From: Clostridia bacterium
GTDB taxonomy: Bacteria; Bacillota; Clostridia; Christensenellales; QALW01
Direction of reading: 5' to 3'
NCBI GenBank assembly: GCA_045594045.1
Contig: JAZNXV010000032.1
Location: 14,164-78,163 of the forward strand
DNA length: 64,000 nucleotides
How positions within the stretch are numbered: the stretch's first letter is position 1; each line of letters begins with the position of its first letter. A model generated the notes under the pieces. The model was given only the letters and a program-made list of their open reading frames with translations, searched no databases and was not told the DNA's origin. Shown here one piece after another: positions 1 through 64,000 of this stretch. The position numbers and the translations under genes were made by a program.

Positions 1-274
1 GCACCTCTATTGTGGGCGCCTCGCACTTAATAAAAAGAATGTAATCGTAATCACTTTTTAAGCTGGCGAGAACGCGGTCAAAATACTTATTTATAGTTCT
101 GTGATATAAGCCTATATCCTTACGCATCATAATACGTGCGATTGCCGAATGGGACGGTTGCTCGTCAATAACGTCCACATTTGCGCCCCGCTCAAGCAAG
201 GCTTGCCTTATGCGCACGTGATAATCAAAGAAAAAAGGGCTTATAATAAGTATATTTTTATCCTTTAATTCCAT
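1..274 (-). CDS. partial CDS (N-terminal ~91 aa, runs off left edge); uncharacterised protein next to a polysaccharide-biosynthesis gene
   Basis: Own translation of the minus strand from ATG 274: MELKDKNILIISPFFFDYHVRIRQALLERGANVDVIDEQ..., open to position 1. It lies 15 bp downstream of the sugar transferase gene on the same strand. Confidence 0.4.
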   Translation of the reverse strand, partial: MELKDKNILIISPFFFDYHVRIRQALLERGANVDVIDEQPSHSAIARIMMRKDIGLYHRTINKYFDRVLASLKSDYDYILFIKCEAPTIEV

Positions 275-289
275 TTTCTTCTTTCCGTT

Positions 290-964
290 TTATCTGGCGC
301 CGTTATGTGAAAATACTACGGCAACCGTTTTGAAAACACATTTTATATCAAGCCAAAGGGACCGCTTTTCAATATATTCCATATCATACACGATTTTTTC
401 TTCAGGCAACAAATCGTATCCGCCGTTAACCTGTGCCCAGCCTGTTAAACCGGGGGTAACTGCCATACGCTTTGAAAAACCATGAATATATTCTTCAAAC
501 TCCTTATAAAAGCAAGCACGTTCAGGGCGAGGACCTACAATGCTCATCGAGCCTGCAAAAATATTTACAAGCTGAGGGAGCTCATCGAGCCTTGAAGCAC
601 GCAAAGCCTTGCCTATGCGTGTACAACGCTCGTCATTTTCATCTGCCCACTTGGCGCCGCCGTCCTCCGCATCAAGATGCATTGAGCGAAATTTATACAA
701 CATAAACGGTTTGCCGTTTTTGCCTAATCTCTCCTGCTTATATACTGCAGGACCTGAAGAATCACACTTAACGATTATCGCAATAATAAGCATCGGTACA
801 ATACAAATGCAAAGTGCTACAGAAGACAAAATAATATCCAGTGCACGCTTTATGAAATTGTAAAACGGCTTTTTAGCAACCGTTACGTCGGGCACTTCGT
901 ATATACGCTTATGCTTGCCTGTGCCGCTTTGAACGGTTTCTAATTCATCAATATTTTCCATCAA
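290..964 (-). CDS. bacterial sugar transferase (undecaprenyl-phosphate hexose-1-phosphate transferase, WbaP/EpsL C-terminal domain type)
   Basis: 224 aa with an N-terminal TM segment and family hallmarks KFRSM, DELPQL and GPRPE. Confidence 0.85.
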   Translation of the reverse strand: MMENIDELETVQSGTGKHKRIYEVPDVTVAKKPFYNFIKRALDIILSSVALCICIVPMLIIAIIVKCDSSGPAVYKQERLGKNGKPFMLYKFRSMHLDAEDGGAKWADENDERCTRIGKALRASRLDELPQLVNIFAGSMSIVGPRPERACFYKEFEEYIHGFSKRMAVTPGLTGWAQVNGGYDLLPEEKIVYDMEYIEKRSLWLDIKCVFKTVAVVFSHNGAR

Positions 965-1163
965 AACACTCCGAATTTTATTAAACGAGCATTATAATGC
1001 CATATTATAACAGCATTATAATACCACATATTATATATTATTGTCAAACAATTTGATTTTCATTATAAGTCTGCATAACCCTTCCTTTTATGTCTTGCAA
1101 AATTAATAAAAATATTATATAATATTTTTAAATAGTATTACATATCTTTTATGGAGGATTGTT

Positions 1164-1643
1164 ATGAAACGTACCGATTACATTTCTTGGGACGAATATT
1201 TTATGGGCATAGCCATGCTTTCTGCCCAGCGCAGTAAAGATGCCGGCACGCAGGTTGGCGCTTGTATAGTAAGCCAGGACAATAAAATTTTAACCGTAGG
1301 CTATAACGGAATGCCCACCGGCTGTTGTGACGACCATATGCCCTGGGGCAGAGAAGGCGGTATGTTAGAGAGTAAATACGCCTTTGTTTGCCACGCTGAA
1401 TTAAATGCGATTTTAAACTGTGCCGGAACTTCCTTAAAGGGTGCTAAGTGCTATACCACGCTTTTCCCCTGCAACGAATGTGCAAAGGCACTTATACAGT
1501 CAGGTATAAAGGAAGTTATTTATTTTTCCGACAAATATGCTAACACCGAATCCACTATCGCATCAAAAAAGATGTTCAATATGGTTGGCGTAAAATTAAC
1601 CGAGTATAAGCCTTCAGGCAGAAAAATCACCTTGGAGTTTTAA
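1164..1643 (+). CDS. comEB: dCMP deaminase (ComEB family)
   Basis: 159 aa with the deoxycytidylate deaminase zinc motifs HAELNA and PCNECAK. Confidence 0.85.
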   Translation: MKRTDYISWDEYFMGIAMLSAQRSKDAGTQVGACIVSQDNKILTVGYNGMPTGCCDDHMPWGREGGMLESKYAFVCHAELNAILNCAGTSLKGAKCYTTLFPCNECAKALIQSGIKEVIYFSDKYANTESTIASKKMFNMVGVKLTEYKPSGRKITLEF

Positions 1644-1644
1644 T

Positions 1645-2709
1645 ATGAATTTTGTTTTTACCGGCGGCGGTACTGCAGGGCACGTAACCCCTAATATTTC
1701 CCTTATACCCATTATGCAGCAAAAGGGATATACAGTACATTATATCGGGCGCGCAGAGGGTATTGAGCGCGATTTAATCGAAAAGCTGCCCAACGTTACC
1801 TACCACGGCATAAGTGCAGGTAAATTAAGAAGATATAACAACATAAAAAACCTGACAGACCCTTTCAGAGTTATTAAAGGCTATTTTCAAGCCTTAAAGC
1901 TTATGAAGGAAATTAAGCCTGCAGGGGTGTTTTCAAAAGGCGGCTTTGTATCGGTGCCCGTTGTAATGGCGGCATCAATGCACAAGGTTCCCGTTGTTAT
2001 TCACGAATCCGACTGCACGCCCGGTCTCGCCACAAAGCTGTGCTTGCCCCACGCAAAAAAGGCATGCACCTCCTTTAAAAGAACTGCCGAAGATCTGGGC
2101 AAAAAGGGTGTTTATACAGGCACGCCTCTTCGCGATGCACTTTTGCACGGCAGCGCCGCTATTGCAAAGAAAAAGCTCGGTCTTGACAGCAAGCCCACTA
2201 TTTTAGTTATGGGCGGCAGCTTAGGCTCGGCAATAGTAAACAAAAGTGTGCGGTCAATTCTGCCGCGGCTTTTGCAGGATTTTAACGTTGTCCATATTTG
2301 CGGCAACGGCAAATGTGATGAAAGCATCAAGCTAAAGGGCTACGTGCAATTTGAATACGTTAATGAGGAGCTTCCCGATATTATGACTTTGGCGGACATT
2401 GTTGTTTCTCGGGCAGGCTCAAACAGCATAAACGAGTTTTTGGCGCTTCACAAGCCGATGCTTTTAATTCCTCTTTCTGCTGAATTTTCCCGAGGCGACC
2501 AAATTATTAATGCCGAAGAATTTAATTCCTTGGGCTACGCAAAATATATTTTAGAAGAAAATTTGACTGACGAGCTTCTTTTAACGGAAATTCGCACCCT
2601 TTATTTCAGCCGCAACGAATTTGTTGAAAAAATGAAACAAAGCGGCGCTCACCTGGGCAGAGATAAGGTCGTTGACGTTATTTGCTCGGCAATAGAGAAA
2701 GCAAATTAA
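1645..2709 (+). CDS. murG: UDP-N-acetylglucosamine--N-acetylmuramyl-(pentapeptide) pyrophosphoryl-undecaprenol GlcNAc transferase
   Basis: 354 aa with the N-terminal GGGTAGH motif and full-length GT28 MurG-like sequence. Confidence 0.9.
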   Translation: MNFVFTGGGTAGHVTPNISLIPIMQQKGYTVHYIGRAEGIERDLIEKLPNVTYHGISAGKLRRYNNIKNLTDPFRVIKGYFQALKLMKEIKPAGVFSKGGFVSVPVVMAASMHKVPVVIHESDCTPGLATKLCLPHAKKACTSFKRTAEDLGKKGVYTGTPLRDALLHGSAAIAKKKLGLDSKPTILVMGGSLGSAIVNKSVRSILPRLLQDFNVVHICGNGKCDESIKLKGYVQFEYVNEELPDIMTLADIVVSRAGSNSINEFLALHKPMLLIPLSAEFSRGDQIINAEEFNSLGYAKYILEENLTDELLLTEIRTLYFSRNEFVEKMKQSGAHLGRDKVVDVICSAIEKAN

Positions 2710-2722
2710 AAGCAGAATAAAA

Positions 2723-3466
2723 ATGGATACAATTTTTATAAACAGATTAAAAGATTTATCAAATAAATCAAGCTTTGAAGGACGTTTTACATTCACGTCC
2801 TTTTTAAGTTTAGATGAGCAAAGCAGTCTTTTGAGCATAGAGCGCGAGCTTGGCTTTTTTACGCTTTTTGGCGGAATAGAAGGAAGTGAGCGCGTCGTTG
2901 CTCGCTTTGGCAACCCCGATGACCTTGGCTATGAACAAGACTTTCCCATCACCTGCCTTAAAGCTCAACCCGTGCTGAAAAAATTTGCCGACGAGCTTTC
3001 TCACAGAGATTTTTTAGGCGCAATAATGAATTTGGGCATCGAAAGAAAGAATATCGGTGATATTTTTGTTAAGGACAGCTCTGCCTATATTTTTGTTCTT
3101 TCGCCTATGGCTGATTATATTTGCGAGCAATTAACCAAGGTTAAGCATACTGTAATAAAATGCGAAAAAGCATTAGACGTTCCCGAGCACGCCCTTATAA
3201 GCACCTGCCAAGAAAACCACACTTTAGCTTCCCTGCGCCTTGACTGCATTGTTGCACAAATTTACGATTTTTCGCGCAGTCAATGTGCGGAGCTCTTTTT
3301 AGCAAAGAAAATCTTTGTAAACGGCAGGCTTAATGAAAACAGCTCACATATTGTTAAAGATGGTGATATTATCTCCGTCAGAGGCAAGGGCAGGTTCAGA
3401 TTTTTAACGCAGAACGGCGTTTCTAAAAAAGGCAAGCTTCGCATTGAAATAGAAAAATTTATATAA
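2723..3466 (+). CDS. ylmH: YlmH-family RNA-binding protein with C-terminal S4 domain
   Basis: 247 aa. The C-terminal S4-like segment is RLDCIVAQIYDFSRSQCAELFLAKKIFVNGR..., and the length and architecture match YlmH. Confidence 0.7.
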   Translation: MDTIFINRLKDLSNKSSFEGRFTFTSFLSLDEQSSLLSIERELGFFTLFGGIEGSERVVARFGNPDDLGYEQDFPITCLKAQPVLKKFADELSHRDFLGAIMNLGIERKNIGDIFVKDSSAYIFVLSPMADYICEQLTKVKHTVIKCEKALDVPEHALISTCQENHTLASLRLDCIVAQIYDFSRSQCAELFLAKKIFVNGRLNENSSHIVKDGDIISVRGKGRFRFLTQNGVSKKGKLRIEIEKFI

Positions 3467-3480
3467 AAAAGCATATATAA

Positions 3481-3527
3481 AAACAACTGCTTTTACAGCT
3501 AAATCAGCGTAAGCAGTTGTTTTTTTA
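3481..3527 (+). terminator. rho-independent terminator after ylmH
   Basis: 12-bp stem AAACAACTGCTT / AAGCAGTTGTTT followed by a T-run. Confidence 0.6.
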
Positions 3528-3683
3528 CAAATGATTTTTTCGTTTTATGCGCGCTACATATTTACAATTAATAATACATAGTTTTGTGTGCGCTACGTAT
3601 TGACAGTTAATAATATAATATTTTGTGTGCTATGCAATTACGGTTAACCGTATTTTATTAGACTTTTGCATCAACACGCTTCT

Positions 3684-4592
3684 TCACACGCCCGTTAAGT
3701 CAAAGGCGGGTGTATATTCTTCCTTGGCAGAGGACAGCTCCTGCACAAAGCCGTCGCGCAAGCCCTTTTTAAGCATATAATTGCGAGCTAAAATATATTC
3801 CCGTTTAGTTATTCTGCGATTAAGCTCAGCAAATTCGCTTTCAAAATAGGGTGTGTATTGGCTCATTAGTGAAAAAAGCACGTCCCCTTTTTTAAAGGTT
3901 TTCGCTACCCAATCAATTACGGCACAGGTGCTCTCCAAATTATCAGGCAAAACGAGATGGCGTATTATTACGCCTTTTTTTATTATGCCGTTTTCAATTT
4001 TATACGCGCCCGTTTGAGAAAACATTTCCAATATTGCTTCCTTGGCTCTTTCGGGGTAATCCGCTGCCGAAGCATATTTTTGCGCAGTTTCACTTAATCC
4101 AAACTTAAAATCGGGAAGATACACGCTGACCTTTCCTTTTAGCAGGCTTAAAGCTTCAACGGTTTCATAGGCAGAGCTGTTCCATACTATCGGCAAGGGC
4201 GCCTTATCCAAAATAGTTGCAAGCTGTTGCACGTAATGGCTTGGTGTAACAAGGTTGATATTGTGAGCACCTTGCTCCTTGAGCTCATAAAAAATTTCTT
4301 CAAGCCGCGCTTTCGTTATTTTTTTGCCCTTTTGCCCGCGAGAAATTTCTCTATTTTGGCAAAAGATGCACCCTAAATTACAGCCGGAGAAAAATATTGC
4401 TCCGCTTCCTTTCGTTCCGCTGACGCAAGGCTCTTCCCAAAAATGTAAGCCCGCCCGTGCAACAACAAATTCATTATTTACTTTACAATAGCCAAGCTTA
4501 TTTTGGCGGTTTACCCCACAACTTCTGGGGCACGTTACACAAATATTTTCCATAAGCGTATTGTACCACAAATTCATGTCACATTCAAGCAC
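3684..4592 (-). CDS. radical SAM protein, PflX-like (pyruvate formate-lyase activase homologue)
   Basis: CxxxCxxC cluster GCNLGCIFCQN plus an N-terminal Cys-rich CVTCPRSC segment. The start is uncertain (GTG 4592, ATG 4577 or ATG 4553). Confidence 0.75.
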   Translation of the reverse strand: MLECDMNLWYNTLMENICVTCPRSCGVNRQNKLGYCKVNNEFVVARAGLHFWEEPCVSGTKGSGAIFFSGCNLGCIFCQNREISRGQKGKKITKARLEEIFYELKEQGAHNINLVTPSHYVQQLATILDKAPLPIVWNSSAYETVEALSLLKGKVSVYLPDFKFGLSETAQKYASAADYPERAKEAILEMFSQTGAYKIENGIIKKGVIIRHLVLPDNLESTCAVIDWVAKTFKKGDVLFSLMSQYTPYFESEFAELNRRITKREYILARNYMLKKGLRDGFVQELSSAKEEYTPAFDLTGV

Positions 4593-4694
4593 ATTTACTC
4601 ACGCGGGTATGCTATAATTAAAGTACAGTTGAATATTTCAGCTCTATTTTTTGCCGAAATTTATTTCGGCATTTTTAATTTTTAGCATAAGGAG

Positions 4695-5003
4695 GTGCTG
4701 TTTTTGAATATACTTTTATCGTGTCTGCCCAGCGTCATAACCGGAGTCTTTTTGTTCATCTTTCAACGCAAAATAGAAAAACAGGAGAAGCTCGCAACAG
4801 ACAGTGACGCCTTGCGCAACAAGTTCATAAAGCTGATTGTTGACCTTACCTTAGCCACTCACGCTTTGAGCGAAGCCAATGCCCGTGCGGTTGAAGGACT
4901 TGGTGACAATGAAGAAATCCGCCGTGCACTATGTTACGCAAGAGAAATAAAACACAAGCACAGAGATTTTTTAGAAACCAACGGAATAAATAATATTTTT
5001 TAA
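4695..5003 (+). CDS. small membrane/coiled-coil protein, first gene of the lysis-type cassette
   Basis: One N-terminal TM helix followed by a helical region. AGGAGG at 4690-4695 favours TTG 4704 as the true start. It is co-oriented and tightly spaced with the holin and amidase genes. Confidence 0.5.
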   Translation: MLFLNILLSCLPSVITGVFLFIFQRKIEKQEKLATDSDALRNKFIKLIVDLTLATHALSEANARAVEGLGDNEEIRRALCYAREIKHKHRDFLETNGINNIF

Positions 5004-5015
5004 AGGAGAATTTAT

Positions 5016-5288
5016 ATGGAAAATTTTGTAGCAATACCGTGTATAACAGTTATCGTTTATCTGTTTGGTGAGCTGTTTAAAGCCTTTACAAAAAACACAA
5101 TAAATCACATTGTTCCTGCACTTTGCGGTACTTTGGGCGGTATTTTAGGGTTAGTTTCCTTTTTTGTTTGCCCTGAATTTATCGCAGGCGAAGGTATTTT
5201 TTCCGCTATTGCCACAGGCATAGTAAGCGGTTTTTCCGCAACGGGTGTAAACCAGGTGTTCAAACAAACAACGAAGGCGCAGGGCTAA
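5016..5288 (+). CDS. phage-type holin-like small membrane protein
   Basis: 90 aa with 2-3 TM helices and a charged C-terminus (KQTTKAQG). It lies immediately upstream of an amidase gene. Confidence 0.7.
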   Translation: MENFVAIPCITVIVYLFGELFKAFTKNTINHIVPALCGTLGGILGLVSFFVCPEFIAGEGIFSAIATGIVSGFSATGVNQVFKQTTKAQG

Positions 5289-5291
5289 AAT

Positions 5292-6185
5292 ATGAATATA
5301 ACAGCAAGGTTTTTAACCGAAAACGACTGCTATAAAAGCGGCAAAAAAATGGTACCCATGGGCATAATGGTGCATTCCACCGCAACAAGCGGAGTTATGA
5401 ACGACACGTGGTTCAGAGCTTGGAACAAAAGCGGCATTTCAAAAGCCGTGCACGCTTTTATTGATGACCAAGGCGTTATGCAAACACTCCCCTGGGATAT
5501 GGTTGGGTGGCACTCGGGGTCGGGCTCCTTGGGCAAAAGCAAAAATGCCAATAACACGGGCTATATCGGCTTTGAAATTTGCGAGCCTGCAGGACACACC
5601 TATTCGGGCGGCACAATGGTAGGCTACGACCCAACGAAAAACCAAGCCTTTTTTGACAGCGTTTATACCTCTGCCGTGGAGCTGTGCGCCACCTTGTGCA
5701 CGGAATTCAATATTTCGCCAAGCAATATTATTTGTCATAGCGAAGGTTACGAAAAGGGCATTGCATCAAACCACAGTGACGTAATGCAATGGTTTCCCAA
5801 GCACAATAAAAATATGGATATTTTTAGGCAAGACGTTGCCACTTTACTTGCAGGAGGTGATAATATGAGAAGTTTCAGACTAAAGGAAGAAATGAATTTC
5901 AGAGAAACACCTAACGGCAAAAAAATTGACGTTATTCCCGAGGGTAGTATAGTAAGCGGCAGCTTAATGGAAGAAAACCGCGGAATACTGTGGCTGAAAA
6001 CAAGCTATAACGGCAAAACGGGCTTTGTTGCGGTTCTGCCCGAAGATAAAAATTACGCCGTTGAAATAACTGCCGCCGCACCCGATTTATCGGCACTTGA
6101 AACAGAGCTTGCATTCTACAAATCAGCCTACGACACCTTAAATGAAAAACTTAATAAAATTAAGGAAATTATTCTGCAGCCCTAA
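5292..6185 (+). CDS. N-acetylmuramoyl-L-alanine amidase (Amidase_2/PGRP type) with SH3-like wall-binding domain
   Basis: N-terminal amidase_2-like region (GIMVHSTAT..., GWHSG, GFEICEP), a central SH3_3-like segment (NGKTGFVAV) and a C-terminal coiled coil. Confidence 0.85.
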   Translation: MNITARFLTENDCYKSGKKMVPMGIMVHSTATSGVMNDTWFRAWNKSGISKAVHAFIDDQGVMQTLPWDMVGWHSGSGSLGKSKNANNTGYIGFEICEPAGHTYSGGTMVGYDPTKNQAFFDSVYTSAVELCATLCTEFNISPSNIICHSEGYEKGIASNHSDVMQWFPKHNKNMDIFRQDVATLLAGGDNMRSFRLKEEMNFRETPNGKKIDVIPEGSIVSGSLMEENRGILWLKTSYNGKTGFVAVLPEDKNYAVEITAAAPDLSALETELAFYKSAYDTLNEKLNKIKEIILQP

Positions 6186-6221
6186 AAGCTTAAACAAGCA
6201 AAAGGCAAGCACAATAAAACA

Positions 6222-6259
6222 AAACCTGCAAAGAGCTCTCTTTGCAGGTTTATTTTTTT
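6222..6259. terminator. bidirectional rho-independent terminator (amidase gene / recR)
   Basis: 14-bp palindromic stem AAACCTGCAAAGAG / CTCTTTGCAGGTTT, with T-runs on both strands. Confidence 0.8.
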
Positions 6260-6260
6260 A

Positions 6261-6854
6261 TTACATTTCGCGTCTGTCATCTAACGCCTTTGCCAGCGTA
6301 ACCTCATCAATATACTCAAGCTCGCCGCCTACGGGAATACCGTGAGCAATTCTTGTGGTTTTAATATTAAAGGGCTTTAGAAGCCTTGCAATATAGACTG
6401 CTGTGGCATCACCCTGAACGTCAGGATTGGTGGCTATAATAATTTCCTTTGCGCCATCAAGCCGTGACAGAAGCTCCTTAATGCGAATATCGTCAGGCCC
6501 GATATTATCAACGGGTGACAGAGTTCCGTGAAGCACGTGGTAAACGCCCTTGAAACTGGCTGTCTTTTCCATAGCAATTACATCTCTGGGGTCCTTTACA
6601 ACGCAAATAACAGAGCTATCTCTGCGTGTATCTGCGCAGATATCACATTTTTCGCCTTGGCAAAAGTTGCCACAACAAGAGCAATAGCTGATTTTCTGTT
6701 TTATTTCACAAAGTGCCTGAACAAGCTCTTTAACATCGTCCTCAGGCGCGCTTATTACGTGGTACGCAAGGCGCAAGGCAGTTTTTCCGCCAATACCGGG
6801 GAGCTTTGAAAAAGCGTTTACAAGCTTTGCCAAGGGTTCAACGTAAATGCTCAC
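6261..6854 (-). CDS. recR: recombination protein RecR
   Basis: 197 aa with a C4 zinc finger ([16 protein letters not shown]) and a Toprim region. It sits in conserved dnaX-ybaB-recR order. Confidence 0.95.
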
Positions 6855-7202
6855 CTAAAACAGACCTCCGCCCATTCCGCCTGTGATTTTGCCCATTTTA
6901 TCATTAGAAAGCTCTGTTGCTTGGCGAAGTGCTTCCTTTACAGCCGCACAAACGGTATCTTCAAGCATTTCAACGTCATCAGGGTCAACAATTTCGGGGT
7001 TGATTTTTATTGACTTAAGCTCACCCTTACCCGTTACCTTGCACACAACCATTCCGCCTCCGGAAGAAACCTCAAGCTCGGTTTCTTCAAGCTCCTTTTG
7101 TGCCTTTTCCATATCTGCCTGCATTTTTTGTGCCTGACGAAGCAGCTGTTGCATATTTGCACCACCGCCGAAGCCACCGCCGGGAAATCCGCCTCTACCC
7201 AT
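6855..7202 (-). CDS. ybaB: YbaB/EbfC family nucleoid-associated protein
   Basis: 115 aa, Gly-rich at both ends, with the conserved central YbaB core. It lies between dnaX and recR. Confidence 0.9.
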
Positions 7203-7268
7203 AAATATACCTCCGTTTTTGCGCTTTTGCGCAGTTTTTATTTATATCACTTTTTTTGAAAAGTATTG

Positions 7269-7481
7269 TTACTTCTTTTTATTTATCACAATACCCAGCA
7301 CAGCCAATATGATTGCCGGAATTATAAAATATATTGCATTCACAACAATCCATACGTAAAACGGTGCCGAATTTAAGGTTGACGCGTACTGAACATAATC
7401 AATGACGCATTTTATAATAAAAACGGCTACTAAAGCAGTGCTTAAACCAAATGGAATTATTGACAAGCTCTTTTTATTCAC
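7269..7481 (-). CDS. small hypothetical membrane protein
   Basis: 70 aa with two hydrophobic helices and no recognisable family. Confidence 0.45.
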   Translation of the reverse strand: MNKKSLSIIPFGLSTALVAVFIIKCVIDYVQYASTLNSAPFYVWIVVNAIYFIIPAIILAVLGIVINKKK

Positions 7482-7541
7482 GGTTTAATACTCCTTTACG
7501 TAAACGTTTTATGCAAATTTCTTAACACCTTTGAATTTTGT

Positions 7542-9227
7542 TTACGAAAATAAATCAAGCGCCGCTTTTAGCATATCGTTTTCTTCAGCCTTCTTTGTCG
7601 GCGGAGTGCCTACGCAAGCCGCAACGGTATATTCCTTACCGTTTATTGCCTTTAAAAGCTCCTGAAACAGCACAGCATTTTTCATTACGATTGCTTCCTT
7701 GGCTTTTGCGCTTTCAGGAATATATACGGTAAATTTACCGTTTTCTTCAACTCCCGTAAATGAGCGCACCATCATATACAAGGGCAGATCACTCTGCTTA
7801 ACCTTATCAAGCAACAGCTTCCACAAGCCGCTTGCCGCTACGCTGCCTGCTCTTGCAGGTTGAGCTTGCGCCCTTTGCGCACTTTCAGCTTGTCCCATAC
7901 GCTCTTGAGGCGTTGGAATTTGCCTTTGCTCTGGAGCGCTTTGCATTTTTGCCTGTTCTGAGTTATTTTGATTTTCCCAAGGCGGAACGTCAAAATCCGC
8001 CGATTTTGCTTCTTGCTTGGAATTACTTTTTACTGCTTCCGTTTTCTGCGGTGCAGTTGCGGCACTGCCTGCTACACCGTTTTTAATTTGCTCCTCAAGA
8101 GTAAATATTCTGTCTTCAAGTGCAGACAGATCTCCTTCGGTTTGAGGCGAGCAAATGCGCGTAACCGCCGTTTGAAGTTGAATATCCGGGCGAGAGTGTA
8201 ATTTAATTTCGCTTTCAAGGCGAGAAAGAATTTCAATAGCGCGCAAAATTCTCTCACCGTTCGCGCCCTTTGCCTGCTGTTTTAATCTTTCCTGAATTTC
8301 GTTAGGCAGACTTATGATTTCTTCGCTTTGAGGCGCGTACATACAAAGCATTACATCTCTCAGATGCTCCATAAGTTCAAGCGCAAATACGCCGATATCC
8401 TTGCCTTCATTTAAAACGGTACGGCAATTTTCAACCGCCGCAGGTATATCTGCCTTTAAAATAGCTTCCGTAAAGGTGAACATAAAGCTTCTGTCAGAAA
8501 CGCCCAAAACGTTCATAGCATCCTGCAGGGTAACGCGGTTGCCGCAATAGGAAAGGCATACGTCCGCAAGAGAAAGCGCATCACGCATACCGCCCGAAGC
8601 ACTTTTTGCAATTAAATCAATAGCACCCTTCTCAAAATCAGCACCAACCTGCTTTAACACGTCGTCAAGCCTATCAAAGATGGTTTTTGCAGGCAAAAGC
8701 CTAAAATCAAAGCGTTGGCAACGGCTTAAAATCGTTGCGGGAAGCTTGTGGCTTTCGGTTGTAGCTAAAATGAATACAACGTGCTTAGGCGGCTCTTCAA
8801 GTGTTTTGAGCAACGCGTTAAAGGCACCTGAGGAAAGCATATGAACCTCGTCAATAATATAAACCTTGTACTTGCCGTAAGCAGGTGAAAACACTACCTT
8901 TTCTCTGATGTCACGGATATTGTCAACACCGTTATTGGAAGCGGCGTCAATTTCGATAATATCCATATTATCGTCGGCAGAATATGCCTTGCAGGCATCA
9001 CATTCACCGCAAGGATCGCCATTGACGGTATGGGCGCAGTTAATTGCACGGGCAAACAGCTTTGCAGTACTCGTCTTACCCGTACCGCGCGGACCTGTAA
9101 ACAGATATGCGTGAGCAATTCTGCCACTTTCAAGCTGATTAAGCAGAGTCCGTACAATATGTTCCTGCCCCACCAGCTCCTTAAAGCCTTGAGGACGGAA
9201 TTTTCTGTAAAGAGCTACGTATGCCAT
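7542..9227 (-). CDS. dnaX: DNA polymerase III subunit gamma/tau
   Basis: Canonical N-terminus MAYVALYRKFRPQ, Walker A GPRGTGKTS and zinc module CGECDAC. The ORF track opens at TTG 9242, but ATG 9227 gives the canonical N-terminus. Confidence 0.95.
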   Translation of the reverse strand: MAYVALYRKFRPQGFKELVGQEHIVRTLLNQLESGRIAHAYLFTGPRGTGKTSTAKLFARAINCAHTVNGDPCGECDACKAYSADDNMDIIEIDAASNNGVDNIRDIREKVVFSPAYGKYKVYIIDEVHMLSSGAFNALLKTLEEPPKHVVFILATTESHKLPATILSRCQRFDFRLLPAKTIFDRLDDVLKQVGADFEKGAIDLIAKSASGGMRDALSLADVCLSYCGNRVTLQDAMNVLGVSDRSFMFTFTEAILKADIPAAVENCRTVLNEGKDIGVFALELMEHLRDVMLCMYAPQSEEIISLPNEIQERLKQQAKGANGERILRAIEILSRLESEIKLHSRPDIQLQTAVTRICSPQTEGDLSALEDRIFTLEEQIKNGVAGSAATAPQKTEAVKSNSKQEAKSADFDVPPWENQNNSEQAKMQSAPEQRQIPTPQERMGQAESAQRAQAQPARAGSVAASGLWKLLLDKVKQSDLPLYMMVRSFTGVEENGKFTVYIPESAKAKEAIVMKNAVLFQELLKAINGKEYTVAACVGTPPTKKAEENDMLKAALDLFS

Positions 9228-9410
9228 AATACACCCATCCAAAAAATCAAATTTACGTTTAATTTAAACTATATATATTATATGATAAAACTGAATAATA
9301 ATCAAGGAGAATATTTTTATTGCGCTCTTCAAGCAGATGCTTTTTTTCAGCAATATTTACTTAAATCCACATAAAAATATATTTGTATACCACATAAAAA
9401 TATATTGCAA

Positions 9411-9446
9411 AAAGAAAAAACGCTTTTAATCAAAAAGCGTTTTTTG
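9411..9446 (-). terminator. rho-independent terminator after the BMP lipoprotein gene
   Basis: Stem AAAACGCTTTT / AAAAGCGTTTT, with a T-run on the minus strand (plus-strand A-run 9411-9420). Confidence 0.75.
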
Positions 9447-9452
9447 TTCTGT

Positions 9453-10562
9453 TTATGGGTTAGGAGTAACGACCTCAAGCTTTACAAATTGTGTATTACA
9501 TTCCGGCATTCTGTCACCTACTACCACAATTTCGCCCGCAGCAATTTTATTTTTTAAGGTGTTGTAATCTTCAACAGTAAAGTCCTTAAAAAGCCATAGA
9601 CCTTCGGAATCGGGAAGATACACGTAATTACCGTTTTGGAGTCCAAAGTAAGCAACCATGCCTCCCATTTTTTCCGTCCACTCACCTGCAAGAAGCATTT
9701 CAAGAGTGGCATCAACGCCCTCGGCAATACCTTTCATCGCGCTAGTCATAAAGGGATTGTAATCGTGCGTTTCGCCTACGTAAGATTGGTCGTTATTTGT
9801 GCCGATTAAGTATCCCAAGTGGTCAACTGCCTTTTGAGCGCATTGACCTGCGAACTCATCAGCCGAAGAAACCAGGATTATTTCCGTGCCCCCTGCATAC
9901 CAGCCTTCCACCGCAGTTAAGGCTTCTTCACGGGAAGCATAATCGGAAATATAGCCGAACTTAATCTCTATATTTTTATTTAACGCTACTGCCGCATCGT
10001 TTGCGCCGTGCACAAAGCCGTAACCGTAATTCGAATAAGCGTTTGCCTTATGGTCACCTAAGAAGCCAAGCTTAGTAAAACCGTCCTTAACTGCACCGTA
10101 GCCGGCAAGGTATCCGCTTTGGCATTGCCTGAACATTACGCAATGGGTGTTGCTTGCAACAGTGCCGATATCGGCTTCTGAAACGTCAAGCGCAATAAAC
10201 TTAACGTTTGGGTGAGCGCCCTGCATTTTTGCAATTACAGGTGCAAATTCATCCCCCATACTGATAACAACCGTAGCACCCTGGCTGATTGCGGCTGTAA
10301 ATTGCGCGGTAATTTTTTCTTCCGTCATATTTTCGGGCTGATAATAGCCGTAGCTGATACCGTTTGCTTCGCCGCAGGAAACAACGCCTTCCCAAACGGA
10401 AGCATATCTGAAATCGGTTTCAAGTTCGGTATCCATAGTAATGAGTGCTATTTTGCTTATAGGCTCAACAATGCCCGTTTGTGCGTCATTCGTCTTGCAG
10501 CCGGAAAAAGAAGCCAACGCAACAACAAGCACAAAAACTAAAATACTTTTTAACTTAGCCAT
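9453..10562 (-). CDS. BMP-family ABC transporter substrate-binding lipoprotein (PnrA/Med-like)
   Basis: 369 aa with a lipoprotein signal peptide and lipobox (ASFSGC) and a Bmp-family periplasmic binding fold sequence. Confidence 0.85.
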   Translation of the reverse strand: MAKLKSILVFVLVVALASFSGCKTNDAQTGIVEPISKIALITMDTELETDFRYASVWEGVVSCGEANGISYGYYQPENMTEEKITAQFTAAISQGATVVISMGDEFAPVIAKMQGAHPNVKFIALDVSEADIGTVASNTHCVMFRQCQSGYLAGYGAVKDGFTKLGFLGDHKANAYSNYGYGFVHGANDAAVALNKNIEIKFGYISDYASREEALTAVEGWYAGGTEIILVSSADEFAGQCAQKAVDHLGYLIGTNNDQSYVGETHDYNPFMTSAMKGIAEGVDATLEMLLAGEWTEKMGGMVAYFGLQNGNYVYLPDSEGLWLFKDFTVEDYNTLKNKIAAGEIVVVGDRMPECNTQFVKLEVVTPNP

Positions 10563-11088
10563 TGAATTTTTTCACCTTTACTGCAATCCAAACGTTAATC
10601 AAGCCCTCTGCAATAAGCATAATGCCTACTAAAAGCGCAAGTGTTTGTATCGCCTGATTTTTAATTATAATAAGAACTATTCCGCTTGCCAGAATTAAAA
10701 GCGAAAAAACAAGCGAAACGTACCAATATTTATAATTGCTTTTGCGCAAAGAAGCCGTGCATTGAAGGTCAATAATACCGTGATAAATAATGATAATACC
10801 GATAGCAACTGCAACAATATTTTGAAGCACTCTGGGATCAACAATAAAATAAATGCCTACAGCGCACAGAACAAGACCGATCAAAAGAGAGTATCTGTTT
10901 TCGCTCGAAGCTTCTTTAAGATATTTTGCAATGCTTATTCCACCTAAAACAGTAATAATAAGGCCTAACCCGATGCAAACAGCGTCAATAGCAACGGAAT
11001 AGAAAACAGTTATCAAAAGGCCCGCAAGCACCGTGATAATTGCAGAAAGCATATAATCCTTCCATAAAGCAGAAAAAAATTCCTTCAT
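10555..11088 (-). CDS. HdeD/DUF308 family membrane protein
   Basis: Six predicted TM helices in the repeating DUF308 pattern. The likely start is ATG 11088, preceded by AGGAGG. It overlaps the downstream BMP gene by 8 nt. Confidence 0.7.
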   Translation of the reverse strand: MKEFFSALWKDYMLSAIITVLAGLLITVFYSVAIDAVCIGLGLIITVLGGISIAKYLKEASSENRYSLLIGLVLCAVGIYFIVDPRVLQNIVAVAIGIIIIYHGIIDLQCTASLRKSNYKYWYVSLVFSLLILASGIVLIIIKNQAIQTLALLVGIMLIAEGLINVWIAVKVKKFNG

Positions 11089-11329
11089 TTTTAAGCCTCC
11101 TTGCCGTGTTTTTACGTATATTTTTTCCAAAAATTCTTTAAGAATCTACATAGTTTTACATTGTATAATAATTATATACTAACAAAACTCAATTGTCAAT
11201 GTAATATTTTTGTAATAATTTAACTTTCTGTCGCATAGCACAGAAAAGTGTAATATTAATCATTCACTATTCATTGTCTGCGGCTTCACTTATGCTGTAA
11301 GCTTTGACGATGCTTAAGAGGATTTCTTG

Positions 11330-11358
11330 TTGACCTTTTAAGCAAAAAAGTGTAGAAT
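11330..11358 (+). promoter_or_regulatory. sigma-A-type promoter for yhbY
   Basis: TTGACC (11330-11335), 17-bp spacer, TAGAAT (11353-11358). Confidence 0.55.
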
Positions 11359-11389
11359 GTACTTAAATAATTAAAAAAGGAAAAAATAT

Positions 11390-11686
11390 ATGCTTACAAG
11401 TAAACAACGTGCCAAGCTTCGCGCTTGCGCAAACAAAATGGATACAATTTTTCAAATAGGCAAGGACGGTATAAATGAAAATCTTATCTCACAGGTTAGC
11501 GATGCATTAACTGCCAGAGAGCTTATAAAGCTTCGCGTGCTTGAAACCGCGCCTTTAGATGCAAGAGAAGCTGCTTTTGCTTTAGCAGATGCCACAAACA
11601 GCGAAAGTGTACAGATTATTGGCACACGTTTTGTGCTTTACAGAGAGAATAAGGATAAGGCGGCATACCAAGACTTACTCAAATAA
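11390..11686 (+). CDS. yhbY: ribosome assembly RNA-binding protein YhbY (CRM domain)
   Basis: 98 aa; LTSKQRAKLRACANKMDTIFQIGKDGI is typical of YhbY/CRS1. Confidence 0.85.
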   Translation: MLTSKQRAKLRACANKMDTIFQIGKDGINENLISQVSDALTARELIKLRVLETAPLDAREAAFALADATNSESVQIIGTRFVLYRENKDKAAYQDLLK

Positions 11687-11719
11687 TTCTGTGCCCAAAA
11701 TAAGTTTTTAAAACAAAAA

Positions 11720-11766
11720 AAAGCTATCTGAAGAACTTTACCGTTCAGATAGCTTTTTATTTTTTG
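11720..11766 (+). terminator. rho-independent terminator after yhbY
   Basis: Stem AAGCTATCTGAA / TTCAGATAGCTT followed by a long T-run. Confidence 0.8.
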
Positions 11767-11825
11767 TTTTGCCTTTCAGTTCAGATTGGCTTTTATTCAA
11801 TTTACCGTTTTATCTAATTTTTATT

Positions 11826-12959
11826 TTATCCAAGCCAGCTTTTTCTGTCTTTATCAAGGGAAATGTTGGTTGTACCGTAAAGCAACTTTTGCAGTTCCTG
11901 CGCTGCCAAGGGATAGTCCACTTTCCAATACCAAACCTTATTGCCGTTTTCTTTAACCGTGAATTCGCCTGCACAATTTTTATTTGGGAAGCTTGTTTGA
12001 ATTAATTTATAATCAAACCAACCATTTGTAAGAGCGTCTGCCGCCAATGAAAGCATCTGATTGGAGTTGTATCCCGTGCGAATATACGGCACAAGTTCAC
12101 CTATTACCGAAAGAAGCTTTGCTTTATCAAATTGCTTAAGCTTGTTTAAAATTTCCTTTATAACTGTTTGCTGGCGCAAAACTCTGGCTTCATCTCCGCC
12201 TGTTTGATGGCGTATGCGCATATAAATAAGAGCATCTTCCCCGGAAAGAGTATTTGCTCCCACCGAAACGCTTGTGCCCCAATAGGTGTTCATATAGTCG
12301 GCTTCCGTTTTGGTTATCTCTACGTTAACACCGCCCAAAGAATCAATTATTTTAGGTAGCGAATAAAAGTTTACAAGAGCATAATTATCAATAACCACTT
12401 TGTAGTATTTTTCAAGAACTTCTATTTGCGCCTTGGGTCCGCCGTAAGCATTTGCATGGTGCAGTTTTTCAAATTTTTTGTGGGTTCCCCACTCAATGTA
12501 GCTGTATTGGTCTCGCATAATTGATGCAAGAGTTATGGTTTTTGTTTTATGGTTAAGTGAAAACATTACCATTGCATCTGCTCGAGAATTCGTTTGCATA
12601 TTTTTTGATTCAACGTCAATACCTATGAGCAAGATGTTTGTAACGTCATTGCTTTTTGCTGCAACACCCGTGTTTGCCCAAGCCATAATATTTTCCTGCA
12701 GACTGGTAAGCTCGTCCTTATGCACAACGCCTTCCTTATCAGGCGCAAGGCCGCTGATTATCTGCTTGTCGGGCTCGGTTATCTGCCCCGAATTTATGTC
12801 CACACCGCCGCTTGCCGTATAGCCGTCACCGTCGGTCATTTGTGAAGCAAACATAGTCCACGCACCGTAAGCTACACCAAGCACCGCTATGGCAATAGCG
12901 AGAGCAACGGTTATTATTTGAAACAGTAAGCTTACCTTATCGTCAGTCTGGAAAAGCAA
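11826..12959 (-). CDS. LCP (LytR-CpsA-Psr) family cell-envelope polymer transferase
   Basis: 377 aa with an N-terminal TM anchor and an LCP core (NILLIGIDVES...RADAMVMFSLN, SIMRD). Confidence 0.85.
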   Translation of the reverse strand: MLFQTDDKVSLLFQIITVALAIAIAVLGVAYGAWTMFASQMTDGDGYTASGGVDINSGQITEPDKQIISGLAPDKEGVVHKDELTSLQENIMAWANTGVAAKSNDVTNILLIGIDVESKNMQTNSRADAMVMFSLNHKTKTITLASIMRDQYSYIEWGTHKKFEKLHHANAYGGPKAQIEVLEKYYKVVIDNYALVNFYSLPKIIDSLGGVNVEITKTEADYMNTYWGTSVSVGANTLSGEDALIYMRIRHQTGGDEARVLRQQTVIKEILNKLKQFDKAKLLSVIGELVPYIRTGYNSNQMLSLAADALTNGWFDYKLIQTSFPNKNCAGEFTVKENGNKVWYWKVDYPLAAQELQKLLYGTTNISLDKDRKSWLG

Positions 12960-13009
12960 TTTTTTTCACCTCGCTGAACTCATTTTAGCATATTTATTTT
13001 AATTTAACA

Positions 13010-13047
13010 ATAAAAAAATATCTGCGCCTATCTTTTTACGCAGATAT
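13010..13047 (-). terminator. terminator after the SLOG-family gene
   Basis: Stem ATATCTGCG / CGCAGATAT, with a T-run on the minus strand. Confidence 0.6.
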
Positions 13048-13073
13048 GAATTTTTTTGTTGAGTTTTGAAAGT

Positions 13074-13406
13074 TTAATCTATTCTTATCACTACAACCTT
13101 TTTATTAAACTTTTTAAATAATTCTACGGTGTAGAGAGTTCCCCTTGATTTTCCGTCCCAAACCGCCAAACATTCGTCGGCATATTCGGCTATCTGTTTA
13201 TTTCTTTTAAACGGAGCTCCTTTTAAATATCTTTTGTAATCCGCTAAAAACACCGTAATTTTTAGGTTGTTTTCCTTTGCAAATTTCTCTGCAGCTTTAT
13301 CTATTCCTTTAGCTCCTCCCGATACTATTTCATCAACCTCGCCTGAGACGTATTTTTTCAAGTCAACACTTTCTATATTCCTTGAACCTATAATTGCCAG
13401 CTTCAT
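13074..13406 (-). CDS. SLOG-superfamily protein (DUF2493/YspA-like)
   Basis: About 110 aa starting at MKLAIIGSRN. It carries the GGAKGID motif and WDGKSRGT, typical of DUF2493 SLOG domains. The ORF track starts 14 codons earlier. Confidence 0.6.
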   Translation of the reverse strand: MKLAIIGSRNIESVDLKKYVSGEVDEIVSGGAKGIDKAAEKFAKENNLKITVFLADYKRYLKGAPFKRNKQIAEYADECLAVWDGKSRGTLYTVELFKKFNKKVVVIRID

Positions 13407-13505
13407 TTTAAACCTACTTTGAACATATTTTATGTTTATATTTAACATTTTAACCTAAAATAGTTATAAAGTAAAGCTATATTTTGTTTATTAAGGAGTT
13501 ATTTT

Positions 13506-13661
13506 ATGGCTATTAAAAGTTTATCAATAAGAATTGACGAAGAAATGCTCGACAAGCTGCACGTGGTTGCAGATTACGAAGGAAGAAGTGCAAACAGTCA
13601 GATTTTAATTTTAATCAGAGATTGTATTGAAAAATACGAAAAGGATCACGGTAAAATCTGA
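13506..13661 (+). CDS. ribbon-helix-helix (Arc/CopG-type) DNA-binding protein, 51 aa
   Basis: Found by own translation, because it is below the ORF-track size cutoff: MAIKSLSIRIDEEMLDKLHVVADYEGRSANSQILILIRDCIEKYEKDHGKI. AGGAG precedes the ATG, and the pattern is beta-strand then two helices. Confidence 0.6.
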   Translation: MAIKSLSIRIDEEMLDKLHVVADYEGRSANSQILILIRDCIEKYEKDHGKI

Positions 13662-13720
13662 TATAAAAACCACTGCACATTTTTTAGCAAAATTTTTAAG
13701 TTGTTTCACTCTGAATATTT

Positions 13721-13756
13721 AACGGCATCTTCTTTTTGAAGCTGCCGTTTTTTTAT
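13721..13756 (+). terminator. rho-independent terminator after the RHH gene
   Basis: 12-bp stem (one mismatch) AACGGCATCTTC / GAAGCTGCCGTT followed by T7. Confidence 0.7.
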
Positions 13757-13782
13757 TGCGCTGTTGTTTTCTTGTGCAATAT

Positions 13783-14853
13783 TTAATCTTCCCCGCCGTT
13801 TTCAAGCTGACCTGTACTGCCTGCTAAAATAAGGGCAGAAATAATTTCGTCCATTTCGCCCTGCAAAAAGTAGTCAAGCTTATAAAGGGTTACCCCTACT
13901 CTGTGGTCGGTAACTCTGCCTTGGGGGAAGTTATAAGTTCTTATTCTTTCGCTTCGGTCACCTGAGCCTACCTGCGCTTTACGGTTGGCACTGTACTCAT
14001 TGTCGGCAATAGTGCGGTAATAATCGTAAACCCTTGATTTTAAAACCTTCATAGCTTTTTCGCGGTTTTTAATCTGGGAACGCTCGTCCTGACAGTCAAC
14101 CTCAATACCCGTGGGCAAATGCACCATACGAATTGCTGATTCAGTTTTATTAACGTGCTGACCGCCTGCACCGCTAGAGCGGTGTGTTTCAATTAAAAGG
14201 TCTTCGGGATTAATGGTAATATCAATATCTTCCGCTTCGGGAAGCACCGCAACGGTTGCCGCAGAGGTATGAATTCTGCCGCCTGACTCTGTAACGGGAA
14301 CTCTCTGAACTCTATGGGCGCCGCTTTCATATTTTAAGTGGCGGAAAACTTCCTTACCTGAAACAAGACAAACTGCTTCCTTTATTCCGCCTATTTCAGT
14401 TTCGCTAAGGCTTGTTATTTCAAAGCTCCAGCCCTTTTTCTCGCAGTACTTCATATACATTTTCAAAAGGTCAGAGCCGAACAGCGCCGCCTCTTCGCCA
14501 CCCGTTCCTGCGCGAATTTCAAGCACAACGTTTTTATCGTCGTCAGGGTCACGGGGCGCAAGAAGCTCTTTTAATTCTTGCTCCAAGCTATCAAAGCGCG
14601 GCTTTAACTCATCGAGCTCCAAAAGTGCCATTTCCTTCATTTCCTGGTCGCCAGAATCAATAAGCTCGTTAGCTTCGTCAATCTGATTTTTAACAGAAGT
14701 AAATTCTTCGTATTTTTCCATTATTTCGGCAAGGCGGGAATGTTCCTTTGCAAGCTCTTGCCAAAGTTTTCTGTCTGCAATTACGTCAGGCTCGCTCAAC
14801 TTTTGGTTAAGCTCCTGAAAACGTATTGACATTTCTTCAAGTTTTTCTAACAT
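13783..14853 (-). CDS. prfA: peptide chain release factor 1
   Basis: 356 aa with the GGQ motif ([10 protein letters not shown]) and the PxT-region RF1 sequence. Confidence 0.95.
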
Positions 14854-14856
14854 TTA

Positions 14857-15714
14857 TTATTCCTCGTAAAAACAATATACTATGCGGTCAAGATTATCGT
14901 AATCTTTTATAATATAACTATCCACAAACCCTGCCTTAGAAAGCAATGCTTTTAATGCATCACCTTGGTCAAAGCCTATTTCAAACATAAGCATTCCGTT
15001 GTTGTTTAAGTGATTTTTCGCTTCTGCAATTATATCGCGGTAAAAGTCGAGCCCGTCGCTACCGCCGTCAAGAGCGTTTTGCGGTTCAAAGGAAAGCTCT
15101 CGCTCAAGTTTTTCCAAATCCTTTGTAGGTATGTAAGGAGGATTTGAAATTATACAATCAAATTTTCTGTTTTGAACGGCAGAAAATAAATCGCTTTCCA
15201 AAAGCTCTATTTGAGCAGAGTTCATTTTTGCATTTTCTTCAGCTAAAGAAAGCGCTTTTTTGCTTATATCTACAGCGCAAACGGAAAGTCCCGGCGCATT
15301 GACTTTGCAAGCTATAGCAATGGCTCCTGAGCCTGTACCGATATCAAGCATCGACTTGTACCCGTTTTTATTAATATAGTCTATTGCCGTTTCAACTAAA
15401 ATTGCCGTTTCATCACGCGGTATCAACGCGCGCGAGTCAGTTTTCAGTTCAATATTATAAAAAGGAACTGTGCCGAAAATATATTGCAATGGCTCTCTGC
15501 TTGCTCTACGAGCTAAAATGCTCTCAAGCATTTTTACTTGATTTTCAGTTAGCTCTTTTTCGCCTTCAAAATGAAGCTCGCTTCTTGTTAGGGCACAAAC
15601 TGCGCACACAATCCAGGCGGCATCAACGTCTCTGTCGGGCACACAGTTTAAAACCTTTTTAGCGTGTGCCAATGCTTCTTTAACCGTCATTTTATCCTTG
15701 CTCGCCATCTGCAT
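14857..15714 (-). CDS. prmC: release-factor glutamine N5-methyltransferase PrmC/HemK
   Basis: NPPY motif (ISNPPYIP) and SAM-binding motif DIGTGSG. The likely start is at MQMASKDK (15714 or 15708). The longer ORF-track N-terminus is an out-of-frame read of the upstream gene's repeat. Confidence 0.9.
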   Translation of the reverse strand: MQMASKDKMTVKEALAHAKKVLNCVPDRDVDAAWIVCAVCALTRSELHFEGEKELTENQVKMLESILARRASREPLQYIFGTVPFYNIELKTDSRALIPRDETAILVETAIDYINKNGYKSMLDIGTGSGAIAIACKVNAPGLSVCAVDISKKALSLAEENAKMNSAQIELLESDLFSAVQNRKFDCIISNPPYIPTKDLEKLERELSFEPQNALDGGSDGLDFYRDIIAEAKNHLNNNGMLMFEIGFDQGDALKALLSKAGFVDSYIIKDYDNLDRIVYCFYEE

Positions 15715-16825
15715 CAGTTTTAGTTTCTTTGTCTTCGATTGTTGAATCAGTTTCGGGCGCTTCTGCTTTAGTCTCTTCGTCTTCGATTGTTGAATCAGCT
15801 TCAGATGCTTCTGCTTTAGTTTCTTCAGCTTCCTTTGGTTCTTCCATAAGACCATCCATATACAAAACGTGCTTAAAGCTGGTTAAGGATACCTCAAGCA
15901 TACTGTCGTCAGGCTCTCTTGTTGAAAGCTTTTGCAGCAGCATTCCCGGTGCACGAAGAATTCTAAAGCACACGTTATCGCTTAATGCCAAAAGCTTTAA
16001 AATTTCATACGATATACCCGAAACAAGCGGAAGGAGTAATATTTTTACTCCAATACGCACAACCATCGCGCCCATTGTGGCGTTATTAAGCCCGAAAAGG
16101 TTGTCTGCCACCGATGCAACCAAAATACCCAAAACCATTATTATAAACATAAACGACGTGCCGCAACGGGGATGAGAAGTTGAATATTTACGTGCATTTT
16201 CAACCGTAAGTTCTTCGCCGTGCTCATAGCATGAAATCACCTTATGCTCTGCTCCGTGATACATAAAAATACGCTTAATATCCTTCATAAAGCCAACGCC
16301 CCAAAGGTATAAAAGGAAAATTCCTATTTTTATTACACCTTCAATTACGTTAAGCAAAAGCTTAATACCTAATGTCGCATTTTCGGGAGTAATGCCGTTT
16401 AAATTAAAAACAAACCAAAATAATCTTGATGCAAGAGAAGGCAACACAATAAACAGCGTTATTGAAAGCGCCAAGCCTAAAACAATACCTAAAACTATAG
16501 CAACTGTTTCAAGCTTTATTTTAAAGGTATCGGAAAGCCATTTTTCAAATTTTGAAGATTGCTCGTCTTCAAGCAAATCCTCACCATACATTTCTGCCGA
16601 TTGGCTTGTAAGGTTCATTCCCTGAATAAAGGAATCAACAAAGGCAAACACACCACGCACAACGGGGATTTTACCTATAACCCTTCGCCAAGGCTTTTGA
16701 GTAAGGCGTCTTTTTTCCACAACGATTGTACCGTCGCTTCTGCGCACAGACATAACAAGTGATTTTTGTGAGCGCATCATTACGCCTTCCATAACGGCTT
16801 GACCGCCGATAGATGTATATTTCAT
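15692..16825 (-). CDS. DUF1385 (YqhQ-like) membrane protein with repetitive acidic C-terminal tail
   Basis: The start MKYTSIGGQAVMEGVMMRS is the typical DUF1385 N-terminus. It shows conserved linkage upstream of prmC-prfA. The tail is EETKAEA[SP]E[AT]DSTIED x2. Confidence 0.8.
   Translation of the reverse strand: MKYTSIGGQAVMEGVMMRSQKSLVMSVRRSDGTIVVEKRRLTQKPWRRVIGKIPVVRGVFAFVDSFIQGMNLTSQSAEMYGEDLLEDEQSSKFEKWLSDTFKIKLETVAIVLGIVLGLALSITLFIVLPSLASRLFWFVFNLNGITPENATLGIKLLLNVIEGVIKIGIFLLYLWGVGFMKDIKRIFMYHGAEHKVISCYEHGEELTVENARKYSTSHPRCGTSFMFIIMVLGILVASVADNLFGLNNATMGAMVVRIGVKILLLPLVSGISYEILKLLALSDNVCFRILRAPGMLLQKLSTREPDDSMLEVSLTSFKHVLYMDGLMEEPKEAEETKAEASEADSTIEDEETKAEAPETDSTIEDKETKTDADGEQG
15731..15826. 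repeat. 48-bp tandem duplication (2 full copies plus a partial copy at 15709-15730)
   Basis: Copies at 15731-15778 and 15779-15826 are about 88% identical by eye. They encode the 16-aa acidic repeat of the DUF1385 protein. Confidence 0.85.
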
Positions 16826-17059
16826 AAACACACTCCGTAACATAATAATATATAATAGTATAATATAAAAACCCCGTATTTGCAAGTGAAGAAATAGCGA
16901 ATTATTTTTATTTTTTGCGTACCTATAATGAATATTGCTTCACAAATATTTTTACCGACCGCGGTTATGCCTCCGCCCATTAAGTTATTATGCCGCAAAA
17001 TATCTTAATACCAACATAATTTTGTTGCAAAGTTTTTTCATTTTATCAATTTTAGGGTA

Positions 17060-17088
17060 TTGACTTTTTACTTTCGCTATGGTATCAT
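17060..17088 (+). promoter_or_regulatory. sigma-A-type promoter of the ATPase-mgtC operon
   Basis: TTGACT (17060-17065), 17-bp spacer, TATCAT (17083-17088). Confidence 0.65.
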
Positions 17089-17096
17089 AATCAAGA

Positions 17097-17402
17097 ATAA
17101 GGGAGTAATCAGCGCTTTTATGCGTGATAAGGTCAACAAACCGTAAGCAAGCCTCAACAGTTTTTTGTTAAGATAAGCTTTCTGGCCTTACTTTAATGAT
17201 AAGACTTATCCCCACTGCTGCGGAGGATAGGTCTTTGTTTATTTTACATATTTTTCGGTCTTTAGACTTTTTGTATAGGCATCAAAAGCTGATTACACTT
17301 TGCCGCTCTCTTGTGATATTAAAATTTTTATAGCAAACAAAAGTGTAGTTTACCGTTTTTAAGGCAAACTAAACGTATAATATTTTTTAAGGAGTTTTCT
17401 GA
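17097..17402 (+). promoter_or_regulatory. long (~300 nt) structured 5' leader of the P-type ATPase; unclassified candidate riboswitch/attenuator
   Basis: There is no ORF apart from an 8-codon mini-ORF. A perfect 9-bp long-range pairing, GTAATCAGC (17105-17113) with GCTGATTAC (17288-17296), is extendable and encloses about 190 nt containing nested helices. Confidence 0.45.
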
Positions 17403-20021
17403 ATGAAAGAATACTTACTCAGCGGTGACCAAGTGCTTGCAAACTTAAATTCACAGCAGGCAGGCGGTCTTACGGAAGAAGAAGCAAAAATAAGGCTTGA
17501 AAAAAACGGTCTTAACAAATTAAAAGAAGCTAAAAAGGATTCTCTCCTAAAGCGTTTTCTTTCGCAGCTCTCTGACCCAATGATTATTATTTTAATCTGC
17601 GCGGCCGTGGTATCAGCCCTTACCGCCGTATTTGGTGAGCACCCTGAATTTCCTACCGATTCCATTATCATTCTTGCGGTTGTGCTGATCAATACCGTTT
17701 TAGGTGTTTTTCAGGAATCCAAAGCCGAAAAGGCCATTGAGGCTCTTCAGGCTATGACCGCCGCTCAAAGCAAGGTTGTACGCTCCGGTAAGCTTATGCA
17801 CGTAAAGAGCGAGGAGCTGGTTGTGGGCGACATAATTATTCTTGAAGCAGGTGACGACGTTCCTGCCGACGCAAGAATTTTAGAAAGTGCCAGCTTGAAA
17901 ATCGAAGAAGCCGCCTTGACGGGTGAAAGCGTGCCTGTTGAAAAGCACAGCGACACTCTTTCGGGCGAGGTTTCTTTAGGCGACAGAAAAAATATGGTCT
18001 ATATGGGCTCAACCGTTGTTTACGGGCGTGGCGTTGCCGTTGTTTGTGCCTGCGGCATGGACACCGAAATGGGCAAAATTGCCGACGCTATTGCTCAAGC
18101 AGTTGACAACCAAACGCCCTTGCAAATAAAACTTGCACAGTTAAGTAAGATTTTAACGTATCTTGTTTTGGGTATCTGCGTTTTAGTTTTCGCGGTTGAC
18201 ATTTTGCGTGACGTTTTTGCAGGTCTTCCCATAACCTTTGACGGCATTATGAATACCTTTATGATTGCCGTTAGCCTTGCTGTTGCGGCTATTCCTGAAG
18301 GCTTGGCGGCAGTTGTTACCATAGTGCTTTCAATAGGCGTAACCAATATGTCCAAGCGCTCCGCAGTTATCCGCAAATTAACAGCCGTTGAAACCTTAGG
18401 CTGTGCACAGGTTATCTGCTCTGACAAAACGGGTACTCTTACTCAAAACAGAATGACCGTTGTTGAGCATTATTCTGTTGATAAGCTTTTACTTGCAAAG
18501 GCTTTGGCTCTTTGTTCCGACGCTTCCTTAGATGAAAACAATTCCGCCATAGGCGAGCCTACGGAAGCCGCCCTTGTAAATTACGCCTACACCTTAGGCT
18601 TAAACAAGGGGCTTGTTGAACAAGAGCTTCCGAGAGTCGCCGAAGCCCCCTTTGACTCTATGCGTAAAATGATGAGCACTATTCATCAGGAAAAAGACGG
18701 CGTAATTCAGTTTACAAAAGGCGCTCCCGACGAAATTTTGAAAAAATGTTCCTTTGCCTTAACAGAAAACGGAATTCAGCCCTTAGACGACGCCTTACGC
18801 AACGAAATTCTTTCTAAAAACAAGGAATTTGCAGATAAAGCCTTGCGCGTTTTAGCAGGCGCTTATAAAAATCTCGGTAGCGTGCCTGAAAACGTTTCCC
18901 CCGAAAGCATCGAAAACGAACTTACCTTTATCGGTCTTGTGGGAATGATTGACCCCGTTAGACCCGAGGTTAAAGCCGCTATTGACATTTGCCGCTCTGC
19001 CGGTATAACCCCCGTTATGATTACGGGTGATCATAAAGATACCGCCGTTGCTATTGCAAAGCAGCTTGGTATTATTTTAGATGCAAGCGAAGCCTTAACA
19101 GGTGCTGACATTGACAATATTTCCGACGAAGAATTTGCCGAGGCTATTGAAAAATATCACGTTTATGCCCGCGTTCAACCTGAACACAAGGTGCGTATTG
19201 TTAAAGCCTGGAAGGCAAAGGGCTGTATAACAGCTATGACCGGTGACGGTGTTAACGACGCTCCCTCAATAAAAAATGCCGATATTGGTGTAGGTATGGG
19301 TATAACGGGTACCGACGTTACTAAAAACGTTGCCGATATGGTGCTTGCAGACGATAACTTTGCAACAATTGTTTCTGCCGTTGAAGAGGGTAGAAGAATT
19401 TACGATAACATTCGTAAGGCAATGCAGTTTTTACTTTCTGCTAACCTTGCCGAAGTTATAACGATATTTGCGGCAACCTTGATGAACTTTGAGGTGCTTG
19501 CCCCCGTTCATCTGTTATGGATCAACCTTGTAACAGATACCTTCCCCGCCATTTCGCTCGGTATGGAAAAGGCAGAGGATAACGTAATGAACCGTGCCCC
19601 GAGAGATTCTCGAGAAGGCATTTTCGCCGGCGGTATGGGCTTTGATATTTTCTTCCAAGGCTTAATTATTTCCGCTATCACCCTTGCCGCTTACTTTATT
19701 GGCGCGTATATTGACGGTGCCGAACACGGTATGACTATGGCTTTCGTAGCCCTTTCAATGACAGAAATCTTCCACGCATTTAATATGCGTTCGAGAAGGC
19801 GCTCTATTTTCGCAGTTAAGGGTCATAACAAAACGCTTTGGCTTTCTATGCTGGTATCTCTGATTTTGACCGTTGCAGTTTTATTCATCAAGCCCGTTGC
19901 CCTTGCCTTTGGCTTTACACAAATTACAATCGGTGAGTTCGGTATTGCCATCGCCCTTGCCTTTGCGATTATTCCTATAATCGAAATAACAAAGTTAATA
20001 CAAAGAAAAATAAATAAGTAG
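17403..20021 (+). CDS. cation-transporting P-type ATPase (PII-type; Ca2+/Mn2+ or Mg2+ pump)
   Basis: 872 aa with the DKTGTLT phosphorylation site, TGES, the GDGVNDAPS hinge and about 10 TM segments. Ion specificity cannot be decided by eye. Confidence 0.9.
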   Translation: MKEYLLSGDQVLANLNSQQAGGLTEEEAKIRLEKNGLNKLKEAKKDSLLKRFLSQLSDPMIIILICAAVVSALTAVFGEHPEFPTDSIIILAVVLINTVLGVFQESKAEKAIEALQAMTAAQSKVVRSGKLMHVKSEELVVGDIIILEAGDDVPADARILESASLKIEEAALTGESVPVEKHSDTLSGEVSLGDRKNMVYMGSTVVYGRGVAVVCACGMDTEMGKIADAIAQAVDNQTPLQIKLAQLSKILTYLVLGICVLVFAVDILRDVFAGLPITFDGIMNTFMIAVSLAVAAIPEGLAAVVTIVLSIGVTNMSKRSAVIRKLTAVETLGCAQVICSDKTGTLTQNRMTVVEHYSVDKLLLAKALALCSDASLDENNSAIGEPTEAALVNYAYTLGLNKGLVEQELPRVAEAPFDSMRKMMSTIHQEKDGVIQFTKGAPDEILKKCSFALTENGIQPLDDALRNEILSKNKEFADKALRVLAGAYKNLGSVPENVSPESIENELTFIGLVGMIDPVRPEVKAAIDICRSAGITPVMITGDHKDTAVAIAKQLGIILDASEALTGADIDNISDEEFAEAIEKYHVYARVQPEHKVRIVKAWKAKGCITAMTGDGVNDAPSIKNADIGVGMGITGTDVTKNVADMVLADDNFATIVSAVEEGRRIYDNIRKAMQFLLSANLAEVITIFAATLMNFEVLAPVHLLWINLVTDTFPAISLGMEKAEDNVMNRAPRDSREGIFAGGMGFDIFFQGLIISAITLAAYFIGAYIDGAEHGMTMAFVALSMTEIFHAFNMRSRRRSIFAVKGHNKTLWLSMLVSLILTVAVLFIKPVALAFGFTQITIGEFGIAIALAFAIIPIIEITKLIQRKINK

Positions 20022-20030
20022 GTGTTAATA

Positions 20031-20732
20031 ATGGATATAGAATTAGGTGTTTTTGATTTACTGAATATTCAAACCCAGTTGAATTTTTGCCTCAGAATAA
20101 TTGCCGCTGCTATGTGTGGCTGTCTTATCGGCTACGAGCGTTCAAGGCGCTTAAAGGGCGCAGGTGTAAGAACTCATATGATTATTGCCCTTGCCGCCGC
20201 GCTGATGACAATCGTTTCTAAATACGGCTTCCTGGATATGCTGCTTGCAGGCTTTAATGCCGACGCTTCACGTGTTGCCGCGCAGATTGTTGCAGGTATT
20301 CCCTTCTTGGGCGCAGGCGTAATATTTATGCGCCAAAACCAAGCCTCCGTTCAGGGCTTAACTACTGCCGCAGGTATTTTAGCCACCTGCGGAATCGGTA
20401 TGGCTTTAGGCGCAGGTCTTTACGTAATAGGCATTTTTGCAACGGCACTTTTAATGCTTCTGCAATTTGTGCTTCATAAGGTTTTAACCGGTTACGACAG
20501 CAGCTATATCGGCGAAATAGTAATAACCGCCGACCCTTCCTTTAAGGTTGAAGAAGCTATTGGCGAGACCTTTAAGGCTTACATAGTTACTATACAAAAA
20601 AGCCGCGTTAAAAAGCTTGAAAGCGGAAAGTTGGAATATCGCATAAGTTTTAAAACAATGCGTGAAATTCCTGCTCACGAGTTGGCCGCTGTGCTTGATG
20701 CAACGCCTGAATTTACTGCTATTGAAATTTAA
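20031..20732 (+). CDS. mgtC: MgtC/SapB family protein
   Basis: N-terminal MgtC membrane domain and a C-terminal ACT-like soluble domain. ATG 20031 is preferred over the ORF-track GTG 20022. Confidence 0.8.
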   Translation: MDIELGVFDLLNIQTQLNFCLRIIAAAMCGCLIGYERSRRLKGAGVRTHMIIALAAALMTIVSKYGFLDMLLAGFNADASRVAAQIVAGIPFLGAGVIFMRQNQASVQGLTTAAGILATCGIGMALGAGLYVIGIFATALLMLLQFVLHKVLTGYDSSYIGEIVITADPSFKVEEAIGETFKAYIVTIQKSRVKKLESGKLEYRISFKTMREIPAHELAAVLDATPEFTAIEI

Positions 20733-20755
20733 TATTTTCATTTGCTTAACATAAA

Positions 20756-20797
20756 AAAGCACTTGCAACAAGATTTGTTACAAGTGCTTTTTTTATT
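20756..20797. terminator. bidirectional terminator between mgtC and the phosphatase gene
   Basis: Stem AGCACTTGCAACAA / TTGTTACAAGTGCT (one mismatch) followed by T7. An A-run upstream serves the minus strand. Confidence 0.75.
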
Positions 20798-20809
20798 TAT
20801 ATAGACTAT

Positions 20810-21439
20810 TTAAAATACCCTTGTTACGTCCGTTAAATGCTCGTCGTTACTATATTCTTTTAAAACGAGTTTGCCTTTAACAAGTTCAACGTACGTAATT
20901 GATGCATTTGATGGCCAAGCAAGCTTATCAAACTCATCAATTTTAAGGGCTAACAACCTTGCACAAAAACTGCGCAAAGCCATAGCGTGAGTTGTAATAC
21001 ATATTCTCTGTCCTATATGCTCTTTGGCAATTCTTAGAGCCTCATTATAAAATCTCGTTTGCACGTCAAAAGTGCTTTCTCCGTCGGGGCATTGAACTCT
21101 GCCTAAATCAGTGCGCCAAGTATGCCACATTTCAGGATATTTCGCTTCTATAACGTCCCTATGCATATTTTCCCACTGTCCTGCATTAATTTCTCTAAAT
21201 GCTTCATTTTTAGTCACCTTTAAGCCTTGCCTTCTTGCAATGGCTTCTCCGGTATAAAAAGCTCTTTGTAAATCACTTGAATATACCGCATCAATTTTAG
21301 TATTTTTTAAAAATTCACCCGTTTGCTCTGCTTGAATTTTTCCTGTTTCAGATAAAGGTACATCTGTATAACCACAAAAAATATGATTAACGTTTCCCAT
21401 ACTTTGCCCGTGGCGAATTATCAAAAGCTCTGTTTTCAT
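20810..21439 (-). CDS. histidine phosphatase family protein (phosphoglycerate mutase-like)
   Basis: 209 aa with the RHGQS catalytic motif at the N-terminus and a conserved downstream His (TTHAM). Confidence 0.8.
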   Translation of the reverse strand: MKTELLIIRHGQSMGNVNHIFCGYTDVPLSETGKIQAEQTGEFLKNTKIDAVYSSDLQRAFYTGEAIARRQGLKVTKNEAFREINAGQWENMHRDVIEAKYPEMWHTWRTDLGRVQCPDGESTFDVQTRFYNEALRIAKEHIGQRICITTHAMALRSFCARLLALKIDEFDKLAWPSNASITYVELVKGKLVLKEYSNDEHLTDVTRVF

Positions 21440-21484
21440 TGTTTTTTCCTTGCGCTTTATAGTTTTTTAATTGTTTTTATCTTC

Positions 21485-24304
21485 TTAAAGAACCTTTTTT
21501 ATAAACCTGCCCGTATGACTGTTTTTGTTTTCGGCAAGTTCTTCGGGAGTACCCGTGCCCACAACTGTTCCGCCGTTCGTTCCGCCCTCGGGGCCCATAT
21601 CAACACAGTAGTCGGCAACCTTGATTATATCGAGATTATGCTCAATTACTATTACAGAATTACCGCCTGAAACAAGTCTGTCAAGGATACCTACAAGCTG
21701 TTTAACGTCGTGAGTGTGCAAACCCGTAGTGGGTTCATCGAGAATATAAATCGTTTTGCCCGTAGGACGTTTAGAAAGCTCCGTTGCAAGTTTAACCCTT
21801 TGAGCTTCGCCTCCTGACAACATTGTAGATGGCTGACCTAACTTAATATAGCCCAAGCCTACGTCATATAAAAGCTGAATTTTGCGATGTATCTGGGGTA
21901 TATGCTCAAAGAATTTAACGGCTTCTTCAACAGTCATATCAAGAATATCAAATATATTCTTGCCCTTGTATTTTACCTCCAAGGTTTCGTTTGAGTATCT
22001 TTTGCCACCGCAAACTTCGCAAGGCACGTAAATATCGGGCATAAAATGCATAGCTATTTTTATTATACCGTCGCCCGAGCAAGCTTCGCATCTGCCGCCT
22101 TTAACGTTAAAACTGAATCTGCCTGCATTGTATCCGCGTATTTTAGAATCTTGAGTTTGAGCAAACAAGGCGCGAATATGGTCAAACACACCTGTGTACG
22201 TAGCAGGATTTGAACGGGGGGTTCTACCTATGGGGCTCTGGTCAATTACAATTACCTTATCAAGCGCTTCAAGCCCGTCAACGCCGTCACACGCGGCTTT
22301 GGGAAAATGTGCTCTGTTTAATTTTCTTGCTAAAGTTGTATAAAGAACTTGATTAACAAGGGAGCTTTTGCCCGAGCCCGAAACGCCCGTAACGGCACAA
22401 AGCACACCTAACGGGAACTTAACCGTAAGATTTTTCAAATTATTTGCATGAGCATTTTTGACCGTAATAAAGCCCTTGGGCTCCCGACGCTTTTTCGGCA
22501 CGGGAATTGACAACTTTTTAGATAAATATGCACCTGTTATGGAGCTTTCGCACGCCATAATTTCTTGGGGCGTACCTGTACAAACGATTTCGCCGCCGCC
22601 TGCACCTGCTCTTGGTCCAATATCAACTACAAAATCAGCCTGACGAATTGTATCCTCATCGTGTTCAACAACAATCAGTGTGTTGCCTAAATCTCTCAAG
22701 CCCTTTAAAGAAGCTAAAAGCTTTTCGTTATCTCTTTGGTGCAGACCTATGCTTGGCTCGTCAAGAACGTACAAAACTCCCATAAGTCCTGCACCTATTT
22801 GAGTTGCAAGACGAATTCGTTGAGCCTCTCCGCCCGAAAGCGTTCCAGCAGAGCGCGTAAGCGTTAAATATTCAAGACCTACGTTTTCTAAAAATGCAAG
22901 GCGAGCATTTATTTCCTTTAAAATGCGCTCTGCAATCATGGTATCCTTATTAGAAAGCGTAAGCTCGCTTAAAAAGGCACGAATTTCATTTACGGGCATA
23001 CTGCTAAGTTCGTAAATATTTTTACCGTTAACGGTTACCGCAAGGGCTTCGGGACGGAAGCGCTTACCTTGGCACGCGTGGCAGGGGCTTTCCACCATAT
23101 ACTGCTCCAAATCACGCTTTACACCTTCGCTTTGAGTTTCCTTGAATCTGCGTTCAAGCTGTGGAATGATTCCTTCAAAGGCTTGCTTAAACTCGCGTGA
23201 ATGACGGCTTGTGGTAATTTTAAACTCTACCGCTTCACCTTTTGTGCCGTAAAGAATAATATCCTTATATTTTTGGTCAAGGTCCTTAAAGGGCGCGTCC
23301 AAGGAAAAGCCGTAATGCTTTGAAAGTCCTTGATAATACATATGATTCATAGTATCGGTGCCGCCAATAAACCACCCCGACACGCGAATTGCGCCTTGGT
23401 TTATGGATAAGCTTTCGTCATGTATAATAAGCTCCGGCGAAACGCGCATAATACTGCCTAAGCCTGTACATTCACTACATGCGCCAAAGGGCGAGTTGAA
23501 GGAGAACAGCCGCGGCTCTAATTCTTCAATGCTTATATTGCAGTCGGGACAAGCATAATTCTCGCTAAAGAGCATTTCTTCACCTTTATCAAGGCGCTCA
23601 ATAATAACGAGCCCTTGAGCAAGCTTTAACGCGCTTTCAATAGAATCTGTAAGGCGCGAGCGTATATCCTGGCGGACAATCAATCTGTCAATAACAACAG
23701 AAATATAATGTTTGTTGTTCTTTTCTAAGGCAATATCGTCGTTAAGCTCATACATTTCGCCGTCGATTTTAACTCTTATATAACCGCTTTTGCGCATTTG
23801 TTCCAAAAGCTTAACGTGCTCACCTTTTCTTGCTCTGACAACGGGCGCAAGCACAAGAATTTTTGTGTTTTCAGGCAAAGCGAGCACCGCCTGCACCATT
23901 TGGTCAACAGACTGACGGTTGATTTTTCTACCGCATTTAGGGCAGTGAGGCTCACCGATACGGGCATATAACAAACGAAGATAATCGTGAATTTCCGTAA
24001 CTGTTCCAACCGTTGAACGTGGGTTGTTGTTGGTAGTTTTTTGGTCAATGCTTATGGCAGGCGAAAGACCCTCTATAGACTCCACGTCAGGCTTCTCCAT
24101 TTGCCCTAAAAACTGACGGGCGTAGGATGACAGACTTTCAACGTATCTTCTTTGCCCTTCGGCATAGATAGTGTCAAACGCCAAAGAGCTTTTACCCGAC
24201 CCCGAAAGCCCTGTAAACACTACGAGTTTATTTCTTGGTATAGTAACGTTTACGCTTTTTAAGTTATGTGTTTTTGCATTTTTAATAATAATGCTGTCGT
24301 TCAT
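21485..24304 (-). CDS. uvrA: excinuclease ABC subunit A
   Basis: 939 aa with duplicated ABC ATPase modules (GLSGSGKSS and GVSGSGKSS) and zinc fingers. Confidence 0.97.
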
Positions 24305-26254
24305 TTATTCTTCTCCGTACAAAATTTTAAGTGTATCGCGAATTTTTGCCGCCTTTTCAAACTCAAGGTTTTTAGCAAGGCGAAGCATCTCTTCTTCAAG
24401 AGCGCGGATACGCTCTTTAATATCTCCGTCCGTAATAACCTCGTCCTTTGCCTTGCCTGTAATTTCGATTAAATCTGCAATAGGCTTAATAATGGTTTTA
24501 GGCGTAATATTGTTTTTCTTATTGTATTCCATCTGAATTTTACGGCGACGAGCAGTTTCTTCTATAGCTTCGCGCATAGAATCGGTAACGTTATCAGCAT
24601 ACATTATAACTCTGCCCTCGGCATTTCTTGCCCCACGCCCTATAGTTTGTATAAGCGAGCGTTTTGAACGCAAAAATCCTTCTTTATCAGCATCTAAAAT
24701 TGCAATTAATGCAACTTCAGGCAAATCAAGCCCTTCGCGCAAAAGATTTATACCTACAAGCACGTCAAACTTACCAAGGCGCAGATTGCGCAAAATTTCA
24801 ACACGCTCCAAGGTATGAATTTCAGAGTGCATATACTCAACTCGCAAACCCATTTCCTTTAAATAATCCGTAAGCATTTCTGCCATACGCTTTGTTAAGG
24901 TGGTAACAAGTGTGCGATAGCCTTTATTTGTGGTGGCTGTAATTTCTTCAATTAAATCGTCAATTTGCCCGTCAATCTTACGTACTTCAATTAATGGGTC
25001 CAGTAGACCTGTGGGGCGAATAATTTGTTCGGCAACCTCACCTGATGCTCTTTCAAGCTCGTATTCCGCAGGAGTAGCCGATACAAAAATCGTTTGCATC
25101 AGCCGCGAAATTGCTTCGTCAAACTGCAGGGGTCTGTTGTCAAAAGCCGCGGGCAGACGGAAGCCGAAATTTACAAGCATTTCTTTTCTTGATCTATCAC
25201 CTGCGTACATAGCGCGCATTTGAGGTATGGTTACGTGAGATTCGTCAATTATGGTTAAAAAATCATTGGGAAAATAATCAAGCAAGGTATACGGCGGCTG
25301 TCCTTCGCATCTGCCGTCAAGATACCGAGAATAGTTTTCTATGCCTGAACAATAGCCGATTTCGCCTATCATTTCAATATCGTATCTTGTGCGCTGTTCC
25401 AAACGCTCGTATTCAAGAGGCTTACCTGCTTCTTCAAAATATTTCAAACGTTTTTCAAGGTCAATATTAATTTGCTGCAGGGCGCGTGTTAGGCGTTCAT
25501 CGTCTGCCGCATAGTGAGTGTTAGGAAAAATTGCGCAGTGCTTTAGGGTAGACAGCACTCTGCCCGTTACAATATCAATTTCACATATTCTGTCAATTTC
25601 GTCGCCGAAAAATTCCACTCTTATAGCTTTATCGCTGTTACTTGCAGGAATAATTTCTACGCTGTCACCCCGCACCCTGAACGTACCGCGAACAAAATCG
25701 GTATCATTTCGCTCGTACTGAATTTCAACAAGACGGCTAAGTAGATAATCTCTCTCCATTTTTGCATTTGGGCGCAAAGAAACAGCCATATCCATATACG
25801 CTTTAGGGTCACCAAGACCGTAAATGCAAGATACAGATGCCACAACAATAACGTCCCTGCGCTCTGCTAAAGAACAGGTGGCGCTATGGCGCAATTTATC
25901 AATTTCTTCGTTAATAGACGAATCTTTTTCAATATAAGTATCAGTTTGGGGAATGTAAGCTTCAGGCTGATAATAATCATAAAATGACACAAAATATTCT
26001 ACCGCGTTTTCAGGGAAAAATTCCTTAAACTCGGAGTAAAGCTGCGCCGCAAGAGTTTTATTATGAGCAAGAACAAGAGTGGGCTTGTTAACACGCTCAA
26101 TAATATTTGCCATAGTAAATGTTTTACCCGAGCCCGTTACGCCTAAAAGCACCTGGGAATCAATGCCGTCGAGCACACCCTGAGCTAATTTTTCAATGGC
26201 TTCAGGTTGGTCGCCCGTGGGCGCAAAATTTGAATGTAATATAAACTTGTCCAC
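24305..26254 (-). CDS. uvrB: excinuclease ABC subunit B
   Basis: Helicase motifs ([12 protein letters not shown]) and a C-terminal UVR domain. GTG 26254 behind AGAGGTG gives the canonical N-terminus (M)[16 protein letters not shown]. Confidence 0.95.
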
Positions 26255-26324
26255 GCTTGTTTTCACCTCTTTTACTATTATAAACAAATCTTTAATTAAT
26301 ATATTATATCACAAACTTTTTTGC

Positions 26325-26369
26325 AAGTAAATAAAAAGAGCAGACGTATTTATTATCATCTGCTCTTTT
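26325..26369 (-). terminator. rho-independent terminator after pflA
   Basis: Stem AAAAGAGCAGA / TCTGCTCTTTT, with a T-run on the minus strand. Confidence 0.7.
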
Positions 26370-26391
26370 GTATAATCTTTATTGTCAGTAT

Positions 26392-27093
26392 TTATTTTAA
26401 ATTTTCGTTTAACTTATCCATACTTTCTTTCGTAGGCTCGTCGATTTTTCCAAAGGGAAACTCAATACCTAAATTATCGTACTTAGCCTGGCAAAGCTTT
26501 CTAAAGGGTAGCAGTTCGATTTTGTCTACGCAGGAATGTTTTTCTGCAATTTCCTTTAGTTTTAAAACATTTTCTTTATTATCCGTTTTTGTAGGTATGA
26601 TTACTTGCCGCAAGGTTGTAGGAATTTGCATTTGCTCTAAACAACCTAAAAATTCAAGCACACTATCAAGAGTGCAACCTACGTTCTCCAAATATTCTTC
26701 GTTTGTAGTATATTTAATATCAAGCAACACCCTATCTGTAACCTTTAAAAGCTCTAAAACGCTATTATTTAGTATCGAGCCCGAAGTATCAAGGCAAGTA
26801 TTAATACCGTTTTGTTTGCAAATAGAAAAAACTTCTTTTGCAAATTCACTTTGGATTAACGGCTCGCCCCCGGAAAGTGTTATGCCGCCTAACGCACCGA
26901 AATATGATTTATAGCGGGTAGCTTTTTCTGCTATTTCTTGGGCAGAAATTTCTTTGCCCCCCAAGCAATCCCAAGTATCAGGGTTGTGACAGCATTTACA
27001 CCTTAAAGGACAGCCCTGCAAAAACACTACAAAGCGCACACCGGGACCGTCAACAGTGCCAAGGGACTGAATAGAATTTATTTTACCTGTCAT
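26392..27093 (-). CDS. pflA: pyruvate formate-lyase activating enzyme (glycyl-radical activase)
   Basis: 233 aa with the radical SAM cluster motif CPLRCKCCHN. It lies directly downstream of pflB. Confidence 0.9.
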   Translation of the reverse strand: MTGKINSIQSLGTVDGPGVRFVVFLQGCPLRCKCCHNPDTWDCLGGKEISAQEIAEKATRYKSYFGALGGITLSGGEPLIQSEFAKEVFSICKQNGINTCLDTSGSILNNSVLELLKVTDRVLLDIKYTTNEEYLENVGCTLDSVLEFLGCLEQMQIPTTLRQVIIPTKTDNKENVLKLKEIAEKHSCVDKIELLPFRKLCQAKYDNLGIEFPFGKIDEPTKESMDKLNENLK

Positions 27094-27123
27094 ATCAACA
27101 TTCCTAAAATTTTATTTAATATA

Positions 27124-27147
27124 TTGGGCAAGCTTGCGCTTGCCCAA
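27124..27147 (-). terminator. intercistronic hairpin between pflB and pflA (possible partial terminator)
   Basis: 10-bp stem TTGGGCAAGC / GCTTGCCCAA with a 4-nt loop. The downstream U-tract is weak. Confidence 0.4.
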
Positions 27148-27189
27148 ATGTTTAACATTATTTACTTTTACGAAAGTTTTAAGCTCACT

Positions 27190-29421
27190 TTATATTTTTT
27201 CGTGGAAAGTGCGGCTAATAACTTCTCTTTGCTGTTCCCTTGAAAGCTTGTTAAAGTTAACAGCATAGCCTGAAACTCTAATTGTAAGGTTAGGATATTC
27301 TTCGGGATTTTCGTAAGCCTTCATAAGCGTTTCGCGGTTAAGCACGTTTACGTTTATATGATGAGCCTTTTTGCCAAAATATCCGTCAAGCACACTTACA
27401 AGATTGTCAATTCTCTCCTCTTCCGTTTTTCCAAGAGCCTCGGGAGTAATTGAGAAAGTGTTTGAAATACCGTCGCGGCAATCGTCATAGCTCAATTTTG
27501 CTACAGAGTTAAGGGAAGCGAGAGCTCCGTTTGTTTCTCTGTTGTGCATTGGGTTAGCGCCGGGAGCAAAGGGCTCGGCGGCCTTTCTGCCGTCAGGTGT
27601 TGAGCCTGTATTTTTACCGTACATAACGTTAGAGGTAATTGTAAGAACCGAAAGTGTATGTACTGCGTTACGGTATGCAGGAGTTTTGCGAAGCTCGGTA
27701 ATAAACAGATTGGTTAAATCCTTTGCGATAAGGTCAACCCTATCGTCATCATTACCGAATTTGGGGAAATCGCCCGTTGTTCTGAAATCAATAACAAAGC
27801 CATTATCGTCTCTTACGGGGCAAACCTTTGCGTATTTAATAGCGCTCAAGGAGTCAGCCACAACAGAAAGCCCTGCTATGCCGAACGCCATTAAACGCTC
27901 AACGTTTGTATCGTGAAGAGCCATTTGCACCTTTTCGTAGGCATATTTATCGTGCATATAGTGAATAACGTTCATTGTGTTTACGTACAAATGAGAAATC
28001 CATTCAATGTAGATTTTATAGCGCGCCATAACAGCCTCAAAGGTAAGCTGTTTGCACTCTAAAACGGGCATTTGCGGACCGATTTTTATATCGGTGGTAG
28101 CATCGTAACCGCCGTTGATAGCAATTAGCAAGAGCTTTGCAAGGTTGCAGCGAGCACCGAAGAATTGCATCTGCTTGCCGATAGTCATAGCAGAAACACA
28201 GCAGGCAATAGCGTAATCGTCACCGTGAATGGGGCGCATAATATCGTCGTTTTCGTACTGAATGGAGTCAGTATCAGCCGAAACCTTTGCGCAGAACTTT
28301 TTGAAGCCCTCGGGCAAAGAATTTGACCAAAGAATCGTAAGATTAGGCTCGGGAGAAGGGCCGAGTGTGTAAAGCGTATTCAAAATACGGAAGCTACTCT
28401 TGGTAACAAGCGTTCTGCCGTCAACACCCATACCGCCTACCGCTTCGGTAATCCACATGGGGTCACCGCCGAAAAGTTCGTTATACTCAGGTGTGCGAAG
28501 ATGGCGTGCAAGGCGAAGCTTAATAACAAAATCATCAATAATCTCCTGAGCTCCCTCTTCGGTAAGCGTGCCGTTTGCAATGTCGCGCTCAATATAAATA
28601 TCAAAGAAGGTTGCTACTCTGCCCAAAGACATAGCCGCACCGTTTTGCTCCTTAATTGCACCTAAATATGCAAAATAAGTCCATTGTACTGCTTCACGGG
28701 TGTCCTTTGCAGGCTCGCTGATGTCGTAGCCGTAAATTGCCGCCATTTCCTTCAAGCGACCTAAAAAGAGAATCTGACGGGCAACCTCCTCAGTAAGCCT
28801 GATATTTTCCGTAGTAAATTCACCCTTTGCAAGCTCTGCCTTATCCTTTTTCTTTTCTTCCACAAGTCTGTCAATGCCGTAAAGAGCAACCCTGCGGTAA
28901 TCACCTATGATTCTTCCTCTGCCGTAAGCATCGGGCAAGCCTGTTATAACGTGGCTACGCCTTGCAAGACGCATTTCATCTGTATAAGCGCGGAAAACGC
29001 CATCGTTATGAGTAGTACGATATATAAATTCGTCTTCAATTTTTTCACTTAACTTGTAACCGTAAGCCGCGCAAGCCTGACGTGCCATACGAATTCCGCC
29101 AAAGGGATTTACTCCTCGTTTTAAGGGTGCATCTGTCTGCAAGCCTACGATAATTTCGTTTTCCTTGTCTACGTATCCTGCATCGTAGTTTGTTAATGAC
29201 GTTACAGTTTCCGTGTCAATATCAAGCACGCCGCCCTTTTGGCGTTCAAGCTTAAATAATTCCTGCACCTTTTCCATAAGTGCCTGAGTTCGAGGTGTAG
29301 CTGATGCTAAAAAGTCACTACCCTCAGTATATTCCTTGTAGTTTGTTTGAATGAAATCGCGAACGTTGATTTCATCTTGCCAAACGCCTTCCTTGAAGCC
29401 GTTCCAATTCATGTGCTTCAT
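27190..29421 (-). CDS. pflB: formate C-acetyltransferase (pyruvate formate-lyase)
   Basis: Glycyl-radical motif RVSGYAV near the C-terminus and active-site CC (ACCVSAM). ATG 29421 follows AGGAGAG, whereas the ORF track starts 12 codons earlier. Confidence 0.95.
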
Positions 29422-29532
29422 ATATATTATCTCTCCTTCGAAATTTTCTGTTTTCAAACAAAAAATGTATTTTTTATTTAATAAGCTCTTTGGCTTTAAT
29501 TTTCAAAATAACGGTTGCATCAGATGCGACGC

Positions 29533-29650
29533 AAAAATAAAAAAATGGGCAAGTCAGTCCTTGAAAAACTGATTTGCCCAGACGGTCGGCTTAAATGCCC
29601 TGCATTCCCTCGCGGTAAGTCCGCTGAACCCGTCAGTCATGCAAAGACTA
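29533..29650 (-). promoter_or_regulatory. ZTP (pfl-motif) riboswitch with intrinsic-terminator expression platform
   Basis: The minus-strand RNA is UUUGCAUGACUGACGGGUUCAGCGGACUUACCGCGAGGGAAUGCAGGGCAUUUAAGCCGACCGUCUGGGCAAAUCAG... It has the conserved 5' UGACUGACGG and 3' GCCGACCGUCUGGGC elements. GACGG/CCGUC pseudoknot pairing is possible, and P1 forms as CUUUGCA/UGCAGGG. CUGGGCA overlaps the 5' arm of a 12-13-bp terminator (29546-29580), which is followed by U7AU5. Confidence 0.85.
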
Positions 29651-29669
29651 TATTTATTATTACGGTTAT

Positions 29670-29698
29670 ATTATATAGGTTTTTGTCTATTTTGTCAA
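29670..29698 (-). promoter_or_regulatory. consensus sigma-A promoter driving the ZTP riboswitch-pflBA transcript
   Basis: On the minus strand: TTGACA (29698-29693), 17-bp spacer, TATAAT (29675-29670). Confidence 0.8.
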
Positions 29699-29924
29699 AC
29701 GCTATACGCAGGGAATTTAAGTAAAATTACTCTACCTTTTAATTGTTTACATTTTAAATTTTAATTGGTCGTATTTACGTATTGTTTCGCAGTTTTTTAT
29801 TGCAATTTTATTTGTTGTAGGTTATAATTACTGCTATAAAGATGATTAAAAGAATGTTGCAATTCTTTCAGCACCTTAAAAAGCTTGTTTAAGCCTTTTT
29901 ACAGAACATAAGGGAGTGTTTATT

Positions 29925-30776
29925 ATGAAAATTCTCGCATTTGGTGAAACTCTTTTTGACATTCAAAACGGTAACGCCTGCCTTGGCGGCGCGCCGGTAA
30001 ACTTTTGTGCCCACACTGTTGGCGCAGGAGGCGAAGCTTATTTGATTTCGGCCGTTGGAAATGACAATTTGGGCGAGGACGCCTTAAAGCAATTAAGCGG
30101 CTACGGTATTAACACGAAGTACGTTTCCGTTTTAGACAGTTTCCCTACGGGCTACTGCCTTGTAACCCTCAACGAACAGGGTATTCCAAAATATGACCTT
30201 AAAAGTGACGTTGCCTACGACAATATTGCCCTGCCCCAAAGCATTGACGAAGCACCCGTTGACGCCCTTTATTTCGGCTCTCTTGCCCTGCGGAGAGAAA
30301 AAAATCTCTCTTGCGTTAAAGAGCTTATAAAAAAAGCCGCGCCCAAGGAAATTTTTGTTGATATTAACGTGCGTATGCCCTTTTTTTCTAAAGAGGTTGC
30401 CTTGTTTGCTTTAGAGCACGCTACAATTTTAAAGGTGAGTGATGAAGAATTACCCCTTTTGTTTTCTACGGTAGATTATCAAAACAACGGCACCTTGGAC
30501 GAGCTTGTTGGCTTTATTAAGGCAAACTATAAAAATATCCGCCTTTTAATCTTTACCAAGGGTGCTGACGGCTCTGACTGCTATGATTTTGCTTCCGATA
30601 TTTGCACAAGCTGTCCCGCAGAAAAAGCAACGGTTGTTTCCACTGTTGGTGCAGGCGATAGCTTTTCCGCCACGTTTTTAGTTAATTATTTAAAGGGCGA
30701 CGGTATTTTAGACTCTCTTAAAAAAGCGTCCGCCCGAAGCGCTCTTGTTATCGCCCAGGAAGGCGCGATAATTTAG
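29925..30776 (+). CDS. PfkB-family carbohydrate kinase (fructokinase-like)
   Basis: C-terminal PfkB signature TVGAGDSFSA. ATG 29925 follows AGGGAG. Confidence 0.8.
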   Translation: MKILAFGETLFDIQNGNACLGGAPVNFCAHTVGAGGEAYLISAVGNDNLGEDALKQLSGYGINTKYVSVLDSFPTGYCLVTLNEQGIPKYDLKSDVAYDNIALPQSIDEAPVDALYFGSLALRREKNLSCVKELIKKAAPKEIFVDINVRMPFFSKEVALFALEHATILKVSDEELPLLFSTVDYQNNGTLDELVGFIKANYKNIRLLIFTKGADGSDCYDFASDICTSCPAEKATVVSTVGAGDSFSATFLVNYLKGDGILDSLKKASARSALVIAQEGAII

Positions 30777-30866
30777 CAAAACGTCTTCCCGTCAAGGCGC
30801 AGACCTTTTGTAAAGCAATTTTTAATAAACCACGGATAACAATTTAAATAAAATGATTGAATATAC

Positions 30867-30897
30867 AAAAAACTTCACGGCAAGCGTGAAGTTTTTT
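30867..30897. terminator. bidirectional terminator between the kinase and aminotransferase genes
   Basis: 13-bp stem AAAAAACTTCACG / CGTGAAGTTTTTT with a 5-nt loop. Confidence 0.75.
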
Positions 30898-30904
30898 ATA
30901 TTAA

Positions 30905-32095
30905 CTATTTAAGCATATCCTTTTTCAGTTGCTCTAAAAGCGCCATACCCTTTATAATTTGCTCGTCTGTGGGTGTTGAGTAATTGATGCGGAAATGACC
31001 GTTCGGTTTTTCATCAACCGCAAAGGCACTACCGGGTACAACAGCTACACCAAGTTCCTTTACACTGCGGGTACAAAACTCTTGCATATCAATTTCCTTG
31101 GGAAGCTTACACCAGGCAAAAAGACCGCCTTGGGGAACTTCAAATTCGATTTCAGGCAAAAGATGCTCTTTCATTTTTTCAATACAAAGCGCCGCTTTTT
31201 TTGTGTAAAGCTCTCTTAAATACTCAAGATGCGCTTCAAAATCGTATTTGGTAATAAATTCATAAGCAATCATTTGAGCAAGAATGTTTGAGTGAACGTC
31301 CTGGGTTTGCTTAAGTGCGGTAAATTTGGCAATAAGCGTTTTAGGAGCGATGCACCAGCCTACTCTTAAACCCGGAGCAAGCACCTTTGAAAACGAGCCT
31401 GCATAAATAACAAGACCGTCGGTATCCATACTTTTGATGGCTTGAGGGGGTGCTTGATCAAAATAAAGCTCACCGTAGGGGTTATCTTCAATAATCAAGA
31501 ACTTATATTTTTTTGCCAAGGCATATATTGCCTTTCTCTTTTCAAGGCTCGTGGTTATTCCCGTGGGATTCTGAAAGTTAGGTATTACGTATAAAAGCTT
31601 TACGTTTTTATTTGTTTTCACAGCTTCTTCCAAAGCTTCGATATTTATACCGTCCTTATCGGTTTTTACGCCCACTACGCTTGCCCCCGAAAGCTTTAAT
31701 GCGTTAAGAGAGCCTACAAAGCTGGGATCTTCGCACAAAATGGTATCGCCTGCACCTGCAAGCGCAATGGCAGCAAGACTCATAACCTGCTGTGCTCCGC
31801 AGGTGATAATCAAATCGTCGCCGTCGGCACCCACAGTATACTTTTCTCGCATATATTTTTTAAGATAATCACGCAAAGGAACGTAACCCTCGGTTACCGA
31901 ATACTGCAGAGCACCTATAGGATTTTTTGCCATTATATCGTTTATAATTTCCTTTACCTTGTCAACAGGAAATGCTTCGGGCGAGGGATTGCCTGCCGAA
32001 AACGGTATTATATTAGGCGCGGCTGAAAGCTTTAAAATTTCTCTTATTGCAGATGGCTTTAATTTATCTGCCGCAGGGGTAAAAATATATTCCAT
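30905..32095 (-). CDS. PLP-dependent aminotransferase, class I/II
   Basis: 396 aa with the PLP-lysine motif SFSKVLAPGLRVGW and the NPxNPTG-type motif NFQNPTG. Confidence 0.85.
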   Translation of the reverse strand: MEYIFTPAADKLKPSAIREILKLSAAPNIIPFSAGNPSPEAFPVDKVKEIINDIMAKNPIGALQYSVTEGYVPLRDYLKKYMREKYTVGADGDDLIITCGAQQVMSLAAIALAGAGDTILCEDPSFVGSLNALKLSGASVVGVKTDKDGINIEALEEAVKTNKNVKLLYVIPNFQNPTGITTSLEKRKAIYALAKKYKFLIIEDNPYGELYFDQAPPQAIKSMDTDGLVIYAGSFSKVLAPGLRVGWCIAPKTLIAKFTALKQTQDVHSNILAQMIAYEFITKYDFEAHLEYLRELYTKKAALCIEKMKEHLLPEIEFEVPQGGLFAWCKLPKEIDMQEFCTRSVKELGVAVVPGSAFAVDEKPNGHFRINYSTPTDEQIIKGMALLEQLKKDMLK

Positions 32096-32272
32096 AAAAA
32101 CACATCCTTATAAACCAAAGCATTACGCTTGGGATAATTTTTGTACGCTATAATTCTAACACAAAACAAGTTAAAACACAAATAAAATAATTGTTTTGTT
32201 GTAATAAAAAAGGGTTTCTGTTATAATATAAAAAACGGCTTATGTTCCTATAAGCTTTTTAGAGGCAAACAA

Positions 32273-32743
32273 ATGTTAAATACCACCCTAATACACATTG
32301 AAAAAGACAACAAGTATCTGATGCTTCACCGCACAAAAAAGCAAAACGACATAAACAAGGATAAATGGATAGGCATTGGCGGTAAGTTTTTAGAAAACGA
32401 AAGTCCCGAGGAGTGCGCCTTGCGCGAAGCCGCCGAGGAAACAGGCTTAACCCTTAACAAAATAGAATACCGCGGAATTGTTACCTTTGTAAACAACGCC
32501 TGCGAGGGCGAATATATGCACCTTTTTACCTGCAGTGATTTCAGCGGTGACCTAAAGCCCTGCGACGAAGGTGTTTTAGAATGGGTTGATAAAAAAGAAT
32601 TGTTTTCTTTGCCCATTTGGGAGGGGGATAAAATATTTCTGCGCCTGATTGATACGCCTTGTCCCTTTTTCTCCTTAAAGCTTATATACCAAGGCGATAA
32701 GCTTATCAATGCAATTTTAGACGGCAGGGAGCTTTCGTTTTAA
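32273..32743 (+). CDS. NUDIX hydrolase (MutT-like)
   Basis: Nudix box GGKFLENESPEECALREAAEETGL. Confidence 0.85.
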   Translation: MLNTTLIHIEKDNKYLMLHRTKKQNDINKDKWIGIGGKFLENESPEECALREAAEETGLTLNKIEYRGIVTFVNNACEGEYMHLFTCSDFSGDLKPCDEGVLEWVDKKELFSLPIWEGDKIFLRLIDTPCPFFSLKLIYQGDKLINAILDGRELSF

Positions 32744-32914
32744 CCCCGAAAGCACAAAAGCCCTTTTGCTTTTTCGCAAAATAGGTTTTGGTTGTGCCGA
32801 TGCCAAAATAAAAGCTTTTTCGTTTTTTTAACCCGTTTTTAGTTGTACAAACATTAAAAATAAAAACCATTCCGTTTTTGTCAGAACGGTTTCGTTTTTA
32901 TTATGTAAATTTTG

Positions 32915-32953
32915 CCAATAAAAAAGCATTCTGTTTTTACACAGAATGCTTTT
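32915..32953 (-). terminator. terminator after the MATE transporter gene
   Basis: 13-bp stem AAAAGCATTCTGT / ACAGAATGCTTTT. Confidence 0.7.
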
Positions 32954-32956
32954 GAT

Positions 32957-34315
32957 TTATTTGAATTTTTTAAATTTCCAATACAAAACGAATACAAAAA
33001 ACAAAGCTAAATTATGAGCAATCATACACGCCCAAACGGATATTAAGCCAAGAGAAAGCATTTGGGTGCAGATAAACGTTCCCAAAATGCGTACGCCCCA
33101 CATAGTTGCAACATTTGCCGCCAAGGGCATAGCGGTTTTTCCCATTCCCTGAAGCATACCTTCTATGACAATGGGCACCCCAAAGAACGGCTCCGACAAG
33201 GCAACCATTCTAAGCACCGTTGTGCCTAAAAAGATAACCTGAGCATCTCGGGTAAACAGCATAACCATTTGAGGCGCAAAGATAAACAAAAGTGACCCGG
33301 AAATAACCATCAGAACGGTTTCAAGTATCAAAATAGCTTTTGACAGCTTTCTAATTTGCTCTTTATCACCTGCCCCATAGGCGTTGCCTGCAAGAGTAGC
33401 GGCGGCAGTTTGCATGCCGTAACCGGGAATGTAGAACAATGATTCCACCGTATTTGCAACGGTATGGGCGGCAGTTGAAATTTCGCCCAGGGAGTTTACC
33501 ATTGAAGCAAACATAACATATCCCAAGGAAGTGCCGAAGCGTTGCAGCATATTAGGGAACGCAACCCTTAAGCAAGGCTTAAGAATTTCTTTATCGGGTA
33601 AAAAGCTTTGCCTGTGCGGAGATATTACGGAATTCTTAAAAAGCGCCACAAACATAAATATTCCGCCTATCACAAAGGAAATAGCACTTGCCGCGCCTGC
33701 GCCGAGCACGCCCCAGCCTAAACCGAAAATTTCTATATTGCTTCCCAAAATACTTACTGTGCGCGTAGGATAAATGCACACAAAGTTAAGCACAATGTTT
33801 ATTACGTTTGATAAGACACCTACCAGCATAGGCGTCCTTGTATCCCCCGCGCTGCGCAAAACTGTTCCGAGAATAATACTCGAGCACCTGAATAGCATTG
33901 GCGAATATATTACAAAAAAGTATTTTCCCGAAATATCCTGTATATTTTTATCCACCTGCATCCAAACGGGTACGTATTTGCTTACCCCCAATGTAAGCGC
34001 AGTAAACAATATTCCCGCAATAAACGTAAGAAGTACCGCTTGTGCCGAAGCACGCGCCGCCTTTTTATTTTCGCCCGCCCCAAGAGCTTGGGATATGTAC
34101 GATAAAAGCCCAATGCCCAAAGCGCTTACGGTACCGTTAACAAGCCAATTTACAGTTGTTGTTGCTCCTACTGCGGCAGTAGCGTCCGTGCCCAGCGCGC
34201 CTACCATAGCAACGTCCACGTACTGCACGGTTGTTTGCATAAGCTGCTCCAGCATAGTTGGCCATGCAAGTGCAAAAATTATGTATAATTTGCTTGCTTT
34301 AAAATTTTTTAGCAT
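32957..34315 (-). CDS. MATE family efflux transporter
   Basis: 452 aa with 12 TM helices and a MatE-type N-terminus (ALAWPTMLEQLMQTTVQYVDVAMVG). Confidence 0.9.
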   Translation of the reverse strand: MLKNFKASKLYIIFALAWPTMLEQLMQTTVQYVDVAMVGALGTDATAAVGATTTVNWLVNGTVSALGIGLLSYISQALGAGENKKAARASAQAVLLTFIAGILFTALTLGVSKYVPVWMQVDKNIQDISGKYFFVIYSPMLFRCSSIILGTVLRSAGDTRTPMLVGVLSNVINIVLNFVCIYPTRTVSILGSNIEIFGLGWGVLGAGAASAISFVIGGIFMFVALFKNSVISPHRQSFLPDKEILKPCLRVAFPNMLQRFGTSLGYVMFASMVNSLGEISTAAHTVANTVESLFYIPGYGMQTAAATLAGNAYGAGDKEQIRKLSKAILILETVLMVISGSLLFIFAPQMVMLFTRDAQVIFLGTTVLRMVALSEPFFGVPIVIEGMLQGMGKTAMPLAANVATMWGVRILGTFICTQMLSLGLISVWACMIAHNLALFFVFVLYWKFKKFK

Positions 34316-34622
34316 ATTTTCTCCACGCAGTTAAAATCAAAAAATGAAAAATCCGTTTTAATAAAATCAAAGAATCTGTTTTTACATCTTTTAATCAAAA
34401 ACACTTTTAATTTTATTGTTATTATATCATTACGATTTATTTTTAGCAACAAGCATTGAGTAAGTTGCTCGCTTTTAGAAAACGCAACAAGTAAATCAGA
34501 TTGTTTTTAGTTACAAACAAAAAAACAACCTGTCTTTTATCAACAAGCATTGAATAAACCGCCTTATTTCAGTCTTAAGACCTGGTAAAGCGGTTTGTTT
34601 TTTTTCTTTATGCTTTTAATCT

Positions 34623-35735
34623 TTATTGAACGTCTTTAAAGCTCTTTCTGCAATTATTAAGCAAAATACCAAAGGTAATGCACGCCGTTGCAGTAGCTAT
34701 AGAGTAAAGGTCCAAGCCCAATGCTCCAAAGGCATTAAAGCCGCCTACAATAAACAGCATTACTATTACAAACATTGATATCTTTTTAGGTGCGTATCCA
34801 GTTTCCGCAACTGCTTTTAAGCTTTTTGCAGTTGACGAGATTCCTGAACAGAACAGCGTATTTATAAAGAAAGCAATGGCCAACACTATAAACATAATAA
34901 CAAAAACAGTTGTCATTATTCCACCTAACGCCGCCGAATTAAAGGGTGCAAACCCAAAGCTGTCGCCATAGACCTCGCCAAAGCCGCCGCCATAGACTTC
35001 ACCAAAGACCTCGCCCATATCTGTACCTGCAAAGAGCTCCTTACCGAAAAGAGCAAAAAGAACTGCTACCACACTGAATATAACGGTTAAAACAGAGCTT
35101 ATTGTTGCTTCTACGGTAGCTATAACACGTGCTATGGTAAAGCCCGTTGTTTTAATTGAAGGCTCCTGCACGTTCCTTGCGCCTGCATATAAAAGCCATG
35201 CGGCAACTACCATAAGCACCGAAGGCACAAGCGATAAAAGCGTTGAACCTACGTCCACAGAGCTAATGGCATCAACGAAAGAAGAATCCAGGGGAATTTC
35301 CGAAAACTCATTAAAGCCCTCCATAAACCCTGCATAGAATGAGTTCATGATACTGGTGCTCATTACACTTTGCATTGCATTTATAGCCTCAATACCTAAT
35401 TTTACTGACAGAGCAATACTTGTAACAAGAAACAAGCTTGATGCAAACGCCTTTTTAAGTATGTTGATTACGGGATTGGGAGAGTACACCTTTTCCTGCG
35501 GTGCATAATACTGCTGACCTTGGCTTGAGCCTTGTGTGCCGTAGCCTTCGCCAAAGCCCGTTGCTCCTGCCGACTGATTGCCTGCCGCGCCGTTAAGCCC
35601 TGCAAGGTGACTGCTATCGCCGTTCGCGTCAAGAGCATGACCCGTATTATTCTCCTGCTTTAATAGCTGTGCTCCGCAGTTTTTACAAAACACAGCGTTT
35701 TCTAAATTTTCAGTGCCACATTTAACACAAAACAT
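34623..35735 (-). CDS. zinc-ribbon domain membrane protein
   Basis: N-terminal CxxC...CxxC ribbon (MFCVKCGTENLENAVFCKNCG), a low-complexity linker and about 6 TM helices. It is the last gene of the SPFH/TPM cluster. Confidence 0.6.
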   Translation of the reverse strand: MFCVKCGTENLENAVFCKNCGAQLLKQENNTGHALDANGDSSHLAGLNGAAGNQSAGATGFGEGYGTQGSSQGQQYYAPQEKVYSPNPVINILKKAFASSLFLVTSIALSVKLGIEAINAMQSVMSTSIMNSFYAGFMEGFNEFSEIPLDSSFVDAISSVDVGSTLLSLVPSVLMVVAAWLLYAGARNVQEPSIKTTGFTIARVIATVEATISSVLTVIFSVVAVLFALFGKELFAGTDMGEVFGEVYGGGFGEVYGDSFGFAPFNSAALGGIMTTVFVIMFIVLAIAFFINTLFCSGISSTAKSLKAVAETGYAPKKISMFVIVMLFIVGGFNAFGALGLDLYSIATATACITFGILLNNCRKSFKDVQ

Positions 35736-35779
35736 ATTTTTTCTCCTTTTTAGTAAAACTGATAATGTAATAAATTCGC

Positions 35780-36550
35780 TTAAAATCTTCCTCCACCGCC
35801 GCCGTGGACTCTGCCCGACGATGACGTGTGGGTTGAATTGTTTTGCTGAATAGGCCTCTTTGTAACCGTGCGATATAAATATATATCTGCACTTTTTGTG
35901 ATTTTAAAGCTGTTTGCAACGGTGTATTCCCTTGCTGAATTATTAAAACGCACCGTTTTCATCTTGCTTTTCATAATGCTAACGGTTATAAGCCCTATTA
36001 TAAGCCCGATGCAAAGGCAAGTGATAACGGGAATAAGATTAAACCCTGTGCCTGCATTTTCCCCCTCCGAGTATGCTTTAAAAAGGCTTTCCGCTTCACT
36101 GACATATTCACAAAAGGCTTCGTAATAGTTGCCCTTTGAAAGATCCGGCTTAACGGCGTTAAGCAAGCGATCAATTCCCGCGCCTGCAAAAACCTCTATA
36201 GTCTCGCCACAGGTAGAAAAGTACATTCGCCGCCCGGTCATTTCAACAACGAACACCATACCGCTGTAGTTTTCGCCCCAGCCGAAGCCGTTGTTATCAA
36301 AATAATCGTCAGCATACCCGCTGATATTATAATCATTTATGGTTGAATCCCTTACGGTAAGTATACAAAGCTCTGTTTGGTAAGTATTATTCACGCTTAA
36401 AAGCATCTGCTCTATGCGCTTTTCTTCACTTTCGGAAAGTAAATCCGCCTTATCGTTTACAAGGGGTGCCTTTGCGTTTGTACCCACAAGGCATAAAAGT
36501 GAGAGCACAATGCTTATAATTAAGCTTAAAGTAAAAATTCTTCTTTTCAT
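35780..36550 (-). CDS. TPM-domain protein (YdjH/YgcG-like)
   Basis: Signal/TM start MKRRIFTLSLI behind GGAGG. It has a TPM domain (VNDKADLLSESEEKRIEQML...), a C-terminal TM helix and a Gly-rich tail. Confidence 0.75.
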   Translation of the reverse strand: MKRRIFTLSLIISIVLSLLCLVGTNAKAPLVNDKADLLSESEEKRIEQMLLSVNNTYQTELCILTVRDSTINDYNISGYADDYFDNNGFGWGENYSGMVFVVEMTGRRMYFSTCGETIEVFAGAGIDRLLNAVKPDLSKGNYYEAFCEYVSEAESLFKAYSEGENAGTGFNLIPVITCLCIGLIIGLITVSIMKSKMKTVRFNNSAREYTVANSFKITKSADIYLYRTVTKRPIQQNNSTHTSSSGRVHGGGGGRF

Positions 36551-36560
36551 ATCACACCTC

Positions 36561-37643
36561 CTAAACAAGCCCAAAAGCAAAGCTTAAAAGGTACATTGCA
36601 GAAGCTATTATGCCGCCTAACCCAAACAGCCAAAGGCAGTATTTCTTCTTATCTATAGGCAGATTTCCCACAAATTTGCCCGTTTGCCCATTCATAGCAA
36701 ACAAATATTTTTTGCCCTTCCATGTGGTGTTAAGAATCCACACGGGATACAGTGCATATTTTGTTTTGCCCCCCGAAAGCCGTACACTGCTGTGCTCGGG
36801 GAAAAAGCTTGTGTATCCCAAAACCGTTGAATTAAAGGCCTGCTGAGTACAGTTTTTAACTCGTTCGTTAGCTCGTTTTATGCTTGTTTGAGAGTCAACG
36901 TCGTATCTATCGGCAAAATATCCTGCCAAATACGCCGTTTGAAAATCCACCGCTTCACTAAAATCATACGGCTCTAACGCCTCCATTAAATCGTCGGGCA
37001 TTTTTTGCGAGCCGTCCACCGGAACGTTTTGAAATGCAATTTCGCCCCCGCGTAGCACAGAAAAATAGCTTGTTTCGGTATAGACGTACTTACTGTCGCT
37101 GTAGGTGTGTACTCGTGTTGCTCTATATCTGAAATCTCCCTGAACACCCGTATTAAACAGCCAAAATGGTACGTATATACCCTTAATTTCATCAATATGC
37201 TGCTCTGTTTTAAACGCTTTGGGCAAAAGAGGCTTGCCCTGCAGATACTTTGCCATACCTGCCTTTGCAGCCATTTTATCAAGCTTAAAGGGCAACACGT
37301 AATCAGGCTTGAGCATTCCCGCGAGCTGTTCGGTCATTACCACTGGATTATCGCAGTACGGGCAAGAAGTTGCCGCCAAGGAACCGTCGCCTATAATGGT
37401 GCCGCCGCAGGAGGTGCAAACGTATTGGCGAACGTTTCCCGTTTCTTCCCACGGTGCAGAGGTTTGGTCCCACTGCATATTATCTTCTGCGTCCTGTGCA
37501 AGCGCCTCGTCGTATTCACGCAAGGTTTCCATTTCAAATTCCGTATCACAGTAGGGACATTTCATTTTTTGAATGTTACTGTCAAAGGAAATTGCTCCGC
37601 CGCAGCAAGGACATTTATATTCTTGTACAGCCATCTGTTTCAC
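36561..37643 (-). CDS. double zinc-ribbon membrane-anchored protein (YdjG-like)
   Basis: Zinc-ribbon pairs CPCCGG...CPYCD and CTSCGG...CPYCD, plus a C-terminal TM helix. Confidence 0.6.
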   Translation of the reverse strand: MKQMAVQEYKCPCCGGAISFDSNIQKMKCPYCDTEFEMETLREYDEALAQDAEDNMQWDQTSAPWEETGNVRQYVCTSCGGTIIGDGSLAATSCPYCDNPVVMTEQLAGMLKPDYVLPFKLDKMAAKAGMAKYLQGKPLLPKAFKTEQHIDEIKGIYVPFWLFNTGVQGDFRYRATRVHTYSDSKYVYTETSYFSVLRGGEIAFQNVPVDGSQKMPDDLMEALEPYDFSEAVDFQTAYLAGYFADRYDVDSQTSIKRANERVKNCTQQAFNSTVLGYTSFFPEHSSVRLSGGKTKYALYPVWILNTTWKGKKYLFAMNGQTGKFVGNLPIDKKKYCLWLFGLGGIIASAMYLLSFAFGLV

Positions 37644-37671
37644 CTATATACTGTTAAAGTAAATCTTGCTT

Positions 37672-38880
37672 TTATACAAGGTCGTTTTCATCAAACTTAT
37701 CGCCGCATTCGGGGCAGAATTTAGGTGGCATTTGAGGGTTTGCAGGCTTAAATCCGCACTTTGAGCATTGATATACCGGCTTTTTTGCACCGCATTCGGT
37801 ACAGAATTTGCCTGAATTTTGTGTGCCGCAAACGCAAGCCCACTGATTTCCTTGGTTGCCTTGATATCCTTGATTTGCGCCCATTGCAAAAAGATTTTGC
37901 GCATTCATTCCGCCTACGCTATTTGCCATACCCATACCTATAAAGCCATTCATTGCGCCGGAGTCATTATTAGCCGCATCACGCATAGCGTCGGCTTGTG
38001 CGCCCACAAGAGTTGCCGCAGCATAAGTGGGATTTTGAAGCATAGCCGCCTTTTGTGCCTGCTTAATCATATCCGCGTCTTCCTCGGGAAGCGTTACCGA
38101 GCCCAAAGCAACGGAAACAACCTTTAAGCCGCGAAGCTCGCCCCATTTTTTAGAAAGAGCTTCGTTCATAGCATTTTCAAGCTCTGTATTGTGAGCGATA
38201 ATTTCGTTAGGACGCAATCCAAGTGCCGAAAGCTTGCTGAACGCGGGCTGAAGCGCACTTATGAATTCCGTCTTAAGCTGACTGTCAAGCTCCGAACGCA
38301 GATATTCGTCCTCAACGTTTCCGCACACGTTGGTGTAGAAAAGCATCGGGTCGGTTATTTTATAGGAATATAAGCCCGAGCAACGAACTGAAACGTCAAC
38401 GTCAAGACCGATTTTATTATCAACCACTCTAAACGGAATAGGATTTGGTGTTCCGAACTTATTATCAATAAGCTCCTTCAAATTAAAATAATATACTCTT
38501 TGGTCCTTGCCCGTATCTCCGCCGTAGGTAAAACGCTTGCCGATAGTCTTAAAGGTTTCAACAATGCTTGTGCCGAGAGAGCCTGCAAAAATACTCGGCT
38601 CTGTTGAAGAATTGTAAGTAAACTCACCCGGTTCGGCGCAAAGCTCTACCACCTTGCCCTGTTCAACAATCATCATGCATTGACCGTCGGCAACGGCAAT
38701 ACCTGAGCCGTTTGAAATAATATTATCGTTTGCTTTTGTATTTGATGAGCGTCCCGAAATCTGTTTAACGCCCTTTGTTACCATAACGTTTTTATCCATA
38801 GCCTCACAATAGAAAAACTCTTTCCACTGGTCAGCCAAGGTTCCGCCTAACGCACCTATACCTGCTCTGATAAGTCCCAT
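37672..38880 (-). CDS. SPFH-domain protein (YdjI-like) with C-terminal zinc ribbons
   Basis: 402 aa. It has the N-terminal MGLIRAGIGALGGTLADQWKEFF typical of YdjI-type SPFH/virion-core-like proteins. The C-terminus has CxxC pairs (CVCG...CTECG, CSKCG...CPECG). Confidence 0.75.
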   Translation of the reverse strand: MGLIRAGIGALGGTLADQWKEFFYCEAMDKNVMVTKGVKQISGRSSNTKANDNIISNGSGIAVADGQCMMIVEQGKVVELCAEPGEFTYNSSTEPSIFAGSLGTSIVETFKTIGKRFTYGGDTGKDQRVYYFNLKELIDNKFGTPNPIPFRVVDNKIGLDVDVSVRCSGLYSYKITDPMLFYTNVCGNVEDEYLRSELDSQLKTEFISALQPAFSKLSALGLRPNEIIAHNTELENAMNEALSKKWGELRGLKVVSVALGSVTLPEEDADMIKQAQKAAMLQNPTYAAATLVGAQADAMRDAANNDSGAMNGFIGMGMANSVGGMNAQNLFAMGANQGYQGNQGNQWACVCGTQNSGKFCTECGAKKPVYQCSKCGFKPANPQMPPKFCPECGDKFDENDLV

Positions 38881-39004
38881 AAAAATACCTCCTGAAAAAA
38901 TTATTTAGCATTAAAACTGTGTATTTTAGTATAACCTAATACATGCCGTAATTGCGACATTATCTAAAATAATAATACAACATTTTATATCAAAAGTCAA
39001 TCTT

Positions 39005-39047
39005 TCAAAAAAAGAAAAGCTGTCGAAAAATCCTATTCGACAGCTTA
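39005..39047 (-). terminator. terminator after the E2-like acyltransferase gene
   Basis: Stem AAGCTGTCGAA / TTCGACAGCTT, with a T-run on the minus strand. Confidence 0.7.
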
Positions 39048-39060
39048 CGTATTTTTTTGT

Positions 39061-39942
39061 TTAATCAACGTCCTCAACAACGGTTTCGGGGGGTGTATCA
39101 AGCTTTTCGGGGTGACGGAAAATTCTTTCCAAGCCCTTTAATGCGTTGGCTAAATAGTGACCGTCGGTAGTACGTTCATCAGTAGTAACGGTATAGTCAA
39201 CCATAGTGCGAGTGTAGGTTGTTCCGTCGGGATTAAATGCTTGCTCTCTGCGTTTTGCACCGAAGGTTATAAATATAGGTGTGTTACCAAAATTGTAAAG
39301 ATGATGGTAAATTGGCGGAATACCGAGAGAGCCTAAATTTGAAACGAACACACTTGCGTGGAAGGGAGAAGCCTCTTCAATAACCTTGGGCATAATTCCA
39401 AAGAAATCCAAGAACTGCATAAAGGCTACGAAAAAGCGAAGTACCAACGTAGGCAGGTAGTTAATAATTCTGGCTACGGCGTCCAGGGCAGTAGAATCAC
39501 CCGCCTCACGAGCCTTTGCAATTTCAGCCTCCATTTTGTAATAAACGTCCTCCGCCGTATCCGTTGGAGCAAAGCGCACCTTAATGGCGGTTTCCTGAGC
39601 ATTGAGCTTTAATTCTTTTTTTACCATCATTGATAAAACAATTTCGTTACGTGCAAAGATTTTGTATCCTGCAATGTAGCGGTTAAGGGCAGGCTTTTGA
39701 GATACCGTACGAACGTAGGCAGCAACAATCATATGCATAAAGCCAAAGCCCGTAAGCCCCTGTTCTCTTTTTTCCTTGATATACGCATCAATATTTGCGT
39801 AATCAACACTTGAAGCAAAAAGGTTTTGAGCATCATTTCGCTTGTGCATAATGCAAACTCCTACGTATTGCATCGGCGGCAAGGAACGCACTCGACGAGC
39901 ATCTCTGCGGTCGCCCCATCTGCGTTTTCTTTTTTCGGACAT
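39061..39942 (-). CDS. 2-oxoacid dehydrogenase E2 catalytic-domain-like acyltransferase (stand-alone)
   Basis: 293 aa. The C-terminal segment TDERTTDGHYLANALKGLERIFRHPEKL aligns with the E2 DHRxxDG active-site block. Confidence 0.6.
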   Translation of the reverse strand: MSEKRKRRWGDRRDARRVRSLPPMQYVGVCIMHKRNDAQNLFASSVDYANIDAYIKEKREQGLTGFGFMHMIVAAYVRTVSQKPALNRYIAGYKIFARNEIVLSMMVKKELKLNAQETAIKVRFAPTDTAEDVYYKMEAEIAKAREAGDSTALDAVARIINYLPTLVLRFFVAFMQFLDFFGIMPKVIEEASPFHASVFVSNLGSLGIPPIYHHLYNFGNTPIFITFGAKRREQAFNPDGTTYTRTMVDYTVTTDERTTDGHYLANALKGLERIFRHPEKLDTPPETVVEDVD

Positions 39943-40069
39943 AGTAAATCTCCTTAAATAATATAATATAAATGTATATGAATACCTTTATATTATGACA
40001 GAAAAGTGAAATTTTTGCAAGAAATTTTTTTATTTGGCAAAAACCAACATATTTTTTACTCTTAAAAGC

Positions 40070-40104
40070 TGAAAAAAGCAGCTCTTGATTAACAAGAACT
40101 GCTT
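40070..40104 (-). terminator. terminator of the rnf operon
   Basis: The 12-bp stem contains one G-U pair only when read on the minus strand, and is followed by U6. Confidence 0.7.
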
Positions 40105-40122
40105 TATTGTAAAACGTTAAAA

Positions 40123-40929
40123 TTATTGTTCGAGGGTTACCATTTCGATACATTTTTTAGGGCAAACTGCGGCACATTCTCCACAGCCTGTGCATTTTTG
40201 CGTATCAACCCTTGCTAAATTATTTTCAACCGTTATTGCTCCGTGAGGGCAAGTCTTTTGGCACTTACCGCAACCGATACAACCAACCTCACACTGTTTA
40301 AAGGTTTCCTTGGGTGTACTGTTACTGTTACACACAACAACAGCCTGAAGTCTTTTAGCAGGCAAAATTCTGATTATTCCTTTAGGGCAGGCGGCGGCGC
40401 ATTGACCGCAAGCACCGCAAAGAGCCGAATTAACCTTGGCTATTCCGTTACAGAAAAATATTGCATCGTGGGTGCACACTTTTTGGCAATCGCCATAGCC
40501 TAAACAGCCGTAAGCACATTCCTTTTCACCGCCGAAAAGCTGCATTGCCGCCTTACAGGACGTAACACCCTGATATTTCATCTTCGTTTTTGCCTTTGAG
40601 CATTCTCCGCCACAGAGCACAAAGGCTGCCTTTGGTTCTGTCTGCTGGCTTTCCACTCCAAGAGCTTCGGCAATAGCGTCGGCTGTTTCTTGACCGCCCG
40701 GAGAGCACAAGTTAATTTTAGCTTCGCTACCCTTTGCGATAGCTTCTGCATAACCGTCGCACCCTGAATATCCGCAAGCACCGCAGTTTGCGCCGGGCAA
40801 GCATTCACGCACTGCCTCGGCCTTCTCATCCTTAGGAACAGAAAAGAATTCCGATGCAGCCGAAAGACCAATGCCTATTATAATGCCTATTCCCGCAACA
40901 AAGGCAACTGCAATTAAAATTTCGTTCAT
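40123..40929 (-). CDS. rnfB: Rnf complex subunit B (polyferredoxin)
   Basis: N-terminal TM helix and multiple CxxCxxCxxxCP 4Fe-4S motifs. It is the last gene of rnfCDGEAB. Confidence 0.9.
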   Translation of the reverse strand: MNEILIAVAFVAGIGIIIGIGLSAASEFFSVPKDEKAEAVRECLPGANCGACGYSGCDGYAEAIAKGSEAKINLCSPGGQETADAIAEALGVESQQTEPKAAFVLCGGECSKAKTKMKYQGVTSCKAAMQLFGGEKECAYGCLGYGDCQKVCTHDAIFFCNGIAKVNSALCGACGQCAAACPKGIIRILPAKRLQAVVVCNSNSTPKETFKQCEVGCIGCGKCQKTCPHGAITVENNLARVDTQKCTGCGECAAVCPKKCIEMVTLEQ

Positions 40930-40940
40930 TGTTTTCTCCT

Positions 40941-41528
40941 TTAACCAAACAGATTTTCAATTATTCCCCCAAAGCCCATAAAGGAAACAGACACCAATGA
41001 CGCGGCAATTAACGTAATGGGCAGACCTTGAAGGAATTTAGGAATATCGGCTGTTTCCATCCTGCTGCGAACACCCGAAAACATAAGCATTGCAAGCATA
41101 AAGCCTATGCCTGCTCCAAGGGAAGAAAACATTGACTCGGCAAAATTATAGTTTGCTTCTACGTTTAAAAGCACCACGCCTAAAACGGCACAGTTTGTAG
41201 TTATTAAAGGTAAATAAATTCCCAGCGCCTTATAAAGCGACGGTATATATTTTTTAAGCATAATTTCCACAAGCTGAACAAGTGCGGCAATAACCAAAAT
41301 AAATACTATGGTCTGAAGATACGCATATTTTTCCCCTAAAATATATACGTTTATGGGATAGCATACCGCCGTTGACGCCGCCATAACGAATATAACGGCT
41401 ATGCTCATACCAAGAGCTGTATCTGTTTTTTTAGAAACACCTAAAAAGGGACAAATACCTAAAAACTGTGCAAGCACAAAGTTTTCTGTTAAAACTCCCG
41501 TTAAAAGAATTGCAAAAAGAGCCGTCAT
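40941..41528 (-). CDS. rnfA: Rnf complex subunit A
   Basis: About 195 aa starting at MTALFAILLTGVLTENFVL, which is RnfA/NqrE-like. The ATG overlaps the rnfE stop (TAATG). Confidence 0.9.
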   Translation of the reverse strand: MTALFAILLTGVLTENFVLAQFLGICPFLGVSKKTDTALGMSIAVIFVMAASTAVCYPINVYILGEKYAYLQTIVFILVIAALVQLVEIMLKKYIPSLYKALGIYLPLITTNCAVLGVVLLNVEANYNFAESMFSSLGAGIGFMLAMLMFSGVRSRMETADIPKFLQGLPITLIAASLVSVSFMGFGGIIENLFG

Positions 41529-42253
41529 TATGCCTGCACCTCCTGTTCCTTTTGTTGTTCTTGGCAAGAGCCTTTGCAGGAAGCGCTTAAGGGACAACCT
41601 TGACACGCAAGCACTGCCTTGGGCTTGCCCTTTTTCTCTGCAAGAGCGTTTACACAAGCCATAAGCAACCCGAACACAAAGAAGCCACCCGGTGGCAATA
41701 CAAACACAAGCAAGGGATTTTCCGACAAAAACGGTATCTGAATTTTTAAGTTTTCAACGTAAGAGGTTAAATCTATTGCTCCCGTTCCCAAAACCTCGCG
41801 AACGGTGCCCATTACCATAAGTGCGGCAGTAAAGCCGATGCCCATACCCAAGCCGTCAAGAAGACTTGCCCCAACGGCATTTTTGCCTGCAAAAGCTTCG
41901 GCTCTGCCTAAAATGATACAGTTAACAACTATTAAGGGCAAATATACGCCAAGCTGGGCGTCAAGCACGGGAACAAAGGCTTTTACAAGCATTTGTACTA
42001 TCGTAACAAAAGATGCAATAATTACTATGTATGCAGGAATTCTTACTTTTTGCGGTATCACCTTACGCAAAAGAGATATTACCGTGTTTGAGCAAGCAAG
42101 CACCAAGGTTGCCGCAAGGCCCATTCCTATTGCACTTGTAATTGAGGTTGTTACCGCAAGAGTTGGGCAAGTGCCAAGCACAAGTCTTAAAACAGGGTTT
42201 TCCGTTATGATACCTTTAGAAAATTCCTGAAAAAGAGTTTTCTTCTGTGCCAT
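41528..42253 (-). CDS. rnfE: Rnf complex subunit E
   Basis: RnfE/NqrD-like sequence (ENPVLRLVLGTCPTLAVT). ATG 42253 follows AGGGGGTG. It has an unusual Cys-rich C-terminal tail. Confidence 0.9.
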   Translation of the reverse strand: MAQKKTLFQEFSKGIITENPVLRLVLGTCPTLAVTTSITSAIGMGLAATLVLACSNTVISLLRKVIPQKVRIPAYIVIIASFVTIVQMLVKAFVPVLDAQLGVYLPLIVVNCIILGRAEAFAGKNAVGASLLDGLGMGIGFTAALMVMGTVREVLGTGAIDLTSYVENLKIQIPFLSENPLLVFVLPPGGFFVFGLLMACVNALAEKKGKPKAVLACQGCPLSASCKGSCQEQQKEQEVQA

Positions 42254-42254
42254 G

Positions 42255-42827
42255 TTACTCACCCCCTAATTGCTTAAAGGCTTCAAGAGCATCATTTACG
42301 CATGCTATAACCGCCTTTGACGTAATGGTTGCACTTGTAATGCCATTGATTTCGTTTCCGCTTCCGCCACTTTTAACAAAAGCAAACGGACCCGTTTTAT
42401 CCTTAAACTGACCGATAAACTGTTCCTTTGTTGCGTTTTGACCAAGGCCCGGGGTTTCATCGTCAGCACTTAAAACTACCGACGAAAGCACCTTGCCGCT
42501 GTTATCTATAGCGGTCATTACCTTAACAGAACCGCCATAGCCTTGATTTTCTGCAGTAAATACGTATCCTAACTTATTACCTGAAGAGTCTAAGGCTTCC
42601 GAAAACAAAACGCTTTTTTTCGAAAGCGTAATTTCCTTTTCTTCAGAGAATTCCGAAGCACTTGCAAAGGTAAGTTTCCGTGCCTCTTTTGCCTGAGCAA
42701 GCTGATTCTCTAAAATTTTATCAGCAGTTATACTGTTTGTGCCCGCAAGCAAAAACGCCGAAACAAAGCAAATCAAAAACAGAGTAAGTGCAGGAAGAAT
42801 AACTTCTTTTAAATTGATTTTTTTCAT
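42255..42827 (-). CDS. rnfG: Rnf complex subunit G (FMN-binding)
   Basis: N-terminal TM helix and the FMN attachment motif SGATITS-like (ITSATITSKA). Confidence 0.85.
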   Translation of the reverse strand: MKKINLKEVILPALTLFLICFVSAFLLAGTNSITADKILENQLAQAKEARKLTFASASEFSEEKEITLSKKSVLFSEALDSSGNKLGYVFTAENQGYGGSVKVMTAIDNSGKVLSSVVLSADDETPGLGQNATKEQFIGQFKDKTGPFAFVKSGGSGNEINGITSATITSKAVIACVNDALEAFKQLGGE

Positions 42828-43768
42828 TTCTTCGCCTCCCCCACTGCGCCAAAGGGCTTTTTCAAGGTTAAATTATCAATGTGCGGCACAAGAATATTCA
42901 TCAACAAAATGGCATAGGAAACGCCTTCGGGCAACGCTCCGAAAAGCCTTATAACCGACGTAATCAATCCGCAACCAATACCGAAAATAATTTTGCCGAG
43001 GGTGCTTACAGGAGAGGTAACGTAATCCGTTGCCATAAAAATTGAGCCTAAAAGCAAGCCTCCCGATAAAATTTGATATGTAGCAAAAATAACGTCCTGC
43101 CTATACAAAAGGCTGAATACAAACACCGTTAAAACAAACGTTACGGGAATCGTAGGTGCAATTACCCTGCGCGCAACAAGATATATTCCGCCCAAAATTA
43201 AGGCAACGGAGCAAACCTCGCCCATACTGCCCGAATGCACTCCGAAAAGCATTTGAGTAAGCGTAGGCAACGGCTGTTCTGCTGACATAAGCGCCAAGGG
43301 TGAAGCACTTGTTACGCCGTCAGCGCCCCAAAAAGAAGGTGCCGTCCAAGTAGTCATCGCACCTGCAAAGCAAAGCATCAATATAATGCGCGCCGTTATG
43401 GCGGGGTTGACGAAGTTTTGACCTAAGCCGCCAAAGAACTGTTTTACAACAACTATTGCAACCACGCTTCCGAAAGCACCCATCCAAAGAGGCAAGGTCG
43501 GTGGCAGGTTAAGTGCTAAAAGCAAGCCTGTTACCGCGGCACTTAAATCACCGATAGTGTTATCGCGCTTCATAATTTTGCGCGAAATATATTCAGCTAA
43601 AACTGCTGATAAAACGCACACTATCGTAAGCAACAATGCATTAATACCAAAATAAATTATTGCTACTACAAGGGCGGGAACTAATGCTATGATAACATCA
43701 AGCATTATTCGTCTTGTGGAAACGTTGTCCCTGATATGAGGTGAAGAAGTTACTTTTAATTCTTTCAT
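42824..43768 (-). CDS. rnfD: Rnf complex subunit D
   Basis: The start MKELKVTSSPHIRD is the typical RnfD N-terminus. ATG 43768 overlaps the rnfC stop (ATGA). Confidence 0.9.
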   Translation of the reverse strand: MKELKVTSSPHIRDNVSTRRIMLDVIIALVPALVVAIIYFGINALLLTIVCVLSAVLAEYISRKIMKRDNTIGDLSAAVTGLLLALNLPPTLPLWMGAFGSVVAIVVVKQFFGGLGQNFVNPAITARIILMLCFAGAMTTWTAPSFWGADGVTSASPLALMSAEQPLPTLTQMLFGVHSGSMGEVCSVALILGGIYLVARRVIAPTIPVTFVLTVFVFSLLYRQDVIFATYQILSGGLLLGSIFMATDYVTSPVSTLGKIIFGIGCGLITSVIRLFGALPEGVSYAILLMNILVPHIDNLTLKKPFGAVGEAKK

Positions 43769-45096
43769 CACTTTTTCTCCTCTCTGATTATTTGTTTTCC
43801 AAGGCGCATATACTGTACAAGCGGTATTTTTGCGGGGCAGGAATATGAGCAACAGCCACACTCAACGCACGCTAAAACGTCAAGCTTTTTAAGCCGTGCA
43901 ATATCTTTATTTTTCTGTGCAAGCTTAATAAATAAAGGTGATAAGCTCATAGGGCAATTTTTTGCACATCTACCGCATTTAATGCAAGGACTTTCCTTTT
44001 CCGTATAATCCTTATCAAAAGCTAATATGGCGTTATTCTGTTTGCAAATGGGCGCATCTAAATTGTAGATACTGCTGCCCATCATAACGCCACCTAAAAT
44101 TACTTTTTCAGGCTCTTTTTCAAATCCGCCACAGTAGTCAAGAACGTGAGAAATACTTGTGCCTACGGGTACGCGCAAATTCATTCGGTTCTTTATTGCC
44201 GTTCCGTCAACGGTTAAAGAACGTGTAACCAAAGGCTTGCCCGTTTTTAAATATCTCGAAATAAATGCTGTTGTTGCAATATTCATAACGATACAACCAA
44301 CGTCAGCAGGAAGCTTGCCATCGGGCACACGCCTGCCTGTGACGGAATATACTATCATTTTCTCTGCACCTTGGGGATATTTGCTCTTTAAAGTAAAAAC
44401 TTCCGTATCCCTTTGGTCAGTATCACTTTTCTCCGCAATTTTTTTGAGAATTTTTATAGCCTCGGGCTTGTTATCTTCAACAGCGATAACAACGCGCTTA
44501 ATGCGTAAAAATTCTGCTATTACATACACGCCCGAAAGCACGTCCCAGGAATTATCAATAGCTTCTCTGTAGTCAACGGTTATATAGGGCTCACATTCTG
44601 CCGCATTGATAATGAGGGTATCTATGTTTTTATCCTCGGGCACGTTCAGCTTTACGTGGGTGGGAAAGCCCGCGCCGCCCAAGCCTACTGCGCCCGACTC
44701 TCTTACCGCCGCAATAAAATCCTCTTTTGTTTCAACCTTAGGCGCTTTAATGCCTTCAAAAAGCTCTATTTTGCCGTCACAGGCAATGGTTACGCCAATT
44801 GTCGTTGCACCTCCTGCCAATTTTATAGGCTCAATTTTTTCAACAACGCCTGAAACAGAAGAATGTATAGGCGCGCTAACAAATTTATCGCTATCGCCTA
44901 TTTTTTGACCCACTTTTACCGTTTCACCCACCTTGACAACAGGCTCGCAAGGGGCGCCTATATGCTGAAGCATTGGAATAGTAACTTTTTCGGGGCAAGG
45001 AATACGCTGGGCAGACATATTCATTGTATGCTTATTGTGAGGGACGTTTACGCCACCCGATACGCATTTTTGAATAATTCGTTTTAAACTGCTCAT
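43768..45096 (-). CDS. rnfC: Rnf complex subunit C
   Basis: 442 aa with a GGAGFP nucleotide-binding motif and two C-terminal 4Fe-4S motifs (CIKCGRCAKNCP, CVECGCCSYSCP). Confidence 0.9.
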   Translation of the reverse strand: MSSLKRIIQKCVSGGVNVPHNKHTMNMSAQRIPCPEKVTIPMLQHIGAPCEPVVKVGETVKVGQKIGDSDKFVSAPIHSSVSGVVEKIEPIKLAGGATTIGVTIACDGKIELFEGIKAPKVETKEDFIAAVRESGAVGLGGAGFPTHVKLNVPEDKNIDTLIINAAECEPYITVDYREAIDNSWDVLSGVYVIAEFLRIKRVVIAVEDNKPEAIKILKKIAEKSDTDQRDTEVFTLKSKYPQGAEKMIVYSVTGRRVPDGKLPADVGCIVMNIATTAFISRYLKTGKPLVTRSLTVDGTAIKNRMNLRVPVGTSISHVLDYCGGFEKEPEKVILGGVMMGSSIYNLDAPICKQNNAILAFDKDYTEKESPCIKCGRCAKNCPMSLSPLFIKLAQKNKDIARLKKLDVLACVECGCCSYSCPAKIPLVQYMRLGKQIIREEKK

Positions 45097-45605
45097 TAAT
45101 TTTTCTCCTTGAAATTTATTTTGTTAAGATACGGTTTTACGGCATTTAATATTACGCCCGTTAAGAAACCGCACACAAGCCCAAACAAAGCAAGCACAAT
45201 GGCATAATAAAAAATGCTTGAGGTTTTTGTGAGAATAAATGCGCCTAAAAGTTGACCCGAATTATGTATAAGCGCACCTATAATGCTTATGCCTACAAGC
45301 GAAAACGGGCTTCTCTTAATTTTTAAAAGTGCCGCGGTTACAAAAGCGGAAGAAATGCCGCCTAAGGCACTTAATAAAAACGCCGCGCCGCCGCGGGTAA
45401 AAAACGCAAACAGCGCTTTTAATACAGAAATGTATATTGCTCCGCCCGTACCAAAGGTCATTGCCGCGGCAACGGTTATTATATTCGAAAAGCCGGGCTT
45501 TGCGCCCACGGGAAGAAAGGGTATTGCCAGCAAGCCTTCAAAAGCGGTAAGCACAAGTGCAAGTGCCCCCATTATTCCCCAAACTGCTATTTTTTTTGCT
45601 TTCAT
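45096..45605 (-). CDS. Gx transporter family membrane protein (heptaprenyl diphosphate synthase component I-like)
   Basis: About 170 aa with 5 TM helices. It has the conserved apbE/NusG_II/Gx neighbourhood upstream of rnf. Confidence 0.6.
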   Translation of the reverse strand: MKAKKIAVWGIMGALALVLTAFEGLLAIPFLPVGAKPGFSNIITVAAAMTFGTGGAIYISVLKALFAFFTRGGAAFLLSALGGISSAFVTAALLKIKRSPFSLVGISIIGALIHNSGQLLGAFILTKTSSIFYYAIVLALFGLVCGFLTGVILNAVKPYLNKINFKEKN

Positions 45606-45639
45606 TTTATCTCCAACTAAATTAAGCACTTGATTATAA

Positions 45640-46011
45640 TTATCCCGTAATACCGTCGGGAGAAGAAACGTCGCCCTGAACGACGATTACTATTCCCTTG
45701 GGCACACAAGCGCTCACCGTATGATACTTATTAAGCCAACCGCTTCTGACGCACGTTTTATCGGGGCAGTCCGAGCTTAAAAAGCAAATTCTGTCCTTTT
45801 CAACCCTGATACGCGCATTATTGATTGTAATTTCGTAGGGTTCAGAAACTTCCGAAAGCTCAATAACGTGCTCTACTTCACCCTGAACGTAAACGGTTGC
45901 CGTTACACGCTTATCAAGATGCGGTGCAAAAAACGTTATTAACGCCATGCTTGCAATAATAATCAACACAGCCACTATTAAAAAAACGTCGCCCTTTTTA
46001 AAAAATTTCAT
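45640..46011 (-). CDS. NusG domain II-containing protein (DUF1312)
   Basis: TM anchor plus a beta-rich domain with CPDKTC and a conserved neighbourhood. The start is uncertain (46011 or 46053). Confidence 0.6.
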   Translation of the reverse strand: MKFFKKGDVFLIVAVLIIIASMALITFFAPHLDKRVTATVYVQGEVEHVIELSEVSEPYEITINNARIRVEKDRICFLSSDCPDKTCVRSGWLNKYHTVSACVPKGIVIVVQGDVSSPDGITG

Positions 46012-46033
46012 AAAACGCCCTTTGTCTTGCATT

Positions 46034-47086
46034 TTAAAAATGCAAGCCGTCACTTTCTATCACGAAGCTGTCAACGCCCACTGTTTTTACTGTGCCGCTT
46101 GAAAAAATAAAAATTCCACGGGCATCGTATTTGTTTAAAAGAGCCGCTCCGTCTTCAAAGCCTAAAACGAAGCAGGCAGTTGAAAGTCCATCGGAAAGAG
46201 CTCCGCTTGAAGCTATTACCGTTACGCTAACAAGCTCGCTTTTTGCAGGGTAGCCCGTTTTTGAATCTAAAATATGGTGATATTTTATATTGTCAACCTC
46301 TAAAAATCTTTCATAACTGCCGGAGGTAGAAACAAAACCCTCTTTTAGCATAAACGTGCCTGCATATCCTGCTCCCATAGGATTGCGCACCGCAACGCGC
46401 CAGGACTCGCCGTTAGGATTTTTACCGTAAAAAAGCAGACTTCCCCCAACGGAAATAACCGCGCTTTTACAAGAGCTTTTTTCTAAAACGTCCTTCGCCT
46501 TATCGCAGGCGTAGCCCTTGCCTATTGCGCCCAAATCAACCTTTTGCCCTTGATATAGCGTCGCCTTTTCCTTACCTATAGTGCATTTTTCAGCACCTAC
46601 AAGCTTTAACGCGCCGTCTATCTCTTCTTGGGAAGGCTTCTTTGCATCTTCAAAGCCGATACGCCAAAGGGACGTCAGGCTTCCTACGGTATAATCAAAT
46701 GCACCGCCCGACGATAAAAAAATATCCTGACACACCTCAAGCTGTTCAAGCAAATATTTATCGGTTGTCTCTCCCGTAACGTTAAGAGCGTTTACTGCCG
46801 AATCCTTTATTTCGGCAGAAGAGGCAATTTCAACAGAATTGATTTCTGCTAAAATTTCGCTTGTTATCCCTTGATAGTCATCAGAATAAATTTTTATATT
46901 TCCCGCTGTGCCCATTGCAACGAAAGCAGTTTCGTTGGCTTTAACGGAAAAGAAGCTTTGATGTATAAGCAAAGAAAATATCAGCACCGTTACAAGTAAC
47001 GCGCCGGCGACCAAAATTGTTTTTTTTCTTTTTTCAGCCGCGTTTGCTTTGGGCTGTATATTTTGCCGCGTATTTTCTCTTTGCAA
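46034..47086 (-). CDS. apbE: FAD:protein FMN transferase ApbE
   Basis: 350 aa with a membrane anchor and ApbE-family sequence (DLGAIGKGYA, YHHILDSKTG). Confidence 0.85.
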   Translation of the reverse strand: MQRENTRQNIQPKANAAEKRKKTILVAGALLVTVLIFSLLIHQSFFSVKANETAFVAMGTAGNIKIYSDDYQGITSEILAEINSVEIASSAEIKDSAVNALNVTGETTDKYLLEQLEVCQDIFLSSGGAFDYTVGSLTSLWRIGFEDAKKPSQEEIDGALKLVGAEKCTIGKEKATLYQGQKVDLGAIGKGYACDKAKDVLEKSSCKSAVISVGGSLLFYGKNPNGESWRVAVRNPMGAGYAGTFMLKEGFVSTSGSYERFLEVDNIKYHHILDSKTGYPAKSELVSVTVIASSGALSDGLSTACFVLGFEDGAALLNKYDARGIFIFSSGTVKTVGVDSFVIESDGLHF

Positions 47087-47178
47087 AAGTTCACTCTCCC
47101 GTTAAAATTCAGCACGAGCTATGCTTTTATTATACAATATTGACTCATTATTATCAACAACTTTAATTGTAAATTTGC

Positions 47179-47206
47179 AAAAAAACGGCTTTCAAGCCGT
47201 TTTTTA
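47179..47206. terminator. bidirectional terminator downstream of ychF
   Basis: Stem AAAAACGGCTT / AAGCCGTTTTT with a 3-nt loop. Confidence 0.75.
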
Positions 47207-47210
47207 ATAA

Positions 47211-48299
47211 TTAAACATTAAACCTGAAAAGCGTAATATCGCCGTCCTGCATAACGTATTCTTTTCCTTCTGAGCGCACAAGGCCCTTTTCCTTGGCGGC
47301 GGTCATTGACTTATATTTCATAAATTCATCATAGGCAATAATCTCTGCCCTGATAAAGCCGCGCTCGAAATCAGAGTGAATTTTACCTGCGGCTTGGGGC
47401 GCTTTAGTGCCTTCGGTAATGGTCCAGGCACGGACCTCGCTTTCACCTGCGGTTAAGAAAGAAATCAACCCAAGCAATTTATAGCTTGCTTTAACAAGAC
47501 GGTTCAGCCCGCTTTCTTCTAAGCCATACTCACCTAAGAACATTTCTTTTTCTTCAGGCTCAAGCTGAGAAAGCTCTTCTTCAATCTTTGCAGAAATCAC
47601 AAGCACCTGGTCCCCGTCTTTACTTGCAAGATCTCTAAGGCGGTTAACGCCTTCAGGCTCAGAGCCGATTTCGTCTTCCGAAATATTTGCCGCATAAATA
47701 ATAGGCTTTGTGGTAAGCAAGAAGAACGTTTTTGCAAGAGTCTGCTCTTCCTTTGACAATTCCATATTGCGAACGGGCTTTTCGTTTTGAAGCTGTTCAA
47801 TCATTCTCTCAAGAAGCTCAACTTCTTCTATTGCAGCTTTATCGTTACCGCGAGCCGCCTTTTGTGCCTTGTCAAGACGTTTTTCGCAAGTTTCAAGGTC
47901 AGCCAGAATAAGCTCTAAATTTATAGTTTCAACGTCACGAACAGGGTCAATAGAGCCGTCAACGTGAATAATATCGGAATTTTCAAAGCAACGCACTACG
48001 TGAACGATTGCGTCAACCTCTCTTATATGGGACAAAAACTTGTTACCCAAGCCTTCGCCTTTAGATGCGCCGCGAACCAATCCTGCAATATCAACAAATT
48101 CAATAAAAGCAGGGGTGTATTTTTTTGGATTATATATTTTTGCAAGCTCGTCAAGTCTTACATCAGGAACAGATACTACGCCCACGTTAGGCTCGATAGT
48201 GCAGAAGGGATAGTTTGCCGCTTCTGCTCCTGCATTGGTTATAGCGTTAAAAAGTGTGCTTTTACCTACGTTAGGTAAGCCTACAACACCTAATTTCAT
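47211..48299 (-). CDS. ychF: redox-regulated ATPase YchF (Obg-like GTPase family)
   Basis: 362 aa with the G1 motif GLPNVGKST and a C-terminal TGS-like domain. Confidence 0.95.
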   Translation of the reverse strand: MKLGVVGLPNVGKSTLFNAITNAGAEAANYPFCTIEPNVGVVSVPDVRLDELAKIYNPKKYTPAFIEFVDIAGLVRGASKGEGLGNKFLSHIREVDAIVHVVRCFENSDIIHVDGSIDPVRDVETINLELILADLETCEKRLDKAQKAARGNDKAAIEEVELLERMIEQLQNEKPVRNMELSKEEQTLAKTFFLLTTKPIIYAANISEDEIGSEPEGVNRLRDLASKDGDQVLVISAKIEEELSQLEPEEKEMFLGEYGLEESGLNRLVKASYKLLGLISFLTAGESEVRAWTITEGTKAPQAAGKIHSDFERGFIRAEIIAYDEFMKYKSMTAAKEKGLVRSEGKEYVMQDGDITLFRFNV

Positions 48300-48365
48300 A
48301 ATTCTCTATTTCTCCTTTAAAATCCTTTATTTATCAGGGTTTTCGGAGTATGGCGTATATCTACT

Positions 48366-48398
48366 ACTCCATTTTTACTCCATTTTTACTCCATTTTC
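48366..48398. repeat. 3 x 11-bp tandem repeat ACTCCATTTTT at the int-proximal element end (candidate arm-type integrase sites)
   Basis: Units start at 48366, 48377 and 48388. On the minus strand they read GGAGTAAAAAT x3 and run into GGAGTAGTAGAT. Confidence 0.8.
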
Positions 48399-48411
48399 GC
48401 ATGGAATTATA

Positions 48412-49620
48412 TTAAGATTCATCTAAAACCTGATTATTTTCAAATTGCTTTATAGCCTGGTCCATAGACTCAGTTGTAACGTGAACATAACGGTCCATCG
48501 TTGTTTTGATACTGGCATGGCCTAGTAACTTTTGCAGCACCTTCGGTTGCATACCTGCCTCGATTGCTCTTGTGGCGTAGGTATGGCGCAGAGCGTGCAT
48601 ACAAAATCGTTTGATTTTCGCTTCATCACAAAGCTTATAAAGATGTGTGTCGTAGGAACTGTTCTTTGCCGGTTCTCCTGTACGCCAATTGATAAACACA
48701 AGATTTTCCATCACAAGCTGAGAGGTGGCACCTGTTCGCCTGTCTATGTACTCAAGTGTTTCTAATAGTAAGGGAGACTTTTTCCTATGTTCACGATTAT
48801 CCCATATCTCTTTCAGAATGTTGTATGCGCGTTCTGTCAGAGGTATGGTGCGATAGCTTTGCGGTGTTTTGGGCGGTCCTGCTCGCCAATATCCTTGTTT
48901 GTGTCTGTACTCCAAAGTTTTGTTGACGGTAAGCGTACGCTTTTCAAAATCAATCGCATCCCAAGTAAGTCCTATCAGCTCACCCGTTCGCAAACCCGTC
49001 TCAAGAATCAAAGCGTATTGATTATAATTATGAGAACGCTTTGCTGCCTGAAGAAAAATCCGTTGCTCTTCACGGGTTAGGAATTTTATATCATCCTTTG
49101 CTCGAACAGGTTTTGTGTATCGAACGCCGTTCATCGGGTGCTTTATGATTAAATCATTCATCAATGCCGCTTTCAGCATCGTACCCATTGCAATATAGGT
49201 TTGTCGGATGGTTGAGCCTGCATAGGTTTCATCCATTTCCAGTAAAACCTTTTTGCAATGCATTGGCTTTACGTTAGCAATTGCCATTTTACCGATGACC
49301 GGTTGAATATTGAAGGTGTACCGTTCGCGGTAGTTTCGCAACGTGTTCGGTGCGAGATCTCCAACGATATTTTCTATCCAAAATTCAAACCATTCATCAA
49401 CCGTAGTTTCGGTCGGAACAAAAATGCCTTCATGCTTATCGGCGTACTTGCTTTCTTCAATCCAGTTGCGAGCTTCGGGAATGGTAGCGAAATATTTTTC
49501 GTGACGATTGCCTAATTTGTCAACAAATCTTGCGCTGTATAACCCATCCTTTCTTTGACGAATGCCTTTGCCGCATTCTTTACCCTTTAAATTCTTTCCC
49601 AATATGTACTCCTTTCCCAC
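48412..49620 (-). CDS. int: tyrosine-type site-specific integrase, Tn916 Int-like with N-terminal arm-binding domain
   Basis: Catalytic motifs HALRHTYAT and LLGHASIKTTMDRYVHV. The N-terminus GIRQRKDGLYSARFVDKLGNRHEKYF resembles the Tn916 Int-N domain. An alternative start is TTG 49602 behind AAGGAG. Confidence 0.9.
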   Translation of the reverse strand: MGKEYILGKNLKGKECGKGIRQRKDGLYSARFVDKLGNRHEKYFATIPEARNWIEESKYADKHEGIFVPTETTVDEWFEFWIENIVGDLAPNTLRNYRERYTFNIQPVIGKMAIANVKPMHCKKVLLEMDETYAGSTIRQTYIAMGTMLKAALMNDLIIKHPMNGVRYTKPVRAKDDIKFLTREEQRIFLQAAKRSHNYNQYALILETGLRTGELIGLTWDAIDFEKRTLTVNKTLEYRHKQGYWRAGPPKTPQSYRTIPLTERAYNILKEIWDNREHRKKSPLLLETLEYIDRRTGATSQLVMENLVFINWRTGEPAKNSSYDTHLYKLCDEAKIKRFCMHALRHTYATRAIEAGMQPKVLQKLLGHASIKTTMDRYVHVTTESMDQAIKQFENNQVLDES

Positions 49621-49717
49621 TGAGAAAAGAGCACACCGCTACACAATAAGTATAACATAAAGCGTGTCTTTTCTCAAGTGATTAAACATTATTTTTATAA
49701 TTTTTTTGATTGCCGAG

Positions 49718-49924
49718 TTATATCGTCAGTCTTGAACTGATAAACTCTTCAAACTCTTTACGTTTTACCAACTTCTTCTTACCCACAAAAAGTACGAACG
49801 GACAGTTTGGTGTGCGAAGCATCTCATCAATTTTATTAATTCCAATATTGCTGTACTCGGCGGCTTCACGTATTGTCAACGCCAACTTTTCGTGGATAGG
49901 AACCGTTTGAACATTATCTGTCAT
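49718..49924 (-). CDS. xis: excisionase (Tn916 Xis-like HTH)
   Basis: 68 aa. LTIREAAEYSNIGINKIDEML...LVKRKEFEEFI parallels Tn916 Xis [20 protein letters not shown]...IKRKQFEKII (the Tn916 sequence is recalled from memory). Confidence 0.8.
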   Translation of the reverse strand: MTDNVQTVPIHEKLALTIREAAEYSNIGINKIDEMLRTPNCPFVLFVGKKKLVKRKEFEEFISSRLTI

Positions 49925-49996
49925 ACAGTTTTATCCTCCTTTGATGTTTTTTCCGAAAACTTTTGTGGATAAAACTTGAGGAATGTTTTTTATTCA

Positions 49997-50014
49997 TTTC
50001 AAGAAAACATTAAC
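49997..50014 (-). promoter_or_regulatory. element 18-mer box GTTAATGTTTTCTTGAAA, copy a (upstream of xis-int)
   Basis: An exact 18-mer on the minus strand, about 75 nt upstream of the xis ATG. It contains the -35-like TTGAAA. Confidence 0.6.
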
Positions 50015-50060
50015 TAAATCTTCTGAAGAAAGTCGGCTAAAAAACAAAAAGAACATCACC

Positions 50061-50336
50061 GCAGTAAGTGATGTCCCCATAAAAAACACAGATATGTAGC
50101 AAAGCATGTCCCTAAAGAGAGAGTTTTTCGCAGTATGTGGTGATACCTTTTCCTTTTATTAAGCGGAGCAAAGATGACCCCGACTAAACTTATCCGTAGT
50201 AAAGGATGTCCCCACAGCATTACCACTATCCGTAGTAAAGCGTGATACCGTCTTATGAAGAAGCGTCCGCACTAAATATGTCCCTACTTATTAAGGGTAA
50301 TGCCAAAAAGATGATTTTGCAGAAATACACTCCCCC
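50061..50336 (+). repeat. array of 7 (plus 1 degenerate) iteron-like 17-18-bp direct repeats at ~35-bp spacing
   Basis: Copies start at 50061, 50096, 50130, 50165, 50196, 50232 and 50269, with a degenerate copy at 50319. The consensus is G[CT]AG[TC]AAAG-N-[AG]TG[TA][CT][CA]CC. The spacers are unrelated to one another. Confidence 0.85.
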
Positions 50337-50952
50337 TTATAGGGTAATTTTTGATTTACAATAATAATCGTACCTTATACAATGCTCAGCCGATGGAATG
50401 TTTATAAAAATCTAACTTTATCGTTCAAAATCATTAAAAAGCTTTTATTTTCGTTTTTCTATGACCAAAAGATAAAAAACTATAAAAATGATTTACTGTT
50501 CGATATGATTAGAGTTCGAGAGTTTTTTGCGCCTCTCGTTTTTGTATTTTAGACATTTTGAGAGAGCAAAATGATGCTCTGTATTTTTCACATTTACCTT
50601 CTTTTTTAGTTTTAAGAGCATCATACTTTCGGTTGCAAATGACAAAGAAATTATTTACATTTTGAGATGGGCAAGAGGGTCAGCAATCTTGTCATCCCAA
50701 AGGGACAGTCATCTTTTATAATCTCTATATGTAAATCATCGCAAATTGAATCGCACGAAATGACAGTCATTTATTCTCTCAAAACGCAAGTGAACCCCTC
50801 ATTAGAAAACGACAGTTTTCCCTATAATTAATCTCCTATTAATCTAAAAATAATCTATGAAGGTCATATACAAACGAGTACCATCTAATCATCCGGAAGA
50901 GAAAATCATCATCATTTGCAACCGACAATCATAAAAAATATCCCCATAAGAG

Positions 50953-50982
50953 AACGACCTGTGCCCGAAGGTGCAGGTCGTT
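50953..50982 (+). terminator. strong hairpin at the right end of the non-coding hub (terminator-like, plus strand)
   Basis: The 13-bp stem AACGACCTGTGCC / GGTGCAGGTCGTT has a CGAA loop. Two positions are G-U pairs on the plus-strand RNA but C-A mismatches on the minus strand. The downstream sequence AATGTTTTCTTG is only a weak U-tract. Confidence 0.5.
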
Positions 50983-50997
50983 AATGTTTTCTTGAAA
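50980..50997 (+). promoter_or_regulatory. element 18-mer box, copy b (upstream of the double-RHH-like operon)
   Basis: Exact GTTAATGTTTTCTTGAAA, about 100 nt upstream of ATG 51099. Similarity to copy a extends a further ~10 nt (TG-A-AAAA). Confidence 0.6.
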
Positions 50998-51098
50998 TGC
51001 AAAAACAAGGTCTATCAAATTTTATATGTTGAAAAATTTATTTGTGGCGGTCAAATAAGTTCTCTCAACGAAAAATTAAAAGAAAGAAGAATGTAATT

Positions 51099-51602
51099 AT
51101 GATAACTAAACATCATTTTGTACTAACAAAGAAGGAACCCGAGTTAATCGCATTTATTACCTCACTTCCAAAAGGTGAGCGCAGTAAAACGGTTATAACG
51201 ATTATGACCGAGGCGTTAGAAGATAGTGTTGCTACTATCCCTATGAATTTTAGCATAGAACCAAGCAGCCAAAATTTGCACACGAAATTTTCTCTGCCAG
51301 ATGATCTGGTAAAAAAGTTTTGCAAGAAGTTCGGTTGCACCAAGGGATCTGTTGCTCCCACAATTAAAAGAGTAATTAAAAGGTGTATCGAGAAAAATCT
51401 TGTAACGCAAGCAGAATGGAAGCTCCCGTCAGAATCCTTTGATTCAGCATTCCCAAAAATGTTTAAGCGTGACGGGGATAAATACGAGGCTTTGTTAGAT
51501 GACAAAGAAAAATACAGAAAAATGCTTAAGGAGCACAAAAGGAGCTTTCTTTTGATGAAAGACACACTTTATATAGAAAGGAAAACTAAAAATGAGGGAT
51601 AG
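51099..51602 (+). CDS. hypothetical protein, tandem ribbon-helix-helix-like repeats (paralogue 1)
   Basis: About 167 aa starting at MITKHHFVLTKKEPELIAFITSLPKGERSKTVITIMTEAL. It has two strand-helix-helix-like segments and shares DKEKYRKML with DKYRKLC in the next gene. Confidence 0.5.
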   Translation: MITKHHFVLTKKEPELIAFITSLPKGERSKTVITIMTEALEDSVATIPMNFSIEPSSQNLHTKFSLPDDLVKKFCKKFGCTKGSVAPTIKRVIKRCIEKNLVTQAEWKLPSESFDSAFPKMFKRDGDKYEALLDDKEKYRKMLKEHKRSFLLMKDTLYIERKTKNEG

Positions 51603-52230
51603 ACAAACCGTACACATTGAATTTGATAAGTCTGCTTCCGATATAATCTGTTGGATGCAAGCGTTGCCGCCTCGAACGGTCAACCAAACCGTAAACGAAA
51701 TTTTAAGTGCAGAAAGCCGTGGCAAAACGGCTCGGATTTTGCACCGATTTTCGTATACAACACAAGCAGAACCGATAGGCTGCCAATTTATTATCCGAGA
51801 CAAAGACGCTTTGGCATTCTTGGCGAAAATTCCAAAGAGGAAGAGAAAACAAGCAATTATAAACGCTATTCAAAAGCATATACGAAAAAATCAAGAAATG
51901 CCGCCCGAACCCTTCCGCATAAATGAAAAGGTTTATGAGATTCTGGAAGAATTTATACCCAAGATGGAGCAAAAGGAATTGGAGTATGCCGGGACTCCTG
52001 ATAAATATCGGAAGCTTTGCGATTGTTATACCTTGGCAAAACAAGCAATATATCGCGAGATCCACAACTGCTATCAATTTGTGGACGAAAATCGCGGCGA
52101 CCTCAACCTTAAAAATTTAGACTGCGGTAAGATTGTTGATTCCGTGTTCGAATCGGTTTTCGGAACCACAAAAAAAGATACGGTCCAAAGTAATAATCAA
52201 TATATTTTTAACAACAACTCAAATGAATAA
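51592..52230 (+). CDS. hypothetical protein, tandem ribbon-helix-helix-like repeats (paralogue 2)
   Basis: 212 aa. VHIEFDKSASDIICWMQALPPRTVNQTVNEIL and CQFIIRDKDALAFLAKIPKRKRKQAIINAIQKHI align by eye with the two segments of the preceding protein. It overlaps that gene by 11 nt. Confidence 0.5.
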   Translation: MRDRQTVHIEFDKSASDIICWMQALPPRTVNQTVNEILSAESRGKTARILHRFSYTTQAEPIGCQFIIRDKDALAFLAKIPKRKRKQAIINAIQKHIRKNQEMPPEPFRINEKVYEILEEFIPKMEQKELEYAGTPDKYRKLCDCYTLAKQAIYREIHNCYQFVDENRGDLNLKNLDCGKIVDSVFESVFGTTKKDTVQSNNQYIFNNNSNE

Positions 52231-52246
52231 AAACGGAGGTAATATT

Positions 52247-53098
52247 ATGAGTAATGAAAATGAAAATAAAACAGAATTAATGGCTATTGAACTGAACAAT
52301 CTTTTCAGCAAATTAAGCGCCAAAGAAAAGTTTGTTTTTGAAACTATTGTATCTAACGGCATTTCCGAAGAAAAAGAAGCCAAAGAAATTGTGGCTAATA
52401 TACCATTTGACGAAAATATGAGATTTATCAGCAAGGATACTGCTTGGCGTTCAATAATTACACTTGTTAAAGCGGGAATTTTCGATTTGCAAAGTATTCA
52501 TACCGGTTATCGCGTCTTTAATATTTTAAAATTAACCGATATAGGAGCTAAGCTGTATCGTCTGCAATTCAGGAAAGAACCGGCAGTGCAGGAACATATT
52601 CGACTAAGGAAAGAACATGCCAGTTACTTACATGGATATATGGTTAAGGACGTTGCAACAATCGTTGAGAAAAAGGGCTGGTATACTTGCATCTCGACCA
52701 ATCGAAAACAAAATACACTGAAAATTTCTGACGGCAGAACGCTGATACCGGACGTTATTGGAAAAAGCGGAGTAAAATTCGATTTGTATGAGGTTGAATG
52801 CGGAAATCATAATCAAGCTGATTTTAATGATAAATGTAATAAAATAATGACCGTCAGCCGAAAAATTATTATTGTCGGACAAAACAGGGATATCGTCACG
52901 AGAATTCTTAAACCGCAAGTAGAAAAATGGATTAAAACCGTTGGAAAAGGCGTGTTAAAAATGGTCGGTATGAAAGTATATCTGTTCGGTATGTCGGATT
53001 TAGCAGCAGGGCAAATAACATATTATTATGATATGAATTTTGAAGAACCTATTTGCTGTTTTAAGAAGCCGAAAAAGGAGGAAGCGACAGATGAGTAG
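52247..53098 (+). CDS. replication-relaxation (Replic_Relax)-like protein: N-terminal wHTH plus nuclease-like core
   Basis: GGAGG precedes ATG 52247. The C-terminal block LIPDVIGKSGVKFDLYEVECGNHNQADFNDKCNKI resembles the PD...E-x-D/E-x-G-T motif of Replic_Relax proteins. The match is by eye only. Confidence 0.45.
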   Translation: MSNENENKTELMAIELNNLFSKLSAKEKFVFETIVSNGISEEKEAKEIVANIPFDENMRFISKDTAWRSIITLVKAGIFDLQSIHTGYRVFNILKLTDIGAKLYRLQFRKEPAVQEHIRLRKEHASYLHGYMVKDVATIVEKKGWYTCISTNRKQNTLKISDGRTLIPDVIGKSGVKFDLYEVECGNHNQADFNDKCNKIMTVSRKIIIVGQNRDIVTRILKPQVEKWIKTVGKGVLKMVGMKVYLFGMSDLAAGQITYYYDMNFEEPICCFKKPKKEEATDE

Positions 53099-53366
53099 TA
53101 ATTTTATCAATGTTGGTAATAAGGTGTTTATCGATGCAAACAAAGTAAAGTTTATTGTGTCTGCCGATTCAGATAGAGTGCGCAAGCTCCTTTCCAAGCG
53201 AAAGTTCACAAGAACAAGTGATGAGGTGTTTGACGGAACATCGGACAAGGAAACCCGTTCCTTACTTATTTTGGATGATAATTCTTTCTGTATCTCAAGC
53301 GTGAATGCTGCCAAACTAGTTGAAAGAGCCAAAAGTGATATTGCTGAGTTGGTGGACGAAAAATAA
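53091..53366 (+). CDS. RemA/DUF370-like small DNA-binding regulator
   Basis: 91 aa behind AGGAGG. FINVGNKVFIDANKVKFIVSADSDRVRKLL...ETRSLLILDDNSFCISSVNAAKLVER parallels B. subtilis RemA [30 protein letters not shown]...[23 protein letters not shown] (the RemA sequence is recalled from memory). Confidence 0.5.
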   Translation: MSSNFINVGNKVFIDANKVKFIVSADSDRVRKLLSKRKFTRTSDEVFDGTSDKETRSLLILDDNSFCISSVNAAKLVERAKSDIAELVDEK

Positions 53367-53422
53367 GATGAAAAGTAAAATCGGTGCCGTATTACTGCGA
53401 CACCGATTTTAGTCAATAAATA

Positions 53423-53854
53423 TTATACTCTTGGTTCTCCATACTCTCTGCGCATAGCACTCATGGAAACGACCCACTGTTTACCAAACTTACACACGTC
53501 AACGCCTTCAACTAATTTACCATAGCTGATGGCTTTTCTGAGTGTGCTTTCGTTCAGAGCCCAAAGGTCAGTGGCATCACTGAATGCCATAAGACCATCA
53601 AAGGGAGTTTCTACCTCAACGCCGTTCTCCCATAGTTCATCACAGGAGAGATCTAAATCATCATTCCATACGATGCCGTGGCCGCCTACATCAACGATAA
53701 CCTCAGAGAACAGGTGAGGATCCTTCAACTCCGCAAAGAATGGTATGCGTTCAAACAAAGGCTTCACATCGTATATCTTAGTGCACCCTTCTACAAACTG
53801 AACGCTTAAGCGATATTCAGGCAACGGAGAAATATTTTTGATCTTATGAAACAT
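53423..53854 (-). CDS. DUF2442 domain protein with C-terminal HTH
   Basis: N-terminal DUF2442-like domain (ISPLPEYRLSVQFVEGCTKIYDVKPLF...). The C-terminus ATDLWALNESTLRKAISYGKLVEGVDVCKFGKQWVV is a typical Firmicute HTH. Confidence 0.65.
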   Translation of the reverse strand: MFHKIKNISPLPEYRLSVQFVEGCTKIYDVKPLFERIPFFAELKDPHLFSEVIVDVGGHGIVWNDDLDLSCDELWENGVEVETPFDGLMAFSDATDLWALNESTLRKAISYGKLVEGVDVCKFGKQWVVSMSAMRREYGEPRV

Positions 53855-53864
53855 AATAGCCTCC

Positions 53865-54170
53865 TTACTCTAACGGAGGAAGATGCTTGAAATCCTGAGT
53901 TTCCCAAATAGCAACGAGCTCGTTTTTGTGAAGGGATATCCATTCTCTTACCATTTCAAGCGCTTTAGAAGGCAAAGCACCTTCCAACACCTTTCCGTCA
54001 GCGATTGTGATTGCCGCCATATCATCGCCGTAAATTGCGTGGATATGCGGCGGATTGTGTTCCTTTTGTAAAAAGTACATACGGATTGTAATTCCGTAAA
54101 ATCTTGATAATACTGGCACTTCATCCACTCCTTTCAATTGCATTATATCACGGTATCGTGATATTGTCAA
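53865..54170 (-). CDS. DUF4160 domain protein
   Basis: FYGITIRMYFLQKEHNPPHIHAIYGD is the DUF4160 hallmark. It is paired with the DUF2442 gene. Confidence 0.7.
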   Translation of the reverse strand: MTISRYRDIMQLKGVDEVPVLSRFYGITIRMYFLQKEHNPPHIHAIYGDDMAAITIADGKVLEGALPSKALEMVREWISLHKNELVAIWETQDFKHLPPLE

Positions 54171-54207
54171 TATGTCTTGCTAATATTATTGTATACAAAA
54201 AAGTGTT

Positions 54208-54225
54208 GTTAATGTTTTCTTGAAA
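54208..54225 (+). promoter_or_regulatory. element 18-mer box, copy c (upstream of the serine recombinase gene)
   Basis: Exact GTTAATGTTTTCTTGAAA. TTGAAA is followed 18 bp later by TATATT, about 55 nt upstream of ATG 54309. Confidence 0.6.
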
Positions 54226-54281
54226 GACGAATTTTGTGTTTCCTATATTATCTCAAAACAAAAATAGCCTGAACATTGTAA

Positions 54282-54923
<642 letters not shown>

Positions 54924-54926
54924 GAA

Positions 54927-54960
54927 ACGGCTATCAAAAGGTGTACCTTTTGATAGCCGT
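54927..54960. promoter_or_regulatory. IRL: palindromic candidate recombination site (also a possible terminator of the recombinase gene)
   Basis: ACGGCTATCAAAAGGT-GT-ACCTTTTGATAGCCGT, with 16-bp arms around a central GT (54943-54944), followed by TTTTAT. Confidence 0.6.
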
Positions 54961-54972
54961 TTTATGATGTAC

Positions 54973-55001
54973 ATTATATCATAAAACACTTGGAAGCGCA
55001 A
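54973..55001 (-). promoter_or_regulatory. near-consensus promoter inside the candidate invertible cassette, currently facing away from the surface-protein gene
   Basis: On the minus strand: TTGCGC (55001-54996), 17-bp spacer, TGaTATAAT extended -10 (hexamer 54978-54973). Confidence 0.55.
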
Positions 55002-55076
55002 CATAAAAAAATGAAAAATATTGAATTTTGTCTTTTATTATCTAAAAACGCAAAAAGTATTTGAATTAATAAATTA

Positions 55077-55102
55077 TTCTCAAAAGGTACACCTTTTGAG
55101 AA
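55077..55102. promoter_or_regulatory. IRR: palindromic candidate recombination site, inverted copy of the IRL core
   Basis: TTCTCAAAAGGT-AC-ACCTTTTGAGAA. The 20-bp core 55080-55099 is the exact reverse complement of 54934-54953. Confidence 0.6.
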
Positions 55103-55125
55103 ATGTTGGAAATGGAGGCGTTTAT

Positions 55126-58100
55126 ATGAAAAACTCTTTGCTCAAGAAGATGCTTGCAACTATCATTGCAGTTATATTAGTTGTTGGCATCTCGGCAGGA
55201 ACAAGCATTTTAGTTGATAAAAAAAGCGTTCCTGCATCAACAACAATCGAAAACGGCCTATCTGCTTACGATCTTGCTGTTCAAAACGGTTACAAAGGTG
55301 ATCTTGAACAATGGCTGATGTCGCTTGTTGGTGAAACAGGCACTGCGGGCTCTAATGGCAAGTCAGCGTATGAGCTTGCTTGCGAAAACGGATATAAGGG
55401 TACTATGACCGAATGGTTGGGTTCTCTTATCGGTACGCCCGGTGAAAATGGCAAGGTTGGTAAAGATGGCAAATCTGCTTATGAACTTGCTGTTGAAAAT
55501 GGATATAAAGGCACACTTAATGAGTGGCTTACATCTATACTTGATAAAACTGGTGCTGATGGAGCAAACGGTGCTGACGGTAAGTCGGCATATCAGTTAG
55601 CAGTTGAAAACGGATTTACCGGAACTATGTCTGAGTGGCTCGATTCTCTCGTTGGACGTAATGGTTTATCTGCATATCAAGTTGCTAAAAACAATGGTTT
55701 TACTGGTAGCGAAAGCGAATGGTTGTCAACTCTTGTTGGTGTTGCAGGTACAAATGGCGTTGACGGTAAATCCGCATATCAAATTGCCAAGGAGAACGGT
55801 TTTACCGGTACCGAAAACGAATGGTTACAGTCTCTTGTTGGACTTAAGGGTGACAAAGGTGACAAGGGCGATAAAGGTGATACCGGTGCAGCTGGCGCTA
55901 ATGGATTAAATGGTAAGTCTGCATTCGAAATTGCAGTTGCCAATGGCTATACCGGAACTGAAGCCGAATGGTTACAAACACTTGTGGGTGTCAAAGGTGA
56001 CAAAGGCGATAACGGTGCAACAGGTTCCGATGGTAAATCCGCTTATGAGCTTGCGGTATCAAATGGATATACCGGAACTGAAGCCGAGTGGCTGCAAACT
56101 CTTGTAGGCGCGAAAGGCACTGACGGTAAGTCTGCATATGACGTTGCAGTTGACAACGGCTTTATCGGCAACGAAAGCACATGGCTTGCATCTTTAGTCG
56201 GAGAAAAAGGCGATACAGGTGCACAAGGCAAATCAGCATACCAAGTAGCAGTTGCAAATGGCTATATTGGAACCGAACAGGCATGGGTTGCTTCTCTTGT
56301 CGGTGAATCTGCCTACGAAATTGCCGTAAGAAATGGTTATAAAGGAACTGAAGCTGAGTGGTTGGCATCCCTTGTTGGTGAGCCGGGTCAAAAGGGAGAC
56401 AAAGGTGACACCGGAGCAACGGGTGCTAACGGTAAATCCGCTTATGAGCTTGCTGTTTTGGCAGGCTTCGAAGGTGATGAGCAAGAATGGTTTGCTTCAC
56501 TTGTTGGCGCAACCGGCTCTAAGGGTGATAAGGGCGATAAAGGCGACCAAGGAAATAAAGGTGACACCGGTGCAACAGGTGCAGCGGGTAAATCGGCTTA
56601 TGAATTAGCAAAAGAAAACGGTTATACCGGAAGTCTTACGGAATGGCTAGAATCTCTAAAGGGTGAAGCAGCTGCCAAGGGAGACAAAGGTGACAAAGGC
56701 GATACCGGTGCTGACGGAAAGTCTGCATATGATTTAGCAAAAGAAAATGGTTATGAAGGAACCTTGGAAGATTGGCTTGACAGTTTGATAGGAACCAAAG
56801 GAGATAAAGGTGACGCAGGTACAGATGGTAAGTCTGCTTATGACCTTTATTGTCAGAATAATTCTGGCGAAGATATGAGTGAAGCCGAGTGGCTTGCTTC
56901 CTTAAAAGGAATTGCTGGTCAAAACGGAAAAAATGGCAAATCCGCTTATGAGTTATACTGTGAAAATAATTCAGGGGAAGATTTAGACCTTGCTGATTGG
57001 CTTGCTTCTTTACATGGTGACAAAGGTGATGCTGGTGCCGATGGTAAATCCGCTTATGACCTTTATTGCGAAACAAATGAAGGTGTTGAACTTTCTCTTG
57101 AAGAATGGTTAGCCTCATTAGTTGGTGCTGATGGTACGAATGGTAAATCTGCTTATGAATTAGCATATGAAGCTGATAACACAATAGGAACGCAGCAGGA
57201 ATGGCTTTTATCATTAAAAGGAAAAGATGGTAAATCTGCTTACGAAATCTATTGTGAACATCATGAGGGTGAGGATTTATCTGTAGTAGACTGGCTTGCA
57301 TCGCTTAAAGGTGAACAAGGACCTAAGGGTGATAAAGGTGACCCAGGTGTTAATGGAAAAACTCCATATATCAAAGATGGAAATTGGTGGATAGATAATA
57401 CAGATACAGGAATAAAAGCAGAAGCTTCTGACGGTTCAAACGGCAATGATGGTGTAAGCGTTGTTGATAGTTATGTAGATGATAACTTGCATTTATGGAT
57501 TGTGTTATCGAATGGTTCAAAAATTGATGCTGGTTATGTCGGTGTAACGACAGCCAATCCTTCTATCCCAACTAAGTTTACGGTGGTTTTCAAGGACTAT
57601 AACGGCACTATTTTGAAAACTGAAGACGTTGAATCTGGCAAATCTGCTACCGCCCCTACCAATCCTTCCAGAGACGGATACGTATTTGCGGGATGGGATA
57701 AAGATTTTAGTAACATTACCGCTGGTATGGTTGTTAATGCTACATACACTCAAATTACCGAGCCGACCATAAAAATAGCGAATATTACTACATCTGCCGG
57801 TTCTTCGGATGTGGCTGTAACTTTGAACATTATGAACAATCCCGGCATTGTTGGAATGACCTTGAAATTGGGATATGACGATAGCATCTTGACGCTTACA
57901 AGCATTGAGAAAGGCGATGCATTAAGCGAAATGACATTTACAAAGCCGAGAACTTTGAAGAATGGTTGTACACTTCAATGGGATGCTGAAGTAGTGATGC
58001 CTGAGGATGCTACCAACGGCGTTATGCTTACTTTGTATTTTGATGTTTCGGATAGTGCTACAGTGGGTACCCAAAACATTACATTAAGTTATGATAATGG

Positions 58101-58170
58101 TGCCATTATCGACAATGATTTAGCATCGGTGAATATGTCAATTATCAACGGCATTGCTACAATTAATTAA
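55126..58170 (+). CDS. membrane-anchored surface protein: 19 SAYELA-type modules interleaved with collagen-like GXY runs, one Listeria-Bacteroides (Flg_new) repeat, C-terminal cohesin-like domain
   Basis: ATG 55126 follows GGAGG. There is an N-terminal signal anchor (MKNSLLKKMLATIIAVILVVGISAG) and GDKGDKGDKGDTGAAG-type triplets. FTVVFKDYNGT...GYVFAGWD marks the Flg_new repeat. The cohesin-like tail is NNPGIVGMTLKLGYDDSILTLTSIEKGDAL... Confidence 0.85.
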   Translation: MKNSLLKKMLATIIAVILVVGISAGTSILVDKKSVPASTTIENGLSAYDLAVQNGYKGDLEQWLMSLVGETGTAGSNGKSAYELACENGYKGTMTEWLGSLIGTPGENGKVGKDGKSAYELAVENGYKGTLNEWLTSILDKTGADGANGADGKSAYQLAVENGFTGTMSEWLDSLVGRNGLSAYQVAKNNGFTGSESEWLSTLVGVAGTNGVDGKSAYQIAKENGFTGTENEWLQSLVGLKGDKGDKGDKGDTGAAGANGLNGKSAFEIAVANGYTGTEAEWLQTLVGVKGDKGDNGATGSDGKSAYELAVSNGYTGTEAEWLQTLVGAKGTDGKSAYDVAVDNGFIGNESTWLASLVGEKGDTGAQGKSAYQVAVANGYIGTEQAWVASLVGESAYEIAVRNGYKGTEAEWLASLVGEPGQKGDKGDTGATGANGKSAYELAVLAGFEGDEQEWFASLVGATGSKGDKGDKGDQGNKGDTGATGAAGKSAYELAKENGYTGSLTEWLESLKGEAAAKGDKGDKGDTGADGKSAYDLAKENGYEGTLEDWLDSLIGTKGDKGDAGTDGKSAYDLYCQNNSGEDMSEAEWLASLKGIAGQNGKNGKSAYELYCENNSGEDLDLADWLASLHGDKGDAGADGKSAYDLYCETNEGVELSLEEWLASLVGADGTNGKSAYELAYEADNTIGTQQEWLLSLKGKDGKSAYEIYCEHHEGEDLSVVDWLASLKGEQGPKGDKGDPGVNGKTPYIKDGNWWIDNTDTGIKAEASDGSNGNDGVSVVDSYVDDNLHLWIVLSNGSKIDAGYVGVTTANPSIPTKFTVVFKDYNGTILKTEDVESGKSATAPTNPSRDGYVFAGWDKDFSNITAGMVVNATYTQITEPTIKIANITTSAGSSDVAVTLNIMNNPGIVGMTLKLGYDDSILTLTSIEKGDALSEMTFTKPRTLKNGCTLQWDAEVVMPEDATNGVMLTLYFDVSDSATVGTQNITLSYDNGAIIDNDLASVNMSIINGIATIN
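55255..57360 (+). repeat. intragenic repeat array: ~19 copies of a ~25-aa module (K)SAYE[LI]A[VK]xNG[YF]xGTxxEWLxSLxG separated by variable-length Gly-X-Y stretches
   Basis: Modules were counted directly in the translated ORF. Spacer length varies from 0 to ~9 triplets. The last four or five modules are a diverged subtype (SAYDLYCxNNSGEDxxxxEWLASL). Confidence 0.85.
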
Positions 58171-58186
58171 TGAGAGGAGAACGCAA

Positions 58187-61100
58187 ATGAAGTGTAGACG
58201 ATTATTATCCGCACTTTTGGTAGCTGTAATGATATTAAGCAGTATACCATTGAGTGCTATCAGTGTAATAGCTGCTACCGGTTCTGAAACAAAGATTTCA
58301 GTTAACGATACCTTTGCAGCAAGCGGGACAGAGGTCAGCGTTGATGTCATTATCGAAAATAATCCTGGGATTCTAGGTATGACTCTGAAATTAGAGTACG
58401 ATGATGAATATGCAACACTTATGTCCGTTGTTAACGGAGAGGCTTTAAGCGCTATGACTTTTACCGCACCTAAAAGCCTTCAAAGCGGCTGTAATCTCCA
58501 ATGGGATGCTGAGTTTGTAGATGACGAAGATATTATCGATGGAGTAGTAGCCACCTTAACCTTCGAAATTTCCGAAGAAGCTCCTTCAAACAAAGAGATT
58601 GCTATCAGTCTTTCCTATGATAACGGTGCAATTATTGATAATGATTTAAATCCAATCAGCGTTTCGTTATCGAGCGGTACTATCAAAATCTTAGATTATA
58701 CCCCCGGTGATCTTAATGGCGATGGCACAATCAACTCTACAGACGTAGTTTACCTAAGACGATACATAGCTGGTTATGATATTACCATTAAAGAAGCGGC
58801 CGGTGACGTAAATGATGACGGCTTGTTGAACAGTACTGATGTTGTTTTCATAAGAAGATTTATTGCCGGTTACGACATTCAATTGAAGCCTTCTACCCCC
58901 AAGTGTCAGCATGTGATGACGGCGACAGAAGCAAAGGCAGCTTCTTGCACGGAGGATGGCAATATTGCTTATTGGTATTGTGAAGATTGTAACAATTATT
59001 TTAGTGATGCTAATGGACATACTAAAATTGAAATTGAAGAAACCGTAATAGAGGCTACCGGACATACACCTGTTGTGGACCTTCCTAAAGCTCCCACAAA
59101 AACCGAAACAGGCTTGACGGAGGGGTCACATTGCTCGGCATGTAAGGAAGTCATTGTGCCTCAACAAATATTACCTGTTTTAACAAGTTACGCAGTTACT
59201 TATAACATAGCTACAGGAAACAGCGCTAGCTATATTGCTGCGCAAGGTTTAGATTTAACAATTGATGACGATAAACGCTCATATATAAGTCAAGAAGGCC
59301 TTATAGAACTTCCGGTTCTTTCTATTGATGGCTATCAGTTCTTAGGCTGGTACACTGAAGCACCTGAGAATAATAATGCAGTTCAAGTTACTTCAATTCC
59401 TGTAGGTTCAACAGGTAATTATACGTTATATGCGCATTGGCACGAATATACGTATGATATTACATATAAGTTGTATCAGACACCTTTAGGCGAAATAACA
59501 AATGAAGAATATCTTCATTATACTGTTAGCAAAGGTAAGGTTGATTTACCCAATCCTGAGTTACACAACTACGTGTTTATTGGTTGGTATACAGACGATG
59601 GTGTAGAAATGACAAAGATACCTGTTGGAACAACCGGAGATTTAACGTTAAATGCGTATTGGACCAGCAAGAGAAACCTCACTAAAGTAGTTAAAAAATT
59701 AGAAGACCCCATTATTATAGAGAATAGTGACGATGGAGTTATATACTTTACTTATGAACTTGGTACAATTGAAAATGTTCCATTATCAGATGCAATTTGG
59801 ACGATACAAAGTGTATCGGGCTTAGCACAACAAGTTTCCAAAACAGTGTCAACGCAAATTAGTGAGGAGCAAGCAAAGAATATTGCGGAAACTATTTCTA
59901 ATTCAACGGTTGATTCTGGTAGTTGGACTTTATCAAAAGACTGGAACGATGTAACGGAAGTTAATGAAGAATGGGCAGAACAGAATGGATTAACCCAGGA
60001 AGAAGCAAACACACAAACAAAAAGCAGTTCAGGAACATATAGCGTTACGGATTCCACGGGCGGAACGAAAACCAAGACAACAACAGATGGAACAACAACA
60101 GTTGATTATAATAGTCAGAATTATACGCACGGAAACAGTGCTGAATTTAATGCGAAAGTTAGTGGTTCGTATTCAAACAAAGGAAATCTTTCAAGTGCGA
60201 TTGCAGGAACATATGAGGTGTCGGCCGAAATTAGTGGAGGTTACGAACAACATCAAGAAACAAACGAACATACTGGCACTGATACAACTACAGTGGATAC
60301 AACAGTTAAGTCCGGTACAGCAACATTTAACAAAGCATCCACATCTACAAACACTCAGTCTGCCAGTGAAAGTGTTACTGTAAAAAATGCAATTTCACAG
60401 ATTATAAGCAATACAAAGGGATATGGTAAGTCATACTCTTCTGGCGGAGCCAATAGCGAATCGCAAGGGTTTAGTTCAACAGATAGTAAGAGCGTAAATA
60501 CATCTTCCACACTTACATATTTTACATCCAAGACTGAAACAACTACAACAACTTATTCCACTGATGGTAAAAATGAAGGTTGTTACCGATTAGTTGTAGC
60601 AGGCACCATCCATGTGTTTGGCGTTGTAGGATATGATGTTGCAACAAAATCTTATTTTGCGTATACTTTTAACGTATTAGATGATAAAACCTATGAATTC
60701 CTTGATTATTCGCCTACTTTAAGTTTTGATGACTATGAAAATGGTGCAATACCTTTCGAAATCCCGTATTTTGTACATGAGTACGTTATAGATAAGACTG
60801 TTATGACAGATGGTCTTATATTTAAAACAAACACAACTAATGGTACAGCAACTGTTGTTGCATATGATGGTGCTGATAGTGATATTACTATTCCTTCGTA
60901 TTTTACCTCTGGTAACGTTGCATACAAAGTTAATGCTTTATCAGCTAGTGCATTTGCAGGTAAAAATGTACGTTCGGTAGTTTTGAGTGATTATATAACA
61001 GAATTACCAGACGGTGCATTTAAAAATTGTGCGCAATTGGAAGAAATTTCAGGATACTTCACAAAAATTGGTGCAGAAGCATTTAGTGGATGTGCTAAAC

Positions 61101-62647
61101 TCAACAAGTATAACATAACCTCAAGCATAGTGAAAATCGGCGAAAATGCGTTTGCTGGCGTTGAAGAAATTTATGTTAATGCTATAGATAAAGAAAGCGC
61201 ATTGGCAGAAGCTAATAAGAAATATCCCAATCTTGATGATGGCGAATTACTTATTTGCGCAAAGTCAATAACACAAGACGTAATTGATTCTGCTATAAAC
61301 TCAGGAGCAGATAATATAATGTTAAACATTTCAAATGTTATCGACAATATAGGTTTAACTCTTAATGTACCTGCAATCACGTCGTTTGAACTGCAAGGTG
61401 GCTTAAAAGAATATAAAGACTTAAAACTTAATTCAGATGCAGAGACAACCACAATAAAGGATATTACTATCCATAATAGCAAACAAATTCCTTTGGAAAT
61501 ATCCTCAAAAGTATTAAAATTAGATGCTGCAACAATAGAAGGAAATGGCTTTGTTCTTTTGCTTAATGCGGACACACCTACTGTTTCGTTAACAAGAGAT
61601 AGCAGATTGATTTCTGTGGAAAAAGAAGCGGTTGTATGGAAAAATCCTTCAATTTCATCAAGTGTTGTAGATAATGCTGTTGGTACTTTGGATATAACAG
61701 GAAACATTTATGTTTGTGGTGATATCGAAGGTAAAGATTACATAAATGTTGAAAGTGGTGCAATTATCAGCATATCCGAAAGCGAATTTGAAAATTATAT
61801 CAAAGGCATTTATACTGTTACGTTTAATGCTAATGGCGGTCAAGTAAGTATGATAGATAAGACAGTATTTTATGGCTCCCAATTCGGAGAACTTCCAATA
61901 CCTACTCTTGACTACCATACTTTTGATGGCTGGTTTACAGAGAATGGTACCGAAGTAACGGCTGATACAATTATGACGGAGGCAAAAGATATTGTTCTTA
62001 ATGCACATTGGACGCAAAACGATGCGTCTGGCTGGGTTTTAGAATCTGAGGTTCCAAGTGATGCTGAAATAGTTAATGAAAAATGGACGTATGATTTAAC
62101 CACTAAAATAACTTCTAGCAGTAATAATGTTTCTGGTTACAATCTATATGATGCAACGTGGGTATGGAGCAACTATGGCCACTGGACAAATTGGTCCTCA
62201 AGCGCAGTAGAATCAAGTGATTCCAGAGAAGTGGAAACAAAGAAAGTTGTAGACCGCGCTTCTTATACACAGTGGAACATATATTATTATCGTTATTGGA
62301 ATACAACGTATGGAGCATACTATTATACGTTTTCATCTGCTTATGGCGGAACCTTGTATCAAAGGTCTCTTCCCGAATCTAGCTTAGCATTTAGCAAATA
62401 TGCTTCCGGACGAGATGCTTACATTATTATTAATGAGGCCGACAGGAATTTCCGTGGAGAACTTTGGTTTGTAAGTTCAACTGAAACAATTCCTGAGATT
62501 GCACATACTGAATATAGATACAGAGAAAGAACGAAAATATATACATATTATCACAGCAAGACAGAGGCGAAAGAATCGTTCTCGCAAGTTACACCTAGTG
62601 ATTCTATTAGCAACGTTCAACATTGGGTTCAGTACCGCGCAAAATAA
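58187..62647 (+). CDS. large secreted multidomain protein: signal peptide, cohesin-like domain, type-I dockerin, Flg_new repeats, Thr/Ser-rich region, BspA-type leucine-rich repeats, C-terminal Trp/Tyr-rich domain
   Basis: ATG 58187 follows GAGAGGAGA. The cohesin is paralogous to the upstream protein's tail (NNPGILGMTLKLEYDDEYATLMSVVNGEAL). The dockerin has duplicated Ca-binding loops DLNGDGTINSTDVVYLRRYIAG and DVNDDGLLNSTDVVFIRRFIAG (nt ~58706-58876). The LRR segment is ITIPSYF...AFAGKNVRSVVLSDYITELPDGAFKNC. Confidence 0.85.
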   Translation: MKCRRLLSALLVAVMILSSIPLSAISVIAATGSETKISVNDTFAASGTEVSVDVIIENNPGILGMTLKLEYDDEYATLMSVVNGEALSAMTFTAPKSLQSGCNLQWDAEFVDDEDIIDGVVATLTFEISEEAPSNKEIAISLSYDNGAIIDNDLNPISVSLSSGTIKILDYTPGDLNGDGTINSTDVVYLRRYIAGYDITIKEAAGDVNDDGLLNSTDVVFIRRFIAGYDIQLKPSTPKCQHVMTATEAKAASCTEDGNIAYWYCEDCNNYFSDANGHTKIEIEETVIEATGHTPVVDLPKAPTKTETGLTEGSHCSACKEVIVPQQILPVLTSYAVTYNIATGNSASYIAAQGLDLTIDDDKRSYISQEGLIELPVLSIDGYQFLGWYTEAPENNNAVQVTSIPVGSTGNYTLYAHWHEYTYDITYKLYQTPLGEITNEEYLHYTVSKGKVDLPNPELHNYVFIGWYTDDGVEMTKIPVGTTGDLTLNAYWTSKRNLTKVVKKLEDPIIIENSDDGVIYFTYELGTIENVPLSDAIWTIQSVSGLAQQVSKTVSTQISEEQAKNIAETISNSTVDSGSWTLSKDWNDVTEVNEEWAEQNGLTQEEANTQTKSSSGTYSVTDSTGGTKTKTTTDGTTTVDYNSQNYTHGNSAEFNAKVSGSYSNKGNLSSAIAGTYEVSAEISGGYEQHQETNEHTGTDTTTVDTTVKSGTATFNKASTSTNTQSASESVTVKNAISQIISNTKGYGKSYSSGGANSESQGFSSTDSKSVNTSSTLTYFTSKTETTTTTYSTDGKNEGCYRLVVAGTIHVFGVVGYDVATKSYFAYTFNVLDDKTYEFLDYSPTLSFDDYENGAIPFEIPYFVHEYVIDKTVMTDGLIFKTNTTNGTATVVAYDGADSDITIPSYFTSGNVAYKVNALSASAFAGKNVRSVVLSDYITELPDGAFKNCAQLEEISGYFTKIGAEAFSGCAKLNKYNITSSIVKIGENAFAGVEEIYVNAIDKESALAEANKKYPNLDDGELLICAKSITQDVIDSAINSGADNIMLNISNVIDNIGLTLNVPAITSFELQGGLKEYKDLKLNSDAETTTIKDITIHNSKQIPLEISSKVLKLDAATIEGNGFVLLLNADTPTVSLTRDSRLISVEKEAVVWKNPSISSSVVDNAVGTLDITGNIYVCGDIEGKDYINVESGAIISISESEFENYIKGIYTVTFNANGGQVSMIDKTVFYGSQFGELPIPTLDYHTFDGWFTENGTEVTADTIMTEAKDIVLNAHWTQNDASGWVLESEVPSDAEIVNEKWTYDLTTKITSSSNNVSGYNLYDATWVWSNYGHWTNWSSSAVESSDSREVETKKVVDRASYTQWNIYYYRYWNTTYGAYYYTFSSAYGGTLYQRSLPESSLAFSKYASGRDAYIIINEADRNFRGELWFVSSTETIPEIAHTEYRYRERTKIYTYYHSKTEAKESFSQVTPSDSISNVQHWVQYRAK

Positions 62648-62656
62648 TGTTCTAAC

Positions 62657-62690
62657 ACCAAGCCCGCTGCGTTTATGCAGCGGGCTTGGT
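62657..62690 (+). terminator. strong hairpin after the large surface-protein gene (no clear U-tract)
   Basis: 14-bp perfect stem ACCAAGCCCGCTGC / GCAGCGGGCTTGGT with a 6-nt loop. Confidence 0.5.
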
Positions 62691-62733
62691 TAATGAAACT
62701 ATTGCAAATGATAGACTAAAGGAGAGGGAAATC

Positions 62734-64000
62734 GTGACTGAAAAACACACAGCTAATAAAAAAGATAATAATATTTTGAAAAATCGTAATAAGACATTTT
62801 TGTGGTGGATATGCACGCCAATAATTGTAATTTCAATAGTAGAAATTATTTTCACAGGGGCTCTGCTTTGGTTTTTATATACTGATAAAATTTCTGCAAA
62901 CACATTCGATTCATCTATGGAAAGTTCGCTTTTGACCAGCGGTATTGCGATTATAGGAGCGGCTATCGCTGTTTGGGCCGGCTTAAATATAGCAAATGCG
63001 ATTGAACGGAACGAATATGAAAAACTGAAAGAAAAAACGGACACGTTAGCCGAAGCGCTTGAGGAGAAAAGCCAGGATGTAGCTCAATTAGTCAATGTAA
63101 TAGATCAAGGAACCACACAGTTTCGTGAATTAGAGAAAAAGGATGCCCAAAGAAGTGCGAAATACGAGGAACTTGAGAAAATAGCATTGCTTAATGAGCT
63201 CTCAATGACGAGTAATGATGCAGCGACAAGACAGTTAATGAAGATTGTTAATACTTATAAATTGGGAACTGGTTTTCCAATTGCTGAGTTAGTAATGTTG
63301 GAAAGATATTTTCGCTTGGTTTACAAAAAACATAGTAGCAAATTTCATAAAGATATTGAATTACTTACATATGTCGATGAAGGAATACGAATTGCCAATA
63401 GTCTTCTTGCACTTACAACAAATGAAGAACTGAGAGCTTATATTCTCTTTAGAAAAGCAGAATTATTATTTTATAGTGGTTATTGTCTGAGCGGTAACGA
63501 AAAAAGAATAGCATTTGAAGAAGCAATTCAGTTATATTTTGAATCAGCTAATAAATTGAATGCGAATTTGCCTGATTTTAAAGAACTGGTCGAATTCAAA
63601 AAAATCACTTATGAAGGATGCAGTTTAAATCAGGTAGAAATATCCGCATACATGTGTAACACAATAGGTGAAGCATATAGCAAAATTATCGAGAGCCTCG
63701 CAAAAGATGATGTTTTGTTCGATGAATATGGTCATAAAGCAATTTTCTATTGTGCTTATGCTGCATATTGGAACAACAAAGAACTTTATTTGCGAAATTT
63801 AGGGTGTGCTATCGAAAGGCACCGCGGAGTAACGGATAAAACATATGATGAACTATTCGAAATATATCAAAATACAATTTCGATTAATGCTACTTCAAAA
63901 ACATTTAAGGTTCTATTATCTGTGGCCGATAAATTTATAAATTATTATATAGGAATAAAAGAAGTAGATATCAAGAAGGGGCGTGAAACGCCACTCAATA
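62734..64000 (+). CDS. partial CDS (runs off right edge): 2-TM N-terminus, coiled coil, alpha-helical repeat (TPR-like) region; function unknown
   Basis: Own translation from GTG 62734 behind AAGGAGAGGG: (M)TEKHTANKKDNNILKNRNKTFLWWICTPIIVISIVEIIFTGALLWFLY... The frame is open for 422 codons to the window end. It is absent from the ORF track because there is no stop codon. Confidence 0.65.
   Translation, partial: MTEKHTANKKDNNILKNRNKTFLWWICTPIIVISIVEIIFTGALLWFLYTDKISANTFDSSMESSLLTSGIAIIGAAIAVWAGLNIANAIERNEYEKLKEKTDTLAEALEEKSQDVAQLVNVIDQGTTQFRELEKKDAQRSAKYEELEKIALLNELSMTSNDAATRQLMKIVNTYKLGTGFPIAELVMLERYFRLVYKKHSSKFHKDIELLTYVDEGIRIANSLLALTTNEELRAYILFRKAELLFYSGYCLSGNEKRIAFEEAIQLYFESANKLNANLPDFKELVEFKKITYEGCSLNQVEISAYMCNTIGEAYSKIIESLAKDDVLFDEYGHKAIFYCAYAAYWNNKELYLRNLGCAIERHRGVTDKTYDELFEIYQNTISINATSKTFKVLLSVADKFINYYIGIKEVDIKKGRETPLN

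Follow-up and report, generated by a model that had tools for sequence, protein, structure and literature searches.

What purpose does an array of direct repeats serve in the non-coding hub of a mobile element, next to the excisionase gene, and which protein docks on it? The question is raised by one locus of the window (the whole stretch of 64,000 nucleotides analysed here, from a Clostridia bacterium), where ychF, a tyrosine integrase gene and xis, all on the minus strand, are followed by a hub of 1.17 kb and then by the co-directional genes of P167, P212, P283 and a RemA-like protein. The original prediction regarded the array as a multi-protein landing pad and named the N-terminal domain of the integrase (Int-N) and/or Xis, the two double-RHH-like proteins and the RemA-like protein as candidate binders. 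It placed the array correctly beside xis, with the RemA-like gene downstream. The genes and int-proximal units concerned are the following:

47211-48299, minus strand: ychF, abutting the element end
48359-48394, minus strand: 11-bp tandem arm-type-like units, GGAGTAAAAAT twice and GGAGTAGTAGAT
48412-49620, minus strand: tyrosine integrase, on the side where the element end abuts ychF
49718-49924, minus strand: Tn916-type excisionase, Xis (PF09035, E=6e-32)
51099-51602, plus strand: P167, a paralogue of P212, tandem-RHH-like, no Pfam family
51592-52230, plus strand: P212, beta-alpha-alpha twice and then a helical domain, tandem-RHH-like in a low-confidence model
52247-53098, plus strand: P283, N-terminal winged helix and C-terminal PD-(D/E)xK-like domain in an AF2 model
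53091-53366, plus strand: RemA-like protein (PF04025, E=2e-12), its start overlapping the P283 stop

The repeats, referred to below as array A, comprise seven strong copies and one degenerate copy, arranged head-to-tail on the plus strand at 50061-50337, and all eight repeat sequences quoted in the original prediction were found there. The motif is 17-18 bp long (GYAGYAAAGnATGTCCCC, with the variant GTGATACC), and the start-to-start spacing is 35, 34, 35, 31, 36 and 37 bp, with 51 bp to the degenerate copy:

50061-50078, plus strand: copy 1, GCAGTAAGTGATGTCCCC
50096-50113, plus strand: copy 2, GTAGCAAAGCATGTCCCT
50130-50147, plus strand: copy 3, GCAGTATGTGGTGATACC, a GATACC variant
50165-50181, plus strand: copy 4, GGAGCAAAGATGACCCC, 17 nt
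50196-50213, plus strand: copy 5, GTAGTAAAGGATGTCCCC, two ancestral copies fused
50232-50249, plus strand: copy 6, GTAGTAAAGCGTGATACC
50269-50285, plus strand: copy 7, GCACTAAATATGTCCCT, 17 nt
50320-50337, plus strand: degenerate copy 8, GCAGAAATACACTCCCCC, overlapping box C

The pattern GNAGYAANNNNTGNYMCC, with at most one mismatch, has 10 matches in the 64-kb window, five of them inside array A; the shuffle expectation is 1.39 ± 1.23, and 10 matches were reached in none of 100 shuffles. With a two-half weight matrix (at least 15 bits, whole window) array A holds seven of eight plus-strand matches and no minus-strand match, a circular test rather than an independent one, as these very copies had served to train the matrix. 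Tandem Repeats Finder reported no repeats in array A, as expected for interspersed repeats with unrelated spacers, where only about 18 of each 35 bp are repeated. The copies sit in DNA of 40-44% GC at cumulative positions without constant helical phase, and the GC content falls to an AT-rich minimum of 21% at 90-170 bp beyond them. Copy 1 pairs with 50049-50060 as a hairpin, forming a terminator-like site on the minus strand. Three small ORFs in the hub (50056-50226 on the minus strand, 50382-50552 and 50667-50831) had no family match and are not conserved in related elements.

Related elements were sought in a genome scan with a P283 alignment, which yielded 40 loci, mostly in MAGs of Acutalibacteraceae and other Clostridia from ruminant guts. 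The following set-ups were mapped among them by tblastn:

Four-gene module beside the same Int/Xis as in the window
Four-gene module with a 28%-identical Int/Xis placed downstream (L027, L039, L045)
Four-gene module beside a large serine recombinase (L017)
Reduced module of P283 and the RemA-like gene beside a 90%-identical Int/Xis (L022, L023, L050)
Chromosomal module without a recombinase nearby (L025, L028, L029, L031, L032, L034, L040)

The homologous hubs of L001, L010, L011, L012 and L013 all carry array A, with 9(+1) copies in L001, L010 and L012 and 7(+1) in L011, L013 and the window; the lower number is explained by a deletion of about 70 bp, which fused two copies relative to L001/L010/L012. 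This two-copy deletion maps to copy 5 (50196-50213). Otherwise the spacing in close relatives is kept copy by copy to within 1 bp, and the degenerate copy 8, at about 9 bits by the weight matrix in L001, L010 and L012, is kept in every hub. The original prediction had proposed comparing repeat cores with spacers in homologous elements; for the pair L001/L010 this comparison gives 82% identity in the cores and 54% in the spacers (Fisher p=1.5e-8). As a whole, array A shares 56% nucleotide identity with that of L010. More distant elements have the same motif family in the identical place and orientation, always directly upstream of box C, and elements differ in copy number by entire repeat units, with 3, 7 or 9 copies and a degenerate one in addition. 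The array types found are:

ATGTAAYAAnnnATGTCCCC, ungapped GTARTAAMGRATGTCCCC: L015-L017, L044, L055, L056
ATGTRAYAAnnnATGAACC: L047
CTGTAYAAAnATnTGGGC, at least 10 copies: L048
ATGTACAAATAGATGTCCCC, 3(+1) copies at about 37 bp spacing: reduced elements L022, L023, L050

Judged by this conservation of sequence, array A is a genuine, selected and element-specific array of the protein-landing type. The same comparison bears on the idea that it is transcribed as repeated RNA units, of a CRISPR-like kind or as a type III antitoxin. Its period of about 35 nt resembles that of ToxI, but only 18 of the ~35 nt are conserved, the repeats are degenerate, and the spacers are orthologous and drifting instead of being replaced. 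Moreover, no cas or toxN-like gene, no Rfam match and no upstream promoter reading into the array were found, and we regard this explanation as scarcely credible.

With regard to the binder, a role of the recombination proteins deserves consideration. The array adjoins xis, and its left halves GGAGCAAAG and GTAGTAAAG resemble the int-proximal units GGAGTAAAAAT and GGAGTAGTAGAT of the window; the 11-bp units share 8-9 nt with several left halves, which brings to mind the arm-type (DR2-like) repeats of the Tn916 family, whose DR2 site the original prediction had also compared with the left half. Array A might accordingly consist of intasome arm-type or RDF sites for the Tn916-type Int N-domain and/or Xis, controlling excision. 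The likeness to the int-proximal units, which the original prediction had pointed out, is real in the window but does not track the recombinase. The GTARTAAMGRATGTCCCC type of array persists beside the large serine recombinase of L017 and beside that of L044, a tyrosine integrase of 28% identity. L022, L023 and L050 have GGCGTAAAAAT arm repeats and an Int of 90% identity, yet their left half differs, the copies being of the ATGTACAAATAGATGTCCCC type. Where gene order has changed in other elements, it is box C, rather than int/xis, that the array accompanies. In the window it lies about 1.7 kb from the int-proximal element end, beyond int and xis, and unlike Tn916 arm repeats it is interspersed rather than tandem. 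L001 is unusable for Int/arm co-variation, since its Int N-domain is identical to that of the window and only the C-terminus and the end region differ. Given that the array is kept across unlike recombinases, Int-N and Xis are ruled out as dedicated binders, and control of excision through these sites, largely refuted by the comparison, is very improbable. No att direct repeats of the int-proximal end of at least 12 nt were found elsewhere in the window.

The two double-RHH-like proteins fare no better. L022, L023 and L050 have neither P167 nor P212, yet they keep an array of 3(+1) copies, and both proteins are therefore dispensable for the array. P167 and P212 co-occur instead with another element, a family-wide 17-mer (TTAWTGTTTTCTTGAAA) that represents a promoter/operator motif and is found in the window at three places:

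49997-50013, minus strand: 17-mer TTAATGTTTTCTTGAAA, facing xis
50981-50997, plus strand: the same 17-mer, facing the P167 operon
54209-54225, plus strand: the same 17-mer, preceding the invertase gene

The 17-mer occurs in almost all loci with RHH genes, including those without a hub, and is missing from L022, L023 and L050. P167 and P212 may be accessory proteins or regulators acting at this separate motif. Neither has a Pfam, NCBIfam or PHROG family, and the P212 model (pLDDT 56) is too poor for a fold search. Homologues of P167 are rare (10 clusters), and their contigs show ychF, int-xis, a gap of about 1.35 kb, P167-P212-P283-RemA-like and then differing cargo.

The RemA-like protein is likewise an improbable array binder. 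RemA requires R50 and R51 and leaves a footprint of AT-rich 7-bp units with a 10-bp period (PMC8481266). The R51A exchange in RemA abolishes DNA binding. In the local family, K-E-T-R replaces the R50-R51-T-R53 of B. subtilis RemA (R50K, R51E) in 12 of 12 members examined, so that Glu stands at the binding arginine. In B. subtilis the RemA sites of PepsA/PtapA, like array A, are repetitive and precede a promoter, and the present module also encodes a ring protein of the RemA family; however, the B. subtilis sites are poorly conserved AT-rich 7-bp units, one per 10 bp, whereas array A consists of specific 18-mers, one per ~35 bp.

By elimination of Int-N/Xis, P167/P212 and the RemA-like protein, P283 is left as the candidate binder. 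The hub travels with the P283 and RemA-like genes whichever integrase the element has, and P283 always accompanies the hub, while group-3 modules keep P283 without it. The AF2 model of P283, a confident one (pLDDT 91), gave Foldseek matches with weak E-values, to PadR/MarR/TubR winged helices for the N-terminal part and to nucleases of the Can2, VC1899 and Bax1 type for the whole protein or its C-terminal part, and the family has the invariant residues PD-x12-YEVE, H and K. It appears most likely, on the basis of these comparisons, that array A docks the winged-helix/nuclease candidate P283 rather than the integrase. The notion of a landing pad is retained to the extent that the sites are conserved and of protein type and that an ori/oriT-like or regulatory role is still the best reading, although not with Int-N or Xis as binders. 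P283, the invariant box C, the promoter-like site and the structured region of about 600 nt were overlooked in the original prediction.

The P283 of the window has no Pfam, NCBIfam or PHROG family and no match to PF13814 or NF041423, and no confident Pfam match was obtained among about 40 members scanned. Weak matches came from three of 28 family members, the best E-values being 0.004 for PF13814 Replic_Relax and 0.006 for NCBIfam MobC replication-relaxation. The family counts 532 representative clusters (one representative per 50%-identity cluster). It was not found in phages, and on plasmids it is seen only as 'hypothetical' genes beside ssb/dnaE on megaplasmids. Long-form homologues (megaplasmids, other genomes) have an N-terminal extension that is not P212, and no arrays were found upstream of them. 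P212 and P283 found no counterpart when their profiles were searched against PDB sequences, and in a viral fold library the sole match was an unannotated protein of Bacillus phage G.

TubR, at rank 12 among the fold matches of the P283 N-terminus, brings to mind a centromere-like partition site of the parC/tubC type with an RHH or wHTH adaptor. Both RHH (ParR) and wHTH (TubR) adaptors bind direct-repeat arrays, but the module has no NTPase of the ParA, ParM or TubZ type and the element is integrative, and we consider such a site highly unlikely.

A closer parallel is offered by plasmids with MOBC relaxases. TraX of pAD1, a MOBC relaxase, has been described as wHTH plus PD-(D/E)xK and binds five direct repeats 70-120 bp from nic, while relaxosome accessory proteins are usually RHH proteins (PMC12857230). 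In such an oriT the repeats bound by the relaxase stand apart from the cleavage site and adjoin a conserved element (PMC12857230). P283 shares the two-domain architecture of winged helix and PD-(D/E)xK with the TraX proteins of pAD1/pAM373, and array A, a direct-repeat set beside the invariant box C, may be comparable to the bind site of a MOBC oriT. However, P283 is without detectable sequence homology to the pAM373 TraX homologue: hhalign of the family gave a probability of 0.2 and hmmsearch no match. The TraX homologue itself matches PF13814 at E=5e-6. The CloDF13 ORFs tried for a MOBC link to P283 gave no confirmation. Array A also differs in having 7-10 copies of 18 bp at ~35 bp compared with five copies, and the ~600-nt structured, probably transcribed region and the RemA-like partner are without counterpart there. 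The direct repeats of pAD1 are short and closely spaced. By eye, an aromatic-E-[IV]-E motif seems to follow an Asp at a distance of 13-18 residues in both P283 and the TraX homologue.

The part of the hub downstream of the array comprises the following features:

50332-50348, plus strand: box C, CCCCCTTATAGGGTAAT, near-invariant
50355-50383, plus strand: sigma-70-like promoter TTTACA-17-TACAAT (10/12 match, from a consensus scan only)
50390-50952, plus strand: B region, conserved non-coding, about 600 nt, with covariation-supported helices
50934-50950, plus strand: AAAAATATCCCCATAAG, a distal copy/box resembling array A, in the 3' end of the B region
50953-50982, plus strand: intrinsic terminator hairpin, in which the family shows compensatory and G-U changes

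The degenerate copy that closes each array leads directly into the near-invariant box CCCCCTTAWAGGGTAAT. Box C is present in 22 related loci (at most three mismatches), and an exact-pattern scan found it in no viral contigs and in only two metagenome contigs. The promoter-like site lies directly 3' of box C, and a TTGATT -35-like hexamer is conserved in all groups. The B region is 85% identical to that of L010 at the nucleotide level, where most module and recombinase genes are 79-88% and xis 97% identical. It holds about 8-12 TCATTTCGAAAnGACAGT units in both orientations at 21-25 bp spacing, and the distal box AAAAATATCCCCATAAG is partly complementary to box C. RNAalifold on an 11-sequence alignment (A4) gave 70 pairs with 94.7% of cells paired. 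Compensatory changes were seen in 15 pairs, compared with 8.2 ± 1.5 in shuffled alignments (0 of 500 reached 15); slid controls gave 3-10. Support is strongest for the helices 50571-50580/50615-50624 and 50653-50667/50777-50791 and for the terminator hairpin. The G-U pairs in the helices fit the plus strand. In single-sequence folding both strands beat shuffles without being discriminated (z -4.3 and -3.9), and a structure acting in single-stranded DNA, sso-like, is on that account possible. The sole Rfam match within 48.2-54.4 kb was to a lncRNA and attributable to chance, leaving the B region without an Rfam family, and the hub DNA has no similarity to plasmids or phages. The B region is a candidate large structured RNA, new to Rfam and probably transcribed, as far as covariation and the flanking signals indicate.

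Our leading interpretation, put forward tentatively and at somewhat less than an even chance, is that array A is a cis-acting site for processing the excised element (the start of transfer or replication); P283 would bind there and would probably act at box C. Array A would be the multi-copy, head-to-tail loading site in the cis-acting hub of a small integrative element. The winged helix of P283 would recognise each 18-bp copy, one protomer per copy and all in the same orientation. The protomers would form an oligomer, perhaps with the translationally coupled RemA-like ring protein as its organiser, that brings the PD-(D/E)xK-like domain to box C and to the AT-rich promoter region beside it. 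Nicking or remodelling of the DNA by P283 at this place might initiate the transfer or replication of the excised circle, and the same assembly may also control the hub promoter. The spacing of 31-37 bp speaks against DNA processing, as it is unlike that of pAD1 and of classical 22-bp iterons and is not in helical phase.

The downstream promoter, the terminator and the helices with G-U covariation look transcribed, and a purely transcriptional role fits equally. Array A would then be an upstream regulatory array without DNA processing, made of activator or repressor sites for the box-C promoter of a ~600-nt RNA and, in the window, affecting the divergent xis promoter as well; the binder would be the RemA-like protein, P167/P212, or P283 as a transcription factor. 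The array ends 20-90 bp upstream of the conserved promoter-like site and spans the gap between two divergent promoter motifs, RemA-family proteins are known to activate promoters from repetitive upstream sites (PMC8481266), and RNA-type covariation and a terminator follow downstream. However, 8-10 sites over about 300 bp are unusual for one promoter, the 7-bp AT-rich units of RemA and the R51E of the local protein do not suit a RemA-like binder, and array-bearing elements exist without P167 and P212. Immobile copies of the module also still need regulation, yet they are without the hub. We consider this role the main rival, possible but rather unlikely, and the DNA-processing and transcriptional readings are not mutually exclusive.

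The hub occurs with three different recombinase set-ups and is absent from the chromosomal copies without an integrase (L025, L028, L029, L031, L032, L034, L040). Its presence in all recombinase-bearing versions and its loss from immobile ones suggest a role in mobility and favour cis-acting processing. No coupling protein or T4SS genes were seen.

Replication of the excised element as a plasmid is a further possibility, with array A as theta-origin iterons at which an initiator melts AT-rich DNA and recruits host DnaA and helicase. Plasmid iterons of the R6K, RK2, pPS10 and P1 type are direct repeats of 17-22 bp in one orientation with conserved cores, and array A (17-18 bp) resembles them in this as well as in its varying copy number, its AT-rich neighbour and its service as a landing pad for an element-encoded winged-helix protein, here a candidate one. 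A perfect DnaA box is located at 49964-49972, but it is present only in the window group and lies within the xis leader. Iterons follow each other at about 22 bp, or multiples of this, in helical phase, whereas the copies of array A stand 31-37 bp apart, out of phase and with unrelated spacers. Furthermore, in searches of Pfam, NCBIfam and PHROGs the conserved module showed no gene for a Rep-family initiator (Rep_3, RepA_N, Rep_1/2/trans), primase or helicase, the element is integrative, and no plasmid or phage DNA matches were obtained. A theta origin is in our opinion improbable. By analogy, the loading logic of array A could resemble that of the TraX binding site or of plasmid iterons.

Literature searches found no description of this element family, which comprises small integrating mobile elements of rumen Clostridia and is apparently undescribed. 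Most genomic islands have no known mechanism of transfer or replication, and the comparison defines a minimal recurrent module of array, box C, structured ~600-nt region, wHTH-nuclease and RemA-like protein, sometimes with the tandem-RHH proteins. If a nuclease-type relaxase or initiator is loaded at array A, the two would form an experimentally tractable cis/trans pair; a function would be gained for a protein family of more than 500 representative clusters, a non-biofilm role would be suggested for RemA-like ring proteins, and a candidate large structured RNA absent from Rfam would be added. It is more doubtful, and on balance unlikely, that the hub, P283 and the RemA-like ring form the core of an undescribed class of mobilisable or replicative integrative elements with new DNA-processing machinery. 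In that event a PD-(D/E)xK winged-helix enzyme, at most a very distant relative of MOBC, would be loaded by a ruler of 18-bp repeats and would act together with a large structured non-coding nucleic acid.

Finally, the module moves between integrases with variable cargo, including a type I R-M system, an uncharacterised HATPase_c_3-containing gene cluster, toxin-antitoxin genes and surface proteins. Among the relatives, one carries the HATPase_c_3 system and another the type I R-M system, and in the window the module is followed by a DUF4160/DUF2442-HTH pair, an invertase and two giant cohesin/dockerin surface proteins.

The 17-mer TTAATGTTTTCTTGAAA is conserved family-wide and is found at three positions in the window:

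49997-50013, minus strand: 17-mer, 5' of the excisionase gene xis
50981-50997, plus strand: 17-mer, 5' of the P167 operon
54209-54225, plus strand: 17-mer, 5' of the cargo invertase gene

It tracks the tandem-RHH genes, the two being either present together or missing together, and the 17-mer is probably the operator of the tandem-RHH proteins or a dedicated promoter. The four-gene module (P167, P212, P283, and RemA-like) also occurs without the hub, i.e., the repeat array and adjoining non-coding region, in chromosomal contexts (L025, L028, L029, L031, L032, L034, and L040), where the 17-mer is the sole one of these non-coding features kept. At L029 the module is neighbored by genes for a MazF toxin, an ECF-type sigma factor and a transglutaminase-like protein. 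Locus L039 (~5560-10720) carries the hub, P167, P212, P283, RemA-like, xis and int while lacking cargo, and is possibly a complete element of merely ~5.5 kb.

The hub includes a conserved non-coding region:

50390-50985, plus strand: ~600 nt, with a promoter-like site at one end and a covarying terminator at the other

Its helices are backed by covariation, it contains TCATTTCGAAAnGACAGT units in large number, and a search of Rfam returned zero matches for the region. It is a candidate for a new large structured RNA, or else for an element active as ssDNA.

The array of direct repeats varies in copy number, as two copies (~70 bp) are missing in the window, L011 and L013 relative to the related loci L001, L010, and L012. 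Three features concern the array and its flank:

50196-50213: site of the copy-number polymorphism, compared with L001 8930-9016
50049-50078, minus strand: terminator-like hairpin formed by copy 1 and its upstream flank, followed by a T-run
49964-49972: perfect DnaA box TGTGGATAA in the xis leader

The polymorphism is consistent with recombination between repeats. The hairpin could insulate xis against leftward transcription, and the DnaA box is conserved in the closest relatives only.

The last two genes of the module overlap by 8 nt:

52247-53098, plus strand: P283 (wHTH and PD-(D/E)xK-like)
53091-53366, plus strand: RemA-like gene, starting within the P283 stop region

The P283 family comprises 532 representative clusters, and no member scanned gave a confident Pfam match. 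Many members reach ~480 aa with an additional N-terminal domain; such relatives adjoin ssb/dnaE on megaplasmids, in Ruminococcus albus 7 and in Alkaliphilus (L051, L052). The RemA-like protein has K-E-T-R where RemA has R50-R51-T-R53, as do 12 relatives.

Downstream lies the cargo, and the element's far end was not located within the 64-kb window:

53423-54170, minus strand: DUF4160 (DhiT-toxin-like)/DUF2442-HTH_59 pair
54309-54923, plus strand: serine invertase
55021-62647, plus strand: a pair of giant surface proteins bearing collagen, cohesin, dockerin, LRR, and Listeria-Bacteroides repeats

At the integrase-proximal end, tandem units separate int from ychF:

48359-48394, minus strand: three 11-bp units (GGAGTAAAAAT twice, GGAGTAGTAGAT once) in the gap that runs from the int stop to the ychF start

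These units are likely Int arm-type sites. The insertion site of these elements lies upstream of ychF in several species.

Follow-up and report, generated by a model that had tools for sequence, protein, structure and literature searches.

A probable promoter-inversion switch beside a Sin-like serine recombinase gene in a Clostridia bacterium, and related loci across the class

The window (the whole stretch of DNA analyzed, 64,000 nucleotides from a Clostridia bacterium) carries a small serine recombinase gene, a short A/T-rich cassette bounded by two palindromes (IRL and IRR), and two surface-protein genes, here called cargo genes (Table 1). The recombinase gene lies outside the putative invertible segment; its stop codon ends at 54923 and the IRL palindrome starts at 54925, with 1 bp between them. 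A candidate promoter for the recombinase gene is located at 54220–54249. The island around the switch begins just past a tyrosine integrase gene (48412–49620), and no tRNA gene marking an island attachment site was found in the window.

Table 1. Features of the recombinase, cassette, and cargo region (window coordinates)
Feature	Position	Strand	Remarks
Small serine recombinase gene, 204 aa, Sin-like, presumed invertase	54309–54923	+	PF00239, E 6e-26
IRL, left recombination site (candidate)	54925–54962; core 54934–54953		Palindrome; terminator-like hairpin
Putative invertible segment, 144 bp between central dinucleotides	54945–55088		Related cassettes seen as reverse complements
Cassette promoter (predicted)	54973–55001	-	-35 TTGCGC, 17-nt spacer, extended -10 TGaTATAAT
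IRR, right recombination site (candidate)	55077–55102; core 55080–55099		Inverted pair with IRL; 12-2-12 layout
Cargo gene 1, surface protein, 1,014 aa	55126–58170	+	Collagen repeats, Flg_new, C-terminal cohesin
Cargo gene 2	58188–62647	+	Dockerin, LRR_5 (BspA-type LRR), and Flg_new domains

The first-pass annotation had described the gene adjoining the cassette as a small serine recombinase, and the PF00239 match confirms this. In a sequence search of the PDB, the best solved relative is Sin/Bin3 (2r0q, E 2e-29, residues 4–193 aligned); the gamma-delta/Tn3 resolvases (E 1e-17 to 1e-18) and Gin (E 2e-13) rank lower. The catalytic motifs RVSS (with Ser11), SIDRLGRNY, and ER..KRRQAQGI are kept and align with those of Sin. 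Membership in the Din invertases (Hin, Gin, Cin, and Pin) was rejected on sequence, as Sin and the resolvases outrank Gin, and membership in the Mpi family was rejected at 44.1 bits against a cut-off of 272 (NCBIfam equivalog model NF009949). The precedents proposed earlier, Hin and Mpi, therefore hold as likenesses in promoter inversion but not as kin of an enzyme that is nearest to Sin and the resolvases. An exact look-up of the recombinase in public assemblies returned the window's own contig only; its close relatives there number in the thousands.

Read directly, the IRL core is TCAAAAGGT-GT-ACCTTTTGA and the IRR core is TCAAAAGGT-AC-ACCTTTTGA. The two are reverse complements at 20 of 20 positions, and their sole difference is the polarity of the central dinucleotide (GT at 54943–54944, AC at 55089–55090); because each core is palindromic except at its center, this dinucleotide alone makes the pair inverted rather than direct. 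Both cores sit in perfect palindromes, with 18-nt arms at IRL (AAACGGCTATCAAAAGGT GT ACCTTTTGATAGCCGTTT) and 12-nt arms at IRR (TTCTCAAAAGGT-AC-ACCTTTTGAGAA). Allowing up to three mismatches, the core motif has only two copies in the 64 kb (chance expectation 0.11), and at least two matches were obtained in 0 of 100 shuffled controls. The two 20-bp palindromic sites with a GT/AC core noted at first pass are thus borne out and unique in the window; the IRR palindrome has the extent then given, and that of IRL is slightly longer than the 54927–54960 first assigned. The linkage and the site architecture together suggest that the Sin-like recombinase would be the catalyst of inversion at these sites.

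The site centers are 146 bp apart, or about 14 helical turns, and the A/T-rich DNA between them contains phased A/T tracts and a predicted promoter. This promoter appears to be of the sigma-70 type with an extended -10 element, lies about 20 nt from one cassette end, and points at the recombinase gene. Its -35 element is the reverse complement of 54996–55001 and its TGaTATAAT element that of 54973–54981 (-10 hexamer 54978–54973), so the minus-strand motif is present as the first-pass annotation described it. The promoter is missing from the list of a consensus scanner because its -35 element matches only three of six consensus positions. No plus-strand promoter above 9/12 was found by consensus scan of 54924–55126, in agreement with the earlier statement that none of comparable quality exists there. 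When the segment is mirrored about both site centers, the -10 element moves to 55055–55060 on the plus strand, the position given before. An Rfam scan of 54200–55400 returned sub-threshold hairpin noise only.

The protein encoded by cargo gene 1 has an N-terminal signal or anchor, and its N-terminal 550 residues are 95% identical to the cargo of a related contig (L001, from the P0010 lineage discussed below). The gene has a GGAGG ribosome-binding site (RBS) at 55114–55118; the 23 nt between the end of the IRR palindrome and the ATG are too few for a fixed promoter. Cargo gene 2 follows with its ATG 17 nt past the end of cargo gene 1 and has the RBS GAGAGGAG; the two genes are probably co-transcribed.

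IRL has a second predicted property. In the window's orientation it forms, on the plus strand, a hairpin with an 18-bp stem (-27.6 kcal/mol) followed by UUUUAU; read on the minus strand, this hairpin has -25.9 kcal/mol and is followed by CCUACUUUUU. By these predictions IRL is both a recombination site and a strong bidirectional terminator hairpin, and a transcript from the cassette promoter is predicted to start about 4 nt before it. In this orientation, the promoter-side flank of the cassette can pair with the fixed flank on the left of IRL. Inversion in silico weakens the IRL hairpin from -27.6 to -9.2 kcal/mol and leaves a cargo leader with only a 9-bp stem before the RBS. Among related loci with the promoter directed at the recombinase, the flanks are palindromic over a median of 6 nt at IRL versus 1 nt at IRR; the extended IRL palindrome is mostly absent where the promoter faces the cargo. 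We read this as a putative terminator split between fixed and invertible DNA, one that would exist only in the OFF state. The first-pass annotation had set against a switch the case that the hairpins act only as terminators: IRL is indeed terminator-like, but the "only" does not stand, termination being part of the mechanism proposed below.

Contigs from different samples that encode identical recombinase proteins were compared in their downstream DNA, and three lineages contain both orientations of the cassette. In the P0008 lineage (recombinase 94% identical to that of the window), the promoter faces the recombinase in L197 and the cargo in L198; the flanks of the two contigs have 0/1236 and 0/430 mismatches, and the inner 145 nt has one mismatch when compared as the reverse complement and 84 when compared in the same orientation. 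In the P0019 lineage (92% identical), the promoter faces the recombinase in L182 and the cargo in L183 and L184; the flanks of L182 and L183 have 0/1835 and 0/1031 mismatches, and the inner segments match as reverse complements (0/145). The P0083 lineage (86% identical) has the promoter facing the recombinase in L192 and L193 and the cargo in L189, L190, and L194; between L192 and L189 the flanks have 7/958 and 0/31 mismatches, and the inner segment has 4/145 as the reverse complement and 95/145 in the same orientation. L182 is collinear with positions 54210–56076 of the window at 87% nucleotide identity over a stretch that takes in the recombinase gene, the cassette, and the first part of the same cargo gene, and is therefore taken as the orthologous locus.

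Exchange at the site centers had been predicted beforehand to give particular junctions, and the flipped contigs carry exactly these; allele differences between L191 and L192 (P0083) place a crossover within 9 bp, AAGGT-AC-AC, that include the central dinucleotide. A more diverged pair of contigs (L106 and L107) is 90% identical in the recombinase flank, and its cassettes are 85% identical only as reverse complements. The comparison of homologous loci in public assemblies suggested by the first-pass annotation has thus revealed both orientations in three lineages, one of them at the orthologous locus; their occurrence between identical or near-identical flanks supports its interpretation of the locus as a switch.

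For the window's own locus, the predicted ON junctions are GGCTATCAAAAGGTGTACCTTTTGAGAATAATTT and AAAACGGCTATCAAAAGGTACACCTTTTGAGAAATG, and the junction stretches of the window inverted in silico read ...AAACGGCTATCAAAAGGTGTACCTTTTGAGAATAATTTATT... and ...CATCATAAAACGGCTATCAAAAGGTACACCTTTTGAGAAATGTTGG... When JGI metagenome contigs were scanned for GGCTATCAAAARGTNNACYTTTTGAGAA, the ON junction predicted here, 0 matches were obtained; this junction is found in ENA assemblies (L183, L184, and L198), so the result reflects the content of the JGI collection. All 10 contigs of the P0010 lineage and the window share one orientation. Contig ends, taken as a sign of mixed orientation, are not enriched downstream of the recombinase (11 downstream versus 14 upstream within 250 bp). 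Three contigs end exactly at a site (L012, L020, and L185), and the P0039 lineage includes a cassette-less variant that looks like a deletion between short direct repeats. Given that both sites and the recombinase are intact, the window's own strain presumably still switches.

A survey with the recombinase protein against GTDB species representatives and metagenome contigs yielded 160 loci at 61–86% identity, mostly from Acutalibacteraceae, Oscillospiraceae, Lachnospiraceae, and other Clostridia metagenome-assembled genomes (MAGs). The total set of 171 related loci and the window contains 80 distinct cassettes from Clostridia genomes and metagenomes. A site pair directly follows the recombinase gene in 78 of the 148 loci with at least 350 nt downstream, and in 42 of 55 loci at 70% recombinase identity or above; about half of the relatives at 60–70% identity are without a recognizable pair.

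The central dinucleotides of the two sites are reverse-complementary in all 80 cassettes, in nine combinations: GT/AC (52 cassettes), AC/GT (11), TT/AA (five), CT/AG, AG/CT, and AT/AT (three each), and GC/GC, AA/TT, and CC/GG (one each). Serine recombinases cut their crossover sites to leave 2-nt overhangs that must re-pair after exchange (PMC2428073; PMC3241671), so the centers of true crossover sites are expected to covary; for hairpin loops or operators there is no reason for such covariation.

A promoter of the form TTG(C/A)AA-17-TGnTAnAAT, with its -10 element about 20–21 nt from the nearer site core, occurs in either orientation in 60 of the 80 cassettes. It is directed toward the recombinase in 51 and toward the cargo in nine, the other 20 being unclassified. 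The promoter in the window faces the recombinase, as in 51 of the 60 classifiable cassettes, and the earlier assignment of the window to the OFF state is upheld. Where direction and flank type could both be called, cassettes with the promoter facing the recombinase have palindromic site flanks (27 versus 0), and those with it facing the cargo have hybrid flanks, in which IRL and IRR have the same left flank (4 versus 0). Exchange at the core would be predicted to give this flank pattern.

The center-to-center spacing of the sites falls into clusters at 127, 135–139, 145–148, 154–160, 166–169, 174–177, and 186–188 bp. The best period is 10.35 bp (R = 0.72), corresponding to 12–18 whole helical turns; 0 of 5,000 jittered nulls were as strong, although the cassettes are partly related to each other and survey significance values are inflated as a result. 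Within the cassettes, AA/TT dinucleotides have a power of 0.894 at 10.5 bp, against 0.219 in shuffles and 0.19–0.22 in controls drawn from non-homologous cargo-gene and upstream segments. The recombinase coding region was rejected as a control, being homologous across loci and giving spurious peaks. The trend is evident all the same, and the spacing and the phased tracts would fit a tight protein-mediated loop in intrinsically curved DNA.

The cargoes of the 73 scorable cassettes include zinc-ribbon, collagen-repeat, and BspA LRR proteins, AMP-binding enzymes, glycosyl hydrolases and transferases, teichoic-acid glycerophosphotransferase, one BrxA, and one PD-T4-6-like kinase; most are surface or envelope proteins. 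Such diversity suggests that the module is portable. The first-pass annotation had put forward as a novelty the control of a cohesin/dockerin fiber on a mobile element. The cargo domains are as it described, and a mobile element is a plausible setting; the switch, however, is not confined to that cargo, being a widespread module found before very diverse genes.

We consider it highly probable that the locus is a site-specific DNA inversion switch (an inverton) that operates as follows and lies in its OFF position in the window. Recombinase dimers would bind IRL and IRR as 12-2-12 sites of inverted polarity 146 bp apart, and the intrinsically curved cassette, with its A/T tracts and a length of about 14 turns, would loop so that the two sites synapse. 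Cutting at the central GT and AC, rotation of half-sites, and religation would then invert the 144-bp segment. In the OFF state, the promoter would face the recombinase gene, and the IRL hairpin, with U tracts on both sides, would end both the recombinase and the cassette-promoter transcripts, leaving the cohesin and dockerin surface-protein genes without a promoter. In the ON state, with the -10 element at 55055–55060 on the plus strand, the long IRL hairpin would be dismantled and transcription would enter the cargo via a leader of about 58 nt. The transcript is predicted to begin near 55067 on the plus strand when ON, and near 54966 on the minus strand when OFF, where it would be a short, terminated RNA. 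We infer from sequence that the promoter is active and that cargo expression follows its orientation.

Other explanations of the locus are possible. IRL might be the terminator of the recombinase gene only and IRR an operator or leader hairpin, in a copy that never or no longer inverts. The quality of IRL as a terminator (18-bp stem, -27.6 kcal/mol, U tract), the single orientation shared by the ten P0010 contigs and the window, and the absence of the ON junction from the JGI metagenomes scanned are all in keeping with static hairpins of this kind. Such hairpins would not account for the perfect inverted pair of 20-bp cores next to an intact recombinase open reading frame with its catalytic motifs, nor for the occurrence of the orthologous locus and two further lineages in both orientations, and neither a terminator loop nor an operator explains centers that remain reverse-complementary through nine combinations; we regard a static arrangement as very unlikely. 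Scarcely credible is inversion without the recombinase, by homologous recombination or replication template switching between short inverted repeats: inverted repeats of 20–38 bp are present, and the cassette-less P0039 variant resembles a deletion between short direct repeats, but the site pair directly follows the recombinase gene in 78 loci from many Clostridia families, serine recombinases use crossover sites of this 12-2-12 layout, exchange is narrowed to 9 bp about the center, and the whole-turn spacing points to a protein-mediated loop.

It is also conceivable, if very unlikely, that inversion is real and that its output is something other than the delivery of the cassette promoter to the cargo. 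The IRL terminator might be made and unmade, with the cargo read from the recombinase promoter once the segment is flipped, or the cassette promoter might serve to control the recombinase by antisense transcription. Only in the state in which the promoter faces the recombinase does the long IRL hairpin form, a candidate recombinase promoter is present at 54220–54249, and the cassette promoter is antisense to the recombinase gene in the window's state. However, the distance between promoter and site is conserved (about 20 nt), and flipping aims the promoter at the cargo with no terminator between; in the orientation seen in the window, the terminator hairpin would follow within a few nucleotides of its transcription start, and little antisense RNA is therefore expected. 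Both of these readings would add to promoter inversion as the main explanation rather than replace it.

The proposed switch belongs to the same functional class, the promoter inverton, as Salmonella hin/H2 and the Mpi-controlled promoters of Bacteroides. Salmonella Hin/hix and the other Din systems (Gin, Cin, and Pin) likewise combine a serine recombinase, a promoter- or gene-bearing segment, and 12-2-12 sites whose center sets polarity. The outer TTC/TTATC and A-tract of the hix and gix sites (PMC3241671, Table 3) are common to the window's half-sites, as in hixL (TTCTTGAAAACC AA GGTTTTTGATAA) and IRR (TTCTCAAAAGGT AC ACCTTTTGAGAA), whereas the inner three half-site bases are GGT in the window and ACC in hix/gix, and the centers are GT/AC in the window and AA/GA in hix/gix. 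The invertible segment of the Hin and Din systems is about 1–3 kb long, compared with 144 bp in the window, where the recombinase gene lies outside the segment. The Din systems use Fis and an enhancer; no such system is evident from the position profiles of the cassettes, where the promoter and the phased A/T tracts are the only conserved features. As noted above, the window's enzyme is also nearer to Sin and the resolvases than to Gin.

In Bacteroides fragilis, Mpi is a small serine recombinase that reportedly flips promoter cassettes of about 150–200 bp for surface structures (Coyne et al. 2003, as cited in PMC11892184), so that enzyme size, cassette length, type of output, and a gut anaerobe as host are all similar to what is proposed here. 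Mpi acts in trans on many dispersed promoters. By contrast, each recombinase gene in the present family lies beside its own cassette, the window has one site pair in 64 kb, and the inverted-repeat sequences are unrelated to those of Mpi.

The closest solved relatives of the window recombinase are Sin and beta of Firmicutes plasmids (2r0q, E 2e-29). Both are small serine recombinases from Gram-positive hosts; their cleavage at site I leaves 2-nt overhangs, and they need DNA bending by HU or IHF. The 86-bp res of Sin comprises site I, a spacer bound by HU, and a direct-repeat site II, and resolution uses res sites in direct orientation (PMC2428073). The beta recombinase is also able to invert, according to Canosa et al. 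(2003) as cited there. A Sin-type res arrangement was rejected for the present locus, where each site is a single palindrome and the two have inverted polarity; profiles of 60 oriented cassettes revealed no conserved accessory site. The phased A/T tracts may stand in for an architectural protein or assist one.

Small serine recombinases have also been described as marking antiphage defense loci, with their role left open and inversion named as a possibility (Andersen et al. 2026; PMC13552941). In those loci, as here, the recombinase gene is immediately upstream of variable cargo; defense cargoes are few in the present set (the one BrxA and the one PD-T4-6-like kinase), most being surface or envelope proteins. 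EF_B0058 of pTEF2, the reference protein of that study, was considered as a close relative and rejected: it is only 30% identical, lies 54 bp from its cargo, and has no cassette. The link to the antiphage loci is loose for this reason.

Short invertible regulatory segments upstream of surface-structure genes are also known from the RecV switches of Clostridioides difficile (cwpV and flgB) and from fimS of Escherichia coli. These switches use tyrosine recombinases and other site types, and the orientation of the cwpV segment controls a leader terminator. The short invertible segment before surface genes is common to these systems and the present one, including within Clostridia; recombinase class and site type differ, and orientation would govern the position of a promoter here, in contrast to a leader terminator at cwpV.

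Inverting a promoter is one of the classic means of phase variation. To our knowledge, the promoter-inversion cases of gut Firmicutes mostly involve tyrosine recombinases, and among serine recombinases it is Hin and Bacteroides Mpi that have been studied well. The site sequences were not found in the literature searched, nor was a serine-recombinase promoter inverton family in Clostridia, although individual members may stand in genome-wide inverton catalogs; two inverton surveys (PMC11892184 and PMC11602134) likewise describe no serine-recombinase inverton family in Clostridia. The principle, then, is classical; as far as checked, what is new is the lineage of the enzyme, the compact, curved cassette of whole-turn length, the split terminator, and the wide range of the family.

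The odds seem to us about even that the window holds one copy of a large Clostridia family, not found described in the literature searched, of portable phase-variation modules with diverse cargoes, each made up of a Sin-like recombinase gene, a hix-like site pair, a curved promoter cassette of 12–18 whole turns, and a split terminator present only in the OFF state. If so, phase variation would extend to giant proteins of the adhesin or cohesin-dockerin type, to enzymes of cell-wall modification, and to some phage-defense genes, and a function would be provided for part of the small serine recombinases that lie beside variable defense or surface genes, where a cassette is present.

The whole-turn spacing and phased A/T tracts would offer a natural system for the study of serine recombinase synapsis between sites about 140 bp apart, and the short sites and small enzyme could serve as a genetic switch for anaerobic Gram-positive bacteria. 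A switch this compact, with so clear a signature, should be recognizable in many genomes and metagenomes of Clostridia by its sequence alone. The ON or OFF state of large surface proteins (such as the cohesin-dockerin pair found here, whose host may be Ruminococcus/Acutalibacteraceae-like), cell-envelope enzymes, and some defense genes would thereby become predictable and testable.

Core genes (encoding Rnf subunits, ApbE, and YchF) occupy the window until about 48300, within a region noted at 42824-49620, and are followed by a tyrosine integrase gene. The GC content falls beyond about 49 kb, and homology to the orthologous locus L182 (of the P0019 lineage, with a recombinase 92% identical to that of the window) starts only at 54210. 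Judged from sequence, this configuration places the switch and its cargo in an island, with the genes upstream of both varying between strains. No tRNA gene was found in the 64-kb window. A pair of open reading frames (ORFs) upstream of the recombinase gene, transcribed divergently from it, resembles a small toxin-antitoxin module.

Features of the island and of the sequence surrounding the switch (window coordinates)
Feature	Position	Strand	Remarks
Tyrosine integrase gene	48412-49620	minus	after the core genes
Region with DUF4160 ORF, DUF2442-HTH ORF and their upstream promoter	53423-54170	minus	ORF pair downstream of the consensus promoter
Perfect consensus promoter	54170-54142	minus	TTGACA-17-TATAAT with upstream TG
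Intragenic site-like sequence	about 54741-54760		degenerate
Direct repeat, first copy	54900-54922		21 nt left of IRL
Direct repeat, second copy	55037-55059		29 nt left of IRR
Cargo 1	55126-58170	plus	cohesin domain
Cargo 2	58188-62647	plus	dockerin

Additional sequences resembling recombination sites were observed. The window carries a direct repeat, with copies 78% identical, to the left of each inverted repeat (IRL and IRR); it includes CGCAAAAAGTA, which is similar to the half-site CAAAAAGT, and its conservation was not found in the family-wide profiles of 60 oriented cassettes. A degenerate site-like sequence also lies within the recombinase gene, in the window and in related loci (for example, at position 3434 of both L001 and L011). 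In relatives it reads CAAAAGGT-GT-TAAGTTTG and recurs where the conserved AKAKG(I/V)KFGRP motif is encoded; it is probably a coding by-product.

Two related loci depart from the simple layout. L034 has three sites (4682, 8032, and 8178), all with a symmetric AT centre; one follows the recombinase gene, and the other two are paired 3.4 kb downstream. In L031, the recombinase matches fall at 4001-4561 and 4732-5313 and represent two paralogues in tandem. Together, these loci hint at multi-site or multi-enzyme forms of the switch system.

Within the P0039 lineage, whose members share an identical recombinase protein, the cassette is absent from six contigs (L175-L178, L180, and L181), which were compared with L172-L174 and L179; the recombinase and upstream genes are identical between the two sets. 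The cassette-less contigs retain one site, identical to the IRR expected for the ON state (promoter facing the cargo) and located 56 bp upstream of the cargo ATG, and the called length of the cargo ORF in them is 206 aa rather than 1,522 aa. The loss looks like a 145-bp deletion between short direct repeats created by the ON state, and the resulting form, on the same sequence comparison, like a locked variant of the switch.

Other contigs are anomalous in or beside the cassette. L191 folds back: on the right side of its cassette, the 3′ end of the recombinase gene appears again in reverse-complement form (2 mismatches in 61 positions), probably an assembly path error at the inverted repeats. 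L195 and L196 (low-coverage contigs of the P0003 lineage; recombinase 95% identical) agree over IRL and the half of the cassette that bears the promoter, then part in mid-cassette from each other and from their relatives, and IRR is absent in both; this divergence could reflect chimeric assembly or another rearrangement.

The cohesin domain forms the C-terminal end of cargo 1, and the dockerin lies near the N-terminus of cargo 2 (at residues 184-237 in the called ORF), so the cargo 2 protein could dock onto the cargo 1 protein. If this is the case, the two halves of one surface structure would be switched together.

Follow-up and report, generated by a model that had tools for sequence, protein, structure and literature searches.

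The window analysed here, a 64-kb stretch of a Clostridia contig (64,000 nucleotides), carries two adjacent genes, P1 and P2, and both open reading frames are present as first described. The genes, their upstream neighbours and the hairpin behind them are as follows.

48412–49620, minus strand: tyrosine integrase, assigned to the integrative element around the module (Pfam Phage_integrase, 102.8 bits, and SAM-like N-terminal domains)
49718–49924, minus strand: Tn916-type excisionase (Xis), 68 aa, directly 5' of the integrase gene (Pfam Tn916-Xis, E 6.5e-32, 110 bits)
54309–54923, plus strand: serine DNA invertase, 204 aa (Pfam Resolvase, 91.7 bits; PHROG 'DNA invertase', E 3e-51)
55126–58170, plus strand: P1, 1014 aa, stalk protein, putatively membrane-anchored, carrying a distal cohesin (open reading frame and domains)
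58187–62647, plus strand: P2, 1486 aa, predicted secreted giant with the order Coh-Doc-Flg_new-Mid-LRR (open reading frame and domains)
62660–62687, plus strand: GC-rich hairpin with an 11-bp stem, 13 nt past the P2 stop (read from the sequence)

P1 is preceded by a ribosome-binding site (GGAGG) 7 nt 5' of its ATG, and P2 starts 16 nt past the P1 stop with a ribosome-binding site of its own (GAGGAG). No promoter enrichment was found inside the P1-P2 operon, and the hairpin 3' of P2 probably forms its end; the terminator scanner did not flag this hairpin because it has no T tract. The integrase adjoins the chromosomal gene ychF (47211–48299), and the combination of a Tn916-type Xis and a tyrosine integrase at this place supports a Tn916-like integrative element as the carrier of the whole cassette; an integrative element had been proposed in the preliminary description. 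A six-frame scan of the window detected no cohesins or dockerins beyond the two cohesins and one dockerin of P1 and P2, and the earlier statement that the module is not a cellulosome thus holds within the window.

Domain architecture of P1 and P2

The domains assigned to the two proteins are listed below.

55150–55215, plus strand: P1 N-terminal hydrophobic segment, putative anchor, aa 9-30, with KK before it (read from the sequence)
55261–57363, plus strand: P1 stalk, 19 repeats (repeat parse, Pfam Collagen, PHROG tail-fibre families)
57577–57711, plus strand: P1 Flg_new (Listeria-Bacteroides) repeat, aa 818-862 (Pfam, 36.6 bits, cut-off 27)
57766–58152, plus strand: P1 C-terminal cohesin, aa 881-1009 (Pfam Cohesin, 27.8 bits, cut-off 24.1)
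58292–58690, plus strand: P2 N-terminal cohesin, aa 36-168 (Pfam, 41.2 bits, cut-off 24.1; AF2 pLDDT ~94; Foldseek cohesin matches)
58703–58864, plus strand: P2 dockerin, aa 173-226 (Pfam Dockerin_1, 46.7-49.8 bits, cut-off 22.9; PDB 1DAQ match)
58883–59176, plus strand: two small Cys/His-rich modules of P2 (invariant H242, C254, C265, C268; H293, C316, C319)
59177–59671, plus strand: P2 Flg_new repeat pair (Pfam and TIGR02543)
59672–60826, plus strand: P2 'Mid' domain, aa 496-880, including an S/T-rich stretch (conservation)
60806–61216, plus strand: P2 BspA-type leucine-rich repeats (Pfam LRR_5, 53.7 bits, aa 918-995)
61811–62008, plus strand: P2 Flg_new repeat, aa 1209-1274 (Pfam)
62015–62644, plus strand: P2 W/Y-rich C-terminal domain (no Pfam match)

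The P1 stalk (aa 46-746) is built from the unit SAYELAvxNGYxGTxxEWLxSLxG followed by 0-10 GXY collagen triplets, 77 triplets in total, and was matched by Pfam Collagen (40.5 bits, cut-off 27.2) and by PHROG tail-fibre families with E values down to 1e-161. A tblastn search with the stalk gave matches in 470 phage records, the top-ranked being jumbo-phage tail fibres at 35-46% identity. At the position of the putative anchor, P1 homologues carry either the same hydrophobic segment or a lipobox (LLSGC, LTSC, FAGC or LGSC), and these lipoprotein homologues suggest that P1, too, would be anchored in the membrane. A possible signal-peptidase site (ISA↓G) within the N-terminal segment counts against anchoring.

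P2 has a signal peptide and more than 120 full-length homologues. Its cohesin was absent from the Pfam listing of the whole-protein scan and reached the score given above when the fragment was scanned alone. The AF2 model of the cohesin-dockerin region (aa 25-335) had a mean pLDDT of 90.8 and matched solved cohesins in Foldseek with E 1e-10 and a target-normalised TM of 0.64-0.81. The dockerin consists of two F-hand repeats, DLNGDGTINSTD and DVNDDGLLNSTD, with xxxxRR after each; its Ca-ligand columns do not vary within the family, and it is type-I-like, aligning with the type I dockerin of C. thermocellum CelS (PDB 1DAQ, E 4e-10). The Cys/His-rich modules, modelled as beta-hairpins with pLDDT 88-95, are probably zinc-ribbon-like and match residues 851-909 of PDB 9qa6 ('IgA protease') in sequence. 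Flg_new was found three times in P2 (73.6 bits), and the leucine-rich repeats match PDB 4gt6, a 'cell surface protein', with E 3e-24.

Within P2, Mid shows the strongest conservation, with 84-90% identity to the closest homologues versus 33-34% for the P2 cohesin. Its S/T-rich stretch had been taken for a linker, which is ruled out by its position inside this best-conserved region; it belongs to a conserved domain instead. Mid had no match among Pfam and PDB sequences, its AF2 model was poor (pLDDT 46.9), and a profile search returned 491 clusters, nearly all of proteins of 1400-1700 aa. The W/Y-rich C-terminal domain is second only to the cohesin in variability within P2, with a mean identity of 36% across the family, and is therefore a candidate ligand-binding tip. 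Other domain claims of the preliminary description were borne out: all called Pfam domains of P1 and P2 pass their thresholds, the duplicated-F-hand dockerin is recognised by both Dockerin_1 and the CelS match, the P1 and P2 cohesins are paralogous (54% identical, E 1e-42), and the W/Y-rich domain is real, though it matches no Pfam family.

The proposed recombinase switch 5' of P1

A pair of hix-like sites, enclosing a segment with a promoter, falls exactly in the gap that separates the invertase stop from the start of P1.

54932–54955, unstranded: left hix-like site TATCAAAAGGT-GT-ACCTTTTGATA, central GT at 54943–54944 (inverted-repeat search)
54945–55088, unstranded: putative invertible promoter segment between both sites, 146 bp centre to centre
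54973–55001, minus strand: best promoter in the segment, TTGCGC, 17-nt spacer, TGaTATAAT (extended -10; read from the sequence)
55078–55101, unstranded: right hix-like site TCTCAAAAGGT-AC-ACCTTTTGAGA, central AC at 55089–55090 (inverted-repeat search)

The left site lies within a 38-bp palindrome (54925–54962), a terminator-like hairpin that, by its sequence, can double as the terminator of the invertase gene, and the right site ends 25 nt 5' of the P1 ATG. In the assembled orientation the best promoter faces away from P1, and the switch is therefore probably OFF; inversion would place the -10 element about 65 nt 5' of the P1 ATG. The consensus promoter scanner did not list this minus-strand promoter because its -35 matches at only 3/6 positions. 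This poor -35 match and a second, weaker candidate on the plus strand (TTGATA, 16 nt, CATTAT) both count against the ON/OFF call.

Invertase homologues at 85-96% identity are widespread, and those at 91-92% sit directly 5' of P1-like genes, followed in the L076 family by a dockerin/Flg_new protein. Sites of this design are also present, with compensatory changes, in L021 and in the L076 and L086 families; in each lineage examined, the left central dinucleotide is the reverse complement of the right one (GT/AC for the window and L021, TT/AA for L076 and L086). The L076 and L086 lineages share the promoter layout (TTGC.., 17 nt, TGnTATAAT, minus strand), and minus-strand extended -10 elements also occur in L013, L014 and L042. 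Only one orientation of the serine-type switch was found in 15 assemblies of three lineages (the window, 10 L076 and 4 L086 contigs); L021, which has hix-like sites but no callable promoter, was left out of this count. Six natural contigs from a related serine-type lineage lack the equivalent 145-bp segment and retain one hybrid site, which amounts to a clean deletion.

The small recombinase that stands 5' of the operon, together with its pair of recombination sites, is of the tyrosine type at 13 loci and of the serine type here and at 3 others. The tyrosine-type loci have ACAACATAAT-N6-ATTATGTTGT inverted repeats at the equivalent place in 12/12 examined, and in one tyrosine-type family (P0013) the 9 near-identical contigs, taken from different samples, include 3 whose 250-bp segment is exactly reverse-complemented, so that inversion does occur naturally at a homologous locus. 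The invertase switch proposed earlier is supported by this inversion, by the paired sites, and by their recurrence in three other serine-type lineages.

Partner genes, co-variation and the proposed fibre

Some 40 non-redundant loci of Clostridia from gut and rumen share the module, with synteny in Oscillospiraceae, Lachnospiraceae, Acutalibacteraceae, Ruminococcus, Agathobacter and Faecousia. It mostly forms a self-contained recombinase-plus-genes cassette that is not always borne on a mobile element (e.g. L001, L060, L070). In the common arrangement, the neighbour of a dockerin-bearing P2 homologue starts with an anchor (TM, lipobox or signal peptide), continues into a variable stalk (173-1219 aa) and has a cohesin at its C-terminus. 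A separate cohesin protein, in most loci N-terminally anchored with the cohesin at its end, is adjacent to 34/36 dockerin-bearing P2 homologues versus 0/5 without a recognisable dockerin (34/2 vs 0/5, Fisher p 2.8e-5); for the remaining two (L026, L028), no separate cohesin gene was found within the sequence available. Three of the five dockerin-less homologues have an anchor of their own, N-terminal SLH x3 (P0021, P0092) or a lipoprotein signal (L016), and such SLH- or lipobox-anchored proteins lack both the dockerin and the cohesin partner, the anchor replacing Coh-Doc.

Distance matrices of the dockerin and the two cohesins correlate across loci (r 0.70-0.81, partial Mantel p <= 0.0005), while each of the three correlates with the P2 core at only about r 0.1, and dockerin types sort both cohesins and not the core. 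The cohesin is the fastest-evolving P2 module, at 33-34% identity even to homologues with an 84-90% identical core and yet 54% to the cohesin of P1, and cohesin pairs within a locus average 39.5% identity versus 31-32% at orthologous positions. The dockerin and both cohesins are encoded side by side within about 1.2 kb of DNA, and therefore block recombination alone, without co-adaptation, could yield such co-variation. Taken with the gene pairing and the swapping of anchors, comparative genomics nevertheless supports the earlier claim that the P2 dockerin docks onto the anchored P1 stalk.

On this basis I consider it fairly probable that P1 and P2 form a two-component, phase-variable fibre on the cell surface, put together by a cohesin-dockerin 'click'. 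In this model, P1 would be exported via the Sec pathway and held in the membrane by its N-terminal anchor, and its shaft of roughly 700 residues would probably trimerise, cross the cell wall and present the C-terminal cohesins at the tip. The calcium-type, internally symmetric dockerin of secreted P2 would plug into the P1 cohesin, displaying Mid, the BspA-type repeats and the variable C-terminal domain far from the cell, where they most likely recognise a ligand of the host, of food particles or of bacteria. Just about 4 residues ahead of the dockerin, P2 also has a cohesin, which belongs to the same specificity class; further P2 may therefore dock in trans, giving chains or swapped dimers. 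The operon has no room for a fixed promoter, and transcription would depend on the 146-bp segment, which the adjacent serine invertase could flip between its hix-like sites, the assembled state reading OFF. The label 'adhesin' may nonetheless miss the real activity of P2, given that its best-conserved part is Mid, the domain without a Pfam or PDB sequence match.

No papers describing this module were found, and the proposed fibre, which recurs across dozens of bacteria from the gut, seems to be previously undescribed. The repeats of the P1 stalk are of the same type as those of phage tail fibres, here interleaved with collagen triplets. The plug-and-socket style of cohesin and dockerin is that of the cellulosome, whereas the click-on fibre proposed here would be free of enzymes.

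Architecture and distribution of the P1-P2 module

The preliminary description had read the interval 55126-62647 as a two-gene cohesin/dockerin module, and such a module is indeed present: two co-directional ORFs encode P1, a putative anchored stalk protein, and its giant partner P2, which is predicted to be secreted, and the collagen, Flg_new, LRR, cohesin and dockerin domains proposed for the pair were recovered in profile searches.

55126-58170, plus strand, P1, 1014 aa, with a GGAGG motif 7 nt ahead of the start
58187-62647, plus strand, P2, 1486 aa, starting 16 nt past the P1 stop, with a GAGGAG motif ahead
58883-59176, plus strand, two Cys/His modules of P2 (aa 233-330), with invariant H242/C254/C265/C268 and H293/C316/C319
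59672-60826, plus strand, Mid (P2 aa 496-880), the most conserved region of P2, including a Ser/Thr-rich stretch

P1 begins with a KK-flanked hydrophobic segment (aa 9-30) and continues into a repeat region (aa 46-746) in which the 24-residue motif SAYELAvxNGYxGTxxEWLxSLxG occurs 19 times, each copy followed by 0-10 collagen GXY triplets (77 in total). Behind this shaft stand a short conserved 'neck', one Flg_new repeat and a C-terminal cohesin, and Pfam scored Collagen at 40.5 bits, Flg_new at 36.6 bits and the cohesin (PF00963, aa 881-1009) at 27.8 bits against a curated cut-off of 24.1. The shaft matched phage tail-fibre families very strongly (PHROG E 1e-161; 470 phage records), and a 38-bp tail-fibre repeat was the only DNA-level match of the island in phage and plasmid collections. 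An LPXTG collagen-like adhesin of the Scl1/Scl2 or Lcl kind was considered and rejected: P1 scored far below the NCBIfam equivalog cut-offs for Scl (84 vs 325 bits) and Lcl (68 vs 500 bits) and carries no LPXTG, its C terminus being the cohesin. Collagen triplets point to a trimeric rod with its distal head kept off the surface, in P1 as in Scl1/Scl2, BclA and tail fibres. P1 would be retained in the membrane, as suggested by its homologues being lipoproteins, and would trimerise via the collagen triplets, with its cohesins held beyond the wall. In two samples of one lineage (homologous loci L070, 3169-5976, and L071, 3361-5976), P2 was identical and the P1-like stalk measured 935 and 871 aa, respectively, owing to a clean 64-residue indel, which indicates that stalk length (repeat number) is polymorphic within the lineage.

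P2 opens with a signal peptide, followed by a cohesin (PF00963, aa 36-168) that scored 41.2 bits against the cut-off of 24.1 when the fragment was scanned alone and was not listed in the whole-protein Pfam scan. Only ~4 residues further on lies the dockerin (PF00404, Dockerin_1, aa 173-226; 46.7 bits against a cut-off of 22.9). A type I-like dockerin was taken to be two F-hand Ca-binding repeats of the form D-x-N-x-D-G-x-x-N-x-x-D, each followed by a helix, with a score above the cut-off; the P2 dockerin has this composition, its two near-identical F-hands reading DLNGDGTINSTD...LRRY and DVNDDGLLNSTD...IRRF, and its Ca-ligand columns were invariant across 25 homologues. The best alignment was to the type I dockerin of C. 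thermocellum CelS (PDB 1DAQ, E 4e-10). In an AF2 model of P2 aa 25-335 (pLDDT 90.8; pTM 0.63), the cohesin part superposed with Foldseek on solved cohesins, whose fold is a nine-stranded beta-sandwich (5lxv, 2xdh, 5nrm, 4dh2 and 1aoh), at E 1e-10 and target-normalised TM 0.64-0.81; these include cohesins of anchoring and adaptor scaffoldins as well as the non-cellulosomal cohesin of A. fulgidus. The P1 cohesin is 54% identical to that of P2.

Past the dockerin, P2 continues with the two small Cys/His modules, Flg_new repeats, the 385-residue Mid, BspA-type LRRs (LRR_5, 53.7 bits; PDB match 4gt6 'cell surface protein', E 3e-24), Flg_new again and a W/Y-rich C-terminal domain that had no family match in Pfam. 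The Cys/His modules are confidently predicted by AF2 to be beta-hairpin knuckles, and their region matches residues 851-909 of PDB 9qa6 'IgA protease' by sequence. A stand-alone 196-aa ORF in homologous locus L032 (4867-5457) matched only the C-terminal domain (E 1e-22), which suggests that this domain is an autonomous module. What had been described as a Ser/Thr-rich linker turned out to belong to Mid, the protein's most conserved region, in which a conserved Gly-rich amphipathic hairpin (AEFNAKVSGSYS ... IAGTYEVSAEISGGYE) is flanked by S/T tracts on either side. The AF2 model of Mid was poor (pLDDT 46.9) and a profile search of the PDB gave no match, while searching 1.84 billion representatives with the Mid profile retrieved 491 clusters (50% identity), whose members are nearly all 1400-1700 aa long and carry the domain in the same place. 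The LRR and Flg_new repeats would favour an adhesive function for P2.

More than 120 full-length homologues of P2 were found at 41-70% identity, for which 'InlB B-repeat-containing protein' was the sole name in any source; an exact-sequence look-up of P2 in public assemblies returned no record. The gene was present on contigs of 43 species-level MAGs, assigned to Oscillospiraceae, Lachnospiraceae, Acutalibacteraceae, Ruminococcus, Agathobacter, Faecousia and Feifaniaceae, from the gut of humans, goat, sheep, cattle and deer. At nearly every P2 locus a neighbouring protein begins with a TM segment, lipobox or signal peptide and ends with a cohesin; these neighbours vary in length from 173 to 1219 aa, and their middles consist of a SAYE-plus-collagen shaft, of collagen with a beta-strand repeat, or of short non-repetitive spacers. 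Some loci additionally encode adaptor-like proteins with the arrangements Coh-Coh-Coh-Doc, Doc-Coh-Coh, Doc-Coh or Coh-Coh-Doc (Coh, cohesin; Doc, dockerin):

L024, 12329-13777, adaptor-like ORF
L033, 6807-8255, adaptor-like ORF
L022, 7878-9314, adaptor-like ORF
L029, 7893-8627, adaptor-like ORF
L012, 8041-9426, adaptor-like ORF

The P2 homologues of L024 and L033 have a dockerin, lack a cohesin of their own and lie next to a cohesin protein. These adaptor-like proteins and cohesin-less P2 homologues therefore point to more elaborate, hierarchical assemblies within the family. In a further locus with a tyrosine-recombinase switch, L003, one P1-like stalk gene is followed by two P2 paralogues in tandem (5184-9863, 1559 aa, and 10001-14938, 1645 aa), and two alternative cargos may share one stalk.

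The putative recombination switch and the integrative element

The operon had also been proposed to be transferable and phase-variable, and both parts of this proposal gained support from the genes and sites to its left.

48412-49620, minus strand, tyrosine integrase (102.8 bits), abutting chromosomal ychF
49718-49924, minus strand, Tn916-type excisionase (E 6.5e-32), directly upstream of the integrase
54309-54923, plus strand, serine invertase (Resolvase 91.7 bits; PHROG 'DNA invertase' E 3e-51)
54932-54955, left hix-like site, TATCAAAAGGT-GT-ACCTTTTGATA, a 24-bp imperfect palindrome with centre GT
55078-55101, right hix-like site, TCTCAAAAGGT-AC-ACCTTTTGAGA, a 24-bp imperfect palindrome with centre AC

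With a Tn916-type Xis encoded just upstream of the tyrosine integrase, at the end of the element beside ychF, the arrangement is Tn916-like, and at ~50 kb the GC content falls and gene orientation changes; together these features place the operon inside an integrative element, whose extent is given from the left end only, since its right end and attachment sites lie beyond the window. Related modules adjoin relaxase or Int/Xis genes, and others sit between housekeeping genes with only a small recombinase of their own, so that mobility is frequent in the family and not obligatory. Within the element, the 18-nt sequence GTTAATGTTTTCTTGAAA occurs three times (49997-50014 on the reverse strand, 50980-50997 and 54208-54225): one copy faces the xis-int genes, one lies ahead of the ORF at 51042, and one overlaps the -35 (TTGAAA) of a promoter-like site upstream of the invertase, and the sequence may serve the element as a common operator or promoter. 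The ~1 kb between xis and the first plus-strand ORF (50000-51040) lacks any ORF above 56 aa, and it is bracketed by an inverted repeat of 46 nt with 80% complementarity (49969-50014 / 50980-51025). Three element ORFs (186, 212 and ~283 aa; within 51042-53366 and 53423-54170) had no Pfam or PHROG match; a RemA-like protein is encoded at 53040-53366, and shortly before the invertase the genes for DUF4160 and DUF2442-HTH form a divergent pair that resembles a small module of toxin-antitoxin type. On the 3' side of the operon, an ORF that runs off the window (62734-64000) encodes a protein that begins with a TM segment and also has a coiled-coil region and a large domain of helices; it had no significant Pfam match.

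The invertase is a small serine recombinase with a catalytic N-terminal domain, and its gene ends 9 nt ahead of the left site; both sites lie in the 203-nt gap between invertase and P1. The two sites are inverted imperfect palindromes of the Hin/Gin type with asymmetric central dinucleotides, GT and AC, which are reverse complements of each other as expected for inverted orientation. As the right site ends only 25 nt ahead of the P1 ATG, there is no room for a fixed operon promoter. The same serine-type design, with arms and centres changed, recurs in three lineages, namely L021 (AAAAAGT arms, GT/AC centres), the L076 family (invertase 92% identical, TT/AA centres) and the L086 family (again TT/AA). 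Flipping of the segment by the serine invertase would toggle transcription of P1-P2. The best promoter in the segment (TTGCGC, 17 nt, TGaTATAAT) lies on the minus strand, in a layout that is kept in L076 and L086, and the switch is read, with moderate confidence, as OFF in the assembled sequence because this promoter points away from P1; the call is only moderate since the -35 is weak and a 9-of-12 candidate exists on the plus strand. A flipped serine-type segment was not found among 15 assemblies, orientation being the same in 10/10 contigs of the P0270 invertase family and 4/4 of the P0299 family. Hin/Gin-type switches further involve a recombinational enhancer and an accessory DNA-bending protein, and no Fis homologue is expected in Firmicutes. 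The invertase (homologues P0262-P0380, 85-96% identity over more than 100 clusters) is far better conserved than the P1 and P2 genes behind it (at most 70% identity); many contigs with such homologues are just 1-2 kb long, as if assembly breaks at the switch or the stalk repeats.

Six contigs of the L086 lineage (L089, L090, L091, L092, L094 and L095) lack exactly the 145-bp inter-site segment and retain one hybrid hix-like site, while their invertase is identical to that of L086. P1 is truncated after ~200 codons and followed by unrelated genes (HTH and RelB in L089) in the five that reach that far; L090 ends earlier. By its sequence, this segment-deleted allele, seen in several samples, is a decayed, promoter-less form.

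At 13 other loci a tyrosine recombinase of ~280 aa takes the position of the invertase, and in the interval that separates this gene from the first structural one, ACAACATAAT-N6-ATTATGTTGT inverted repeats flank 145-290 bp at 12/12 tyrosine-type loci examined. In the P0013 family, a 250-bp segment was the exact reverse complement in 3/9 near-identical contigs, which came from different samples and differed in nothing else; this is direct evidence of natural inversion in this operon family. Promoter consensus gave no ON/OFF assignment for the flipped P0013-family switch. No other natural inversion was found: both contigs of the P0032 pair had the same orientation, the P0037 loci had no recombinase upstream on contigs that end just ahead of the first gene, and P0068-family contigs break inside the stalk repeats. 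The proposal of an invertase switch ahead of the operon is supported by the paired sites, the design shared with L021, L076 and L086, and the inversion in the tyrosine-type P0013 family. The use of two unrelated recombinase families on the same operon strongly suggests that ON/OFF variation is integral to its biology.

Proposed docking of P2 onto P1 and alternative readings

When the non-redundant loci whose P2 N terminus is intact were compared, a separate cohesin ORF accompanied 34/36 dockerin-bearing P2 homologues compared with 0/5 homologues without a recognisable dockerin (Fisher p 2.8e-5). The P2 homologues P0021 and P0092 have three N-terminal SLH repeats where P2 has Coh-Doc, and the P2 homologue of L016 has a lipoprotein signal there and keeps the recombinase switch; in all of these the cohesin partner gene is absent and the remaining protein is conserved. 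This swapping of anchors identifies Coh-Doc as the cell-proximal, anchoring end of P2. Cohesin is also the fastest-evolving part of P2 (33-34% identity to homologues with a Mid that is 84-90% identical), and the P2 and partner cohesins of a given locus are on average 39.5% identical (48-54% here), compared with 31-32% for orthologous cohesins across loci. Distance matrices of the dockerin, the P1-type cohesin and the P2 cohesin correlated with one another (r 0.70-0.81, partial Mantel p <= 0.0005) and not with the conserved P2 core (r ~0.1 each), and three dockerin types were recognisable, by which both cohesins sort and the core does not. A single exchange of a ~1.2-kb block would equally yield this co-variation, as the three modules are contiguous in the DNA, which weakens the case for residue-level co-adaptation; block exchange would still mark a functional cassette.

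Co-occurrence and co-variation thereby offer indirect support for Ca-dependent, high-affinity binding between the P2 dockerin and a cohesin. The dockerin could plausibly bind the cohesin of either P1 or P2, since both follow dockerin type. The linker of ~4 residues makes binding in cis within P2 unlikely, and for this reason trans dimers or chains are possible but unproven. In the preferred reading, the P2 dockerin would attach to the P1 cohesin, leaving Mid, the LRRs and the variable C-terminal domain displayed, and further P2 molecules may attach via the cohesin of a docked P2. A bolder version, to be taken as tentative, is a non-covalent, self-extending appendage in which the trimeric stalk would nucleate a head-to-tail P2 polymer, each dockerin inserting into the cohesin of the preceding P2; specificity in this phase-variable 'cohesin-dockerin pilus' would be exchanged between lineages as the contiguous P1-Coh/P2-Coh/Doc cassette, and, if true, such exchange would keep the fibres of co-resident strains orthogonal.

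P1 and P2 might also stand side by side without docking to each other, the P2 dockerin taking only the P2 cohesin (as a swapped dimer or in an auto-inhibited state) and the P1 cohesin taking a dockerin protein from elsewhere in the genome. P2 does contain a complete cohesin-dockerin pair, only 64 kb of the genome is visible, and the extra adaptors of some loci (Coh-Coh-Coh-Doc, Doc-Coh, Doc-Coh-Coh) indicate that wiring can exceed one-to-one. This arrangement is nevertheless unlikely, given that there is no second dockerin in the window, that the cohesin-less P2 homologues of L024 and L033 keep both the dockerin and a neighbouring cohesin protein, that dockerin loss coincides with partner-gene loss, and that the dockerin co-varies at least as strongly with the P1 cohesin (r 0.75) as with that of P2 (r 0.70). 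Somewhat less likely still is a phase-variable fibre that, by analogy with C. difficile CwpV, mainly protects against phages or host immunity as a shield or decoy and is not an adhesin. Such a role would suit a phase-variable operon on a mobile element, related loci of which adjoin accessory genes (NERD, Macro, relaxase), a stalk made of repeats of phage tail-fibre type, and the decayed, segment-deleted alleles, which suggest a costly and dispensable trait; however, no defence-system family stands among the domain matches obtained, BspA-type LRRs, like Flg_new repeats, typify adhesins and invasins, and the strong conservation of the P2 core is easier to explain by a specific activity than by passive shielding. 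The shield concerns function alone and is compatible with the same docking architecture. P2 is improbable as a beta-barrel pore former or membrane-active effector tethered to the surface, with the Mid hairpin acting as in aerolysin- or haemolysin-type toxins and the LRR and C-terminal domains providing targeting. The AF2 model has a long beta-hairpin at P2 aa 636-702, the best 15 Foldseek PDB matches were all beta-PFT pore forms (alpha-haemolysin, CytK, LukGH, V. cholerae cytolysin), with aerolysin and epsilon toxin further down the list, and the arms AEFNAKVSGSYS and IAGTYEVSAEIS rank 4th and 1st in P2 for family-averaged hydrophobic alternation (>99th percentile), a pattern kept across homologues. 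Yet the hairpin has a pLDDT of 24-38, none of the Foldseek matches is significant (E >= 0.01, probability <= 0.16, TM ~0.1), ordinary beta-sandwich strands alternate similarly so that the score does not separate the hairpin, no toxin family was matched by sequence, and Mid is almost never a stand-alone protein.

Two readings that would assign the locus to a known machine are very improbable. Cohesin, dockerin and an anchored scaffoldin-like protein are the parts of a carbohydrate-degrading cellulosome or amylosome, and scaffoldins bearing LRR or Flg domains are drawn in a preprint on ruminococcal cellulosome-like systems (bioRxiv 10.64898/2026.02.05.704116). The window holds no dockerin-bearing enzyme, though, and no glycoside hydrolase or carbohydrate-binding module was found in P1, P2 or the scanned neighbours; a six-frame scan of the 64 kb with family-specific HMMs found no cohesin or dockerin beyond those of P1 and P2, and the cohesin protein is paired with P2 by operon in every locus examined. 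With one dockerin (P2) and two single cohesins in place of dockerin-bearing glycoside hydrolases on a multi-cohesin scaffoldin, which usually come with a carbohydrate-binding module, a cellulosome or amylosome was rejected, and the earlier statement that this is not a cellulosome holds within the window. Phages Mu and P1 offer classic examples of serine invertases beside tail-fibre genes, and this pairing, together with the very strong tail-fibre matches of the shaft, would also fit the remnant of a prophage tail-fibre module with a Gin/Cin-type invertase, to which cohesin and dockerin would be incidental. This has hardly any plausibility: the P1 protein carries a membrane anchor, P2 starts with a signal peptide and lacks relatives in phages, nearby phage structural genes were not found, the ~40 loci often lie between housekeeping genes and also occur with a tyrosine recombinase, and the switch would flip a promoter-sized segment and not the C-terminal part of a fibre gene. 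A virion module was consequently rejected as the identity of the locus.

Significance and comparison with known systems

Cohesin-dockerin assembly is understood almost wholly via cellulosomes and amylosomes, and the same chemistry is proposed here to build a dedicated, enzyme-free surface fibre. The module is widespread in uncultured gut and rumen Clostridia (~490 P2-core clusters at 50% identity), is probably kept under ON/OFF control by two unrelated recombinase families and is sometimes carried by integrative elements. If docking is true, it would provide a testable mechanism by which Gram-positive commensals display very large binding proteins past the cell wall, an added class of phase-variable surface structures with relevance for gut colonisation, aggregation or phage interactions, and, given that matched docking modules diverge together, a library of naturally orthogonal cohesin-dockerin pairs. 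The 2026 preprint describes LRR, Flg and TM scaffoldins in ruminococcal cellulosome-like systems (bioRxiv 10.64898/2026.02.05.704116); the words collagen and 'invert' are absent from its text, so that the stalk and the switch are apparently not covered there. The docking chemistry is shared with the anchoring and adaptor scaffoldins of cellulosomes, the switch resembles Hin/Gin-type and RecV-type invertons, the shaft is like that of phage tail fibres and the cargo resembles BspA/InlB adhesins; full-text literature searches found no paper in which these features come together or such a module is described.

The closest relatives of the docking modules are the anchoring and adaptor scaffoldins of cellulosomes and amylosomes (C. 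thermocellum OlpA/OlpC-type, A. cellulolyticus ScaB/ScaC, R. flavefaciens ScaE-ScaB-ScaA and the R. bromii amylosome). Shared with them are a cell-bound cohesin, a secreted protein that attaches by a duplicated F-hand dockerin (predicted here) and the adaptor-like presence of cohesin and dockerin on one protein; the P2 cohesin, too, has its nearest structural counterparts in these scaffoldins, and the P2 dockerin is closest to C. thermocellum type I. In contrast to scaffoldins, P1 and P2 lack enzymes and carbohydrate-binding modules and have a single cohesin per protein, anchoring relies on an N-terminal TM segment or a lipid, with a collagen/tail-fibre-like stalk, and not on SLH or sortase, and the cargo is one giant LRR/Flg_new protein in a dedicated operon under a site-specific recombination switch. 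Cohesin-dockerin pairing outside cellulose is represented by A. fulgidus (2XDH) and the C. perfringens toxin complex (2W1N), both of which were structural matches, but neither has a stalk protein, a paired operon of P1-P2 architecture or a phase switch.

As for the surface structures, P1 shares its repeat family with phage tail-fibre shafts, but it is predicted to be anchored N-terminally, has a cohesin where a tail fibre has its receptor-binding head, and belongs to no virion. Like BspA/InlB-type adhesins, P2 contains LRR_5 and Flg_new modules; it differs from them by its predicted attachment through a dockerin and not through GW, LPXTG or SLH, and by the large conserved Mid without a recognisable fold that dominates the protein.

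Switches of the Hin/Gin/Cin type rely on serine invertases, and Bacteroides has short Mpi-type promoter invertons; as in these, a recombinase of ~200 aa adjoins promoter-sized invertible DNA, and the sites are imperfect palindromes of ~24 bp with mutually reverse-complementary central dinucleotides. The half-site TATCAAAA resembles hix. In contrast, the segment here measures just 146 bp, and the 15 serine-type assemblies include no inversion. Where the module has a tyrosine recombinase, its nearest analogue in function is C. difficile CwpV, a large repetitive Clostridia surface protein that is turned ON and OFF by RecV-controlled inversion upstream of its gene; unlike P1-P2, it is a single protein anchored by CWB2 repeats, without cohesin-dockerin and without a separate stalk protein.
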